A stretch of 64,000 nt of DNA, taken from assembly GCA_051294375.1 (NCBI GenBank), contig CM119266.1, positions 6,093,431 to 6,157,430 of the forward strand, written 5' to 3'. Both the position numbers and the translations under genes were made by a program. The DNA comes from Paraspadella gotoi. Its lineage: Eukaryota; Animalia; Chaetognatha. Within the stretch, counting starts at the first letter, position 1, and each line of letters begins with the position of its first letter. Below, one piece after another: positions 1-64,000 of the stretch. The notes under the pieces are model-generated. The model searched no databases and had not been told where the DNA came from. It was given only the letters and a program-made list of their open reading frames with translations.

Positions 1-669
1 AATTCAGTTTCACTTTAGGAAGAAGAATTTCATGGAGAGATGAATAAACAAAACTGGAGAAGTGGAGATAATTGATTGTAGAAGAAGTTTATTTTGAGTT
101 TATTTTACATTTTAAATTGAATGTGTAGTAGAAACGTTACAAGATTACTTCCTCTCTGTAACTCTACTAAAGATTGGCTGCAACCTAAAATAACAACAAC
201 AACAAAATTTACTGAATGATTCATAGTCTACGTGAATAGGAGAAGAAATGAAATCGTCATTCCTCCGAATTGAAGATTTTCTGGGCGGAAATCGAAAATA
301 TCCCGCAATTGACTTCATTTGCAGATTCACTCCGATCTAAATGGACCGAGTCGTAAATTGAGCCGGTAGAGGATCGATTGCCTTGCTGATGGACACCTGA
401 TGGTCGTAATTAAGGGTGGACGGCGGCCAACGAGGCTGAGGCTCGGATAGATCCGACAAAAAAAAAGAGAGAGGATCTCTCATCGTCACAGTACGAATCT
501 CATCTTCTCTTTCCATTGATTGCTCATACCATGCACACGGTGGAATCTACNNNNNNNNNNNNNNNNNNNNNNNNNNNNNNNNNNNNNNNNNNNNNNNNNN
601 NNNNNNNNNNNNNNNNNNNNNNNNNNNNNNNNNNNNNNNNNNNNNNNNNNNNNNNNNNNNNNNNNNNNN

Positions 670-699
<30 letters not shown>

Positions 700-703
<4 letters not shown>

Positions 704-1410
704 GAATGAAAAGAGTGAAAATATTGATGATATCGTTGTCTCTATTGATGTCATTCCTGATGCTCTCAATATCGATTGCATCTAAGACGTTTCCGATGGC
801 ATAAATGACAACGTTGAAAATGCCATCAATGACAACCTTGCAGAGGCTATTAATGAAAACGTTGCAATTGCCATTTATGACAACATTGCAGGTACCATTA
901 ATGATAACGTTGCAGAGGCCATTAATGTCGATGTTAAATTTGCCATCAATGACAACCTTGCAGTTGCCATTTATGACAAAATTGCAGATGCTATCAATGA
1001 CAACGTTGAAAACGCCATCAATGACGTTGCAGATGCCATCTCTTTGATGTCGTCGCTGAATCCATACTTAATCCTCCCTTTAATTCATTCGGCGAATCTT
1101 CGCTGCCTCGAAAACTTGGTTGGGTGGCAATTCGTCTTCGTCATCATCTTTGTCATTAATCTTTCTTATCATCTTCGTCATCATCTTCGTCATCGTCTTC
1201 ATTGCGGTCCTCGTCGTTTTCGTTTTCGTATTCGTCTTCATAGTCGTCGTCGTTGTGGTCTCTGTTTTGGTCGTCGTCGTAATCATCTTCATTGTCGTCC
1301 TGGTCATCGTATTCATCATTATCTTTCTTGTGGTTTTCCTCGTCTTCTTCATCGTTGTCATTGTGGTCGTTGTCATCATTCTCATCGTTATCACTTTCGG
1401 TGTAGTCTCG

Positions 1411-1456
<46 letters not shown>

Positions 1457-1540
1457 TATTCGTCGTCGTCGTCGTGAGTTCCGTCATAAGCTTCTTGTAA
1501 TTTGCTAAGAGCTCAAATATTAATCGTAATAAGCCTCTCA
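700..1540 (-). other. Possible low-complexity coding region: Asp/Glu-rich tract followed by a 24-nt (octapeptide) tandem repeat
   Basis: The minus frame reads DDRDYTESDNDENDD...EDDDEDD with varied codons, broken by a frameshift and stops near 1160-1065. It is followed by ~10 copies of a 24-nt unit (plus strand GCCATCAATGACAACGTTGCAGAT-like). Confidence 0.3.
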
Positions 1541-1753
1541 TAGTGAGAATCGATTCTCTCCGAGGTCATACGAAGTTATTTTTAGAAATGCGGAATTGCG
1601 ATGAACCCAATTTGAACCAAAATGTGGATCAGTCCTAATTGAATATAAACGTCCCGTTTATTTTCTGAGCTGAGTAAATAATTTTATCAGCAGAAATCAT
1701 TGTAGAAATTATCACTTGTATTTCAAAAGTTATAGTCTGTGAGCAACCGACGA

Positions 1754-1836
<83 letters not shown>

Positions 1837-2639
1837 CTTTCTATGTCTCACTCCTCCTATCTCGATGTATCTTTTTCTATCTTTCTATCTTTTTTTCTCT
1901 ATTTNNNNNNNNNNNNNNNNNNNNNNNNNNNNNNNNNNNNNNNNNNNNNNNNNNNNNNNNNNNNNNNNNNNNNNNNNNNNNNNNNNNNNNNNNNNNNNNN
2001 NNNNNNNNNNNNNNNNNNNNNNNNNNNNNNNNNNNNNNNNNNNNNNNNNNNNNNNNNNNNNNNNNNNNNNNNNNNNNNNNNNNNNNNNTCTCTCTCTATT
2101 TCGCTTTTAATCTCTCTTTTCCTGATGCAATTCAAAAATTATTGAAGGAACAACAAGGGATTCAATAACACTACCAATAAAATTAGTTTTTCTACATGTT
2201 TTGCGAGAACGGTTTTTTAAAAAAATATTATTAAGTACGTATATACCTAATTAGTTACTTATTCTTTACAAACATCCCTGATTTACAAATAAAAATTATT
2301 ACCTTAAAAAAACTTTAAATACTAAAAAAAAAGAAGATAATCTAAATCATGAAAACATTTAAATTCATACAATTCATATTTACCTGATATTATACTTTCT
2401 CGAAGGTCAAGCGTTATTCTTCCGTCGTTCGTTTTATTTCCTATTGTTTATTAATTGTTTTTATTATCCTATATTTCGATATATAAACGATTCTATTTAA
2501 AATACAAAACAACAGATTAAAAATGGAGAGAGAGTTTTTTTTTTTTTGTTTTTTTTAACAAAAAAAAATATGAGGAGTCGGAAACGAATGAAGAAAAATC
2601 AGTTGGAATCATGAACGAGGCATCCGTTTGTCTGCAACA

Positions 2640-2679
<40 letters not shown>

Positions 2680-2717
2680 TTGTTTCCTTTTTCGTTTCAG
2701 CGTCTGCGGTCTCCCCC

Positions 2718-2750
<33 letters not shown>

Positions 2751-2917
2751 TTGGCGGGGGGAAAAGCCCGGCGTCTGCCTCGTCTCCGCGGCGCCTTCCG
2801 GATGCGGACGCACTCTTCCAGCCGACGTCCCCGCCGAAATCAGCCGTCGCCATACCGGAAGGTTCTTAATATGCTAATGAGGTTTGAAGAGTGCCACGCC
2901 GATCGCAGGACGCCGGT

Positions 2918-2972
<55 letters not shown>

Positions 2973-3894
2973 AGAGTAAGAGAAAGACAGAGAGAGACAG
3001 TAGAGAGATGGAAAAGCGCCATGCCCAACCGATGAGAGGAGGAGGAGGAGGAGAGGAGGAGGAGGAGGAAGAAAAGAAGGGTTTGTTGATGATGGCTGCA
3101 GAAAGGAGGAACTCTGTTGGATCCCGATTTGCCATTGCTGTCGTCGTCGTTGCAGGTTGGAGGCGACAGAGGGTTGTGACGGTTGATTGAATACGGATCT
3201 CTTGATTGATCATTGGTTGATTGGTTGATTGATTATGAGCTATGGAAGAATTGGTTCTAAGTTTAGATTTTCTCTATTCATTAGCTCACTTCATGTTTAG
3301 GGATTTTATATTTTTATTACTTACTTAATACGATCGTTATAAATTTAATATTCACTCAATAATTAGGGTAGACCATTGATGGGCTATGGTGTTTTAAGGC
3401 CTACATGCCTATAATAAGATATCAAGACATATCAAAACCTTGCAAACTTTATAATAATTAGTGCTTACGTACTTGCTCATTAGAGAATAGGGAAGTTGTA
3501 TAATATTTTTTGAAATATTTCAATATATAAAAATCGACGAAAATAATTTTATTCGGACTTGTGATATAATAATTATTTTAATTTTAATATATTATTATTA
3601 AAATCTTCATAGGCATAGTATTTATGACTGATAGGTACTTTTCAGACTTAGTCGAACCAACTACGTACGACCTTACGTGTTCTATACATTTTTATTGATA
3701 TACATATTTTAATAAGTCGAGAATATTATTCTTTTCGACCGGTGACTCTTTCGAGTTGTGAACCGGTGAAGACGGAGGCGTGAGTCGAGGAATCACGTGA
3801 CTCACAACCGGTGACGTCATTTGTGACTCAATTCCGGGGTCGTCGTCGTCGTTTTTGTCGTTGTTGTTGTTGTTGTTGTTTTCATTGTTGAGAA

Positions 3895-3910
3895 TCTCTC
3901 TCTCTCTTCT

Positions 3911-3946
<36 letters not shown>

Positions 3947-3980
3947 TCTCTCTCTCCTCTCTCTCTCCTCTTCTCTCTCT

Positions 3981-4070
<90 letters not shown>

Positions 4071-4137
4071 TTCTCTTCTCTCGTCTTCCTCTTTCTCTCT
4101 CTTTTCCTCTCTCCTCTCTCTCTCTCTCTCTCTTCTA

Positions 4138-4176
<39 letters not shown>

Positions 4177-4289
4177 TCTCTTTTCTCTCTCTCTCCTCTC
4201 TCCTCTCTCCTCTCTCCTCTCCCCCTCTCTCTCTCTCTCTCTCTCTCTCACCCTCTTCTCTCTCTTCCTCTCTCTCTCTCTCTCTCTCT
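3895..4289. repeat. (TC)n microsatellite, the largest of many GA/TC tracts
   Basis: Seen directly; similar tracts at ~1757, 2921, 8353, 20875, 25994, 52850, 57850, 62415, 62697 and 63868, plus (TTTC)n at ~59390-59508. Confidence 0.95.
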
Positions 4290-4380
4290 GCGTCGGGAAA
4301 GCGAGACGTTACTAGTAAAACCGCGCCAGTGGCAGGGGGCGCCACTGAGGGTCCGAAGCCCCATAGAGGCATTACAGGAC
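4286..4380 (+). mobile_element. Diverged, truncated family-A LTR-like copy (twister core)
   Basis: AAAGCGAGAC..AACCGCGCCAGTG..CACTGAGGGTC.GAAGCCCC aligns to the core of 38337-38592. Confidence 0.7.
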
Positions 4381-5499
4381 ATTCATTGTAATCCAATTCT
4401 GAGAATTAAAAGTCAGGCTTTTTACGTTCAACGTTGAAATTTTAGTCTAAATTTGAGAGGGGTAATTTTATTTCTTTCTCCGAAAAAGATTTTAATTTTT
4501 GCGAAAACGATCCAAGCGAATTTATACATATTCTGATCAAATAATTTCCTATTCTGTTAATGTTAATATGGTTGACTTTTGATCCTTGATTCTCCTATCT
4601 GTAAGCGATGATCAGTTTCGCAATATATCGCTGTACTCTGCAGCTATATGCGCATCGAATTACCAGCAGAACAAAAGAGCAATCGATTTTCTATAGACGA
4701 CGTAATCGAGAGATGTCGCTTTAAGCCAAATAAGTAAAGATTTGTAGAGAAAAACAAAAGACTTAGGATTAATCACATTTGAGAAATTCGTTCTCAAAAT
4801 ATCCCAATTGAGCTTGAATTTAAAAGTAACACTTTTTGAAATCACTTCAACTTTGAAATGCAAAAAATACTGTGAAATTGGTACAATTATTTTATAATAT
4901 TTTATTCATTAAAAAAAAACAGGCTGTGTTATTACTTAAATTTTCTTTTTTTCTTCAACTCTTCTACCAAAATTACTGGTCAAGGATACGATTTATATAA
5001 AACATAAGAAAATGAAACAATTTTAAGGCTGGAAACTTTTAAATGCTAATGAAATTACAGGACATTACTCGACAATATTTAGGAAGCAGTGAGAGAACGA
5101 GAAATAGAGAGATATATATAGACAGACAGAAAAAGCATGACAAAAATAAATACCCTGTGGACGCAACAAGTTTCAGAGTAAGAATGATTTATTCTCCAAC
5201 AAAGTAAAATATCAATAACAGTCAAAAATCTCAGATGCTAAATCTATAACAATGGTATTTACAAGGTCAACGTTCGACAATAAAGAGAAGAGCAAACAAT
5301 CGAGGGTAAGGTTGAAATAAGGTCAAATGGTTTGACCGAGGTTGAGTGTTGTTGTTCGTCCACAACCCCGTCAAATTACCTTAATCTCCCTTTAATCCTT
5401 CTCGAACTTTCTAGAACTTTCATCGTAAATTTTTCTCTTTACCCAAGTTTGTAAAAGTGCACCTATTGGTCAGGATTAAGTTTTTTAAAACTTTTAACT

Positions 5500-6010
5500 T
5501 TGTTTACAAAGTAGAGAGTTTTTTTAATTTTCTTTTAACAACGATTTTTTTTAATTAATAACAACAACGATATTAACACAATTGTTAAATAGAAAAACAG
5601 CAACAGTATAAATAAAAGCAATTTTTTTTTAAGGTTATAAACTAACAACGATTTATTTTTAATTCGGACATGTTTCGGTACTTATTCGAACCTTCATCAC
5701 CTTTACGATGTAAACAAACTTGCGTTGATGAAAGTTCGAATAGGAACCGAAACATGTCCGAATTAAAAATAAATCGTTGTTAAAAGAAAATTAAAAAACT
5801 CTCTACTTTGTAAACAAAATTCACAATACAACGAAAAAGAAAGAAAATTAAACAAACAATTAAACAATTAAACAAAATTTACAATACAACGAAAAAGAAA
5901 GGAAATTAAACAATTATGCAAAACTTTTAACTTTTAAACTTTTAAAACAACAAATGTCAAAAAGCGCTGAGTGATGAAGGCTCGAAAATATAGTCGAAAC
6001 ATGTATTACG
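5500..6010. mobile_element. Penelope-like element remnant: inverted pseudo-LTR arms with three minimal hammerhead-like motifs
   Basis: Inverted repeat 5644-5699 versus 5726-5782, extended by 5500-5550 versus 5765-5818. Motifs TGATGA-stem-GAAACATGT(C/A) at 5666-5700 (-), 5725-5758 (+) and 5971-6005 (+). Confidence 0.6.
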
Positions 6011-6228
6011 TCTTTGAAAATAATAATCGTTGTTAGTAAACTTTGCAATAAAAACTTTTTTGTTAAAAACAGCAGATGAAAAAATCTCAAGGAGAGATCT
6101 CATTTGATCATTAATCATTTTTCTTGTATATTTAATGGAAAAGTACAACTTTTTTTATTATAAACATTTTCCAAATTTTTCAAATGACACAAGTTATTGC
6201 ACTCAGGTTAAATTCGAATAGAAGTTTT

Positions 6229-6442
6229 TATGGTGGACTAAAATCCACCAACCGTTCTCCAGTGGCCATTGGTGCCGGAGGCAAGTCATTCGCCTCCCAA
6301 CCCGGTGGCCGTCCTAGCAGTAAAGAGGGACGGGGCGCTTTACCCGCCTGTAACACGGTGTTACAGCCTGATCCGAAGCTCAGGGACTCCTTATATTGAA
6401 CAGTTCTGTCATTAACATATAACAATAATTACTGTCTCTTCA
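6229..6442 (+). mobile_element. Family-B solo LTR (twister site mutated TAA to TTA)
   Basis: TATGG...TTCA termini, TSD TTTT/TTTT, homologous to 44574-44805 and 47116-47319. Confidence 0.85.
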
Positions 6443-7450
6443 TTTTTTACTTTCCCGTTATTTTATGTTGTGCATCTTTAAAATAATTAAAATTAATATT
6501 GCTATTTAATACTTCAATAAAATTTTAACTTAACGTATGATATTTTCATTGGAATCAGAAAAAGTCAACAGAATAGTGGAATTAATGGTGGACCCTAATA
6601 GGCCTAAAATTATGTTCCTTAAAATTCCAAATGACGAAAGGAGGGACAAACGTTTCAACCCTAAGTCGTCATGACAACATAAAAAAAAACAAGAGTAAGA
6701 CCAGGATGTCCCGTCGGACCCGGATGTCGCCACGAAGTCGGACGGAGACGCGACACACGACTATGCGTAGTATGCGTACGAATACGATTTTTCTTCCTCC
6801 TCTTCCTTCCCCTATCGCTCTGCTTATCATGTTCCCCATTCCACGATAATTAATTACATTATTAAGTCTGAATTTATACTACTCCCCCTCCCTCCGGACG
6901 AAATACGCATCGCCAAGCGAAATTCGAAGACCCAAAGTTAAACGAATTTCAAGTTTCGTGATCAGTAAACTTTTTTTTGAAAACTGAGGAAATAAAGGAA
7001 ACAGAGATTAAGCTCCCACTCAAAAAAAAAAAAGGAAAAAAAATTGCTTTCCGTAATTAGGAAAAAAAATATCGGTCTTTTTTTTCGTAGCACATTTATT
7101 TCGTTGTTGTTGTTGTTTGATTGTCATGATTGTCGTTAGTAGAAAATGTAAATTGACTACTAATATGTCAATCGAATTTTAGAGAGTAATAAATTTAATT
7201 GATTAAATTTAATTGAATAAATTTAATTGAATAAATTTAATTGACTAAATTTAATTGATTAAATTTAATTGAATAAATTTAATTGATTAAATTTAATTGA
7301 TTATGCAATGACAGCGAGACAGGAATCTACATCATAAAATGGCGGCTCAATACTACTAAATATATTTTCTCCTCAAAAGTGTAATATCTTTATTATATAT
7401 TTAATAAAGGGACGTAAAGGTTCGTGACAACAAATAATATTTCTCAAGAA

Positions 7451-7515
7451 GGACCGGGTTCGAACCCGCCAGCCACCGCACGTCGATTCTAACTCGAAAA
7501 CTCTCGGCCAACCGA
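7451..7515 (-). mobile_element. Degenerate tRNA-like or SINE head
   Basis: A-box-like TGGCCGAGAG and B box GGTTCGAACCC at plausible spacing; no intact cloverleaf. Confidence 0.35.
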
Positions 7516-8363
7516 AACCCCCTTACGTTTCTCCCTGGGATCAGGGGGGGGGAAATAAGGGGGGGGGGAGTTAGAGTTGAGAGTCCAAAACGGGGGGCAT
7601 CCCGCATCGAGCGAAAAATCGAACATGTGGCCCGCTGCACGCAAATAAGGGGAGAGGAGGAAGAGGAAGAGTAAAGGTAAGGGCAGGAGGAAGAGGAGGA
7701 GGAAAATACGTGAAATACGCGATTAAAGAAGGTTTGTGTGTGTGTAGAGTTGCATCTGTGTGGATGAGGAAGCGGGAGATATATTTTTTTTTCTCAAACA
7801 AACCCGTAAACGTTTTACTTTTTTTTTTTACTTTTGTTTATTTTTTGCGATAATTTATTTATTTTCGAAGGTGATTTACTTCGCTACTTTGCCGCGGTCG
7901 CCCTGGGAACGAGGCGATTATGTGACCGGCACTAAATCTGACGAGGAAAATAAATGCGTCATTTCATACTGCTACATTTATTTGATCGTCAAGTACGAAT
8001 TATAAATGCTCGAAAAACTGAATGCATTTTTTATAGTATAAAAGAAACTGAAATCAGTATGCAAAATTACAAAAAAAAACAAAACAAATAGCGGATATTA
8101 TCTACTTTACGACCATTTAATCTAATTTAGAAAATCCGCCAAGATGAATAAAACAGCTATAAAAGCAAAAATAAATGTTAAAAGCAAAAGCAAAGAAAAT
8201 AAATGTGCCACAAAAAGGAAGTAAAATAAATCCTGGAAATAAAATATTTTAATCCGAATTAAGAGAAAATAAATTTAATAAATCCTCCAAAGTTTCAAAC
8301 TAAGCAAATCAGCCGAAATGAAGTTTTTTTGTTTTTTTTTGGTAGAAGGGTAAGAGAGAGAAA

Positions 8364-8456
<93 letters not shown>

Positions 8457-8530
8457 TCGTTGAGTGGCAGTCACGTCGTCCTTCCTTATCGACGCTTTTT
8501 CCATCTCCGCCTCCAGGAGACAAATCGGAA

Positions 8531-8565
<35 letters not shown>

Positions 8566-10409
8566 TTTCTCTTGATTTTAATTGATTGTCTTAGGATTAA
8601 AAGGCGATAATCATTATCAACTAATTTTATCTTTAGCTTCTTGAAAAAAAAAATTGTCGTTCGAGTGCAGAGACCGCGATACCGAATCAGTATTTCTCGT
8701 CGAAAACTTTGATTTATCTATTTTTGTGATTTTCAACAATGTTAAATTTTATAGGGGGGAAATTTTTAAAAAACAATGAAGATACAACTTTAAAACTTTC
8801 AAATAGATATTTTGAAATGTTATACTCATTATAAAAACATATAAAGATGTGTGTCATATATTTTTATTTAAAAAAGTTTTAAAATTCTCATTTTAAACTG
8901 CATTCCACGAGACCGACTCATGCCCGTTGGATCTGCGATAAATTATAATATCGGAGACAAATCAAACTCGATATTAAAAATCCGACTCCAAAAATGGCAG
9001 AAATGGATCATAAATTGACGATTAATTTCGTCGTAAATGAATTAAACTCGAGTTTTTGACAATAAAAACGATGATAAAGACTTTCTGATTTTTAACTAAA
9101 TCGAAAAATTGTTTTTAAGAAATTATAAAACTAGTAGTAAACCTAAAATAATGCTTAATTTAAGTATATTTATATTTTTGAGTTTAAATGATACCGAAGT
9201 CTCGATGTAAGCGGACAAAATTTCACCTTTAATGAACATTTTTTAAAAATTTAAACAATTAATAATCTTGAAAGCAAAAAGATATAAACTATCGAATGTT
9301 CTCTCCCTTCACCCGGTTGCTAAGCGACGAAACGCGGACGACTCGCGCTCTCTCTCGCTTCTCTCCCCGAATTCTTTTCCCGAACACAAGGTCTTCGCTT
9401 GGTTGGAGAACAGAGTCGCCGATCCAATCCAACCCAGACTCGGATTATTCGTTTTCTCTTAATTTCGACCCAATTATCTTCCTCAAAATCTGGACCCAAA
9501 ACCATTATTTCCACTCTCGCTAAATACCGCAACGCCTACGGTTTCGAATTATTATTTCTTTTCTAAATTTGTCGAAATAGCATCACGTAATTAATTTTAG
9601 TTCTTTGCGAAAATATGGGCTGAAAGAACTTCCGTATTTTTTAATGTTTCCTTTTCCTGCCCTGAGATTGTTTGCACTGTTTAGCCAATTTCGAACATTG
9701 TTCTCATTTCTGCGAAATTTGTTTTCATTGTTTCGTCGGAGCAAAATACAAAATAATGCGCGGGAAGATTCGAATCTCTCGACATTGATATTCCGCTTAC
9801 TCAACTCATATCCATGAATGCCATACTTTTAAACATACTGGAAACGTTATTGCCCTTTTTTTATGTTTCTTCGATAAACGCTCTCGAGGTAAAAATTTTT
9901 GTAGGTTTATACTCTTAAACACCGGAAAAACTGGTTTTTTCTGTAATGAACGAATTATCGATTTTAATCTTACAGTATTTATTATATTTTCAGTTAATTG
10001 AAATAGTGCTTCGTCGTGCACAGAGGTTTATTCTACTTCGAAATTCTAAAAACCAAAAAAAAAAAAGATACTTATAATCGTTCATATCTTTGGTCGGACT
10101 TAAAAGTGCTCTTCTTATTTATCTCTCAGTGGTTTTCTTATCTAAAAATTGTTCTCTTTTTTTTTTCACGACTCCAGGCGAAAATCAAAAACCCGTAAAA
10201 TTAAAAAAAAACATCAAAAAACCGATTAGAGTTCGTGTCGCTCAAAACCAATGTCTTTGTCATCGTGTCCTTTGTCATCACTTTCGCCAAAACTGACATT
10301 TTAAAAGCCGCATTCTTCAAACTCATCGTGACCGACATCCTCGTTTTACCGACACTATGTCCAATTGTCCATGACCGACTAAACTAAAAAAAAAAAAAAG
10401 AAATCCCGG

Positions 10410-13400
10410 ATGTACGGATCTCGCTCCACTTCCGGTTGGACTCGCGACGCTAAATCCTTGGCCGGCGTCAATGGCGACGTCTCCGGCGGCGGCGGCCTCA
10501 GTGGCAGCAGCGGCGGCGTCAGGGGCGTGGCTCTCGACGCCGGCAGCGTCGCAAACGAATTTCTTCAGGGATTCAGACGAGTGGACGACGGGAGGTTGAA
10601 GACGGCGGGTGAGATGGCGGGAAAGTTGAAGAGTGATTTTGAAGGTTGTGAAGTGAGAATTGAAATGAGATGGAAGCTAAATTGCCCGTTTAGCTCAACA
10701 ATAGGCAATGATGTTTGATTATACAGTAATATTAATAATTTTTGGTCGATTTAAGTATGTATGAGTTTTGGGATGAGAATGGATTTCTTTTAGAATGGAA
10801 TCACAAAAGGACGTGTGACTCACATGTCACACCTCGACATTCTTGACTCATGACTTTTTCGCTTTTGTGATCAAGTCATTCGGTGAGACTACACACATAA
10901 CGGCCTTTTTATTCACAGCTTTCACGGTGGTCGATTCCGCCCACCATCTCACTTCACTCTCACCCGTCGTGTGAAAAAAAATAAAACTTTTAAAAATACA
11001 TTTAACGATCAAAACTCTTTGTTTATGATGTATGATATCTTCGTTACACACTATTCGAGTTCTATGCAGAAAAATCAGAAATAGTAAATAATTTGAATAA
11101 AATTATTACAGTTAGTCGTCCTCCAATATTTGGTGTCGGTCTGCCCGACTTTGTTGTCTGTTCCAACGCGCATAAAATTTCGTATTATTATTTTAATGCT
11201 CTCGATCTACATCTATTTGCTATTTAATTTTTGGCCGAATCTTTCTCGATGAATTAACCAACGTACCAAAAGACAAAGAAGTACCTACCATGAAAATAAA
11301 TTGAAATAAACTATTATTTTAATGCTCACTCTTAATCATTAGGAAATAATGTGCAAATGAGGTTCGAAGCGAGGCTCGTAAAAAATAACAAATGATCCGT
11401 CCACTGATTTTCAGACGACGACGACGTCAAATCTCAACCGGAAGTGACGTCAACTGAGGCGATGACGTCATCGAGTTTTATCAAATTGATGGAGGAAAAT
11501 CAAAGTCTGAAGGCGGAAGTTGGAAGGATGGAGTCGCTGTTGAAGGAGCACACCTTGCACAACTCGCTCGTCAGGTGAAAGAGAGAGAAAGACGGGGAAG
11601 AGAGAGAGAGAGAGAGAGAATTGAGATGAGATTGAAATTGAAATAATGATTAATTGTAAATAGCAGGGATAAAGAGGGGATATAATTCAAGTCGGATGAA
11701 AATGATTAAAAAAAGCCGTTACTAGAATATTTTAGGTTTTTACAAAAGATTCGACGGGAATGAAGATTTGCAGGTTTTGTCGCCGGTTTATTTTTAAGAG
11801 AATCCGAACTTAGGAGCTTGAATGCTCATTTTTTATCCTTTTATTCTTTTTTCTCCTGTTTTCTTCTTATCTTTTTATCTCGCCAGACGGGCTTAGGCTT
11901 AGGCTTAGGGCCGTCTTGGGCGAGATGTTCGCTTCTGTTTCTTTTTGACCGTCGTCGACGTTGTCGTTAAAATCACGCTTTTTTACAATTGAAAATTATA
12001 AAAGTTTGTAACCATAAGAAGCTAAAAATTTAGATATTTCTTCTAATCAGCAAGATTTTTTTAGATTCACATGTTTCATATTGCTACAATTATTTTTTAT
12101 GTTTTATTTACAAAACAATTGTATTGATTTATTTTTTTTTATAAAAACTACTACGAATTACGATTGTTTCTTATAAAAGTGTGATATCATAGGAAGCTAA
12201 AAATTTAGATATGGTTTCTCATCATCCCCACCCCCCACTAAACCAAAAAAAGGGAAACCTCGCCATCCCTTCAACTTCCCCTCTTACCGGTTGACAGGGT
12301 ACAACAAAAAAACCGGCTCACGTGACAATTCCCTCTTCGCATCTCCCCGATTAGGATTTTTTCGAATCTTTTCTTCGATTCATAGGACTTTTTAGTTGCG
12401 CCCCGAGTAATCGCGGAACAACTCTATAAGTCACTTTTCGGCCGGTCTTTCGGTCGATCTATTTTTTCTTGGTATTACAGAGATTCAAATATGAGCTCGG
12501 TAGTCTGTACTCGATGATAGCTTGAAAAGATATCTACTAGATAGTTTTCATGAAAAGACTTAACTCCATAAAACTGAACTAATGTTTCAAAACGCCACTT
12601 AAAATGGGTTTATACGCAAAATAACCTCGAGTCCAAATACATCAATCAATTACTATTACCTATTATTTCCTTTACGCTCTCCGCCTTTCCATCTTCCAGC
12701 ACTTAAATATTTCCTCTTTTACCGTCTCATTTTTACCCCAACCCTCTCTCTCCCTTCACTCCCTCTCCAGCCCCCTCGACGGCGCGCTGAAGACAGATTC
12801 CGAAGCCGATTCCATCGAATTCTCTTCGCTAACAAAAGAGCAGCTCGTGAGAATCAACGCGAGGCTGAGAAACAAGATGGAGGAGGAAAGCGCCAGCTAT
12901 CGGAGAAAATTGGAAAGTTTTCACGAGAGTCAACAACGACAGGCGCAACTCGTGCAGAAGCTGCAGTCAAAGGTTAATATATTTCCATTTATAAATATAT
13001 TTAAGTTTATTTTAAAGATATACATGAAAATGAAATGCATAGATTTCATTTTAAATAAATTGAAAGTGAACCGATAGAAGTAAGGGCCTAGGTAAGGAAA
13101 ACCTCAAAATTCTTGTGACAAATTGCAAAATGGGAAGCACAACTTTTCACCCGCCAATTTTCAAATAATACTCTTTTTTTATTATTACTTGTTTCATTTG
13201 TCTTTCCTATCTTAAACCATTTTCTTCACGACTGATCCAGGTGATCCAATACAAACGGAAATGCTCCGAGCTGGAGCAAACCCTGACGGACATCTCCGGA
13301 GAGCACGCTCGCTCTCGAACGGAGATGCGGGCGACGGCGACGACCCTGGCGGGCGAATTGGAAACTACGAACAAAAGACTAAACGAGATGAGCGATGATC

Positions 13401-16118
13401 GAGACTTGGATCTGGAATCGGCGTTAGTTCGGTTGGAAGAGGAGCAACAGAGAGGCGCTAGTCTCGGTGTGTGTCTTTTGTTTGTTTGTTTGTTTATTTT
13501 GTTTTTATTTTTATTACAATCCCTGTCACAGCTCACGTGAATTCGATGCTGCGTGAACAACTGGACGAAGCGACGGAAGCGAATCACAGTCTCACGAGTG
13601 ATATTCAGAAGATCAGCCAAGATTGGCTCTCCACAAAGGTCTCTTTTATTAATTTATTTATTTATTTGTTTGTTTTACATACTTAATTTTTTTATTTATT
13701 ATTTATTCATTTAAATATTTATTTGTTAATTTATTGGTACATTTATTTAATATTTCATTTTAAGGAGGAATTAAAAATGAAGGAGACGGCCTGGGAGGAA
13801 GAAGAGGCTTCCTTCACAAATTATTACTCGAACGAACACAACAAACTTCTCAGCCTTTGGAAGGACGTCGTCAATTTCAGGTATTATTGTTTTTGTCTTT
13901 TGTTTTGTCTTTTTTTTTCTTTTCATGTCATTATGTTTTGTTTTAGTCTTTTGTTTTTGTGTTAATCTTTTGTTTTTATTTATTGTCTTTTGCTTTTCTC
14001 TTTAGCTTTTGTCTGTTGTTTTTGTCTTTCTTTTTTGTTTTTTGTTTTTTTTTTCTTTTCTTTGGCAAAGATTTTTTATATTTCCCAACATTCTTTCACA
14101 TTAGTGATTCGCTGTGAGGTTTTTTATTATTATTTATAAATTAACTTAAAAAAAGTCTTTATTTTCAATCTTTTCTCATTGTTTTTGTTTTCCTTCATGA
14201 GATGAAACATCCGATTTTGACTAAAGAATAAATATTATCTTGACATCTTGACCGTTGGGCGGACCTCCAGACTTCTTGATCATTGACATGACCTCTTGAC
14301 CTTCTGACCCCCACCCCCGCGTCCTTTCCAGACGCCAATACGTCGAGATGAAGACGGCGAACGAGCGCGACCTCTCGTCCGTCCGCGCGGATGTGACGCG
14401 TGCGATGAGGACGATTCACGCCGGATGCGTTAACGTGGGAATCAAGGTTGGAACGCCTCGTCGAAAATGGGGGGGCGACTGTTAAGCGGGGGTTTTGGGT
14501 GTCATATCATGTCTTTTATCATGTCAAATCATATCATGTCTCTTATATACTATCTACTATCTACCAGTCTCTTAGGAGGCGTGGGTTCGAATCCGACCAC
14601 TGCCACCACATTTAAGTATTTAGACAGGAATTTCAATATGAAACCAAAGTGGATTTTATTCTCAGATATAAGTTATGCGAAGACGGTGTGAGAATTTGAG
14701 ACAGATGGATTCAATACAAAAAACAATCAGTATTTATACAGTTCAACCGGATCATCGACACGGCCTCGTTTTCCCGATGGCATGAAGCCCCTCTTCTCAT
14801 TGGTCCATTCCGATGGTGATTCATCCAATCGGCGCGTCCTTGTTCGATTTCATCCGATTCCGTCTGCGATGATACTATCTACTAAACTACTATACTTACA
14901 TATATATAATATATTATATATAATATATACTTATATAGTGACTCTGTCTCTTATAATATTATGTCCTTTAATATATTATGAAATTGGTATAAAATTATCC
15001 ATTAATTTAATAAACAACGTGCCCCTGACTTTGGACAGGCTTGGGTGGTTTAAGCCCTCCATCACTCTTACAAGATAATGACAAAGAAGGTCCCTGCAAG
15101 TTTTCAATCAAGACTCTCTGACTCTCAGTCTTTTTTATTCACTCCCAGAGTACCTGGCTTCCCTATCAATGAAGTGACATAATATTTCAAGGAATGTGTT
15201 TTGTTCTATTGTCTCTTTTTAAACGTATTATGAATTCTATAAACCTCTTCCTTATCCCATCTCCCCAATCGCACCCCCGCCACACCCCACCCCCCCTTTC
15301 CAGACCCGCGCCTCTGACAACGAGCGATCGTCCCTCATCGGCCGCGAGACGGACTCTCGAAAGGAGGCTGAGTCTCGATTGAGAGAGAAGGAGAGAGAGA
15401 CGGAGGAAGTGAAGAGAGAATCTCAGAGCCGAGTCAGGGCTTTGGAGGAAAAGGTAAGGGAATGATTGGGTGAAGGAGAACTTACCCAAAGGGAAGGATG
15501 TTAAGGGTCAGGATAAAGATTAAATCAGGGATTTGGTTTTGGTTTTGGTTTGAAGATTACGGATGGATATGAAGTATTAAGATGAGAGATTAGGTGTAAG
15601 ATTAAACCTAAGCCTTCTCTGATCTTAGTTAAATAGGGAGCATAAGTATTAACAACTTACATGCTTTGTTCATTTTATAATGATGTCAGAAAAAAAAATC
15701 CCATATGCCTATATTTGAATTCTTAGCTGGGGTCTCCCTAGAGAATCTGCTAGAAAATCTTCCTTTTTTTTTCACCATGGTCTTTGTAAACAGGGAATGA
15801 CTCTTTCCATCGCGATTCATTAATCGATAAATTTTCTGCAATATGCACTATTAGTTTAAACTACCCCAAATTGTAAAAATATCAAGTTTTGCCGTTACAT
15901 GCAATTCTTTGATATAATAATGATTTGTAGGAGACTAAAAATAGACGGTCTCCTCAGATTTGTTATTTTTTAATTTCTCTCCCTCAGTTATCGTTGGTCG
16001 GCGCAGAATTGGAAAAACTCAAATCAGAAATTAGAAGTAAAGAAGAAAAAATCAAAAGTTTGGAGGAAATGAAATTAGAACTGGAGTCGAGAGTGGATCA
16101 TCTGGAGGTGAGAGTGAG

Positions 16119-16149
<31 letters not shown>

Positions 16150-19100
16150 TAATATTAATCATGTTATCATTTTAATCTTGATGACAGGCGGCGAAGAATT
16201 TGACTTCGGGAAAACTGGACGAAGAACAAGAAGAGAAAAAAAGTTTGGGCGACGAAAATGTCGCGTTGAAAGTGAGATTAGTTGTTGTTGTTGTTTTTCC
16301 ATTTTCATTTGGCTAATTTCTCCCATCTATTTGTATATAATTCATTCATTTTTCCCATTTATCAAATATGTACATTTATCACTTCGTTATTATCTTATCA
16401 ATTTGGCTTTTCTATTTGTCTAATTTATATTGTTATTCTATTTCTTTCATATCTAATCCAATAGTCCAATACATGTTTCTGTTCCATTTCACTTATTAAG
16501 ATGTAGTTCGCCCTTTCTTAATCATAAAATCAATTATTGAATATTAATGAGAAACCCAACCCTCATCTCAAATATTTTTATCCAATCACAACTAACTTCT
16601 CAATCTTCCTCCAATCAAAACTCAAATCCTTCACTTACCCCCAACCACCCTCCCACCCCACCCCCTCAAATCCATCCACCCCACTCTCCCCTTCAAAAGG
16701 ACGCCCTCCGCGGCATCGCCTCACTCGTTCTCTCCGACGCCGAGATTCTACCGGACGAAGACGTCGGCGTCGTCGTCGATTCGTGCGGCGTCGTTTCCGG
16801 CTTCGGCGCGGCGTCTGCTGACGACGCCGCCGCCATCTTGGCTCGCGCTGCGTCGCCAATTCGGTCGCGGCCGTCGTCGCCGACGCGGCAGCTGCACGGG
16901 CGGACGAGGAGCGACTCGCCTGGGAGGTGAGGGAAGGTTGAGGGGCGGTTGAGTAAGTTGTATCTCCGGTCTTAGGATTATACACAAAACGTAATTTCAA
17001 GTTTATTACAACAATTTATATAAAAAAAGGGACGTTTATGGATGGTTTTTTTTATAACTGAAAACTGTATATAAACTTGAACTATAAAACTATTTCAGTA
17101 ACTGTCATTACTTCAATATGCAAATGAGATTATAGCACCTAATCTCATTTCATGCTGCATGCTATAGTTATTCTTGATACCGATTTTTCTTGTCTGTTAT
17201 ATTTAAATTGAAGCTTAATTCGTAATTTCTGAATTCCGCTCGCCAGATTCCGCTCTCTCTCCCCACGCCGCACGCCCGCCTTCGTCGAGTCTACCTGCAA
17301 CGCCGTCCAATCCGCCCTCAACAAACGTCAGTTGCAGATCAGGGAACTCCGCGCCAAGTTGCTCGCCAGCAGGGACCAACAGACGCACCTCAAGAAAGCA
17401 TTGGATGATGTAAGTTAGATTTTAAAAAAGGTGAATGAGGATTGGATAAAATTGAATCATTATGGCAACAGCCGGGTTGCCTGTGATGCCCATCGAGATG
17501 GGGCATCTCACTGTTGGCTTTGGGGGCTTCCAACCCTCAGTGACGCATCCAGTCACTTGCGCGGTTACCCCCGGACGGTCTCGCTTTGCCAACGCAGAGG
17601 GATGTCGTGAGGACTGTGGATGGAACACTACGCTTGGGATGGTGTGTTCCCGTGACGTGAGGCGGTGTGAATATACCGCCACATCATAATGTTAAAAGTT
17701 TTTTATCATTAAGAGATATCGCATTAGGCCTTTTACACATTGGGTCATTTAGGTGACCCGGAATTACATGTATTTTGGTTTCTTTCTGTCAGTCTGTATC
17801 ATCTTCATAACTTCTTGAAAGTAGCCATGGTTTGATAAATGGTCCACGCATTTAAAGCGTGTTTTAAAATACATTTTAATGCTCTCAAATTTAATTATTT
17901 GTATAATAATCATTTATTATCATTTAACTGAATTAAATTTTCTTCCAGGTTGTCGGGGAGAAGCAAGATTTGATCCAACATCGTGAGACATCGAAATTAG
18001 AGGCTGAGGATTTGAAGCAGACGAAAATCAATTTGGAGAGAGAAAAGGATTTAGTGAAAGGACAATTGGCCATCGCTAATGTGGAGAAAGGGAATTTGGA
18101 GAGCGGGAGACAGGTAGAGAAGAGAAGAGAAGAGAAAGAGAAGAGAAGAGAAAAGGAACGTCAAGATTATAAAAGAAAATAAATTTACTAGGATTTAAAA
18201 GAAAACAAAGAAAGAAAAAGTTAAAAAAAATAATATAAAAAAATTTCAAGCAGAAATAAGGGGAAAAGAAGAATAAGAAATATACTAAGAAATAAAGAAG
18301 GAAAAAAGTGTAAGATAGAAAATAACATTGCAGAAAATGAATTAAAAGAAATAAATTAAAGAGAGAAGGAAAGAATAGAAAAAAAGGGGGAAAAAAGAGG
18401 AGAAGAAAGATAGAAAAAATAAATGAAAAAAATATTACTTTTAGATAAAAATTATTCAATCAATCAATCTTCCACTCAGGCGCTCCTTGACAAACTAGAA
18501 GAGATCCGCACGGAAGTGGAGCGCGTGCGGACGGCCAACTCGGAGCTCCAACGTCTCCGCGACAACTTGGAGGACGAGAAGGAGGATCTGGTGAAGGATG
18601 CGGAGAGGCGCGCCAAGGAGTTCGTCAGAAATCAGAAGACGATGCAGTGTTTAGAGGCGAAAAACTCACAGTTGAAGGTTTGGAAAGCGCTTGATCTTTT
18701 TTGGAATTAAGTTAAGTTAAGTTCGTTTTTGTAAATATCTTATATTATGAATTAAAGAAACCCTAAAAAATATATTTTACGTACAATTATTTATTTTAAA
18801 TAAAAATTTCAATGAATTTTGTTTTCTTAACGTAAGTCTTTTTGTAATTTTTTTTTCATTTCTCTTTTTTTCTCGCTAAGAATCTACATATTATTTTAGT
18901 ACTCATGAATATATTCTTAATTCGGTTTTATTTTCTTGCTTAACATTTTTCCTCTGTAAATTTTGGTTGATTTTTTATCTTCATAATGATTTCCACTTCT
19001 CTCTTCCGCTCTCTCTATTACTTAATTACTTTCAGCCTAACAATATTTGTTAACAAGATCGATGTCTGTCCTAATTCTCCAGGAGGATCTCTACAAGATG

Positions 19101-20874
19101 AAGGAAGACCTGAACCGAATCGAATTGGACAAAGAATGTGAAGAACAAGAAAAGAACGACGTTTTTAATTCTTTGAAAAAAGCGGAGATTCGAGTCTCGG
19201 AATTAGAATTGGAAGTCAGTCGATTGAATAACGAAGATGCGGGGCTGAGGTGAGAGAGAGAGAGAGAAGAGAAGAGAGAGAAAGAAGAGAAAGAGAGAGA
19301 GAGAGAGACAGTACAGATAGGACGACTGACAACGTTCAAAGGTGGAAGCTTTGCCGAGTTCGCCGGTTACAAAGACTCGGGTCTCCGTGAGCCGCTCACG
19401 AATTCGACCTTTTAAAAAAAGTTATTTTTGTTTGGTCTACGTGACAGTTTAAATCTTAAAATATGTAGAAATGTTGAAAAAAATTAATTAATGTTTATAT
19501 TTATCAGGGACGAATTGTTAAAACTTCAAACGCTTAACGAAGGACTGGGTCAAGACAAAATAGAGTTGAACAACTTTATACTTGCGTTGGAAGAGGATAA
19601 AGTTAAGGTGAAAATGGATGGGGATTGTTGAGAGTGGGGGCATAAAAATGTTGAGAGTGGAGGCATGAAAATGTTGAGAGTGGAGGTATGAAAATGTTGA
19701 GAGTGGAGGCATAAAAATGTTGAGAGTGGAGGCATGAAAATGCCGAGAGTTGAAGAATGAAAATGTTGAGTGTGGAAGAATAAGGGTATATAAAGAGAAA
19801 GAATTGGCTTTTGAGAGTGGAAGAATTTGTTTTTGAGAGTGGAAGAATTTGTTTTTGAGAGTGCAAGAATTGGAATTTTTAATGGAGAAAAACTAGAATT
19901 TTTTTACTGATAGAATTAGAATTTTGATGGTGAAAAAAATAGTGTATTGAAAGTTAAATAATAAAAATGTTGAAAGTTGAATTATAAAAATGTTGTTCAT
20001 GTGAGAATGCGTGTTAAAAGTACGTTCATATTGAAAGTCGAAGAATGTAGTATTATTTATCAATTGTTTATTGCGGTGTCGCTAAGTGGGTCAGATTTGT
20101 TTCGTCGATGGTATATTTTTTGTTTCATTTTTACTAATTGTTCAACGAAGAATATCATCTATTAAATTAAAATTAAAACATTTATTCCCCCTTTTCTCCC
20201 TTCGTCAAAAGTTATTCCAAGAAAAGTCCGAAGTTTCTCAAGATCGTGAAAAGTTTAAAGAGCGACTGACCAAATCCGAGGCGGAGAAATTAGACGCTGA
20301 GAACGAGAGAAACAAGAGGGCGCACGAGTCGGAGTTGGCGGAAGCGTCGAGGATGCAGCTGGAGGAAGAGTTAAGGATCGCTCATAGGGACAAGGCTGAG
20401 GTGAGGGGGTTGGGTGAGTCATTGGAACGGCTCTCGATGTTATTCTTAAAGGTTAAAGATGTTCAAATTTTCATTAATATTTACTATTCAGTTTAAAATC
20501 TTTTTTTACTGTTTAGTAGTATTTTTAATTAGCACAAACAAATCTGTAATTTTTTTCCCAATTTTTCATTCTTGTGTTAAGCTGTAGTTTTCAAATTATA
20601 ATCTTTTGGCAAAAAAAAAAAACATAATGCTTGACACAAAATTTTAATTGTTTCTTTTTTCCAGGCCCAAGAGTCTCTCGCCGCCCTCCAGCGGCAGAAG
20701 AAGTCGTTGACGGAAGAGTTGGCGACGACGCGCGCGGACGCCGACCGCGTGGCGACGCACCACGCGCGGTTGGGGCGAGAGAAGGAGGATCTGGCGCGCG
20801 CCAAAGCGGAAGTGGGCGTGGTCGTTGCGGCGCTGGAGGCGGAGACCCGTCAGCAGGCGGATCTGATAGCGGGT

Positions 20875-20920
<46 letters not shown>

Positions 20921-23900
20921 TTTGAAAGGTCGCGTATCCAAGGTTTCCCCCACTAAGTAGTAAAAGATTGTAATCTTTTACTAATTTAGTCTGTTATTCA
21001 GATACTTGACCAAATTCACAGAGTTTTCTGAATGCTCAAATTTGACTTAATTCACATAATAGACTGCATGCACAAGAATTGACTTAATTCACAGAATGAA
21101 TTCACCGAATTCATTCCCCCCCCAACTTATCTCTCTAGGACTCCGCGCGGACAAGGAAGGGCTCGAGACGGCCGTGTTCGAGTCTCAGCAGCGAATCTTG
21201 ACGCTGGAGAATCGAAAGGAGGCGCTGGAGGCGGAGAATCAGGAGCTGCTGCTGCGGAAGGACGGGCTGCTGGAGGACGTGCAGCGGCTGAGGTGAGGTT
21301 TATGATGTAGCGAGTCACGAAGAGGAGTTTTGAGGAAAGTCTTAACTCTTTAACTATTTAATTTGGTTTGTTGCAAAAAAAGTTGGCTCTTTTAACCTAA
21401 CCTTTTCTTTGAGACAATTAATTTAAAAATATAACAACAGAAACAGTGAAATAATGTTTCTCATCCTAAATTCTGAAATAGTTTTAAAATTACTCTGATA
21501 TTTACAATATTTATAAACATTAAATTAATTTTTATTCCTTTATTCCAAATCGAGTCAGTCTGTAAGAGGCGTTTCATCTTGTCCTTTCACAATGACCTTT
21601 TGTTTTCCCCAGATTCCAACTCGAATCGGACAACGAGAGAAAAGAGAGAGAGAAAGAGACGTTGATCGAAAAATCTGAGAAAGACAATCAAGAGAATCAA
21701 ATTCGGCTGCAGCAGGCGAGGCAGACGCACGAGGAGGACGTGGAGAAACTTACCCAAGAAAAGATTGAGTTGAGGTAAGGCCTCGAGGGTCTTGGATTCG
21801 ATGGCAGCGTTGAGAGTAAGTTTAATTTCTTACTTTTTTTTAACTTCAGATCGCAACTGGAGAAAGCGAGGGACGAAGCTATTTATAGATTGGAGGTGGA
21901 GAAAGAAGAGCTCAACGGAAAATATAATCAAGAGAAGGTAAGTTGGTAAATTAGGTAAGAAGGTTTATTTAAATTTAATTAAATCAGTCGCGAATAACTT
22001 TTTACGAACTGCAATATCTTTAATTGATTAATGTTATTATTATGGTTTTTGTTATCTTATTAAGTTAATATAATTTGTCCTTTTAAGCAATCGCAAATAA
22101 TTTTTCTAGACTGCTTCATATTTTATTTGCTTGTAATTATTTGCTTATCAAGTTATTTCTTTTTTCCCCCAGGAGGAGCTCAACAACGAAATCCTTCGCC
22201 TCCAGAAAGAAAGAGACGATTGTCTTTTGTTGGCGGAAAACGAGAAACAGCAGCGCCTCTCGCAGGCGCAAGCGGACAAGGCCGCCATCTTGGAAAAAGT
22301 CTCCGTCGCCAACAATCAACTCGGGTGAGAATATGAGAATTTATGAACAGTGAATTCATACCAAATTTCAAACATATATGAGGAAAAACATTAACAAATG
22401 CGATATAATGCCTATTTAATTGTTTATAATAACAAACAACATTTTACAGGGAAACTCGCGTCGAATTGGATAAAGCGAAGCGAGAAGCGGAAATGGAAAG
22501 AGAAGCGAGCAAAGAAAAGATTCACGCTTTAAACACAGAAATCCAAAACAACAGGTTTTCATCCTTTCTTTAAAAGATTAAAAATTGGATTAATAGGCTG
22601 CGTTGGTCTCTTGATATCTAAATATCCATCCATCGATCCAACTATCCACACTTCCATCTGTCCATTTATTTTTTTATCACTTTATCCATTTCATCCGTCC
22701 ATTCTTCAATCCATCTATTAATCCATCCATTCAGAAAACCATCCATCCATTTATCAATCCACTCATTGATTAATCCCTCCCTCCTTCCGATCCATATTCA
22801 TTTAACTCATCCATCTATTTGACTGTCCATATATTTATTCATCCATTATGGCAACAGCCGAGTTGCCTGTGATGCCCATTGGGATGGGGCATCTCACTGT
22901 TGGCTTTGGGGGCTTCCGACCCTCAGTGACGCATCCAGTCACTGGCGCGGTTACCCTAGGACGGTCTCGCTTTGCCAACGCAGAGGGAAGTCGTTAGGAC
23001 TGTGGATGGAACACTACGCCTGGGATGGTGTGTTCCCCCTCTGAGCCAATGGATTTGGCTGAACGATGGTGGTCGTGAGGCGGTGTGAATATACCGCCAC
23101 ACCATCCTATATAATCGTTCATTAGTTTAACAATCTATAAATCCATCCATCTATTGATCCATCCTTGGGTCCATTCCTTCATCTATTCATCGAACCCATC
23201 CATTTAATACATCTATTAATCCATCCAAACACCTATTAATCCATTCATACATCTATTAATCCATCCATACATCTATTAATACATCCATACATCTATTAAT
23301 CCATCCGATCCAGATCAGCGTTCGAGGCCTCGACTCTCGCTCAAGAGAAGGAAGTCAAGGAGGCGGAGAATCGCGTCGTGGAGTGGAGACAGAAGAAGGA
23401 ACAGGTCGACCACGAGCTCGCCGAGTGCAAGGTCGGAATAAGAATAATTTTATTAGATATAGCTTTAGAATTTTTAATTTAAAATAAACACTCAATTACT
23501 AAGTACTGAATCGTGGCGAATCAGTCGACCCCGAAACTAAATATTTTGTAAAACGTAGGTTTGAGACGATTTCCTTGTAGATTTTATCTCAGTATCCAAC
23601 ATACAAATAGGATTTAAGTGTCTACTCAAATATTTAGCTACAAAATAAATTTTCTTTAAAAATTAAACAAAATTAATGTTAAAAAGATTTTGAAGGCGTC
23701 CAGGAAGAAGATGATTTTAAAAGTTAAAAAAATAGTAACATTCTGCAATGATCTGCATTGATGTCATTGTAAGGTTACAACAGAATGTCTAGCAGCAAAA
23801 GCTATTCATGCGCTTGTCCTCAAATCTTCAAATCTCCATAACGATTCATCTTCAAACGTTCGTTGCCCAATGCACAGAAGTCCATTGCCCATTTGTCCAT

Positions 23901-26011
23901 CAAAATCCCAATTTTCAATCAGGTCCAACTGAAAATCTGCGAAGAGTCACGTGATTCTCAAAAACGCGACGCCGTCGACGCCAACCGGAAGTTGAAGGAG
24001 GCGGAGGAGATGCAGGATCGGATGAGGAAAGAGTTGATGGATTTGAAGAGGTGGGCCGATTTAGAGGGTGTAGCCCGGGGTGTTTGTGGGAATTGGGCGT
24101 GACTGAAAGGACTCCCCTTTGGTTTCAGGTCTTTGAAGGACGAGGTGCTCGAGAAGGAAGCCGGACAAAAGGCTAACGAATCGCTCAGGTGAATTATCGT
24201 TATTTTATTGATTTTTCAAAATTATTTTCTCAATTTAATTGGGCGTTAATTTTGTAATAATTTAAAGTCATTACATTATCTATCAACCTGAATTGATTAT
24301 TGATTATCTTAATTGAGCTAGTGTGGTATTTAATCCTCAGATGGTTAATCTTATCAAACAATCCTCTTCCTTAGGGCAAAAATCAAAACAAGCGAGGGCG
24401 AGCGCAACGACCTCTCTCGTCAATTTTCCGAAGCCAAACAAAAGATCCAAGTCTTGGAAGAGATGCGCGGAGCCCTCCAGCGGGAAAACGCGGAACTCCG
24501 GACGAGTCTGCGGGACGTGGAGAAGTCGCGGTTGGAGGCGCGGCGGGAGCTGCAGGAGCTGCGGCGGCAGGTGTAATGGGCAGTTTTTATTAAAGGATGT
24601 CACGACTTGATGCAGAATCGAACAAATTATGATTGTCAATGGAATACTGGACAATTCTTGTATGTTTTTAAGCTTAAGTTTTTAAGCACATACCACATAC
24701 AGTATCATGTTATCATGGGCGCGCTGACTTCCAATAAAGTACACATACACTGGCTATAACAATAATAAACAAAAGAAAAAAGAGTTAATTAAAAGGATTA
24801 AAATTTACGAGTGTCAATATCGATAATCAATTAAAATTAGTAGAATTTAAATTAATGATTTAATAATTAACAAAAAGTTGCAAACTCGCCTAGTTGATTT
24901 TTCAAAAGTTTAACTTCAGGTAGAATAAAGTTAGTTAAAGTTATTTGAAGAAAAGTTTTAACTTTAATTGTCACACAACCAGGTGAAGCAGCTGGAAGGC
25001 GAGGGACAAAAGAAGTCGGCCGAAGTGATCGAACTTCAAGATCGAGTCAAAAGAGACGAAGATCGAGAAGAAGAAAAGAGAAAAGAAAATTTCGGACTCA
25101 GACAAAAGATCGTGGAAGCGGAAGCGGGAAAGGAGGCCGTCAAGAAAGAACTTACCAATTTGCAGGTTTATTGGGTCGGGGGTTTTAAGGGGAGGTGAGG
25201 GTCTGGGGTAAGTTTAGGGGTGAAGGTTTGAGGTAAGTGCCATGACGAAGCTTGCCGGGGTGAGGTTTTAGTTCTTTGGATGAGGATTTGGATCATATCA
25301 ATTTTTGTTTTTTTGAAAAAGAAGCTTTAATAAAAAAAAATTGAAATGAAAAGAGTAGAAATAATAGGTTGGTAATTTTTTGTTAATTCCAACAGCTATT
25401 ATTGTGGGTTTTGGTGAGTATACAATTTTTGCCTTTTGCTTTTTGGGGTTTTTAATCTGTCTTGAGTATAATAAGTAAGAAATACTTCATAATTCTTGAG
25501 ATTTCACTTAATTTTTTTTTTTTTTTTTTGCTTATTTTTAAATGTCACCAACCGTTGATTTCATGCTTTTTAGACACAAGCACCAAAGTTAAATTTGACG
25601 AGAAAAATTGAAGCATGAATAATCATCAACACTTTTTGTCAATGTATAAAAATATTAAGGAAAAGGTAAGGCTCAGCATATTGTATAACTTCGTCATTAT
25701 GATTCGGAAGCAAGTGTCAAGAAATCATCGCCATTCTATAAAAGATTTGGGCCTTAAAATCTTTTAATAATCTTTGAATAACGAAATGTTGCAGGTCTCG
25801 TTTCCAATAAAGACAAGAAAATAAGCTTATCATTTTATAGATATGGGAATTGAATAACAATAATTAAGTTATTCGTAGTTTTTCTCTCTCGATCATATTT
25901 TTCTTCTTTTGAATTTTTCTGCTGTAAAATTATTCGATTGGCGGCCACTTTTTATAGCGAAATGAGTCCGTAATTACGTTATGCAAATTGATTGAGAGAG
26001 AGAGAGAGAGA

Positions 26012-26091
<80 letters not shown>

Positions 26092-29000
26092 CAGAAACAA
26101 AGGTAGAAAGAAAGAAAGAAAGAAAGAAAGACGGTCAAGTTGAAGAAAGAGAAAAAATAAGATGGAGGAAGAAAGAAAAGAATAAAAGATACAAATTTTG
26201 AGAGCGACTGACAAAAACCTCCCCTTTCCCCCGCCTAATCTTCCTCAGCGCAAGTTCGCCGAATTCGAAGACTCCGCCCGCGGGAAAGAGAAGGAGCTGG
26301 TCGCAGTCTTGGAGGATCTCAAATCTGTGGAGGCGAAACTCGCTCAAGAGAAGAGAACGGCGGAGAGAAACGTGGAGGCGTTGGACAATGAGTTGAGCGA
26401 CTGCAAGACGAAGCTGAGCGCAGCCGAGGGTGAGTGGTTGCATGATGGGAGGATGTGAATGTTTGTATGATCAGTGATCATATTCAATGAAAAAAAGAAA
26501 CGAATTGATTGCAGGATTAAACTCGTTGTGAGAAAAGTTGAATTTTTTGCATTATAAAACTTAGCGTGACTGCGTAGAGGAAAGGAAAGTGACTGCATGG
26601 TGATATTTCACTCACCCCTTTACTTCAACTCCCCCACCCCCGCCCCCCCGCTCACAAAGGCCGCGTCTCCGCCCTCGAACTCCAGATCGCTCGAGCGGAA
26701 GGCGCGAGACGAGACGTCGAGTTCAAACTGACTGCGATTCATTCTCATCTGAGGAGATCCTTGGGAGTCGGGCGAGACGGACCGACGCTGGGAAGTCCGG
26801 GAAGGAGACCGGTCTTGCAGTCTACGGGTGAGAGGCCTTTGGTTTTTATTTAATGTTTAATATCTAATGTTTATTCGAGAGTCATGTATGTTTTATGTTT
26901 AACATTTTTTCTATAGCAACGGTGAATACAAAAAATGTAAACTTTGTAACCCTGAAAATGTGCTATTTTCGTATACACTGTTTTAAGTTATCAAGTTTAA
27001 GTAGATCAAGCATTTTCATTAAGCATTGCACTTTTGTTCACATTTTGTTTTTTTACATTTTCGGCTTCAAGAAATCGAAAATGATACGACGTTGGAATCG
27101 ACGGCGAAAGAAGAAGATATGGAAATTCCGATTTCTCCGATTAAGAAAACGAACGGTGAGACAAAACAACAGCAAGAAAACAAAAAAGAAAGTGTAGCGT
27201 ACATAATATTAGGGTTAGGGTTAGGGTTGTACCAATTTCATAATATCATCAACGTTTACGTTTAAAAAAAAAAGAAGAAAAAATAGTTCAGTAAAAGTTT
27301 AAAAAATACGTAGGAGAATAATAAAAGTATTTAAAACATTCCATTTTCACGATTGATTAATATATAGATTAATGGATTTATTGATTGATCGATTAATTCA
27401 TTGAATGATTGTTCTTTTATCTCGACAACGTTACGTAATACTTCATTTTTTATTTTAATCATTTCTACGTATAGATTGTTCATTTGTCTATTACTATCTC
27501 TCTTTCTCTTACTCTCCTTCCCCCTTTTCCCCGAAGGCAACGACTCTTCGCTCTCCGCGGCCGAGGTCGACCCAGAGGGCGTTCGCGTCGCTCTCCTCGA
27601 CTTCGTCAACGCTTTCGCCGCTGCGAACAGAGAGCGCGACGACGCCGTCTCTCATTTGACTCTGACAAAAGCGCAACTCAAAGAGATGGAGGATCAGAGG
27701 GACAGACTGCACGAGAGGTACGGACTCGGTAATACAGAGTGTCCCACGCCTACTGTCACTCTATAAATGAAGGCTCTTTAAAATTGTAAAGTTGGAATTA
27801 ATTAAGTAAAAAAATTAAACCTGAAAGTTGAGTTCGTACAGTTTTTTCTGTGATCCTCATCACGATTATTGGTTTTTTGGTTTTGGTTTTCCCACATAGT
27901 ATGCGGTTAAAATGTGAGGGTTTCTGATTTGACAATCGCTCAAAACAATTTACAAGCTAAATTTAATTGGTTATTGGTTAATTGGTTATTGGTTGCAAAT
28001 TCATGATAGTACTTGTGTGACTTTCTGTTAAAGAAATCAGTCAGAAATCATTTTTCCCCGTTTTTTAAACTGTGCCAAATTTCTCTCCTCGCAGACTTCA
28101 TCAAATTCAAAAATCGATGGGCGAAGTTGAAGAAGACAAACGCGGCGTCGACGGACGGCTGTCGTCGGCGCAGACGGCGCTGCTGCTGCAGGTTTGAAAA
28201 TTTTATTGATTAAGTTCGTTAGTTCGTTCGTTAGAGGGTTTCTTCGTTCGTTAGTTCGTTCATTCGTTTGTTTTGTTTTTTTTTCCTTCTATTCTTTCTT
28301 TTCTTCTGTCTATTTTTGGTCGTTTTGTCTTTCTGTTTTTTATCTTTTTTCTTATTTTTTTTTTTATCTTGCTCTCTTTCTTAATTTTTCTTCTCTTAAT
28401 CTTTTTTAAGCTAATCCTCTCTCTGCGAAATGTAACTCATTTTTAACCTTCCTCAAAATTCCCTCTCCCATAGGAGGAAACGATCCGCCGAAGCGAGAGA
28501 GAGCGCCGATTGGCCAACGACAAAATCGTGACGTTGCAACAGAACCTCAAAGAGATGGAAGTCACGAAAAAAAATCTGGAGGTGAATTTGTGAAAATTGT
28601 AATTGTAATAATTATAATGTCAACTTTTTAAGCCCGAAGTTTTATAAGTTCATTTATTTTTATAATCATTTGTTATCTTTAATAACAATATTTATTAAAG
28701 AACTTAAACTTAAAGAAATAGATAAAATACAAAAGATAGATAAATAATAAATAATTATTAATCATAAATAATACTCAATGATTATTATTAATAATAATTT
28801 TTTTAACAAAAGGATCGAATTTCGCGACTAAAGGAATCGGAGGCGAAGAACGAGGCTGAGCGGAAGCACCTCAAGTCGCTCGTCGAATCGACGGAAGTTC
28901 GGGCGACGCAGACGGAACTCTCCAAGCGCGCTGTCGAAGGTGTCGAGGGGGGTAGAGGGTGATGCAGAGTTGTTGAAGGGTGCCGAGGTTTCGCGGCAAA

Positions 29001-29349
29001 CGCGAGATTATTAGGTATAAAAAAATGAGTATTTTTTTATCTCAAAATTGTTCGTCATTCTCATTTGCATATTGCAGCAAATTTTTATTTCGGTGAAGCA
29101 TTTTAGATAATGAGTGCATTGACATATTCCGCATTGACGGCATTGACGACGGCAATGAGAACTACTACTTCTTATTAGATCGTTAGGATGAGATAAATTT
29201 ATTTACATATTATTTTAAGATAACCCCAGCTTTATTTGAAATTCTTGGTCAGTTTCGATGTGAATCTAGATCCAGACAGAATGATTACACTCCTGTTAAA
29301 ATTGTTTAGAGCTATTTTTAATAACGCGAAACTGACAGAAGAATCGCAT

Positions 29350-29397
<48 letters not shown>

Positions 29398-32300
29398 CAC
29401 CCTACCATCAGGCGATTTGCAACGCGTCAATATGCTGCTGCTGGACAAAGAAACTGAGCATCAGGTGCTGCAGGAGCGCATCGAGGCGTTACAGACGTTG
29501 AAGCGCGAGGAGGAGGCGAAAAACAACGCGCTGCAGGTGTCGCTGGAGAGACAGGCGTTGTCGTTGCATCGACAGGAAGAGGGGCAACAGGCGCTCAACA
29601 CGAGGATGCAGGTTAAGATTTAAATTTAGATTTGGTTTTAGATTTGTAATTAAATTATGATTTACATTTGCATTTTTATTTGATTTAGATAGAAATTAAT
29701 TTATATTTGACGTTTTATTTATATTTGCTTTTATTTAGAGTTAAATTTTTGAATTAAATTTGCTTTTTTTTAGGATTTGAAATTATATTTTGTTTTAGAT
29801 TTACGTTTTGTTTTGGATTTATAAATAAATTTGAATTTGTATTTTAAGTTTAATTTAGATAACATCGTATCCGACTTAAATTTTTTTTTCAGCGCCTCAA
29901 CGAATCTCTGGTCGAATCGAGTCAAACTAGCAACACCCTGCAAGACAAAGTCGTCAACTTGCAGAACGCTCTTCAAGGTGATGTCTCTATACGTCTTGTT
30001 TAACGATGTAATTGTCATAATGTCATATGCTAACCCAAACTAAAGATCACGTCTTCTTCTCCCCCTTCCAACGCCCCCCTTCATCTCCATTTCCATCTCC
30101 ATCTCCATTTCCGTCTCCATTTCCATCTCCATTTCCATCTCCAGCCAGCGAAAACGATCGACGAATTTTGCAAGAGAAACTTGACGCGACTCGATCTTCG
30201 TCCAACGAAGCGAAGAAGCAAAATCATTCGTTGATGGAGAAGGTGCAGAGTCTCAACGCTGAGATCGCAGAACATCACCTCAGGTAGGATGAAGATGCTG
30301 TTGATGGAGGTTCAACATCAAGGAAGATTTTGATTTAAAGCAATCTGCAATCAGAAAAAGAAACTTCGTTCAGATCCTAAAATTCTTTATTCTTATGAAG
30401 TAAAATGATAATATTTAATTATACATTTTTTCATTTATACATTTAATAGCATGATAAAATCTTAATTCATCGTCAGGTCTTCGGAGTTGGACGGTCAGCT
30501 GCGTCAGGCCAACACCCTCCTGTGTCAGCGGCAGGAGGGGGAGCAGGAGCTGATGCAGCAAATCAGCAAATTGCAGCGGCACAAGAACGATTTGATGGTG
30601 AGCTTCAAACATTATAAAATATTAATTTAAGTTTGGAATCTAAATTTCTTTTTTTTTTTTCCTTTTTTTCAGATGAAAGTTGATTGTTTACAAAAGCAAC
30701 TTTCATCCATCGAATACGAGAAGACAGACATCGCGAAAAGTCAACAGAAATTGGAGAGAGACAAATCGGTTTTGAGAAAAACCTTGGAAAAGGTTAATTT
30801 TATTTATTATAATGTAGTTTTGATTTAATTTAACCTTTTTTGAATACAAACGTAAAGACGGAATCGGGTTTGGCCAAAACCGAGGAAGAAAAGTTCGCCT
30901 TCGAAGAAAGAATGAGAAGAAAGGACGACGAAGTGGCCGAATTTCAAAAGCAGGTCAGGCCGAAGGTCACTATCCTTTTTTATCTATCACTATCACATCC
31001 TTTTTTATCTATCGCTATCCTTTGTCCTAATTATTTTTTTACTTTTCTTCCTTTTGTTTTATTTATGGATTGATTGATTTATTTATTATTTCTTCTCTAT
31101 TTTTTTATTTACTTTTTTTTTAAACAGTGATTCTTTTCTTCTTTGACTTGGTCGTTATTTTTCATATTATTAAAATGTAGTTTAAAACAATTTCTAATTG
31201 CCAAAATCGGCATTACTTTATTACAAAGTATTGAAAATATCGTTATTGTTACCTCTACGTATACAATTTATGTTTGTTACATCGCTATAATAACTAAAAT
31301 GGCGAATCCATTTTAACTTTCCAGATCCAAGATCTTCACGCGAGTTTGGCTAAATCGGAACAGGCGCATGCGCAGAGACTCATCGATCTGACGACGCGTC
31401 ATCGACAAGAAACGGAGATAGAGACGGAGAGATTGAGATCCTCGCAGGTTGGTGGGGAGTGGTTCCGGGTGGTGGGATGAGGGTGGCGAGATTAGAGGGG
31501 GGATTAAAAGTTTGGGGGTGGAGAGAGTGGGTATTTGCTACTACCTAGAAATCTTAAGGAATAAGTATGGAATCCAGTCTTGACCAATTGGCCATGTATG
31601 AGTCTTTATTGTGAGCTTTGGGTTTTTTGCACTCTTGTAAGAAAGATGGAGAATTTTTAACTGACGTTAGAATGTGTCAAGGCGAGTCGAGACAGCTCGA
31701 CTATGAATAATTTTATAATTTGAAAATTTTTAAATTGAAAAAAAAGAAACTCCTCCATTTCATTAATATTTCATTTACAATTTTACATTTTCGAAAGTCT
31801 AATCATCCTTTTTATATTAAACATTAATTTACACATCCGAGGTTTTAATATATGAGTTATTTTAAAGTGTTTAACATTTAATTAAAACTCTTCATCAAAG
31901 TCTCAAGCGGAACGAACGCTGGAAATCCGCGAACGCTCTCACCGTCAGAGAGTCAAGGGATTGGAGGAGCAAGTGGGGACACTGAAGGATCAACTGGCTC
32001 AGGAGATCAGCAAACGACAATACTACATCACCAGGTGACCTTTTTTTTTCATTTAATTTTCGAAACTATTTTCCGAAAGCGGCCCGTTCCTGTCTCTTTA
32101 TTCCTGAACTTAACTATAACCTTAGAATTTACCAAAACTTTGATTTAACCCCCAACGTTAATTCTTAAATTTAAACTAATCCTAATCCTTAACTTTATGC
32201 TTTAATCCTAAACCTTAATCCAAATCCAGAACCCTTTCTCTAATGTAATCCCTAACCTAATCCCTAACCTAATTTCATAATCTAATGTTAATGCTTAAAA

Positions 32301-34385
32301 GTTAATTAAATATAAAAACTGACTTGTTTTTAAATCTAAGCTAAAATATTTTCAACCACAACAGTTTTGACTGACTGACCAGTGACCACGACCTTCCCCT
32401 TTCTTTCGGCACCGCAGATCACTCCGCGCCGGAGAAGAGATGCGGTCCCTCCGTTCCATCCTCGGCGCCGCATCCCCGGGAGCTGGCGACGCCGATGACG
32501 CCGTTGCCGGCGCCGTCGCAGGAGACGGCGTCGATCGATTCCATGACAAAGACGCCGCGGAATTATCGATGGGAAAGAGTCTGAGGGATTCGGGATTCGA
32601 AACGAAAAGTGAGATTTGGTGGATTTGGTTGATTTTAGGAGGGTGAGGGATGTAACTTGATTGTAGGCGGGTAAGGGATGTAACTTGATTGTAAGCCGGT
32701 GAGGGATGTAACTTTATTGTAGGCGAGTAAGGGATGTAACTTGATTGTAGGCGGGTGAGGGATGTAACTTGATTGTAGGCGGGTGAGGTATGTAACTGAA
32801 TGTAATAGTTAATAAAATAGAAGAATTAAAGAGAGAGGGGGAGAGAGAGACGGGCACTTCCTTACCTTATACCTCTCCGTCCTCCTTACCCTCTTCAGCC
32901 GGAGCCAAAGATATCCTTCTTTCTCCGACTCCAGATTTTCGCTCAACATTTTCCGGCAAAAACGATTCCACTCGATCGAGTCTCCGGATTCCGGAATCGA
33001 AGCCGGAATCTCGGCGGAGGACGCCGCCCACCAAACTGGCCGCCGCCGACGCCGCGAGGTCTTGAGATTGGATGGAATGAATGGACTGCAATGAGTGACA
33101 ATGTGCAATTGACGCTAAGGGACTGCCGCTTATAGTTATAGACTGCTATAGTAATTAACGTTTTAAATTTAAACGATTTTTAGTATTTAATCTTGAAGTA
33201 TTTCCCTAATTACTTTTAATTCTTTGTGACAAATAATTTTGTTGCGTTCGTAAATCTATTTTTAAATTAAAAATTTAAAATATTCCATTCTCTGCGATGA
33301 TAGGGTAAGCCTACTCAAGTTTTAAAAAAAATTATTACAAAAATATAAAAGAGAATTAAATTATTTCTTGCCACTTAGATTAGGTACGAGCTTTGGTGTT
33401 TTTTGTCACATAAAACCGTCAATAATTTTATTCTACAAAGAGAATATGCATAGAAATAATAGGACTAATTTATAAAATAAACCACCAAAGCTTGTCCAAA
33501 GTCAGTGACAAGATAGCTTATTTATTAAATGAATGGGTAATTTTTATATTGGTTGTTGATAAAAAAATAATGAAAAATACGGATTTTCTGAGAATTTTAT
33601 GGAAAAATTCCTCCCAAATCGAATTTTATTTTAACGGTTTTGATTTTTTCTTTAGGCCGATGGAAGGTAGACGCCAATTGTCACCAACAAGAACACTCTC
33701 TCCCGTCAGGTACATGATACATAATTATAGGGGTCGCCCCACTCAATGAGGTGAGTCAAAAAGTTAGATCGAGTACAGGCTCAAACGAAAATGTATTCAT
33801 TTTGTCAAGAATACTTTCAATGGGCAAAAAATTTAACCTTTTGTCGACTAGAACGCGCAGCGGTTCTCCCCAGCGCCACCGCGCGGGCGCGACTCACCAA
33901 AGGCTGACGTCGACGCCGGCGACGAAAGTGAGCGACGCCGGAGCGAACTCGGGTAAGTTTTGGGTGAGTTCGGAGAAAATTAGGTTAAAAACTCATTTTT
34001 ATAAACCGGTTTATCAGGTTAATCGGGATAAGAACAGACCTTTTTTTAGAAATTGGGTAATCATTAAGGACAGAATTTTTTTACTACCCCTTGTTAACCT
34101 TTCTTTCCTTTTTTTCTTTTCTCTTCTTTTCCTTTTTTCTTTTCCTTTCCTTTCCTTTTCCTCTCGTTTTCTTTCCTTTCCTTTCCTTTCCTTTCCTTTC
34201 CTCCATATCCAGAGCCGTATTCATGGCAACAACGCGCCACTAGTCCTGATCGTCAATCCGCTTCTCAAACAGACAGCCTTCGCTTCTCCCGCGAGTCCCA
34301 GCTGAGAAGCGGACATTCGAAACCGCTTCCCACGGGGTCGGCCGCGCAAAATGGATTTCAGCGGAGAAGCAACCGAAATTCATGA
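10410..34385 (+). CDS. CROCC: Rootletin (ciliary rootlet coiled-coil protein), about 48 exons
   Basis: GT-AG exons; the junctions I translated join in frame. They give EEESASYRRKLESFHESQQRQAQLVQKLQSKVIQYKRKCSELEQ, LESALVRLEEEQQRGASLAHVNSMLREQLD, YYSNEHNKLLSLW, DALRGIASLVLSDAE, EVDPEGVRVALLDF and RERSHRQRVKGLEEQV, all recognisable rootletin motifs in a long coiled coil. First exons 10410-10608, 11415-11574 and 12771-12972; last exon ends at TGA 34383-34385. The start codon and last three exons are less certain. Confidence 0.93.
14563..14608 (+). pseudogene. 3' half of a mature tRNA-Leu including CCA
   Basis: ACCAG-TCTCTTAGGAGGC (long variable arm)-GTGGGTTCGAATCCGAC-CACTGCC-A-CCA matches the animal tRNA-Leu(AAG/TAG) 3' half. 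Confidence 0.85.
14611..14900 (-). mobile_element. LTR (Ty3/Gypsy-like) followed by a tRNA-Leu primer-binding sequence
   Basis: Minus strand TGTAAGTAT...ATACTTAAA (terminal inverted repeat, one mismatch), with internal CCAAT, TATAAATA and AATAAA in LTR order, then TG + TGGTGGCAGTGG. Confidence 0.75.
14975..15083 (+). repeat. Dispersed repeat (family C); inverted copy at ~59838-59960
   Basis: GCCCCTGACTTTGGACAGG...CTCCATCACTCTTACAAGATAATGACA matches the reverse complement of 59838-59900. Confidence 0.7.
17461..17683 (-). mobile_element. Family-A solo-LTR-like element in a rootletin intron
   Basis: Near-identical to 22847-23101 and 38337-38592 apart from an internal deletion; termini TGTGG...CCATA; 4-bp TSD TCAT/TCAT. 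Confidence 0.85.
17512..17594 (-). ncRNA. Putative twister ribozyme, type P5 (family A)
   Basis: Same core; T1 loop TGG pairs with CCG through a U-G wobble; one P3 mismatch. Confidence 0.62.
19620..19870. repeat. Minisatellite (~23-nt and ~20-nt units containing TTGAGAGTGGA)
   Basis: Tandem GCATGAAAATGTTGAGAGTGGAG units. Confidence 0.85.
22847..23101 (-). mobile_element. Family-A solo-LTR-like element in a rootletin intron
   Basis: Full-length copy; 4-bp TSD CCAT/CCAT. Confidence 0.88.
22898..22980 (-). ncRNA. Putative twister ribozyme, type P5 (family A)
   Basis: Same core as 38458-38541; predicted cleavage between 22953 and 22952. Confidence 0.72.
32641..32797. repeat. Minisatellite, 28-nt unit
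   Basis: Tandem GGGTGAGGGATGTAACTTGATTGTAGGC units. Confidence 0.9.
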
Positions 34386-35307
34386 TCGCCTTTTTTAAAA
34401 CAAAAACACATTTTTTTACATTACTAGTAGTATTACAGTTGCCTTATTAGTTTAATACTTACTTATTTTTACACTTGCCTGTATTATTTTATTTTCATTT
34501 TTTTACCATGTACATCGCAAAGTTACTGTACATTGTACACCTCGTGTATTATCCTAACTGGATACATCGCCTCGAACAATCATTGACTATTTAAAAAAAA
34601 CGAGATCATTAAAGTATTATTATTTTTCATCACGCTTTTTTAATCATACATATAATTATGTTCGTAATATATATAGAGAGAGAAAGAAAGAGAGCGACAA
34701 CTTTAGTTAGTTTGATTATGATCACAATCACATGATTATGACCAACTATAAACAACGAAAATAAAGAAAAATACACAATGATCAACTGACTGTAATTTTT
34801 ACAAAAGTAAAATTATATTAAATAAAATATTCCACGTCAGCCCATTTTAAAAATTCGGGAATACAAGTCAAGGATGATCTTATGATAATTTCGTTTCTCA
34901 TCGAGTCAAATGCCTTAAATTTAACCGGTTTTCCCATAATATTTAAGATTACAATCTTTTCCAGAAAAAGAAACATTAAAAAAAATTATACTGAGGTTGT
35001 ATAAATTTGTTTTTCTTTGCGGTTATATTTTTCAATATATATATCCCGATCTCAAAGGGCTTTGCGAGCTCTTTTTAGAATGTATCCTTATTTATTTCAA
35101 ATGCAATAATTCATTATTATAATGAATAATATAGTAGATTTTTCATGATATAGTCGTAATGAAAATATTTTAATCGCTTTCAAAGAGTTATTACGTTACT
35201 CCAACTAGATACCACTGTAGTTACGATATGCGATGAAGCTGAGGAACTTCTTTTTAGGAAAAAAAACCCAAGTGGCTCCCAAAAGAATAAAATGATGACG
35301 TAAGCAA

Positions 35308-35919
35308 TAAGGCGTAGTAAAATTCCTAAATTTAACTTTAATTAAAATTCTAAAAATGAGGAACGAACAACATTATACTAATGAACATTTATGTAATAAA
35401 AAAATTCATATTAAATTTTACAATTTACGCAGTAGGCAATATTTATACTAATACTAAACCAATAAATGTTCAAATTTCAAAACAGTTTTTTCTAAGATTT
35501 TTTTGCAGATTTGGATTCGTCATAAAAAGTTGGTATAAAGAAATATAACTCTTTTTGAAAAATTCATTCATTAACTGGGTCAAAAATTAAAAAAACCTAT
35601 ATTTTAAGCTGAAAATTAATTTTTTATATATTAAATATATATATTTTAATTTCTAACCCACTTAATGAAAGAATTTTTAAAAATGATTTATATTTTCTTT
35701 TATTAACTTTTGACAAGGAATTCAAATCTGCAATCAAAATTTAAAAAAGCCTATTTTGAAATTTTTCGATTTTATAAGGAAAGTACTATATATAAATATA
35801 GGCTACTGCGAAAATTAACAAATATAAAATTCATTTTTTTTACAAATTAATGTTCACTGATGGTATGTTGTTCATAATTGACTTTTAGAATTTTCGTATG
35901 TAACTTTCACTACGCCTTA
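35308..35919. mobile_element. Diverged foldback/MITE-like palindromic element
   Basis: Ends TAAGGCGTAGT/ACTACGCCTTA; internal arms TTGCAGATTTG/CAAATCTGCAA and AAATTTCAAAA/TTTTGAAATTT are symmetric about ~35620. Confidence 0.7.
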
Positions 35920-36581
35920 GTAAGCAATACTAAGCTTACTAGGCATTCATTGGTTAAAAAATTATCCCCCCCCCCAAAAAAAAAACCTGCTTGTAACTTA
36001 AATCCCAAGTTACTAGACCAGAAAATATTTCTGTCAAGTATAAAACCTGGTAGTCGTTGACGAAGCAGACCAGTTCCCTAACTTGAAAGTTTAAAAACAA
36101 CATATTTAGTTTTGACACGAAAGGATATAGTTTCAAACATTAAATTTTAATGGGACTCATGACCGGTTTTAATTATTTAACACCCAATAAAAAAACCATA
36201 ACAGTTCGCTAAGAGGAAGTTTAAACTAACGAATAAAAATCCCGTTTTAGAAATGAGAACACGAACTATGCTTTCGGTCTGAAAAAAAAAAACGAACAAA
36301 ACCCAAAATTGCGTCAGCCGATTTCTTAGTAGGGATCTGCTTTTACGTTCTTTGGAGATAATTCTTTTTCCGTCAAATTTTACTTTCGCCGACCGGGGTT
36401 TTGGCGTCTTTTGGAAAAATACCACCCCTAACCCTAAACTCTTCCAAAATTACAGTTTTCCCTAAATCCCCCCCAACCTCGGTCGGCGAAAGTAAAATGA
36501 ACCCTAGTTTTCAAAATGACGATCGCAAAACCTTTTTTTTTTTTAAACTTATGTATATTAATTTTTTTTTTTCAAAAAGAA

Positions 36582-38171
36582 ATGACCAACAAACTAAAAC
36601 AAGCATTATTTCTGTACAAAAACTCGATCGCCGGAGATGACCCATCCGGAGATGAGTCAACCGGCGCCGACGACAAAACCGGCGCCGACGACAAAACCGG
36701 CGCGGCGTGGCGCCGAAAACGACGTCGATCGGAGACGGCGACGGAGTTGATCGTCGTCGTCATCTTCGTCGTCATCGTCATCGTCGGTTTTTGGTTGCAA
36801 AATAGAATCGCGTCGAATTTGGAGATCAAATCATTGAAGGCGGAATCGGCGAAGCTGAAAAGTTAGTCTTGTCTGTAATGCATTCATGTGTTCTTTAATC
36901 GTTAAATTTATTTAACGGCTAAAATGAAATATTGTACAATTTGCTTTTTAAAATAAGCGTATGGTTTCTTTGTTTCTATTTCTAGTATTTCTTACATATA
37001 ATTTATGATTTTAGATTTTCGAAATTTAAATATTTACTCGTTTACTTTTTTAATTAGCTCTTAAAGATTAATGTAAATAATGTAATAGATATTATTAAGT
37101 AAGTTATGTCACATATGTTGTAAGAGTGTTCAAAACATGTTTCGTTTAGAAAAAAAAACGGACTACGGAAAAATTAAAATAAACTTTCTTTCATTCAACT
37201 AAAATTTTTAGTCAATACTTCGTCGCTACAAATTTTCCCGAATGAAACGATGGACTTGAATTTCAAGAATGAATGTAAGTTGACAAATTCAAAAGGAGCT
37301 GCCGATCCGGCATTGTTTGCTCAAACTCGTATATAATTAAGACAGATTTTTGGTCACTACTAACAGGATTAAACGATGCGACGAAAGTTTTATAGATGTC
37401 GATAATGATTTATATAGAAGACTGCAATATGTAAACTAGTTTTTTTTTTTTGTCTAAAACAAAATATTAAGTAACTATTATTGAGTCATGTCACTAATTA
37501 AGAAAGTCTTAATAATTTATGAAAAAGCCTTTAATAAGCATTCTACATGCCCCCACCCAGCCCTCCCAGCGGACCACCTCCACCTCATTGTCGCCCCAAT
37601 CCTCAAATGCCCCGACGGCGTCTACGTCGTCGAGTCGGCCGACGGATGTTCCAACTCATCGGCGTCGACGCCGCGAACGGATCCCACTGGCGCCGACTTC
37701 TTTACTATCCTCGATTGGGAAATTTCGGCGCCGTCCGCCGACTCGCATCGACGACGATCGATGGAACTGACCCACGATGGCGCCGTCACGATTCGGCGTC
37801 CCGGCGTCTTTTTCGTTTATGCCTCATTCGAGTTTCTTGGTGTCGGAAATCGATGCGCCTATGAATTGAGGATCGAAGAGGAAGAAGAAAACGAGAGGAG
37901 GGATTCATCTTCCTCCTCCTCCTCCTCCTCCTCGTCCCAGGATAAAGTCAAGTGCATCGACGATCGCCCTACGTCCGCTGCCGACGCCGCCGCAGATGCT
38001 GCTCGAATTACTCACGACACCAGGCGGCGTCCCTGCTTTTCAGCGTTCGCCAGGCGCCTGAGAGTCGGTGGTAAAGTCTGGCTCGATTACCTGAAGACGG
38101 GTCAGTGTCACGGCGATGCTCTTCTGTCTTTGAGACGGAGCTACTTGGGACTCGTCAGGCTCAGCGACTGA
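36582..38171 (+). CDS. TNF-superfamily ligand, type II membrane protein (~317 aa)
   Basis: Exons 36582-36861, 37212-37274 and 37561-38171 join in frame (954 nt). A basic cluster RRKRRR precedes the TM segment LIVVVIFVVIVIVGFWL. The C-terminal domain has TNF-homology hallmarks: HLHL, LDW, DGAVTIRRPGVFFVYASFEF and terminal SYLGLVRL. Confidence 0.8.
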
Positions 38172-38336
38172 GGCGCCTATGGCGGATTTCGAAAAAAACA
38201 AATGATCTCTCTCCGCGCGTAATTTTATCGAAGATTATTCCCTTTTTAATTGTCTGAAATGCTTGTTTTATTATTTTTATTGGCGTTCCGTTTAGCATTG
38301 AGCGTCAGGACCATTGGATGTTGCTAAATGAACCGC

Positions 38337-38592
38337 TGTGGCGGTATATTCACACCGCCTCACGTCCACCATCCGTCAGCCAAATCCATTGGCTCAGAGG
38401 GGGAACACACCATCCCAGGCGTAGTGTTCCATCCACAGTCCTAACGACTTCCCTCTGTGTTGGCAAAAGCGAGACCGTCCTAGGGTAACCGCGCCAGTGA
38501 CTGGAGGCGTCACTGAGGGTCGGAAGCCCCCAAAGCCAACAGTGAGATGCCCCATCCCAATGGGCATCACAGGCAACCCGGCTGTTGCCATA
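38337..38592 (+). mobile_element. Family-A solo-LTR-like element
   Basis: Full-length copy, TGTGGC...GCCATA; 4-bp TSD CCGC/CCGC. Confidence 0.88.
38458..38541 (+). ncRNA. Putative twister ribozyme, type P5 (family A)
   Basis: P5 TGTTGGC/GCCAACA; P2' GCG(A), conserved GA, T1 CCG; short P1; T|AA site at 38486/38487; P2 (C)CGC; T2 GC; P3 CAGTGAC/GTCACTG; P4 GGG-T-CGG-AA-GC-CCC. Confidence 0.75.
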
Positions 38593-38983
38593 CCGCCTTG
38601 CTTTTTTGCTTTTTTGAAAAAAATGAGTTTTGACGTTTACAAGCTGTTGTCTAGATTTATTTTGATTTCAGTGATCTCTCTATTCATTTTATATTTTTTT
38701 TAATTATCAGGTTGTCTCCTAAACTTGTACGAGAGTAACTATGACCTGAATAGTTAATAGTATAAATAACACAAGGGTTGACCGGTTTATTTTAAAATAC
38801 AATTTAAAAATTATCGAAAAAACCGATAAATTATTTTTTTTGTCCACAGAAAGGAAAGAATCATTTACAATTTATTATAAAATCATTTAGATACTAAAAT
38901 AATGGATTGAGCGCAGTCAAAAGTACAACCCGAGTAACACAATTTCAAAATATCATTTTTTTCCGCCTCTTGTAATAAAATAT

Positions 38984-40185
38984 TTAAAGAAAAAATATAA
39001 ACAAAAGACTAAGGAGAATTTTCGTGTTTTCGACGGCGGCCGCGAGGTGCGCCACCAGTTTCTCCTTCAGCTGCTTCGACTGTTCTTCCGTGAGAGTCTC
39101 GAATCGGCTCGTCGTCATAGTCGCCGGGAGACGCGACGAGGAAGGCCATGAATGTCTAAATGATAAATAATTAACTAATTATTAATAACAAATACGATGC
39201 GGTTGCACATTGCGTTAACCTTTTCGTGGTGAATTTTTCCTTTGGCGTTTCCCTTTTGTCATAGTCGACTTTCTCTTCTCCGTCGCTCATCTGATAAAAT
39301 ATCAGTGTTCGATTACGAACAACAGTACAATCACCAACTACGTAAACTAATCAAATTACAATTAGTACAATTTAGAACATATCGGTTCTATGATCCCGTT
39401 TACCAGTACATGTAGCGATATCTATCTCGACAGTAAAAGCACAAGTTCGTTCTAATTGTTACATCAAACTTTATTCCACACATCTGTATCCTTATTGTCT
39501 CCACACAATCAATCAATCAATCAATCCACTCCATCATTCCTAAATCATCACATCCGTCATCATCTCCGGCTCACCCCATCGCAGGTTCCCTTTGGCAAAT
39601 TAGTCCTCCACTCGCAGGCGAGGCGTTCCTGATTCCATCCCAACCCCTCGCCGCACTTCATCGGTGAGCCTCTCTTGCCGATGCCGGTGCAGACAAAGTA
39701 GACGTTGCAGTCGGTCGCGGAGCCGAAGAATCCGATGCCGGGACAGGAAAAGTCAGAGAGGGAAGCGGCTTCAAGGTGGGAAGGGGGAGATTATTTCATA
39801 AACTGATGAAGATTAGAAGAGGAATTAAATGAAGATTAGAACAAAATTAAATAAAGATTAGAACAAAATTAGGACGCGGTTTGAGATAATACCAGGATTA
39901 GAATAAAATTACGATTGGCATAGTTTCTGGTTTTTTTGTTTTGTTCTTTTTATGAGATTTTTTTAAATTCTCTCTCCCTGTCTCCTTTTATATGCCTTTC
40001 AGCCATTACCTCCTGTTGCTTTCATCTCTCGCTCTCTATCTCCCTCGATAGCTCTCCCTCACTTTCTCCCTCCCCCACTCACCTTCTCCCCTCGTCATCG
40101 TCGCCAACTTCAAAATCCACATCAAACTCGTCGTCACCGACTTGACAAAATTTCCCGCCGAAACATTTGGTTTTCTAGGATCCAT
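38984..40185 (-). CDS. Small protein with one chitin-binding peritrophin-A (CBM14) domain and a hydrophobic GPI-like C-terminus (~179 aa)
   Basis: Exons 40185-40083, 39768-39575, 39290-39220 and 39155-38984 are phase-consistent. They encode the six-Cys domain FSCPGIGFFGSATDCNVYFVCTGIGKRGSPMKCGEGLGWNQERLACEWRTNLPKGTC and end in ILLSLLFIFFL-stop. Confidence 0.8.
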
Positions 40186-43100
40186 TTCTATTTTTATCGC
40201 CAAGTTCATTTAATTATTAATTGCCATTTATCGCCACCGATTGTCCTCTATTGCCACTCATGAGTCACGCAGAAGATGGAAGATGAAAGAAAAAAAAATC
40301 ACATCCTCTCGGATGTTGACACGAAAACTGGCGAACAAAAAAAAACACGGTTGAGTGTTGTTGTTTTGTTTGTGGTTGACAACGAAAGAGGCTCTGTTGT
40401 TTTGTTGTTTTTTTTATTCTTTCGCCTAAAATTAGAAAATGTTTTTTTCGGGTTTTTTTTCTCTTAATTTTGAGATTTTGGCGAAAGGCAAAGCAAAGGG
40501 AACGTCTGAGTCTGAGAATGTTAAAAAAATTTAATAAAAATTTAAGCATTGATTAAATTAATTTTAACAAATGAACCTTTTTAATATAAAAATGATCTTC
40601 TATTCGAATTTTGATTCAACCTGATTTTAATATTTTTGCTACGCTTTAGTATGCAGGCCAAAAAAAAAACATAGTTGAGAAAAAAATGCTTGACCGGAAC
40701 GGAAAAAACAATGGAAAAGATAAACAAGGTCCAAGGAAGAGCAAACAAAAAACCCCAAAAAAATTTTCGCTGTTGTCAAGTTACATCCGGTATTTTCACG
40801 CGTCCAAAATATGTATGGTCGTCGGCGATACGGAAGCTTTGGTGGCGAGTTTGGGTTTTTAAACTGTTTGGTTGTTTGAAAAGAAACAATGGGAGGATGA
40901 GATCAAGGTCCTTTACTTCTTTACTCATCTTAAAATTATCTATTTAGAATTAGCGGGAAAACCCTGTTGATCTCCCGCACTCAGTTTCGTAACAATTTTA
41001 CATTTTACTAAAAAATTTTTTTTTCGTTTACTCTTTTTTTAGGTATGTACATAAATGTTTCTTTCAGAAAAACACTAAGTATTGATATTTAGTTTCAACA
41101 TTTTCGTTCTTCCCTTGTTTGCTTTATTTTTCTCGACGGAACAAAAAAAGTGGAAGCTCAAAAAAGATTTGTTATTGTGGAATAAAAGACAGAAAGAAGA
41201 CCTAGATTTAGAAAGACATTGATATAAAAAAACAAATTATAAAGAGAAATAAAAAAAAAATGGGTGAAAGAAAAGACAAAAAACAGTTGGGCAGTGAACC
41301 TTTAAGTTTAACTTTAAGCATGAAAAAATATTTAAATTCGTGAGAGAAAAAATACAAGAATCAATATATTAATCATTAATTACTATTGTATTCTTTGCAA
41401 TACAAACTATTTTAAAAAAACATTGTCGAAGTTCAGAATTTTAAAAAAAATAAAACTATTTTCCTTTAATCCAAAAAAAGTTAAAAAAAAGGCAGAGATT
41501 TGTGTCGGTGAAAGTCTGAGCGAAATGTCAGAGACTTGGTTCCATCCGTTGGTTCCATCCAGAGATGCGGAAGAGGAGACGATCACCGATTGCACTTTCC
41601 ACTTACGCCCTCGAAAATATTTTTTTCTCTCTCTCTCTCTCTGGACATTTAAGATTGAGGGTCATCTGGATCATTACATTGCGGTCAATTTAGTTTTTGA
41701 CCTTTTTTTTTCCTACAAAGAAAGAAAACTCAAGTTTTCGTTTTTCCCGGATGTGGTGAAGATAATTATAAAGAAATAAGAAATCCCTTAAAAAAGTCAA
41801 TCTGATTCGAATACAAAATTAACGCTTTTGTCTTAAACCTTGGTTTTCCAACATAGCAAAAAACCCACGCCTTGTTTGAGTTTTGGATTTTCCATTGGTT
41901 GCTGTTAGACATTTTGCTTTTAATTCGTTGCGATTACGTTTAAGTAAGGAAATATAGATATATATATAAGGAAATGAAGAAATGAAAGAAAAAGGATTCA
42001 AAGAAACTAGAGGGCGTATAAAAAAAAAAGTATCAAAGAAACAAAGATGAAAGAGACAAAGAAATAAGAATCTCAGTAAAAAAAAAACGAAGAATGAAAC
42101 GAAGAAAAAGGAAAAAAAGAGAAAGGAAACGAAATGAGAGGGACCGCCCTGTGCAAACTCAGTCGATGCCAAACGACAAATTAAGTTTTGCCTTTTTTTA
42201 CCTTCTGAGTGAATCCAATGCTCAAGTTACTCTTTGCCGAAAAAGTAGTATAAAATATAACTATATAAAAAAAACCTACATTTTCAAAATTTAAAAAAAT
42301 TAACGAGAGAATTTTTTTTTCTGCGGATGTCTTTTAGCCTTCTATTAAAGACTTCTTCGGTCGTCTTGAAATACAAACTAAATCATTTAATTGTAATTGT
42401 TATCGTTATGATTACCATCATTCAGCCTTCATGCGATTCTATTTTAATTTCCAAATAGCTCGGAGTCACGAATAACCTAAATAAACCAATAATTCGCATC
42501 CGGAACGAAATTAAGGACTACCTGAGATTTTTCAACTCGGCGTATACGCCTTATATACATATAAGTGACTCGTACTCAAGCGAACATATTTGCCCTTTTT
42601 TATAACAAATTAAAGGGAATTAGCGCAGATGTAATAAAACTAACTGGCCAGCCACGGAAGAATTAGTCACCAATATTACAAAATCAATCTAATGTAACTA
42701 AAAACCAAAAACGTCAAATAAAAGATAAAGCCGTAATTCCTGATAAAAGGAAATAAAATTGAATGTTTTTTTTACTATCTTCCGTAAGAGTCCATAACAT
42801 ACAGTGTGTCAAAAAATGTAGGAGGGAGACCAAGGATCGAAGAGTCGGCACCGACAACAATCGAGTCACAAAATACTCCATATAAATTCCATAATTCAAA
42901 TGATGAGAGTGAGTTATTCACATTAAGACGCTACAAATTTCAAAAAATTGACAAACTTAAAAAACAATTTCTACTCCGTATGACTTTTTTGTTTTTAAAT
43001 AATGACGAATACCGAGAAAGTCAAGCTTGCGTATGTGCAACGAAGTATTTTCGATTTTTTTTTTAGATGTGTCAGAAACCAAAATACAAAGCAAAAAAAA

Positions 43101-43286
43101 AAGTTGAGAGAGAACTTAAAAAGTAATAACTAGTAAATTCCTGACGAAAAAGAGTCGATGAGACCAAAGGTAAGCACCGAAAAAAAAACCACAGACAATA
43201 ACAAGTTCTACTCATGGCGCGAATCGGTTCAATGTAAAATAAATTATTTTACTAAAACAGTTCATATATATATTACGTTGCATGGA

Positions 43287-45275
43287 TCAATCGTTTGGAT
43301 GTTCAGGGCAAGAGCGATTCACTTCGAACCACCTGTCGATGCAACTGTCACCGAAAAAAGATGAATTTTTCAGTCACAAATATTTAAGGTTTTAAAATAT
43401 TAAATAATAAATAATAAATAATGAAATAGTTAAATATCTAAATTTACCTTTTATGATAAATGCAGAGGCAAGGCAACCGAGCTATGCTATCTCCAGAGTC
43501 CATGTCTTCAAAACAGATCACGCATTCACCGGCTGAGCTGGATAATACATCCTTCTGAAATTTCATTAAATTATGTTTTTAACAAATCGTAAAACGAGCT
43601 CTCTAAACAAAATATATGTTAATATAAACCTCAACCATAATCAGTATCATCGTAGGAAGCTAAATTATAATATAGAATATAGACTTTTTATAAATAAAAA
43701 TTGAGGATGAAACCTAAACCTTAATGGGGTGAAGGGGAAGAAGAAGAAGAAAAAACATATGTAATCCAGAATCAGAGTTTAAAATAGATCTAAAAAGTAA
43801 TAGAGCTGAAAAGTAACTGTAACAACGCAAAACTGATAAAGAACTGACCTGATATGATGACATGACATATAAAATTACAATAGAATTAAAAGTCTCACTT
43901 ACCATTGTAATTTATCCTTGGTTTAGTTAGGCACATGATGAGATGACATTCGATTTCGTCGGGAAGGACAAATTTTGAACAGACGGGACATTTTATACCT
44001 AAAAAATTAGTAAATTATACTGAGAGCGTTTATTCAATTCATGGCATACAATAAAAACGTAGAAAGTTGAACTTTCATTTACGTACATTTAGTATTCAAT
44101 ACAATTAATAATAAAAATTAATGACATTGATTTTTACAGTTGATAGACCGATGAAATTACTTTCCGTCAATAAGTTGTTCATTAAGATATAGTTAACAAT
44201 CCTAATACCTAATACTAATCCTAATACCTAATGCTAATCCTAATACTATTCCTAATACTAATCCTAATACCTAATACTAATCCTAATACTCGTTTACAAC
44301 CAAAGACAATAACACTGTCTACTCCTGAGGATAAAAAATGTTATCCTTTTCTCATTTAAAATAAGAAAGAATTAGTTATATTCGGCTAAAAGAGTTTTTA
44401 AAAACGTCAAACAAAAATATACATAGGATAGGTGAATATAAAATTAAATGTTACGTATACTGCAATATGCAAATACAAATATGGGGAAACAAATACGATG
44501 TTAAAACGGATAGTTGAGATAGAAAGATTAGAGTGTAAATTATCACAGTTATAATATAAAGCTATTATTTCCTTGAAGACAGTAATTATTGTTATGTGTT
44601 AGTGACAGAACCGTTCAATATAAGAAGTCCCTGAGCTTCGGATCAGGCTGTAACACCATGTTACAGGCGGGTTAAGCGCCCCGTCCCTCTCAACTGATAG
44701 GCGGCCACCGGGCTACAACCCCGGACCTTTGGGTTGGGAGGCGAATGACTTGCCTCCGGCACCAATGGCCACTGATGAACGGTTGGTGGATTTTAGTCCA
44801 CCATAGCCTATTAATAAGATCAGACCCTTGAACCTGGTAAGGAGAGGAGGTGGACCGGCAGAGACTGGGCGTGAAAGACGCGGCCGGTCAAGGGTAAGTT
44901 CATTTCCTCCGGAGTGGACGCTTCGCTGGCGGCGGCCTGACCGTAGGCGCCGTCCGCGGAGAGACCTGCAGAATTAGTCGGCGCCGCCGACGCCGCCGTC
45001 GGTGACGCGGCGTCCATTGGCGATGGAAGCCCGTTCCCTTGGGCGCCGGGGATCCCGATCGGGTGACGCCCGTTCTCCACGGCTCCACCGCCGTGGCCGC
45101 TGGGCACGCTGCCCATGCTCCGGGCGCGCGACCGCGCCCCGGACGGTTCGAGTAGCCCGTTAGGTCGCGAGTCATCGTCAAGAACGGGAGCTTCAGAGGC
45201 ACTTTCGTCGAACTGCCCCGAGGCCGGCGATACGATTCTTGCCACGCCAGTATGCGCACTCTGCCTCGCACCCAT
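43287..45275 (-). CDS. ZNRF2: E3 ubiquitin ligase ZNRF1/ZNRF2 family
   Basis: Myristoylation-type start MGARQS, zinc finger KCPVCSKFVLPDEIECHLIMCLTKPRINYN and RING-H2 ECVICFEDMDSGDSIARLPCLCIYHKSCIDRWFEVNRSCPEHPND. Exons 45275-44834, 43998-43903, 43554-43448 and 43344-43287. There is one surplus base at the exon-3 acceptor (see findings). Likely a single co-ortholog of ZNRF1/2. Confidence 0.93.
44574..44805 (-). mobile_element. Family-B solo LTR in ZNRF intron 1, same strand as the gene
   Basis: Full copy; flanks TCCT/GCCT (3 of 4 TSD bases match). Confidence 0.85.
44621..44692 (-). ncRNA. Putative twister ribozyme, type P5 (family B)
   Basis: GAGG-GA-CGG-GGCGCT-TAA-CCC-GC-[CTGTAACA/TGTTACAG]-CCTGA-T-CCG-AA-GC-TCAGG; cleavage between 44674 and 44673. 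Confidence 0.7.
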
Positions 45276-46718
45276 CACGACGCGACCTCGGGTGGGGAAA
45301 TCACGGGACGCATCGATCCGTCGGTCGCGGCGAAGAACACGATTCCTTTTTTCGAACGAAAACGTTTTTGTGCGTAAAAAGACTCATGACCGTATCGTTC
45401 TGTCTCGTTCTCTGTCTGCGTTATAATGCTATGAATAATGACGTCACAAAAAAAGTCTGAGCACGGTCTGAACACGGGATTTCGATGGAGTCGGAGATGA
45501 TCTTTTGTTGGAGGACGAGGGGGAAGAGATTTGGAGGAAGATTAGTTGCGACATCTTTAGAGAAACATATATTTTATTGCGTTTGTTATATACATCATAT
45601 AACACTTGAATAATAGCAAAGCAGTATAAACTATAATTATCGAAGGGCAAGACAATTTTTAAAAAGTACACGATGCCTTAAAATTTAGTGAGTTAATTAC
45701 TTTACGACCGCACGGGCCAAAAGATTCAAATTGATTTTTTTGTAAATATCTTTTCAATCATTTAACTAAAATATTTTTTTTAAATAATAAACTTTTATAT
45801 TCTTGTAACCTTAAACCTAAAACTCAACTTACAATCCGAAAACTGGAAAGGCTCAATCCGAAAAAGCGAAAAAAAAATGCAGCTAATTCGTGATTTTTTC
45901 ATATTTTCACGTATTTTTTTTCCCAAGCAGAGAAAGCTTTTACACCAACAATCAACAATATCATCAAAATAAAATAAGATTTTTGTGACAATTTAAATTG
46001 AACGAATATATTGAAATTAAACTTACGTTTACAACTAACCATTTTGTCCTTTTGTTTCATTAAGCGATAAATTTTAGAATTAAAATCCAAAATGGCCTCC
46101 GGTCTCCGGTCGATAACCTCGTTCTTTCTTTAATTTTCACGCCTTTTTTACGTCAGCCTTTGTGGATTCTTGACGGCGAGGGTGTTTTCTTTCGTAGTAG
46201 TAAATTATAGGCTTCGCCCTACCACTTAAATGTGTGAATCTGTCATATTGGCTTTCAAATTTAATGTTCTTTTTACGTATGCTTAACACGCATGTTATAT
46301 CCGCGTTTGGACTTCAATACGTCGTCACAAGGATTTACTGTTTGTGATATTTTCTGGATTCGTGATTTGTCGTTCGTTGCGATTCATTTCTATCGTCCAA
46401 GCTCAGTATTTTTTGTATATTAATAATTTAATTGGTTTTCGGAATCCTTATTTTTGAATGTTTAAAATAATATCACTGTTGTATTAATTGTTTTAATTTC
46501 GTTGAGTATGCCTTGTATGGTGGACTAAAATCCACCAACCGTTCATCAGCGGCCATTGGTGCCGGAGGCAAGTCATTCGCCTCCCAACCCAAAGGTCCGC
46601 CCACAACACATCAGGCGACATGCCTCAACTTGGTGATGAACTTTCCAACAACAACAATTCACTGAAGAGACGCAACAGACTTCTCCCTACGGGAGGGGGG
46701 GATGTATGGTGGACTAAA

Positions 46719-47115
46719 TGTAAAGTCCAGACGACCGTAACTCAGATGCTCTTTTAATAAAGGAGATATCGACATTCGTCTCTTTCTCTCTTTTGCGGTC
46801 ATTCCAGATTTTGCTCTGAAACGGGACTCTTCTCTAAAATAATAAACGTTTGTGGATGCCTAATGGACACTTAGTGGTTTCTTCATGGATTTGTTTATTT
46901 ATTTACTATTGCTTTGATTAATTAGTATTTCATTATTGTCTGTCTGAATATCTATATGCTTTGATTATTTTATTAAGGTACCATTAAATATCAAGACTCC
47001 AAGTGGATAAGAAACTTTATTATAAACTTTACGGCGCCAGCGGTCCCGGTCTTTAGTCCAGTTTCTCTCCCGACGTCTTCTCCCTCTCCGCTAGGTCGAG
47101 GAGGGGGTTCTTTCA
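46719..47115. mobile_element. Nested solo-LTR-like insertion of a third family inside the family-B 3' LTR
   Basis: TG...CA termini with TSD TAAA (46715-18 and 47116-19); removing it restores TATGGTGGACTAAAATCCACCA. Confidence 0.8.
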
Positions 47116-47198
47116 TAAAATCCACCAACCGTTCATCAGCAGTCATTCGCCTCCCAAACCAAAGGTCCGGGGTTCTAGCCCAGTGGTCGCCTGGCATT

Positions 47199-47270
47199 TA
47201 AGAGGGACGGGGCGCTTAACCCGCCTGTAACATGGTGTTCCAGCCTGATCCGAAGCTCAGGGACTGCTTA
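47199..47270 (+). ncRNA. Putative twister ribozyme, type P5 (family B, 3' LTR)
   Basis: Intact core as in 44621-44692 with one P3 mismatch; cleavage between 47217 and 47218. Confidence 0.68.
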
Positions 47271-47879
47271 TATTGAACGGTTCTGTCACTAACATATAAC
47301 AATAATTAATGTCTCTTCACTTGATTATGTTCTTAATGTACCGCCGGTCCCGCTCGTCCTTTTAAAACTTCTTCCGAAACTAACAGAAAAAAAGAGAAAA
47401 ACTATATATCATCGTCGATCCGCTCCGGCAGACAATTCTTCCCTTAGTAAGCCTTACCATCCAAGTTACCAAAAATAACCGGGATTTACTTGTTAAAACG
47501 TTTACAAGGACATTGGAAAATAATACTGAAAGTGGCAAAACTGTACGCGCTTATGGAAAGGAACGCGTGTGTATTCTCAAAACCCACCAATAACATTTTA
47601 CTTAGCTTCATATTCGTAACATTACATTAGGAAGTAAATTTAATTAATTTTATCTACACACAAAAAAAAAATTTTCTTCCATTTTTTAATCTCTACAGTG
47701 TCAAGTTTTATCGAGTTTTGTAAAAGAGTTAAACTAAAAATACGACCATTGTAATCATAAATAAAAACTGTTATTTTGTAAATATTATTATTATATTTTT
47801 TATAAATTTAGTAATATTTAAATATTCTAATGTTAAATTATTGTATACTTAAGCCGAAACTTAATTTTTAATTTAACTC

Positions 47880-48035
47880 TAATTTACCCTTAATTTACCC
47901 CTAACCCAAACTTACCCCTAACCCAAACTTACCCCTAACCTAAACTTACCCTTACCCCTAACTTACCCTTACCCCTAACTTACCCTTAACTTACCCTAAA
48001 CCCTAACTTACCCCTAACCTTATCTTACCCCTTAC
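47880..48035. repeat. Degenerate telomere-like (CCCTAA/CTTACCC) tract
   Basis: Repeated CTTACCCCTAACC; interstitial. Confidence 0.7.
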
Positions 48036-48705
48036 TTATTTTTAACCTTAATTTATTTTTTTAGTTAACTTACACTTATTCTTAATTTATTCTTTACCAT
48101 AATTTATTGTAACCTTAATTTTTACCCGAATATATATTGGTTGTACCAATTTCATATAACAAAAATAAAAAATATTTTAAAAAAATTATGATATCTGAAT
48201 TCCTTTTTTTTTTTCCAAAACGTTATCCTCTTCCGTTCCTTTTCGTTCTTCTTCTTTTTACCATTAATTCTTTAAAAACCTTGCTCTTCGTTTTCCCATA
48301 GGCCTCCAGAGGGCATTGATCTCTCGGAATGCCCTTTTTACTTATGCTTAACACACATATTCTTGTTATAACTTCAGCAATAACTTTAATATTCGCTTTT
48401 AAAATAGTTTTATATTCCGTATCCCACACTTTTCGTTTAATATCTAGGTCTTTGTTTATGTTTGTTCCCGCAACTCTTGCAAAAACGAAACGAACAATAA
48501 AACACGTGAATTAACGTGAAGAAACAGAATAAACGATTATGGTGACGGCTTGGACATTGCCCGCGTCCGAATCAACACGCCCGTCTCTCGCGACGGAGAG
48601 GCGTTCCTCGTCAAGGTGGCTTCGAACGTAGGCGTGGCGGAAGGCGACCGGCGTCCTTCGTCTTCGTCGGCGACTGAGCGGCGCGGATCCGGCATCTGCG
48701 GAGAA

Positions 48706-51700
48706 ATGGCCGGCGCGAAACCGCTGAGGTAGCTGGGAAATGTTCTTTATTTACTGTTTTTTCTGTAATGTAATGTTTGATGAATAATATAATATTAATC
48801 GTTTATACTTGAAATTTTAAATAAAAACGTGGCTTAGATTGAAACAAAGTAATTATTGCGTCTTTTTCAGATCCCGTCGATCGGCCGGCGCGTCGGCGTC
48901 GGGCGCGTGGGCGCGAAAGAGTCTGATGCGCGGCGACGGCGGCGGCGGGGGCGTCTCCAGCGGCGGCATCGGGCAGCCCTCTGTCTACCACGCCCTCGTC
49001 GTTATCTTTCTCGAGTTCTTCGCCTGGGGGCTTCTCACCAATCCCATGATCACCGTCCTCGCCCAGACTTTCCCCAATCACACATTCCTTATGAACGGTG
49101 AGTCTCGATAATTTACCATTCGCACTCCATAAATGCTTATAGATAATATATGAATTCCGAGGTATTAATAATAAGAATAATAATTAATATATTTAGTCCT
49201 AAATTCTAAATGGCATAATCAGCATGTCTATGCTTTCTTATTCTTTTTTGTAATAGCAAGGAAATTTTTCCCCTATTGTAAGCCTAATTTACAGCATTTT
49301 TTTTTTTATTAAAATACAGGATTAATAAACGGTATCAAGGGCATTCTCTCCTTCCTCTCTGCGCCCCTCATCGGCGCCCTCTCCGACGTCTGGGGGCGAA
49401 AGTCTTTCCTCTTCGTCACAGTCTTCTTCACCTGCGCCCCAATTCCATTGCTAAGGTGGGGAATCTTGTTTTAATGATGGGTTTATGTTTAAAATAAAAC
49501 GTTTAATGAACGATTGAACGTTTTAAATTAATTTATTAACAAATTTGTAACTCAGAAAGTCGCTTATTTTCAAAATATCTCAACTCTCCGCAAATGTTGG
49601 TCACCAAACCTGCAAACCTTTTCGGCACCCTTCCTCTTAAACAATTTACTGGCTGGAAATGTCAAATATTAAACAACATAAACACTTTGTGGTACTTATG
49701 ATATTTTCTTTTCCTCCGTTCAGAATAAGTCCCTGGTGGTGCTTCGCTGTGATCTCAATGTCGGGGATTTTCGCCGTCACCTTCTCCGTCGTCTTCGCCT
49801 ACGTGGCGGACGTGACGACCCAGGACGAACGCAGCGCCGCCTACGGCCTCGTTTCCGGCACCTTCGCCGCCTCCCTCGTTACCTCGCCCGCTATCGGTGA
49901 GTATTGTGATCATTACATTTAAAAGACGTTGAGCTGTCTCTGACTCTGTGTCTCATCTCTCTCTCTCTCCCACGCTCTCTCAACTCCACAGGAGCCTACC
50001 TTCAGCAAACCTACTCTGATTCGTTTGTAATTCTTCTGGCGACGCTGATCGCTTTCCTCGACGTTCTCTTCATCATCGTCTGCGTTCCGAGTCTCTTCCC
50101 GACAAATGAATCTCCAAGCAGGTCGGGGGTTTTGTTGTTGCTGCCATTTGCCATTGCCGTCGTCGTCTTTTTTATTTTTCCGTCAGCCACTTGTCGAAAA
50201 AAAAATAATTTTACAGTTAATAAACTAGACTGTTAGTCTTGACTGAAAGCTTGCGGGGTCCTGCAATTTTATTATCTTGTAAAAGGGATGAACAAAGTCA
50301 TGGGTAGGATAGCATGTTTTTTGAATTAATGGATAATTTTTACATAGTTTTATACAATTTCATGAAACTTTTACATTACTCATCAGGCGAATGTCTTCAC
50401 ATGGGAAACTGCGGATCCATTTTCGTCCCTACGTAGAATGGGTCACGACTTCACGATTCTTATGCTCTGCGCCACCGTTTTTCTTTCCTATCTCCCCGAG
50501 GTAAGATCATTATTAGTCAATTGATAATGATAATGAATCTAAAGAAATGCGTTTATAATTTCTTGTCAGTGAATATCGAGATTACAATTTAAATTAAAAG
50601 ATCTGGTCCCTTCATTTCTCCAATCAGGCGGGACAGTATTCAGCGTTTTTCGTTTACCTTCGCCTGGTGATGGGATTCACGGAGCAGGCGACGGCCATGT
50701 TCATCGCGGTGGTGGGGCTTCTCTCGGTCGTGGCTCAGACGGCGGGGCTCACGATTCTGATGAAGACGGTGGGGAACAAGAACACCATCGTCATCGGCCT
50801 CGGTTAGCGTCGCCGCGGGATGATTTAATCTTCCATCCTGTATCATTCCTTTATTAAACCTAAATTCCCCCCCCCCAACCCCCTCCGACCAGTCTGCGAG
50901 ATGATCCAGCTGGCTTGGTACGGCCTCGGCTCCCAGCATTGGATGATGTGGGCGGCGGGCGTGGTGGCCGCGGCCTCCTCCATCAACTACCCCGCCATCT
51001 CCGCCTTCGTATCGAACCACGCCGACGCCAACCAGCAGGGTGTGGTGCAGGGAATGGTGACCGGCATCCGCGGATTGTGCAACGGGCTCGGACCCGCCCT
51101 CTACGGTTGCATCTTCTACTTGTTCCACGTTGATCTCAACATCCCGCTTGAGAATTATTCTGGAACGCCGCGAGCGACGCTCCTTCCGGGGAACGTCTCC
51201 ACTCCCGGTGGGTTGAGGGCGTCGAAAGCGGGGTTGGCGGATTCACCTTCGTAATTTAATTGATCATTAATGATGAATTTATTTTTGATGATGTTAAATC
51301 TTTATCACTTGTGTTAAATATTTTGATTCTGATGCTTATGAGGCTAAAGTTTTGTTCACGTAAATTGATTGTAGACTTCTAACGTCATACATATAACTCC
51401 GTTTAGAGAATTTCACCGCTAAATAATCAATTGGCTACATTATTAACAGTCGCGCAAACGCCTCCGACGCAAGCGGTGATCCCGGGACCTCCCTTCGTCT
51501 TCGGATCCGTTTTGGTAAGCCGATTTATTTCATCGTCTCGATCATTCGTCAATCCTGTATCTCCCCCCTCCCGCTGACAATGTCTACTTTTTCTTTTCGT
51601 CCCGTAAGGTGATTCTTGCCCTCTTGGTTGCTCTCTTCATTCCCGAGTCGCCCAAGAATTACACGTCGCCGGGAGGAAGCCGGAAGTCCTCCAAGGAGGC

Positions 51701-52498
51701 CGAGAGATCCCCGGAGAGGGACCCTCTTCCGGACCGGGGTTCCTTCCCGGTCCCCCAGGGTACGCGGGCAAGTAACACCCCCCTTCCTTTTAACTGATTT
51801 GAATTTGTTGATTGAGAAAAGTTTTATTTGCTTTAAGTTTAAACCAAAAATGCAAATAGTACTTTTCAAAAACAAACTTGAGGAAACTAAGTAAATCCAA
51901 GTGTTACGTGTATGATATGTCGGGTTGTGCAATTTATTACCAAAAGTAATATCATCGGTCTTAGATCTTTAAATGAAATATATTTTCCCTATCTGTTTTT
52001 TTCCAATCTTTTATATAGATTAATCTTATGCCTTTAACCTTCCCCGATCTATGAATTACCGCACTTAATAATATCTTATTTACATAATAAAGATTCAAAC
52101 CGAATTGATTTGATTTTCTTTTCTCAAATATTTTTGAAAGAATTAGAAATTTTATGAAATAAAACCTAAAATGTCTAATGTCTAATGTGCGATGTGATAA
52201 TTAATAATTGACGGAGCTTTATTTTCGAAGATAAGTGGATTCAATAGGCAACAATATCTAAAGTAATGATCTAATCTAATCTAATCTAAAGTAACGATCC
52301 TCATCGTTTCTCCTTTCAGGTTCCATGACTTACAAAGTCGGCGGAACGGGATCCAGACCTAAGACGGGCGCCATGGCCGCCGCCGGGCTGAGCGGCGATG
52401 CGGCGGCGTCGTCGGCGTCGGCGGCGCTGCTGATCGACGCCGGCAGCGGCAGCGAAGCTGAACCCACGGAGACTCTTCTCGTCAAAGCCAAAAACTGA
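48706..52498 (+). CDS. MFSD14: MFS transporter MFSD14 (HIAT1, hippocampus abundant transcript) family, 11 exons
   Basis: Translates to GIGQPSVYHALVVIFLEFFAWGLLT, GIKGILSFLSAPLIGALSDVWGRKSF, FAVTFSVVFAYVADVT, WETADPF, LSYLPEAGQYS, QQGVVQGMVTGIRGLCNGLGPALYG and IPGPPFVFG. Apparent frameshift near 50088. Confidence 0.93.
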
Positions 52499-52851
52499 AT
52501 CGCGCCTCATTTGGTCGCGTTCGTCGCGTCGATCTCGCGACGAACCTGCGCTTCAACTTATGAACTAGATCTAATTCCTTTATCTATCCCTACCGATACA
52601 CGAAGATATGGGACAACACTCGCCTCTAAATAATAGTAATAACTCGCAACGCCTCTCACTCTCTCTCCCTCTCTTTCTTTGGGCCCTTTCTTCGTACCCT
52701 CTCTCTCTCTTCTCTCCTCTCTCTTTTCTCTCTCTATCCGTATCCACGCTGTGCTACTCGAAAATATAAAGGAGTTTTCTTCTAATATCTTCGCTTTACA
52801 TTTTTCACATCACTCCAGTAGCTCTTTCCCCAAAACTATTTTTCTCTTCTC

Positions 52852-52909
<58 letters not shown>

Positions 52910-55018
52910 CTCTGAGAATTCGATTTAATTTCCTCTTTGCACAGATTCCCCTCCTTTCTACCCCGTCACATTTGCCGTTATCGCCGATATTAATTAATTA
53001 TTAATTAATTATTATTTGTAATGTGCCGATTTGTTATATTGAAAAAATAAACAGTGTCCTCCGCTTCTATTTTGTCCCCGCGAAGACAGATACAAACACG
53101 ATACATTAAAATTACTCTTGGGGTTATAATTATTTCTAACGAAAAATTGGGGAAAAAGTTGATTTTTCAAGTTATGTATTTCAACCGCTGTTTTTGACTA
53201 GTTATATTTATTCAATTTATTCAAAGTACAATGTTTTTCACTTAAAAGCGTGCAAAATAATCTAATAATCTATCAAGCCTCGAAATTAGTTTAAAATTTA
53301 AATGATACTTCCTTCAGATAATGGTTACGCCAAAAACATTGTTTTAATAACTTTTCTTAGATCTGACCCCACACAACAACCGCTGTAAATTTTGAATTAC
53401 GATTCAATTTTTTTTTTCGTGAAGTAACTGTCTTTCGCCGTAGCAAGCTTTTTCAAAAACTCCAAATGTCTACAACGACAAATGGGTTTTAAAACTGTAG
53501 CCACAGAAATAACTAAAATTCGGCTTGTTATATCCGTTACTTTGATTCGCTAATGTCATTTTCAATTTTCCCATTTTCAAACCGAAATGTGATTTTTGTG
53601 AATTATTTGGTCCATTACAACCGATGGCAGGATTAACAATTACAACCGATGTTATTATTATTTACTTGGCTAACTATGTACCTAGCTGCTAGAATTAACT
53701 AGAAGTTATCTCGCTTAAATTACGTAGTAGGTACGAGGTGTTCTGGATACATTTTTGTAGTTTGGACAAGATGAATTTTTCTATCGTCTGTTTCTTGGTA
53801 ACGTAGAGCCCTCGTCAGTTTGACTGACAGTTTGACGCAATATGGGTTAACAACTTGCTTCACGTTAACAAATGACTAATTATACGGAAACGAAATTGAT
53901 TATAAAATATTTTCGAGTTATAGAAATTGTCAGGGACTCCTACCTCCAACCGACTATAAAAATATTCCTTTCCAATAGTCCATTCAAAAGCTGACCCAAT
54001 CAATAAATATTTTTGAAGCTTAAGGAGCTTATCGTACAAAAGGAAATTGCTCTACTTACCCTCTCCACAACCTACCCGAATTCGACTCGTCATCCCGCTG
54101 CGATTTCGACCACAACCCCTGGAAAGTTATCTCGTTCATCCCGAGTTACCCGGACCTTTTTTCTCCTTTTCTAATTTCTTCAAAACATTGTTTTTATTTT
54201 CTCAAATTTTAATGTCATTTTTTTCGATCTCGATTTTATGTTAAATTCTTCGTCGCTCATTACGCTTCCTCGGTTCTTATATTTCAATTTTCAATCAGTT
54301 TCTTTCTTAGTTTGTCCTTCAATATTCATAATTTCTAATGTTTAAATCTTAACTGTCGGTATTCTATTTATTCAGCAATATTGCTATTACTAGTTGCATT
54401 AAAATTTTTACTGGAATTTATATTAAGCGCAGACGATTGGGGGAACTTCCAGACGGCTCGCAATGCTCCGGTCTTCATCACTTTAATTATAATAATTATA
54501 CTCCAGTTTTACACTTTTAAAACGAGCCATAATTCGATTATGCGTAAGTAATATTCCTTAGAGGTCAGCCTAATGTAGAACCGTTCTGAAATTCCAACGC
54601 AAGGCCGATTTAATTCGTTTACATTTGATTATTTTTAAACAAATGTTTAAATGTACACAAGCATTTGCAAACAAAAAATGTTCGCACAAATGATTCTACC
54701 AATGTTTGCTTCGTTTTGATTATCTAGCATTTTTGTTTACTTAAAAAATTAATGTTACCAATATTTTCTTTATCTTTCTTTCTCTTTCCCTGCCCGACAT
54801 CACGACTCTTTCTCTCTTTCTCTCTTCCTCTTCTTCTTCCCTTCGATCTGCTCTTCCTCCTCCTTTTTTTCCGCTTCGATCTCTCTCTCTCTCTCCTTTC
54901 ACTCCCTTTCTCTCTCTCTCCATCTCTCGATCTTCTCTCTCTCTCTTTCTCTCCGTCTCGCTCTCTCTCTCGCGACTCCCGCAAAAAAAAAAGGAGAGAT
55001 CTTCCCTTTTTCGGTAAC

Positions 55019-61621
<6,603 letters not shown>

Positions 61622-62411
61622 GTTTGGGTCAATGATTTGGCGGGAAAGATTTGTTTTGTGAATGATTTTGGTGAACGATTTGTTTTGTGAATGATTTTGG
61701 CGAACGATTTGTTTTGTGAATGATTTTGGTGAACGAATAGTATTGATAGAGATTCAATTGATGAATGATTTTTTTTTTAGTGAAATTAATTTAGTTATCA
61801 TTGAATGATTTGGGTTTTTTTAATGATTCAATTTTTGAATGATTCACGGAATTAATTATTTGATTTGTAAATGACTGAATGATTCGTTTTAAAAATAATA
61901 ATTTAGAAAACGAATCGCGATTCATTTAGCGAATTTCGATTTACTGAACGATTTGTTTTCTGAACGATTCACTTAGTAGACGTTTCGATTAGTGAATAAG
62001 GCACTGACTTAACAATTCGTTTTATGAATGATTCATTCGGTGAAAAAATCTAGTAATCCTTATTTATATTTTCTTTTAACCCGAATTATTCAGTAATCTA
62101 TTGATTAATTTGATATCAGAAGTTAACGAAAGCGAACATAAATTGAGTTTACCTCAATAAATGATAATCATTATAATATACAAATATGTATATATATATA
62201 TAATTTCTATAATATGAAGCATAAATCGTAAAACCGCGAATGATGACAATAATAGTTCATCGCTTATTTCTTTTCTCCCAAATTTTGATTGACTCGTTTT
62301 TTGAGTGTAAGGTTATTATCCTCATTGTTTTTGGTATTTATATTTATTGTTTTCCTTTTAACCTTCTTTTTTTCCCGTCTGCTTCATCATTCTTTCATAT
62401 TCTTATCGTCG

Positions 62412-62490
<79 letters not shown>

Positions 62491-62694
62491 CTTATCCTTT
62501 TCGTTCATTTAAAGGTTATTTTTGAATTTTTGGTTTGAAATTTTAAAGAAAAGAAATTGACGAAAATATTCAGGAATTGTAGTTTTAAATTTGATTATTT
62601 GTTTTTAAAGTTTATGAAAGTTGAAATTGTAAAAAAATTCGGGCGGACGCACAAGCTCGTTTAATTTTAGGAGTCTTAGTTATTTTTCTTTCTT

Positions 62695-62782
<88 letters not shown>

Positions 62783-63863
62783 TCTCTTCTCTCCTCTCTC
62801 TCTCTCTCTCTGTTTCGGAAGAATGAATGTATAACCGAGTTTATTAACTATTCACTATTGCAGTTAAACGGGGAGTGAATTGCTTCGTCAAGGGTCAAGC
62901 CAAGAAATTTGCAAAAGGGAACTGGGAGGAAGAGGAGCGAAGAGGCTCAGGTCTGACCCCAAATCGGCCGGGCGTTGTCTTCGATATAACCGGATCGGAA
63001 AAAATAAAACTTCTGACCAAGAATAAATGTATTTATCGAATCAAAAGCTCAGACCGTCGTTGTCGTCGTCGTCGTCGTCAAAAGGAACATTGAGATTAAC
63101 TTATCGATTCGAGATTCGATTTTAACAATAAATTCTCGCTCAAAGATTTATCAGTTTATTGTAAGACGGCGCGACGGTTTTTTTTATGTCGGCGTTTAGA
63201 ATTTCGATATATATATTAATTATAAAACACGTCGTTTCTTCGATGTATATCTTTATCGATTATCGGACACATCATCTTGGACAACGAAACTCAATTATTT
63301 TTTAATTCACATCTATAACTTGAACTAGTTATAAATTTGGTAAAAAGATATTCATTTCCTTTTTTGTACTTGAGTATCGTTCTGTAAGTTGGACTAGTTT
63401 TTAATCAAATTTATAAATTCAAAACATTTAATGGCATAAAATTTATTCATACATCATCGTCTTTCAATGGGATTTTCTTATCGTTCAACCATCATAACGT
63501 CAGAGCTTTTTTAAATTTTTTACTCACCCATTACATTTAATAGGACGATTCTATTTTGAACCCAAAACCGAAATCCGTTGGGTGACGAAACTAAATTTGT
63601 ATTAGACCCGCGACGGTCACCCCCTCCACCCCTCGCCCCCTCTTACGGTCGCCCTTAAATCCATAAAGCTTTTTTAAATCCTTTGAAACTCAATAGAATC
63701 CAATATTCAAAACCTTTTTTTCTTTCCAAATTGCGTTAAAAAAGAAAAAGAGAAAAAGGCGCTAAATCTTTTTGAAAAAAAAAGTCTTCAGGTTTAAATC
63801 CAGATCTCTTGAAAGCAAAAATTCACCAACACGAATTTTTGTGATAAAAATTGCTCGATATAA

Positions 63864-63931
<68 letters not shown>

Positions 63932-64000
63932 CTCTCCTTCTCCTCAATCCTTCCCCCTCTTTGATATGGTCAAATTCCCAGTTTCTTCACTTCAAGCTTT

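What the first reader, a model, noticed from the sequence alone, without database searches (positions are those of the whole stretch)
38337..38592. Second, unrelated LTR-like family (A) with a type-P5 twister ribozyme
Seen: three copies (17461-17683, 22847-23101, 38337-38592), each with a perfect and different 4-bp TSD (TCAT, CCAT, CCGC), TGTGGC...GCCATA termini and a hairpin at each end. Nearly the whole element folds into stems. The core TAA-CCGC-GC-[CAGTGAC/GTCACTG]-A-GGG-T-CGG-AA-GC-CCC follows the env22 twister layout as I recall it (UAA-UGAA-GC-P3-A-GGG-U-CCU-AA-GC-CCC). GCGA-GA-CCG lies upstream, and TGTTGGC/GCCAACA closes P5. T1 is CGG/CCG here but CCG/CGG in family B, and P3 and P4 differ entirely in sequence while staying paired. 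Inference: twister-in-LTR is a recurring design in this genome. LTR identity of family A rests on TSD length and termini only; no PPT or PBS is seen.
Basis: partly seen in the sequence, partly recalled or inferred. Interest (0 to 1): 0.9.

Follow-up and report, generated by a model that had tools for sequence, protein, structure and literature searches.

The report
Twister ribozyme inside animal retrotransposon LTR
This 256-base repeat is likely the left-over end-piece (LTR) of a gypsy-type jumping gene in an animal, and it carries a well-preserved fold of a twister self-cutting RNA that is predicted, but not shown, to cut the element's RNA, possibly only when two copies pair, an arrangement so far described for plants with a different ribozyme.

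Summary
There are three copies with 4-bp TSDs, and a DNA run holds the empty site with one CCGC. Runs show up to 218 contigs leaving the 3' end, so the family is high-copy and polymorphic. In two other studies the element runs on into the same letters: a 2-nt spacer and a tRNA-Trp primer-binding site. TGT..ATA ends, 4-bp TSD and Trp PBS are the published marks of CsRn1-clade gypsy elements, so the copies are best read as solo LTRs. All twister core letters and both pseudoknots are present, with compensatory changes against a sister family, and 0 of 32 core positions vary among copies against 26 of 198 elsewhere. New point: P1 cannot form a normal hairpin but is a palindrome in all three variants in the window, as in dimer-cleaving hammerheads. 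Against: Rfam scores far below threshold, the minimum-energy fold is a blocked rod, the PBS was seen only in relatives, the internal region is unread, and cleavage is untested. I found no paper on a twister in an LTR.

The parts
38337..38592 (+). Family A copy A3: solo LTR, 256 nt, TGT...ATA ends
   Evidence: empty site in run X2 skips 260 nt = element + one TSD
38333..38336 (.). Left TSD (CCGC)
38593..38596 (.). Right TSD (CCGC)
38340..38359 (+). 5' terminal hairpin
   Evidence: MFE and centroid
38458..38541 (+). Type-P5 twister-like motif; P5 = 38458-38464 with 38535-38541
   Evidence: P5 pair probability 1.0 for 6 of 7 pairs
38469..38477 (+). P2 3' strand, predicted general-base G and A (38473-38474), T1 3' strand (38475-38477)
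   Evidence: layout as in PMC8501958 Table 1
38478..38485 (+). P1 segment: 8-nt palindrome; no hairpin predicted, self-duplex -11.2 kcal/mol
38486..38488 (+). U^AA, predicted cleavage between 38486 and 38487 (untested)
   Evidence: site rule from PMC8501958 section 17
38489..38494 (+). P2 5' strand (C-A mismatch at its base) and T2 GC
38495..38515 (+). P3 hairpin, 7 bp, 7-nt loop
   Evidence: pair probability 0.97-1.0; double change against 4290 relative
38517..38530 (+). P4 (3 bp) and L4: U, T1 5' strand, AA, T2 GC
38572..38589 (+). 3' terminal hairpin
22847..23101 (-). Family A copy A2: solo LTR, TSD CCAT; ribozyme core 22909-22970 complete
17461..17683 (-). Family A copy A1: solo LTR with 33-nt deletion, TSD TCAT; core 17523-17584 has a T1 wobble, one broken P3 pair and a non-palindromic P1 centre
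4283..4362 (+). Truncated sister-family fragment (C): same twister core, different palindromic P1 (10-bp self-duplex, -10.8), 2 of 3 T1 pairs
   Evidence: similar letters in a run X8 contig (table 5c)

Best explanation
The 256-nt repeat is likely the solo LTR of a tRNA-Trp-primed Ty3/gypsy element of the CsRn1 type (or a non-coding derivative using its enzymes), and it carries a type-P5 twister fold that is predicted to cut the element's RNA at LTR position 150/151. Shown: boundaries, TSD, empty site, high copy number, PBS in relatives, motif letters and their conservation. Inferred: a transcript of a full element holds the motif twice, once per LTR. [quoted passage not shown] More speculative (about 45%): the palindromic P1 strands of the two LTR copies pair with each other, which releases the core from its blocked fold, so cutting is efficient only in two-LTR transcripts and the many solo copies are mostly harmless to host RNAs.
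For: Element: TSDs; empty site in X2 and insertion allele in X6, X8; 153 and 218 junction contigs at the two ends in X2. LTR: identical continuation AG + TGGTGAGCCC in X10 (study P4) and X12 (study P5); a pattern built from it lies in ARAGORN tRNA-Trp genes in 87 of 125 matches (22 called Arg, 16 none); CsRn1 clade has 4-bp TSD, TGT..ATA or ..AAA ends and PBS TGGTGA(G/C)CCC. Ribozyme: descriptor 5 hits against 0.04, 0 of 91 controls; 3 pairs with double changes between A and C, in T1, P1 and P3; 0 of 32 core positions vary at >=2% in X2 against 26 of 198 others, p 0.016, and 0 of 5 core CpGs against 6 of 6 outside, p 0.002; deletions in the biofilm variant fall in the P3 loop. Dimer: P1 hairpin costs +1.0 kcal/mol, self-duplexes give -8.5 to -11.2 in all 7 segments tested; keeping P1 unpaired raises P2 pair probability from 0.02 to 0.49 and P4 from 0.01 to 0.17.
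Against: No cleavage data. Rfam below threshold. The MFE of the 84-nt motif is a blocked rod at -33.1 against -23.0 for the twister without pseudoknots. The PBS was read only in X10 (organism B) and X12 (biofilm metagenome, variant with 7 other letters and 5 gaps in 202), each a single contig; runs labelled organism A show only washed-out loose-end cells. No contig with two LTRs, no internal ORF; no gag, pol or transposase family in 125 frames scanned (5 + 120 of the 225 listed). PPT only hinted (G-run before 38336 in X1 and X9, agreement 0.53-0.58). The 3' part of the LTR is also conserved (1 of 38), the listing rule of the tool is opaque and cover dips near 38466, so the p-values are indicative. 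Covariation rests on 4 related rows. Against the dimer: P1 is dispensable in natural twisters; the palindrome centre 38482 is the one variable P1 position (two variants near 3% each) and copy A1 has a non-palindromic centre; any stem with a 2-nt self-complementary loop is a palindrome.
Confidence: 0.6

Rival explanations
1. Same LTR and an active twister, but it works as a monomer with a 2-bp P1 and serves an autonomous CsRn1-like element as a plain 5'- or 3'-end processor or translation aid, without RNA circles.
For: P1 imperfections do not lower cleavage of natural twisters (PMC11662667 section 32); twister T-variants define the 5' end of Perere-3 and allow translation (PMC8501958 abstract); the palindrome centre varies. 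No circle or RNA evidence was obtained.
Against: A cut at nt 150 of both LTRs would remove the R overlap needed for normal strand transfer unless the RNA is circularised (argument given for retrozymes in PMC4918200 Discussion passage); three different P1 sequences all stay palindromic.
Confidence: 0.2
2. The twister was captured once into the LTR and is now inactive or irrelevant; the family spreads as an ordinary CsRn1 or TRIM-like element and the core looks conserved because the family is young.
For: Blocked MFE fold; Rfam miss; copies 94-97% identical; P3 resembles the Schistosoma T-variant P3, so capture from another retroelement is plausible.
Against: Double changes between A and C in T1, P1 and P3; CpGs decay outside but not inside the core; an unrelated LTR family B keeps the same architecture.
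Confidence: 0.12
3. The 256-nt unit is the whole element: a non-autonomous DNA transposon (Ginger-like, 4-bp TSD; features recalled, no call) or a monomeric RNA-derived insert, and the tRNA-like flank in X10 and X12 is one chance insertion site.
For: All three window copies are single with TSDs; most junction contigs run into AT-rich unique DNA; the tRNA match has 1 mismatch and 3 single-base gaps over 28 letters against the closest variant.
Against: Terminal inverted repeat is only 5 of 6 bases; the same continuation occurs in two studies on different variants of the element, starts 2 nt after the end with TGG (antisense of CCA), and equals the published CsRn1 PBS; selection on an RNA fold is not expected for a DNA transposon.
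Confidence: 0.08

Closest known systems
Plant LTR retrozymes (PMC4918200, passages read; PMC7761336, passages read)
   Same: Self-cleaving motif inside a structured LTR, 4-bp TSD, PBS of a Ty3/gypsy partner, many solo LTRs, ribozyme in a blocked predicted fold.
   Different: Animal host; twister instead of type III hammerhead; tRNA-Trp instead of tRNA-Met; LTR 256 nt against 300-400; internal region and circles not seen here. These papers state that animal retrozymes lack LTR, PBS and PPT.
CsRn1 clade of Ty3/gypsy (PwRn1, AgCR1-14, CsRn1_Cv1, GyRex2; PMC2582038 section 6 and passages, PMC3630058 and PMC3587641 passages)
   Same: TGT...ATA termini, 4-bp TSD, tRNA-Trp PBS with the same first 10 letters, LTR length in range (146-383 nt in the rows seen).
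   Different: No ribozyme reported (0 papers); the one LTR I could read, CsRn1_Cv1 (supplement passage), is AT-rich with no such motif by eye. Gag CHCC and integrase GPY not testable here.
Type-P5 twister ribozyme (Rfam RF02684) and Schistosoma T-variants of Perere-3 (PMC8501958 abstract, sections 17 and 19)
   Same: N^AA, GA, T1, T2, L4 letters, AAA before the P2 3' strand, P3 beginning with C and ending in UG.
   Different: Below Rfam thresholds; has both P3 and a closed P5; P1 is a loopless palindrome; sits in the middle of an LTR, not at the 5' end of a LINE.
Dimer-cleaving hammerheads of Penelope-like elements and salamander retrozymes (PMC6765202 and PMC7229834, passages read)
   Same: A short palindromic helix next to the cut site in a motif that occurs twice per transcript.
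   Different: Different ribozyme class and element class; dimer cleavage is shown there, only predicted here.

Membership tests
Twister ribozyme class | N^AA at the cleavage site; G and A on the opposite L1 strand | tested here: met
   UAA 38486-38488, GA 38473-38474; all three A copies
Twister ribozyme class | Pseudoknot T1 (3 bp) | tested here: met
   3 of 3 pairs in A2 and A3, one wobble in A1; middle pair swapped in C; swapped in B
Twister ribozyme class | Pseudoknot T2 (GC/GC) and L4 letters U..AA | tested here: met
   invariant in 4 of 4 rows
Twister ribozyme class | Helices P2 and P4 | tested here: met
   P2 3 of 4 pairs with a conserved C-A, P4 3 pairs; not formed in the MFE fold
Twister ribozyme class | Helix P1 | tested here: inconclusive
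   2-bp hairpin costs +1.0 kcal/mol; 8-bp self-duplex -11.2; P1 dispensable per PMC11662667
Twister ribozyme class | Site-specific self-cleavage | not testable with these tools
   only contigs available; no read ends
Rfam twister families RF02684, RF03160 | Gathering score | tested here: not met
   RF03160 15.2 of 67.2 bits; RF02684 not listed at this locus. Not filed in these families.
CsRn1-clade Ty3/gypsy | TGT...ATA/AAA LTR ends and 4-bp TSD | tested here: met
CsRn1-clade Ty3/gypsy | tRNA-Trp PBS behind the 5' LTR | tested here: met
   X10 and X12 only; not read in organism A runs
CsRn1-clade Ty3/gypsy | PPT before the 3' LTR; paired LTRs | tested here: inconclusive
   G-run in loose-end cells of X1 and X9, agreement 0.53-0.58; no two-LTR contig seen
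CsRn1-clade Ty3/gypsy | CHCC gag, GPY integrase, RT phylogeny | not testable with these tools
   no genome held; no such ORF in the window
LTR retrozyme (strict sense) | Hammerhead ribozyme in the LTR, tRNA-Met PBS | tested here: not met
   twister-like motif and Trp PBS instead; works-like claim only
LTR retrozyme (strict sense) | Non-coding internal region; circular RNA | not testable with these tools
   loose ends shown to 30 letters only; no confirmed RNA run
Animal non-LTR retrozyme | Head-to-tail tandem units, no PBS, TSD longer than 4 bp | tested here: not met
   single copies with 4-bp TSD; no end-to-start joint among the 30 joints shown of 137; PBS present
Ginger-like or MITE DNA transposon | Extended terminal inverted repeats (feature recalled) | tested here: not met
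   5 of 6 terminal bases only

The most novel reading that the evidence does not exclude
This is an animal LTR retrozyme built on a twister: a CsRn1-mobilised, tRNA-Trp-primed element whose two LTR ribozymes must pair through a palindromic P1 to cut, a natural 'double twister' that makes RNA circles from full-length transcripts while leaving hundreds of solo LTRs silent. At least two LTR families in this genome use the design.
Probability: 0.3. Interest if true: 0.9.

Novelty: new variant of a known kind. Interest (0 to 1): 0.74.

Why it matters
The papers I read place LTR-borne ribozymes in plants only (hammerheads) and twisters in non-LTR elements. A twister under apparent selection in an animal gypsy LTR would extend the retrozyme strategy to a new kingdom, ribozyme class and primer tRNA. 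It would show that ribozyme classes are interchangeable in LTRs. A natural twister that needs a partner copy has not turned up in my searches, and it is testable with a short transcript. It would also explain how a genome tolerates many self-cleaving motifs in and near genes.

Tried and rejected
No whole genome is held, so paired LTRs could not be searched. Rfam over the window gave no twister at the A copies; its only Twister-P5 match (59855-59897, 25.9 of 37.6 bits) is another repeat and fails my descriptor. Patterns from the A/C core found 0 stretches in metagenome contigs and 0 in viral contigs; the tRNA pattern found 0 in viral contigs. The PBS word is not in the window beyond chance (1 match, 1.86 expected). 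No RNA holder listed among the runs, so expression and read ends at the cut site were not testable. A covariance model from 4 rows finds its own rows and ranks two B copies 5th and 7th at E 0.13 and 0.42, level with a chance hit: not evidence. The host group was not determined: the TNF-like frame found no relative. Tandem non-LTR retrozyme, Penelope pseudo-LTR and MITE readings were set aside for the 4-bp TSD, single copies and PBS. Summed contig depth (about 10^6 against 211 in X2) was not used as a copy number. Two papers were not held (Boudicca; Lunse et al.), so they are cited only through other papers.

Full report
Observation. The window is animal DNA: Pfam finds Rootletin, MFS and chitin-binding exons and a weak TNF match. 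The three copies, their TGT...ATA ends and their different 4-bp TSDs are as reported. Two lie on the minus strand. The copy at 17461 lacks 33 nt. A fourth, truncated relative (here C) lies at 4283-4362. The element folds better than shuffles (z -3.4 and -4.2), with 57-60% of bases paired.

It is a mobile, high-copy, polymorphic unit. No genome is held, so I used public runs: 12 of 14 listed runs hold part of it, from 5 studies; I laid 8 of the 14. In X2 one 2013-nt contig joins 38331 to 38592, skipping 260 nt, which is the element plus one TSD. X6 and X8 hold the insertion allele. Contigs leave the element at its exact ends into unrelated AT-rich DNA: 153 at the 5' end and 218 at the 3' end in X2, 141 and 180 in X6, 68 and 95 in X8. 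Among the 30 joints shown of 137, none joins end to start.

It is likely an LTR. The single contig of X10 (organism B, study P4) and the single contig of X12 (biofilm metagenome, study P5, a diverged variant) both continue past 38592 with the same letters, a 2-nt spacer and TGGTGAGCCC. A pattern built from that continuation lies inside ARAGORN tRNA-Trp genes in 87 of 125 matches, with 22 called Arg and 16 without a call. An independent check is in print: PMC2582038 (section 6 read) gives for CsRn1-clade gypsy elements 4-bp TSDs, TGT...ATA or TGT...AAA ends and the Trp PBS TGGTGA(G/C)CCC; PMC3630058 and PMC3587641 (passages) agree on the Trp PBS. Limits: the PBS was not readable in runs labelled organism A, the PPT is only hinted, and no internal region or coding partner was seen. 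I therefore say 'solo LTR of CsRn1 type', not a member by phylogeny.

The ribozyme fold is real as a sequence pattern. Using the layout in PMC8501958 Table 1, every core segment is present in type-P5 order. My descriptor finds 5 sites in the window, all in families A and B, against 0.04 per shuffled window and 0 of 91 control loci. Between A and C three pairs change on both sides, in T1, P1 and P3 (3 of 500 shuffles as high; only 4 related rows). Among genomic copies in X2, 0 of 32 core positions show another letter at 2% or more, against 26 of 198 elsewhere; 0 of 5 core CpGs vary against 6 of 6 outside. The 3' part of the LTR is conserved too (1 of 38), so this is indicative. The C-A mismatch in P2 is in all 4 rows, and PMC11662667 (sections 32 and 35 read) reports that P1, P2 and P4 imperfections are tolerated while pseudoknots and catalytic bases are not; those are intact in A2 and A3. 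Against: Rfam gives 15.2 bits against 67.2, and the MFE fold is a blocked rod 10 kcal/mol below the twister without its pseudoknots.

The odd part is P1. Between T1 and the cut site there are 8 bases that cannot form a stable hairpin but are self-complementary. The same holds, with different letters, for C and B: no hairpin in 7 of 7 segments, self-duplexes of -8.5 to -11.2 kcal/mol. In the blocked fold the 3' half of this palindrome pairs with T2 and P4; holding it unpaired raises P2 from 0.02 to 0.49. Hammerheads of Penelope-like elements and salamander repeats use this trick and cleave as dimers (PMC6765202, PMC7229834; passages). I noted the idea before seeing that other agents report palindromic P5 twisters in Naiad elements (unchecked AI notes). 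The case against is real: P1 is dispensable, the palindrome centre is the one variable P1 position, and copy A1 is not palindromic there. I give the dimer reading about 45%.

Mechanism, inferred. A full element has the motif in both LTRs. Cutting at nt 150/151 of each would give a unit-length RNA without an R overlap. The retrozyme model (PMC4918200, passages) solves this by circularisation, tRNA priming at the PBS and integration of solo-LTR, full or multimeric cDNAs by gypsy enzymes. That fits the abundance of young solo copies, but so does ordinary LTR-LTR recombination.

Novelty. Searches of the held library for twister with retrozyme, LTR, gypsy, dimer, palindrome or domain-swapped and for CsRn1 with ribozyme (0 papers) turned up no twister in an LTR and no dimeric natural twister; for most listed papers I saw only the listing and abstract start. 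PMC4918200, PMC7761336 and PMC7229834 (passages) state that animal retrozymes lack LTR, PBS and PPT. PMC13725137 (passages) and PMC3286476, PMC12471100 (passages) added nothing on this point. Subscription journals are not covered, and I did not see the supplementary twister lists of PMC11662667 or the image supplement of PMC2582038; either may bear on novelty or on the PBS/PPT comparison.

Verdict. Real feature; new variant of a known kind; interest 0.74; confidence 0.6 in the LTR-borne, functional, retrozyme-like twister; 0.3 for the full double-twister retrozyme.

Noticed in passing
window 6229-6442 (+), 44572-44805 (-), 46516-46599 (+), 46691-46740 (+), 47141-47314 (+): Family B: TATGG...TCA ends, TTTT TSD at the 6229 copy, purine tract at 46691-46701 followed by ATG and the LTR start. 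It has its own P5 twister with a 3-nt P2 and a 6-nt palindromic P1; the 6229 copy lacks the first A of the cut site. A and B each have one CA-3' and one CCATA-3' end, in opposite orientation to the ribozyme.
   Followed up: partly
loose end behind 38592 in runs X10, X12: The match to tRNA-Trp runs about 28 letters, past the usual 18-nt PBS into the T-arm, with one mismatch and three single-base gaps; 85 loose letters in X10 could hold most of a tRNA copy.
   Followed up: partly
window 38172-38979: Copy A3 lies 165 bp behind the stop of a TNF-like frame (Pfam E 0.088), in sense, before the first AATAAA at 38974, so it may sit in a 3' UTR; the insertion is polymorphic. A1 and A2 lie antisense within the span of rootletin-like exons.
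   Followed up: partly
junction cells at 38337 and 38592: Weak ATAT-like target preference on both sides (agreement 0.41-0.49), although none of the three window TSDs is ATAT and PMC2582038 reports no preference for CsRn1-like elements.
   Followed up: no
window 59838-59947, 14991-15083, 33478-33556, 55642-55709: A further AT-rich repeat family; the 59855-59897 part scores 25.9 bits (gathering 37.6) on Rfam Twister-P5 but lacks the AAGC word.
   Followed up: partly
window 35344-35894 and 5643-5782: Long imperfect inverted repeats (73% over 560 nt; 84% over 140 nt), MITE-like.
   Followed up: no
element positions 38356-38509: Variants among copies are enriched at CpG sites outside the ribozyme core, which suggests that the host methylates this repeat.
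   Followed up: partly
window 47839-48078: Tandem 17-nt repeat with telomere-like TTACCCC/CCTAA words.
   Followed up: no

What the first reader, a model, noticed from the sequence alone, without database searches (positions are those of the whole stretch)
38475..38488. Twister P1 reduced to a self-complementary stub in both families: possible dimer-dependent cleavage
Seen: the P1 segments are TCCTAGGG (family A), TTACTAGTAA (diverged A) and GGCGCT (family B). All are too short for a stable hairpin but are palindromic or nearly so. Established: minimal hammerheads in animal repeats use a palindromic stem III and cleave as dimers. Inference: the 5' and 3' LTR twisters of one transcript could swap P1 strands, so only two-LTR transcripts would cleave and intronic solo LTRs would be harmless.
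Basis: inference. Interest (0 to 1): 0.72.

Follow-up and report, generated by a model that had tools for sequence, protein, structure and literature searches.

The report
Twister ribozyme with shrunken palindromic stem
Two high-copy retroelement-like repeats in an animal genome carry a twister self-cutting RNA motif whose first stem has shrunk to a 6-8-base palindrome; each copy likely cuts on its own, but cutting only as a pair remains a live, untested possibility.

Summary
Seven twister cores of type-P5 order lie in the window, all inside two LTR-like repeat families; 0 of 2000 shuffles per family match the strict descriptor. The P1 linker is 8 nt (family A) or 6 nt (family B), against 14-26 nt in 32 of 33 prokaryote and phage cores, and is self-complementary in 6 of 7 copies. 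For dimers: inner pairing by chance is 0.05-0.14 per family; a swapped dimer is predicted to gain 12-13 kcal/mol; the centre varies less than the P3 loop. Against an obligate dimer: P1 is dispensable in twisters, unlike hammerhead stem III; the linker can close as 1-2 bp plus a tetraloop (cCUAGg in A); a P5 stem clamps the fold; the only A-linker variants at 2% or more break the palindrome; a swap would have to exchange P5, P2 and T1, not P1 alone (inferred). Best reading: monomer-competent mini-P1 twister (0.42); dimer-dependent cleavage 0.32; palindrome as pairing handle 0.16. No cleavage or RNA evidence was obtained. 'Solo LTRs are harmless' is untested. New variant of a known kind.

The parts
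38337..38592 (+). Family A solo LTR-like repeat, TGTGG...CCATA, 4-bp target duplication CCGC
   Evidence: very high copy with unlike flanks at both ends
38458..38541 (+). Twister core in type-P5 order: P5 38458-64/38535-41, P2' 38469-72, GA 38473-74, T1' 38475-77, P1 linker, UAA, P2 38489-92, T2 GC 38493-94, P3 38495-38515, P4 38517-19/38528-30, L4 38520-27
   Evidence: sequence
38478..38485 (+). P1 linker TCCTAGGG: 2 bp + CUAG tetraloop as a monomer, 8-bp duplex as a dimer; predicted cut between 38486 and 38487
   Evidence: cut site by homology to the U^A of L1 (PMC8501958, passages)
22847..23101 (-). Family A solo copy, same linker (22954-22961), duplication ATGG; antisense in an intron of a rootletin-like gene
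17461..17683 (-). Family A solo copy with internal deletion, linker TCCGGGGG (centre not palindromic), T1 with one wobble, duplication ATGA; antisense in the same gene
4290..4362 (+). Diverged family A fragment; linker TACTAGTA (4310-4317); paired changes in P1 outer pairs, P3 and T1; one T1 pair and the -1 base depart from the other copies
44574..44805 (-). Family B solo copy, TATGG...TTCA, linker GGCGCT (44675-44680); sense in intron 1 of a ZNRF1-like gene; P5 carries two private mismatches (44625, 44697)
6229..6442 (+). Family B solo copy, linker GGCGCT (6334-6339), conserved A after the cut site changed, duplication TTTT
46516..47319 (+). Deleted two-LTR family B element: partial 5' LTR 46516-46599, 105-nt internal remnant, polypurine tract 46691-46702, 3' LTR from 46705 (twister linker 47211-47216), whole unit flanked by CTTG
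46719..47115 (.). Unrelated TG...CA solo LTR-like insert (duplication TAAA) inside the 3' LTR of the family B element; no twister core

Best explanation
Both repeat families carry a type-P5 twister core whose P1 has shrunk to 1-2 base pairs plus a four-base loop, and each copy likely folds and cuts on its own, with the P5 stem predicted to take over the clamping that a long P1 does in phage twisters. Shown: the core, the short linker, P3 and P5 stems, LTR hallmarks. Inferred: a transcript through both LTRs is cut once in each; the released unit's two ends re-pair (P5, P2, T1) into one composite core, which would set it up for ligation into a circle as in plant LTR retrozymes. The palindrome is then mostly a by-product (loss of the top of an older hairpin leaves a palindrome; CUAG doubles as a stable tetraloop), though it would allow optional pairing.
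For: P1 is dispensable: near wild-type rate without it (PMC5408937, passages); no relation of P1 length, stability or mismatches to cleavage in natural type-P1 twisters (PMC11662667, section 32 part 1). CCUAGG is in the Turner 2004 special-tetraloop list and CUAG fits the YNMG/YNHG consensus (PMC5633025, passages). The only linker variants of family A at 2% or more of depth are A38482>C (3.0%) and >T (2.7%), with no partner change at 38481; both keep a YNHG loop and cut the predicted dimer gain from -13.4 to -6.1 and -8.3 kcal/mol, while the pair-keeping G is not listed. 1 of 3 A LTRs has lost the central pairs. P5 of 6-7 straight pairs in 3 of 3 A LTRs; the Rfam type-P5 model has an 8-bp P1 and no P5.
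Against: The dispensability data come from open-ended type-P1 constructs, not from a closed 6-8-nt linker; PMC8501958 (passages) calls cleavage without P1 inefficient. 32 of 33 prokaryote and phage cores keep a strong P1 hairpin. The monomer P1 adds no predicted stability (0 bp as good as 2). Both families are fully self-complementary (joint chance 0.003-0.02) and GCGC in B is not in the special-loop list. The A38482 variants fall to 0.28% and 0.11% in a second run, like CpG decay, while P3-loop variants stay about ten times higher, so the centre behaves more like a stem. P2 is imperfect in both families. A circle with a monomer-active twister would re-cut itself (inference). An intact sense copy lies 165 nt behind the stop of a TNF-like ORF, before the next AATAAA.
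Confidence: 0.42

Rival explanations
1. Dimer-dependent twister: the monomer folds or cuts poorly; two copies exchange their whole 5' segments (P5 strand, P2', GA, T1') and join through a 6-8-bp P1 duplex, so that two-LTR transcripts (or two packaged RNAs) cut, while solo LTRs and single-ribozyme circles are nearly inert.
For: Palindrome in both families and in the diverged copy, 6 of 7 cores. Predicted swap gain -11.7 to -13.4 kcal/mol at 1 M for palindromic linkers against -2.0 to -5.9 for 8 of 9 long-P1 phage controls (the ninth, with a near-palindromic loop, -12.8). Linker free of common variants in B (only CpG decay among the rows shown) and nearly so in A. Precedent: Penelope and axolotl hammerheads (PMC6765202, PMC7229834, passages). 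Direct two-copy arrangements of B: one in the window, and a 'goes back' joint in 6 contigs of one run and 1 of another.
Against: P1 is not needed for the twister core, unlike hammerhead stem III. The swap needs P5, P2, T1 and T2 of an already folded 5' copy to open (inference). Energies leave out pseudoknots and strain. Centre-breaking variants exist. No covariation of the inner pairs within a family; n = 2 families. No two-LTR copy of family A seen.
Confidence: 0.32
2. The twister cuts as a monomer, and the palindrome is kept for another job: a self-complementary handle by which two element RNAs pair for packaging, as palindromes do in Ty1.
For: Explains both the constraint on the centre and P1 dispensability. 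Ty1 PAL1/PAL2 palindromes are needed for genomic RNA dimers (PMC6844567, abstract). After the cut the whole linker sits at the free 3' end of the unit (sequence).
Against: No direct test here; the autonomous partner element was not seen; in the uncut fold the linker is buried next to the active site (inference).
Confidence: 0.16
3. The cores are slow or inactive in any state; short P1 and imperfect P2 attenuate them so that host transcripts survive.
For: P2 has a C-A mismatch (A) or a bulge (B); below Rfam thresholds; sense copies persist near genes.
Against: All catalytic positions and both pseudoknots are intact in 4 of 7 copies, with paired changes in T1 and P3 between families; P2 flaws are tolerated (PMC11662667, section 32).
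Confidence: 0.1

Closest known systems
Type-P5 twister ribozyme (Rfam RF02684)
   Same: Order P2'-GA-T1'-P1 hairpin-UAA-P2-GC-P4/L4; conserved UAA, GA, AAGC; two pseudoknots.
   Different: P1 linker 6-8 nt instead of 8 bp + tetraloop; extra P3 and closing P5; T1 is CGG/CCG, not CCC/GGG; imperfect P2; sits in an animal repeat; scores below the family threshold.
Minimal dimeric hammerheads of Penelope-like elements and amphibian retrozymes
   Same: Very short palindromic stem next to the cut site; repeats that occur in pairs (PMC6765202, PMC7229834, passages).
   Different: Other ribozyme class; stem III is part of the hammerhead core whereas twister P1 is dispensable; dimer cleavage is shown there and untested here.
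Plant LTR retrozymes (Cervera et al. 2016, PMC4918200)
   Same: Ribozyme inside a 230-260-nt LTR, 4-bp target duplications, polypurine tract, many solo LTRs.
   Different: Animal host, twister instead of type III hammerhead; primer site, full internal region and circles not seen. The animal retrozymes described so far lack LTR, PBS and PPT (PMC7229834, passages).
Twister variants of Schistosoma Perere-3 (PMC8501958)
   Same: Twister in an animal retroelement with a weak or variable P1.
   Different: Type P1 at the 5' end of a non-LTR element, P1 completed by the target site; no palindrome or dimer (0 occurrences of 'dimer').

Membership tests
Twister ribozyme class | L1 with U^AA and GA, T1 and T2 pseudoknots, P2 and P4 stems | tested here: met
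   4 of 7 cores strict, 7 of 7 relaxed; 0 of 2000 shuffles strict; T1 letters swap in step between A and B
Twister ribozyme class | Self-cleavage at U^A | not testable with these tools
   Only contigs were available; no read ends
Type-P5 twister (RF02684) | Permutation with P1 as an internal hairpin and ends beyond P2' and P4 | tested here: met
   order of parts
Type-P5 twister (RF02684) | Score at the family's gathering threshold; long P1 hairpin | tested here: not met
   no hit; consensus P1 8 bp + 4-nt loop; 14-26 nt in 32 of 33 control cores
Dimer-cleaving minimal ribozymes (Penelope/amphibian hammerhead kind) | Short, fully self-complementary stem beside the cut site | tested here: met
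   6 of 7 cores
Dimer-cleaving minimal ribozymes (Penelope/amphibian hammerhead kind) | Inner pairs covary or are protected across copies | tested here: inconclusive
   centre differs between families and pairs in both; within A the only variants break it but are rare
Dimer-cleaving minimal ribozymes (Penelope/amphibian hammerhead kind) | Monomer slow, tandem or concentrated RNA fast | not testable with these tools
   needs a cleavage assay
LTR retroelement / LTR retrozyme | 4-bp target duplication | tested here: met
   exact in 5 of 6 insertions with both ends, 3 of 4 letters in the sixth
LTR retroelement / LTR retrozyme | Two direct LTRs with a polypurine tract before the 3' one | tested here: inconclusive
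   met for family B (46516-47319; joints); not seen for family A
LTR retroelement / LTR retrozyme | Primer binding site; short non-coding internal region | tested here: inconclusive
   deleted in the one two-LTR copy; the remnant has an open frame into the tract with no Pfam hit
LTR retroelement / LTR retrozyme | Circular RNA from double cleavage | not testable with these tools
   no raw RNA reads

The most novel reading that the evidence does not exclude
The first natural dimer-dependent twister ribozyme: a domain-swapped pair that acts as a two-LTR coincidence detector in animal LTR retrozymes, cutting and circularising only full elements while thousands of solo LTRs and the circles themselves stay uncut.
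Probability: 0.28. Interest if true: 0.82.

Novelty: new variant of a known kind. Interest (0 to 1): 0.6.

Why it matters
Either outcome is informative and the test is one gel. If monomers cut, this is a compact type-P5 twister that Rfam misses, in LTR elements of an animal, where ribozyme-bearing LTR retrozymes were described only from plants in the papers I could read. If dimers are needed, the twister class has converged on the trick of minimal hammerheads, which would explain how a fast ribozyme can spread to high copy inside introns and how its circles avoid re-cutting. I found neither claim in print in searches, which cover open-access papers only.

Tried and rejected
No whole genome is held, so copies could be seen only as depth-weighted variants of contigs. 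Run search: no RNA holder listed; runs X9 and X10 are only guessed to be RNA and were not used as evidence of expression. Type-P3 scan: 10 loci, none a convincing type-P3 core by eye. Control set: 72 loci examined, 33 distinct cores kept (P2 4 of 4, P4 at least 3 bp), many of them related phages; patterns demanded canonical T1 and at most 32-nt linkers. MAFFT does not align A and B in register, so pair counts were made by descriptor. Host-gene orientation (2 sense, 2 antisense, 3 unassigned) is uninformative. In one search, 40 weaker variant rows were not shown. Roth 2014, Kosutic 2015, Luense 2017 and Eiler 2014 are not held; they are cited only through reviews, and their supplements may list short-P1 type-P3/P5 twisters. 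Three look-ups in earlier findings returned nothing.

Full report
Setting. The window is animal DNA: intron-rich genes for a rootletin-like protein, an MFS transporter, a chitin-binding domain and a ZNRF1-like RING ligase. No whole genome is held. A self-comparison shows two dispersed repeat families of 230-256 nt. Family A: 38337-38592 (+), 22847-23101 (-), 17461-17683 (-) and a diverged fragment at 4290-4362. Family B: 44574-44805 (-), 6229-6442 (+) and 46516-47319 (+). Both are very high copy: 7781 and 14501 contigs of one run were laid on A and B, with unlike flanks at both ends.

Are they LTRs? Five of six insertions with both ends have an exact 4-bp target duplication, the sixth 3 of 4 letters. 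The unit 46516-47319 is flanked by CTTG and holds a partial LTR, a 105-nt remnant, a 12-purine tract and a second LTR: a deleted two-LTR element. Six contigs of run X2 and one of X5 go back from one end of B to the other, which fits further direct pairs. For family A no two-LTR copy was seen, so its LTR status rests on ends, size and duplications.

The ribozyme. Rfam gives nothing at threshold and 15.2 bits to twister-P1. A descriptor (GA, T1', linker, UAA, P2, GC, P4, U-T1-AAGC) finds 7 cores in the window, 4 strict, all in A and B; shuffles give 0 of 2000 per family, strict. T1 reads CGG/CCG in A and CCG/CGG in B, a paired change. The order is that of the Rfam type-P5 model, whose P1 is 8 bp plus a tetraloop. 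The cores add P3 and a closing P5 (6-7 straight pairs in 3 of 3 A LTRs; 5-6 of 7 with mismatches in B copies). P2 is imperfect in both families. Cleavage itself is inferred.

The P1 linker. It is TCCTAGGG (2 of 3 A LTRs), TCCGGGGG (1 of 3), TACTAGTA (diverged A, in register) and GGCGCT (3 of 3 B). As control I collected prokaryote and phage cores with a hairpin P1: of 72 loci, 33 distinct cores passed the filter; 32 have 14-26-nt linkers folding at -8 to -20 kcal/mol, and the one 6-nt case is the junction of tandem type-P1 twisters. The shrinkage is therefore real. Given the outer pairs, the inner positions pair by chance in 5% (Watson-Crick) or 12-14% (with G-U) per family.

For a dimer. Nearest-neighbour sums on the P2-L1-P1 arm give no gain from P1 in the monomer and -11.7 to -13.4 kcal/mol at 1 M for two arms with swapped halves, against -2.0 to -5.9 for 8 of 9 long-P1 phage controls and -12.8 for the ninth (pseudoknots and strain left out). 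In the contigs the P3 loops carry common variants (19-23% in A, 12-54% in B, run X2), the linker centres do not: B shows only a CpG-type change (4.0%, 0.5%, 0.2% in three runs), like CpG sites in T1 and T2; A shows 3.0% and 2.7% at 38482, falling to 0.28% and 0.11% in run X9 (40 weaker rows not shown). A circle holding one monomer-active twister would re-cut itself, which gives dimer dependence a purpose (inference).

Against an obligate dimer. Twisters lacking P1 cleave at almost wild-type rate (PMC5408937, passages), and P1 length, stability and mismatches did not affect cleavage in a large test focused on type-P1 twisters (PMC11662667, passages and section 32 part 1); PMC8501958 (passages) calls P1-less cleavage inefficient. 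Six to eight bases are enough for 1-2 pairs and a four-base loop. In A that loop is cCUAGg, listed among the special tetraloops of the Turner 2004 set and within the YNMG/YNHG consensus (PMC5633025, passages; that paper notes CUAG is avoided in enteroviruses). The only linker changes at 2% or more in A are to C and T at the third loop base, with no partner change: they keep a YNHG loop and lose 5-7 kcal/mol of dimer gain, whereas the pair-keeping G is not listed. This is suggestive only, as the variants are rare. Losing the top of an older hairpin leaves a palindrome without selection (inference). In the monomer the first and last linker bases pair with each other (recalled from the rice twister structure), while in an 8-bp duplex they lie at opposite ends; so a dimer would have to exchange the whole 5' segment (P5 strand, P2', GA, T1') after the 5' copy has folded (inference).

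Are solo copies harmless? A22847 and A17461 are antisense in introns of the rootletin-like gene. B44574 is sense in intron 1 of the ZNRF1-like gene (splice sites read by eye), but differs from 97-99.9% of depth at 44625 and 44697, which breaks two P5 pairs. A38337 is intact and sense, 165 nt behind the stop of a TNF-like ORF (Pfam E = 0.05) and before the next AATAAA at 38974; whether the 3' UTR covers it is unknown. The claim is open.

Verdict. Most likely each LTR twister cuts in cis, P5 replacing the long P1, and the ends of the released unit re-pair for circularisation as in plant LTR retrozymes (PMC4918200, passages) (0.42). A domain-swapped, dimer-dependent twister is a close rival (0.32); a palindrome kept as a pairing handle, as in Ty1 (PMC6844567, abstract), 0.16; slow or dead cores 0.10. 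These odds are my judgement. Searches (listings; passages also of PMC10085705 and PMC13725137) showed no dimeric twister and no twister in an animal LTR; four primary papers were not held. New variant of a known kind; interest 0.6, 0.82 if the dimer is shown.

Noticed in passing
window 38337-38592 and 44574-44805: Family B begins TATGG (next to the purine tract) and family A ends CCATA, its reverse complement; relative to that end the twister points in opposite directions in the two families. Which end of A faces the tract is unknown.
   Followed up: no
window 38469-38492 and 44669-44689: P2 is imperfect in both families and fixed so: a C-A mismatch next to the active site in A (no variant at 2% or more), a one-base bulge in B.
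   Followed up: partly
window 46719-47115: A third, TG...CA solo LTR-like element (397 nt, duplication TAAA) nested in the 3' LTR of family B; no twister or hammerhead core found.
   Followed up: partly
window 46506-46754: An open frame runs through the internal remnant into the purine tract, as the end of pol often does in Ty3/Gypsy elements (recalled); no Pfam hit. Family B may come from a coding element.
   Followed up: partly
window 44574-44805 (reads): Variants across family B are mostly C>T and G>A at CpG sites (56 of 79 listed places in run X2), as methylation-driven decay would give.
   Followed up: no
L018, L026, L037 (phage contigs): Two type-P1 twisters head to tail, joined by a 6-nt linker between T1' and UAA: a natural case of an equally short junction.
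   Followed up: partly
window 14991-15083, 33478-33556, 55642-55709, 59838-59947: A further short dispersed repeat family without a twister core.
   Followed up: no
window 35344-35894: AT-rich inverted repeat with arms of about 240 nt, 74% alike, MITE-like.
   Followed up: no
window 43287-45275 (minus): ZNRF1-like RING ligase gene starting MGARQS; by eye the phase between the second and third coding exons does not match, so a small exon or another splice site may be missing.
   Followed up: partly
runs X10 and X11 on window 38337-38592: One contig of a run labelled organism B and seven of a biofilm metagenome carry family A pieces at depth under 7; none shows a paired change in the P1 centre. 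Contamination or a relative cannot be told apart.
   Followed up: partly

What the first reader, a model, noticed from the sequence alone, without database searches (positions are those of the whole stretch)
46516..47319. LTR retrotransposon family whose LTR carries a sense-strand twister ribozyme (family B)
Seen: a CTTG TSD brackets a partial LTR, an internal remnant, a polypurine tract and a second LTR. The ~215-230 bp repeat (also solo at 6229-6442 and 44574-44805) is therefore a true LTR with unusual TA...CA ends, and the PPT fixes its sense strand. On that strand it reads GG-GA-CGG-[P1]-T|AA-CCC-GC-[8-bp P3]-CCTGA-T-CCG-AA-GC-TCAGG. Established: the twister core is U|AA, P2, GC, optional P3, P4 with loop U-NNN-AA-GC, P2', GA and the NNN complement (pseudoknots T1 and T2). 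All of these are present here in the P5 permutation. The LTR retrozymes I know use hammerheads (plants), and the animal twisters I know are in non-LTR or tandem repeats. Inference: self-cleavage in both LTRs would release a unit-length, possibly circularisable, RNA. No clear TATA box or AATAAA is visible in this LTR. Caveats: P2 has only 2 clear pairs and P1 is very short.
Basis: partly seen in the sequence, partly recalled or inferred. Interest (0 to 1): 0.93.

Follow-up and report, generated by a model that had tools for sequence, protein, structure and literature searches.

The report
Twister-ribozyme LTR retrotransposon with tRNA promoter
This is a broken copy of an abundant jumping element, likely from an animal, whose terminal repeats carry a tRNA-derived stretch (likely a promoter) followed by a predicted self-cutting twister RNA, which would make it a twister-based counterpart of the hammerhead 'retrozymes' known from plants.

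Summary
The anatomy holds, with one correction. The element reads CTTG | 5' LTR nt 1-84 | deletion | 91-bp internal remnant | polypurine tract | TG | 3' LTR | CTTG.

The ~232-bp LTR has sharp ends and at least 200 different flanks in one run. It holds a complete type-P5 twister core on the sense strand: 0 of 20,000 shuffles match a strict descriptor that I tightened after a loose scan. Rfam does not hit it.

New here:
- a tRNA-derived segment sits upstream (18-22 bits, 0 of 1000 shuffles), as in Helenus TRIMs, which likely explains the missing TATA box and AATAAA;
- three more twister families in the window show compensatory changes, and all four have a loop-less palindromic P1, suggesting cleavage as dimers.

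Against: no primer site or intact two-LTR copy is seen, a competing hairpin dominates the predicted monomer fold, core conservation is not in excess (p=0.27), and cleavage is untested. Ten literature searches found no twister in an LTR; the scan's notes hold no earlier case.

The parts
46512..46515 (+). left target-site duplication CTTG
46516..46599 (+). 5' LTR, nt 1-84 only (TATGG start, terminal hairpin, box-A-like word, start of the tRNA-like segment); rest of LTR and primer site deleted
   Evidence: 83 of 84 nt identical to the solo copy at 44574-44805
46600..46690 (+). internal remnant, 91 bp; one frame runs open through the tract into the LTR; no protein relative found
46691..46704 (+). 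polypurine tract (12 nt) plus TG spacer
46705..46718 (+). 3' LTR, nt 1-14
   Evidence: 14 of 14 identical to the other LTR starts
46719..47115 (+). nested 397-bp TG..CA element, likely a solo LTR of another family, with TAAA duplication (46715-18 and 47116-19)
   Evidence: no second copy in the window
47120..47319 (+). 3' LTR, remainder, ending CA; 20-bp deletion over the box-A-like word
47145..47186 (+). tRNA-derived segment (anticodon arm remnant, variable loop, T arm); box B-like word at 47171-47181
   Evidence: 21.9 bits on a profile of 34 bacterial tRNAs, 0 of 1000 shuffles, best site of the window
47193..47268 (+). type-P5 twister with P3; predicted cut 47217/47218; palindromic P1 at 47211-47216
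47320..47323 (+). right target-site duplication CTTG
44574..44805 (-). solo LTR B2, 232 bp; tRNA-like segment 44705-44746; twister 44623-44698, predicted cut 44674/44673
6229..6442 (+). solo LTR B1, 214 bp; lacks about 20 bp over the T arm and has U in place of the catalytic A at 6341 (likely inactive)

Best explanation
[quoted passage not shown] Shown from sequence: LTR anatomy, 4-bp duplications, tract, tRNA-likeness, twister core. Inferred steps: (1) Pol III starts near LTR nt 20-30 and reads through (no run of 4 T in the LTR or remnant; weak at these lengths). (2) The twister cuts after nt 132 of each LTR. Its P1 is a loop-less palindrome, so the two LTR copies of one transcript, or two RNAs, likely supply P1 to each other, tying cleavage to full-length or dimerised RNA. 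(3) Two cuts leave no terminal repeat, so joining of the 5'-OH and cyclic-phosphate ends by a host ligase would replace the first strand transfer. (4) Integrase trims the TG left after the tract, which would explain the TA start. The element at 46516-47319 is itself broken and cannot do this.
For: LTR: tract + TG directly before the LTR start once the nested element is recognised; duplications at 3 of 3 B insertions (2 exact, 1 with a mismatch); sharp ends, over 200 flanks, no A tail. Animal Helenus TRIMs have tRNA-like LTRs, 4-bp duplications and Gypsy partners (PMC10886601, sections read). tRNA-likeness: 18.0 and 21.9 bits against about -5+-4.3, 0 of 1000 shuffles each, top 2 sites of the window. 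A pattern from this segment lands in tRNA genes in 20 of 21 viral and 8 of 9 prokaryote loci; its gaps were placed with recall of tRNA layout. Twister: strict descriptor. A model built only from family C and its sister ranks B1 and B2 first among non-training hits, full length, on the predicted strand (15.5 and 14.7 bits, E 0.03 and 0.05; next hit E 2.5). Pairings change together across families: T1 CCG/CGG (B), CGG/CCG (C), CCA/UGG (A); T2 GC/GC (B, C) vs AC/GU (A); first P2 pair C-G (B) vs A-U (A); one P3 pair A-U to G-C in C'. P1 is a different self-complementary word in each of four families (self-duplex -8.3, -9.1, -11.0, -7.4 kcal/mol; chance 0.039 per 6-mer, 0.012 per 8-mer). Precedents: retrozyme cycle (PMC4918200, passages); palindromic hammerheads that likely cleave as dimers in Penelope elements (PMC6765202, passages); a hammerhead in the same place in two published wasp Helenus LTRs (my reading by eye of the supplement).
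Against: No primer binding site follows any B copy, and no intact two-LTR copy was seen; 2 of 3 insertions are solo. No cleavage or RNA data. Nearest-neighbour folding of B2 puts 0.96 on a competing hairpin that ties up T1 and P2, and about 0 on P2 (pseudoknots not modelled). Folding z-scores are unremarkable, -1.19 and +0.97. No Rfam hit on B; the P2 5' strand is 3 nt against 4 in the Rfam consensus. Model R1 missed B3 and family A at E<=5. No excess conservation of the core. P5 is imperfect in each single copy (5, 5 and 4 of 6 pairs, read). Box A is degenerate, and ARAGORN and Rfam see no tRNA. Family C has the same TATGG..CA ends but its twister on the opposite strand and no tRNA-like segment. 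The palindrome is imperfect or lost in single copies of A (14991) and C (17461), and P1 is dispensable in other twisters, so dimer dependence is unproven.
Confidence: 0.52

Rival explanations
1. Same element, but the twister works as a 3'-end former: the 5' copy is mostly left uncut, the 3' copy defines the RNA end in place of a poly(A) site or terminator, and reverse transcription uses an ordinary terminal repeat (about LTR nt 25-132) with no circle.
For: No AATAAA or T-run in the LTR, so another 3'-end signal is needed; the competing hairpin would slow monomer cleavage.
Against: Both LTR copies have the same sequence, so selective cutting needs an extra rule; in one tested plant retrozyme the 5' copy was fully processed (PMC9695139, passage).
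Confidence: 0.2
2. The tRNA-plus-twister cassette is a passenger: a SINE-like unit (as with the schistosome Pol III-hammerhead repeats) landed in an LTR, and the ribozyme is not needed for the family's spread.
For: SINE insertion into an LTR is the proposed origin of Helenus. Family C carries its twister in the other orientation. One contig in each of 3 of 4 runs joins the B 3' tail to a different upstream sequence with a box-B-like word and no twister. No excess core conservation.
Against: Catalytic and pseudoknot positions stay under 2% variation except three places at 2-8%; a ribozyme sits at the same place in wasp Helenus LTRs (by eye); an active cutter inside the genomic RNA is unlikely to be neutral (inference).
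Confidence: 0.13
3. B is the LTR of an autonomous gag-pol Gypsy element and the remnant is the tail of its pol gene.
For: One frame stays open from the remnant through the tract into the LTR, as is common in Gypsy elements (recalled).
Against: No protein relative at E<=10 (weak for 53 residues); no retroelement domain in 46 window ORFs; Pol III promoters are associated with short elements.
Confidence: 0.08
4. B is not an LTR but a single-unit SINE or non-autonomous DNA transposon, and the composite is two neighbouring insertions.
For: tRNA head; mostly single units; 6 contigs in X1 join copies head to tail, one across a 4-nt spacer; terminal hairpins in B and C.
Against: One duplication brackets the whole composite; the tract abuts the second copy; no A tail or simple repeat; sharp 5' end; no terminal inverted repeat in B; about 25-30 nt lie upstream of the tRNA-like part.
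Confidence: 0.05

Closest known systems
Plant LTR retrozymes (Cervera, Urbina, de la Pena 2016, PMC4918200; passages seen)
   Same: Self-cleaving ribozyme inside the LTR on the sense strand, 4-bp duplications, polypurine tract, many solo LTRs, predicted unit-length RNA without a terminal repeat.
   Different: Type-P5 twister instead of type III hammerhead; likely animal host; shorter LTR (232 vs 300-400 bp); tRNA-derived segment; TA start; primer site, circles and cleavage not shown here.
Helenus TRIMs / TRIMp3 (PMC10886601; parts 2-4 of the text, passages, 4 word searches of the supplement)
   Same: tRNA-like sequence in a short LTR with a GGTTC box B, 4-bp duplications in animals, tract followed by a short spacer, abundant solo LTRs.
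   Different: No ribozyme is described (the word occurs once, in a reference title); LTRs seen in the supplement start TG; box A is weaker here. By eye, two Synergus LTRs hide a type III hammerhead; the twister loop words I searched showed no twister, but the file was not read whole.
Type-P5 twister, Rfam RF02684
   Same: Strand order P5'-P2-GA-T1-P1-UAA-P2-T2-P4-L4-P5; both pseudoknots and both catalytic bases present.
   Different: Extra 8-bp P3, 3-nt P2 strand, loop-less palindromic P1; no Rfam hit.
Twister variants of Perere-3/RTE non-LTR elements (PMC8501958, abstract and introduction; PMC7761336, passages)
   Same: Twister used by an animal retrotransposon to process its RNA.
   Different: Those sit at the 5' end of autonomous non-LTR elements; here the twister is inside an LTR, in the P5 permutation.
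Schistosome Pol III-hammerhead SINE-like repeats and Penelope palindromic hammerheads (as reviewed in PMC6765202, passages)
   Same: Pol III promoter followed by a ribozyme; palindromic minimal helix thought to need dimers.
   Different: Hammerheads, non-LTR or pseudo-LTR, tandem arrays, no tract or fixed 4-bp duplication described.

Membership tests
LTR retrotransposon | Direct terminal repeats bracketed by one short target duplication | tested here: met
   5' fragment and 3' LTR, 63 of 64 aligned nt identical, CTTG on both sides
LTR retrotransposon | Polypurine tract directly before the 3' LTR | tested here: met
   46691-46702, 2 nt before 46705
LTR retrotransposon | Primer binding site after the 5' LTR | tested here: inconclusive
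   That junction is deleted in the only composite; none follows the solo copies
LTR retrotransposon | TG..CA termini (usual, not universal) | tested here: not met
   TA..CA in 3 of 3 insertions and in most flanking contigs; a TG lies between tract and LTR
TRIM / Helenus | tRNA-derived sequence in the LTR with box B | tested here: met
TRIM / Helenus | Box A (TRGCY..YGG) | tested here: inconclusive
   A TGGCC..TGG word at LTR nt 35-44 in B1 and B2; it begins with C in B3's 5' LTR and in most contigs
TRIM / Helenus | Short non-coding interior, whole element about 1.3 kb or less | not testable with these tools
   No genome held; only a 91-bp remnant
TRIM / Helenus | 4-bp duplication (animal, Gypsy partner) | tested here: met
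Twister ribozyme | U/AA cleavage site, GA with general-base G, L4 U-NNN-AA-NN | tested here: met
   B2 and B3; B1 has lost the catalytic A
Twister ribozyme | Pseudoknots T1 (3 bp) and T2 (2 bp), helix P4 | tested here: met
   All Watson-Crick, with compensation across families
Twister ribozyme | 4-bp P2 and a formed P1 | tested here: not met
   2 pairs plus mismatch or bulge; P1 only between two copies; such imperfections are tolerated in natural twisters
Twister ribozyme | Rfam twister model above cut-off | tested here: not met
Twister ribozyme | Site-specific self-cleavage | not testable with these tools
   needs a bench assay
LTR retrozyme | Hammerhead ribozyme in the LTR | tested here: not met
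   Twister instead; a simple hammerhead core scan of the window found none
LTR retrozyme | Unit-length linear and circular RNA | not testable with these tools
   Only contig runs were available
SINE | Starts at the tRNA head, ends in an A tail or simple repeat, variable duplication | tested here: not met

The most novel reading that the evidence does not exclude
Animal LTR retrozymes exist and this genome runs them on twisters: a Pol III-driven TRIM whose two LTR twisters complete each other through a palindromic P1, cut only the full-length or dimerised RNA and yield a circular intermediate. The double-twister design recurs in at least four repeat families of the window, and tRNA promoter plus ribozyme in an LTR has arisen twice (hammerhead in gall wasps, twister here).
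Probability: 0.4. Interest if true: 0.92.

Novelty: new variant of a known kind. Interest (0 to 1): 0.78.

Why it matters
The reviews read place LTR retrozymes in plants with type III hammerheads, animal retrozymes among non-LTR repeats, and twisters at the 5' ends of RTE elements. A twister in an animal LTR behind a Pol III-type promoter would show that the retrozyme strategy is independent of ribozyme class and kingdom. It would give a concrete job to some of the many animal twisters without known function. It also makes two questions testable with short transcripts: whether natural twisters can work as obligate dimers, and whether ribozyme cutting plus ligation can replace the terminal repeat in LTR reverse transcription.

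Tried and rejected
1. I first took 46704-46887 for a separate tract-bearing LTR and thought the tract did not belong to family B. Rejected once the TAAA-flanked TG..CA insertion was seen.
2. No genome is held, so no genome-wide search for full elements was possible.
3. No RNA holder is listed among 11 runs; this is no evidence on expression. X9 is only guessed to be RNA, and all four runs laid were contigs, which cannot show RNA ends. No read or contig support was obtained for the interior of the composite, so the copy number of the remnant and of the nested element is open.
4. The B twister pattern gave 0 viral hits and 21 metagenome loci; none has a full P4 (at most 3 of 5 pairs) or similarity to the window, so they are chance. 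The family C pattern gave 0 viral hits.
5. The strict tRNA-like pattern gave 0 viral hits; blastn against phages gave only chance matches; ARAGORN found 0 genes and Rfam no tRNA; nhmmer with the tRNA profile was only marginal (E 0.043 and 1).
6. Protein searches with the remnant and with a rootletin exon found nothing.
7. Co-folding two B cores paired the P3 and P4 arms, not P1, so it does not test the dimer model.
8. Covariation within family C alone is weak: 2 pairs changed on both sides, reached by 31 of 500 shuffles.
9. Earlier scan notes: nothing by sequence or place, one unrelated Penelope-hammerhead note by words.
10. The supplements of PMC11662667 could not be read, so I cannot exclude that a relative of this twister is among those tested there. 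A paper on non-canonical LTR ends was not held. Repbase and Dfam cannot be searched here.

Full report
Setting. The window is AT-rich eukaryotic DNA with short exons. One exon scores above the Pfam cut-off for rootletin. Its two best of 6 library hits are named hemipteran proteins at 38% and 47% identity; the other four have no name. The host is therefore likely an invertebrate animal; the phylum is not settled. No genome is held.

Anatomy. Self-comparison finds family B at 6229-6442(+), 44574-44805(-) and twice in 46516-47319. All three insertions begin TATGG, end CA and sit in 4-bp duplications (TTTT, AGGC/AGGA, CTTG). In the composite the first copy stops at nt 84, 91 bp of other sequence follow, then the tract GGGAGGGGGGGA, TG and again the LTR start (46705). 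That start breaks off after 14 nt because a 397-bp TG..CA element with a TAAA duplication is nested there; the LTR resumes at 47120. The two LTR copies differ by 1 substitution in 64 aligned nt and a 20-bp deletion. The primer site was lost with the deletion.

Abundance and ends. Laying four contig runs on B2 gave 11,328, 2,797, 2,398 and 930 contigs. In X1, 221 leave at the 3' end and 162+40 at the 5' end into unrelated AT-rich flanks, whose commonest adjoining letters are ATAT. That gives a lower bound of about 200 insertions. Summed depth of 0.65-2.8 million in the interior against about 90 in the flanks is not a copy number but points to far more. Six X1 contigs join copies head to tail, one across a 4-nt spacer.

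The twister. On the sense strand B2 and B3 read P5'-UAAGA-GG-GA-CGG-GGCGCU-U/AA-CCC-GC-P3-CCUGA-UCCGAAGC-UCAGG-G-P5 (the short linker varies between copies). Rfam does not hit it; the RF02684 consensus has no P3, a 4-bp P2 and a looped P1. A loose descriptor gave 18 sites against 5.5 by chance. A strict one, set afterwards, gave 6 against 0.04, and 0 of 20,000 LTR shuffles; the 6 sites are 3 families, not 6 independent cases. The stronger argument is comparative. Families A, B and C and a sister C' keep the same skeleton with different but complementary letters in T1, T2, P2, P3 and P4 (C' keeps 2 of 3 T1 pairs). A model trained on C and C' alone picks B1 and B2 as its best outside hits (E 0.03 and 0.05, rough), though it misses B3 and A. 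In all four families the P1 stretch is self-complementary without a loop, the twister parallel of the palindromic hammerheads of Penelope elements, which are thought to cleave as dimers (PMC6765202). Against activity: the predicted monomer fold is dominated by a competing hairpin (0.96, no pseudoknots), the core is not more conserved than the rest (3 of 33 vs 23 of 152, p=0.27; five places private to B2 were left out), and B1 has lost the catalytic A. Decay after insertion is expected to be uniform, so the conservation test has little power (inference). P1 and P2 defects were tolerated in about 1950 tested twisters, whereas pseudoknot and catalytic defects were not (PMC11662667); B2 and B3 have only the first kind.

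The promoter. LTR nt 60-101 score 18.0 (B2) and 21.9 bits (B3) on a profile of 34 tRNAs from one bacterial genome (30 of its 59 tRNA loci fetched; the tRNA that had matched my pattern and two longer ones dropped, one more lacked the anchor). Shuffles score about -5+-4.3, 0 of 1000 reach the value, and these are the two best sites of the window. B1, which lacks the T arm, scores -3.8. A pattern from the segment falls in tRNA genes in 20 of 21 viral and 8 of 9 prokaryote loci. The segment is not a functional tRNA. This matches Helenus TRIMs: tRNA-like LTRs, 4-bp duplications in animals, Gypsy partners (PMC10886601). It likely explains the missing TATA box and AATAAA. Pol III use is inferred, and box A is weak.

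Mechanism. Most likely Pol III transcribes from the first 20-30 nt of the 5' LTR through the element, each twister cuts after nt 132, the product holds exactly one LTR's worth of sequence and no terminal repeat, and ligation to a circle lets a borrowed reverse transcriptase proceed, as proposed for plant retrozymes (PMC4918200). Every step of this is inference. The main rival keeps the same parts but uses the twister only to end the RNA. Family C warns against over-reading: same TATGG..CA ends and 4-bp duplications (3 of 3), but the twister on the other strand and no tRNA-like segment.

Novelty. Ten full-text searches returned no report of a twister in an LTR, of an animal LTR retrozyme or of a dimeric palindromic twister. 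The library lacks most subscription papers, and one review mentions unpublished insect elements with type III hammerheads (PMC7761336). Seen: passages of PMC4918200, PMC7229834, PMC7761336, PMC6765202, PMC5680766, PMC9695139 and PMC13565253; abstract and introduction of PMC8501958; abstract of bioRxiv 2026.07.22.740005; abstract, passages and sections 33 and 35 of PMC11662667, supplements unreadable; parts 2-4 of PMC10886601 and four word searches of its supplement. In that supplement two gall-wasp Helenus LTRs carry, by my eye, a type III hammerhead behind the tRNA part, not mentioned in the text; this was not run through a tool. It supports the design and shows that a ribozyme in an animal LTR is probably not unique. 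Verdict: a new variant of the LTR retrozyme / TRIMp3 kind; anatomy solid, ribozyme very probably real by descent, activity and circular intermediate untested.

Noticed in passing
window 17461-17683(+), 22847-23101(+), 38337-38592(-): Family C: 223-256 bp units with TATGG..CA ends, exact 4-bp duplications (TCAT, CCAT, GCGG) and hairpins at both ends. It carries a type-P5 twister with P3 and a 6-bp P5 on the strand opposite to TATGG (predicted cuts before 22952 on -, before 38487 on +); no tRNA-like segment. Deserves its own follow-up.
   Followed up: partly
window 4292-4369(+): Sister twister C' beside a CT microsatellite: compensatory changes in P3 and T1, perfect 8-nt palindromic P1, A at the -1 position, one T1 mismatch.
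   Followed up: partly
window 59855-59897(+), 15025-15066(-); fragments at 33478-33556, 50235-50367, 55641-55709: Family A: compact P5 twister without P3, the only Rfam twister hit (25.9 bits); no LTR-type ends or tRNA-like segment seen, host element unknown.
   Followed up: partly
window 46719-47115(+): Nested 397-bp TG..CA element with TAAA duplication, two AATAAA and one TATA-like word; single copy in the window.
   Followed up: partly
supplement of PMC10886601: Helenus-2_SyJa-LTR and Helenus-2_SyUm-LTR: By eye, a complete type III hammerhead with long loop-loop complementarity just downstream of the tRNA-like part; not mentioned in the paper. These would be insect LTR retrozymes with a documented primer site.
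   Followed up: no
contigs laid on window 44574-44620: One contig in each of X1, X5 and X6 joins the B 3' tail to a different upstream sequence with a box-B-like word and no twister: possibly a ribozyme-less sister LTR.
   Followed up: no
window 44574-44805: Variation among copies is mostly C>T and G>A at CpG sites (8 of 11 CpGs variable), suggesting methylation of this repeat in the host.
   Followed up: partly
window 12625-13540(+): Rootletin-like exons (Pfam PF15035).
   Followed up: partly
window 14558-14605(+) and 7451-7492(-): Two further tRNA-like T-arm words (10.5 and 11.0 bits), possibly SINE remnants.
   Followed up: no
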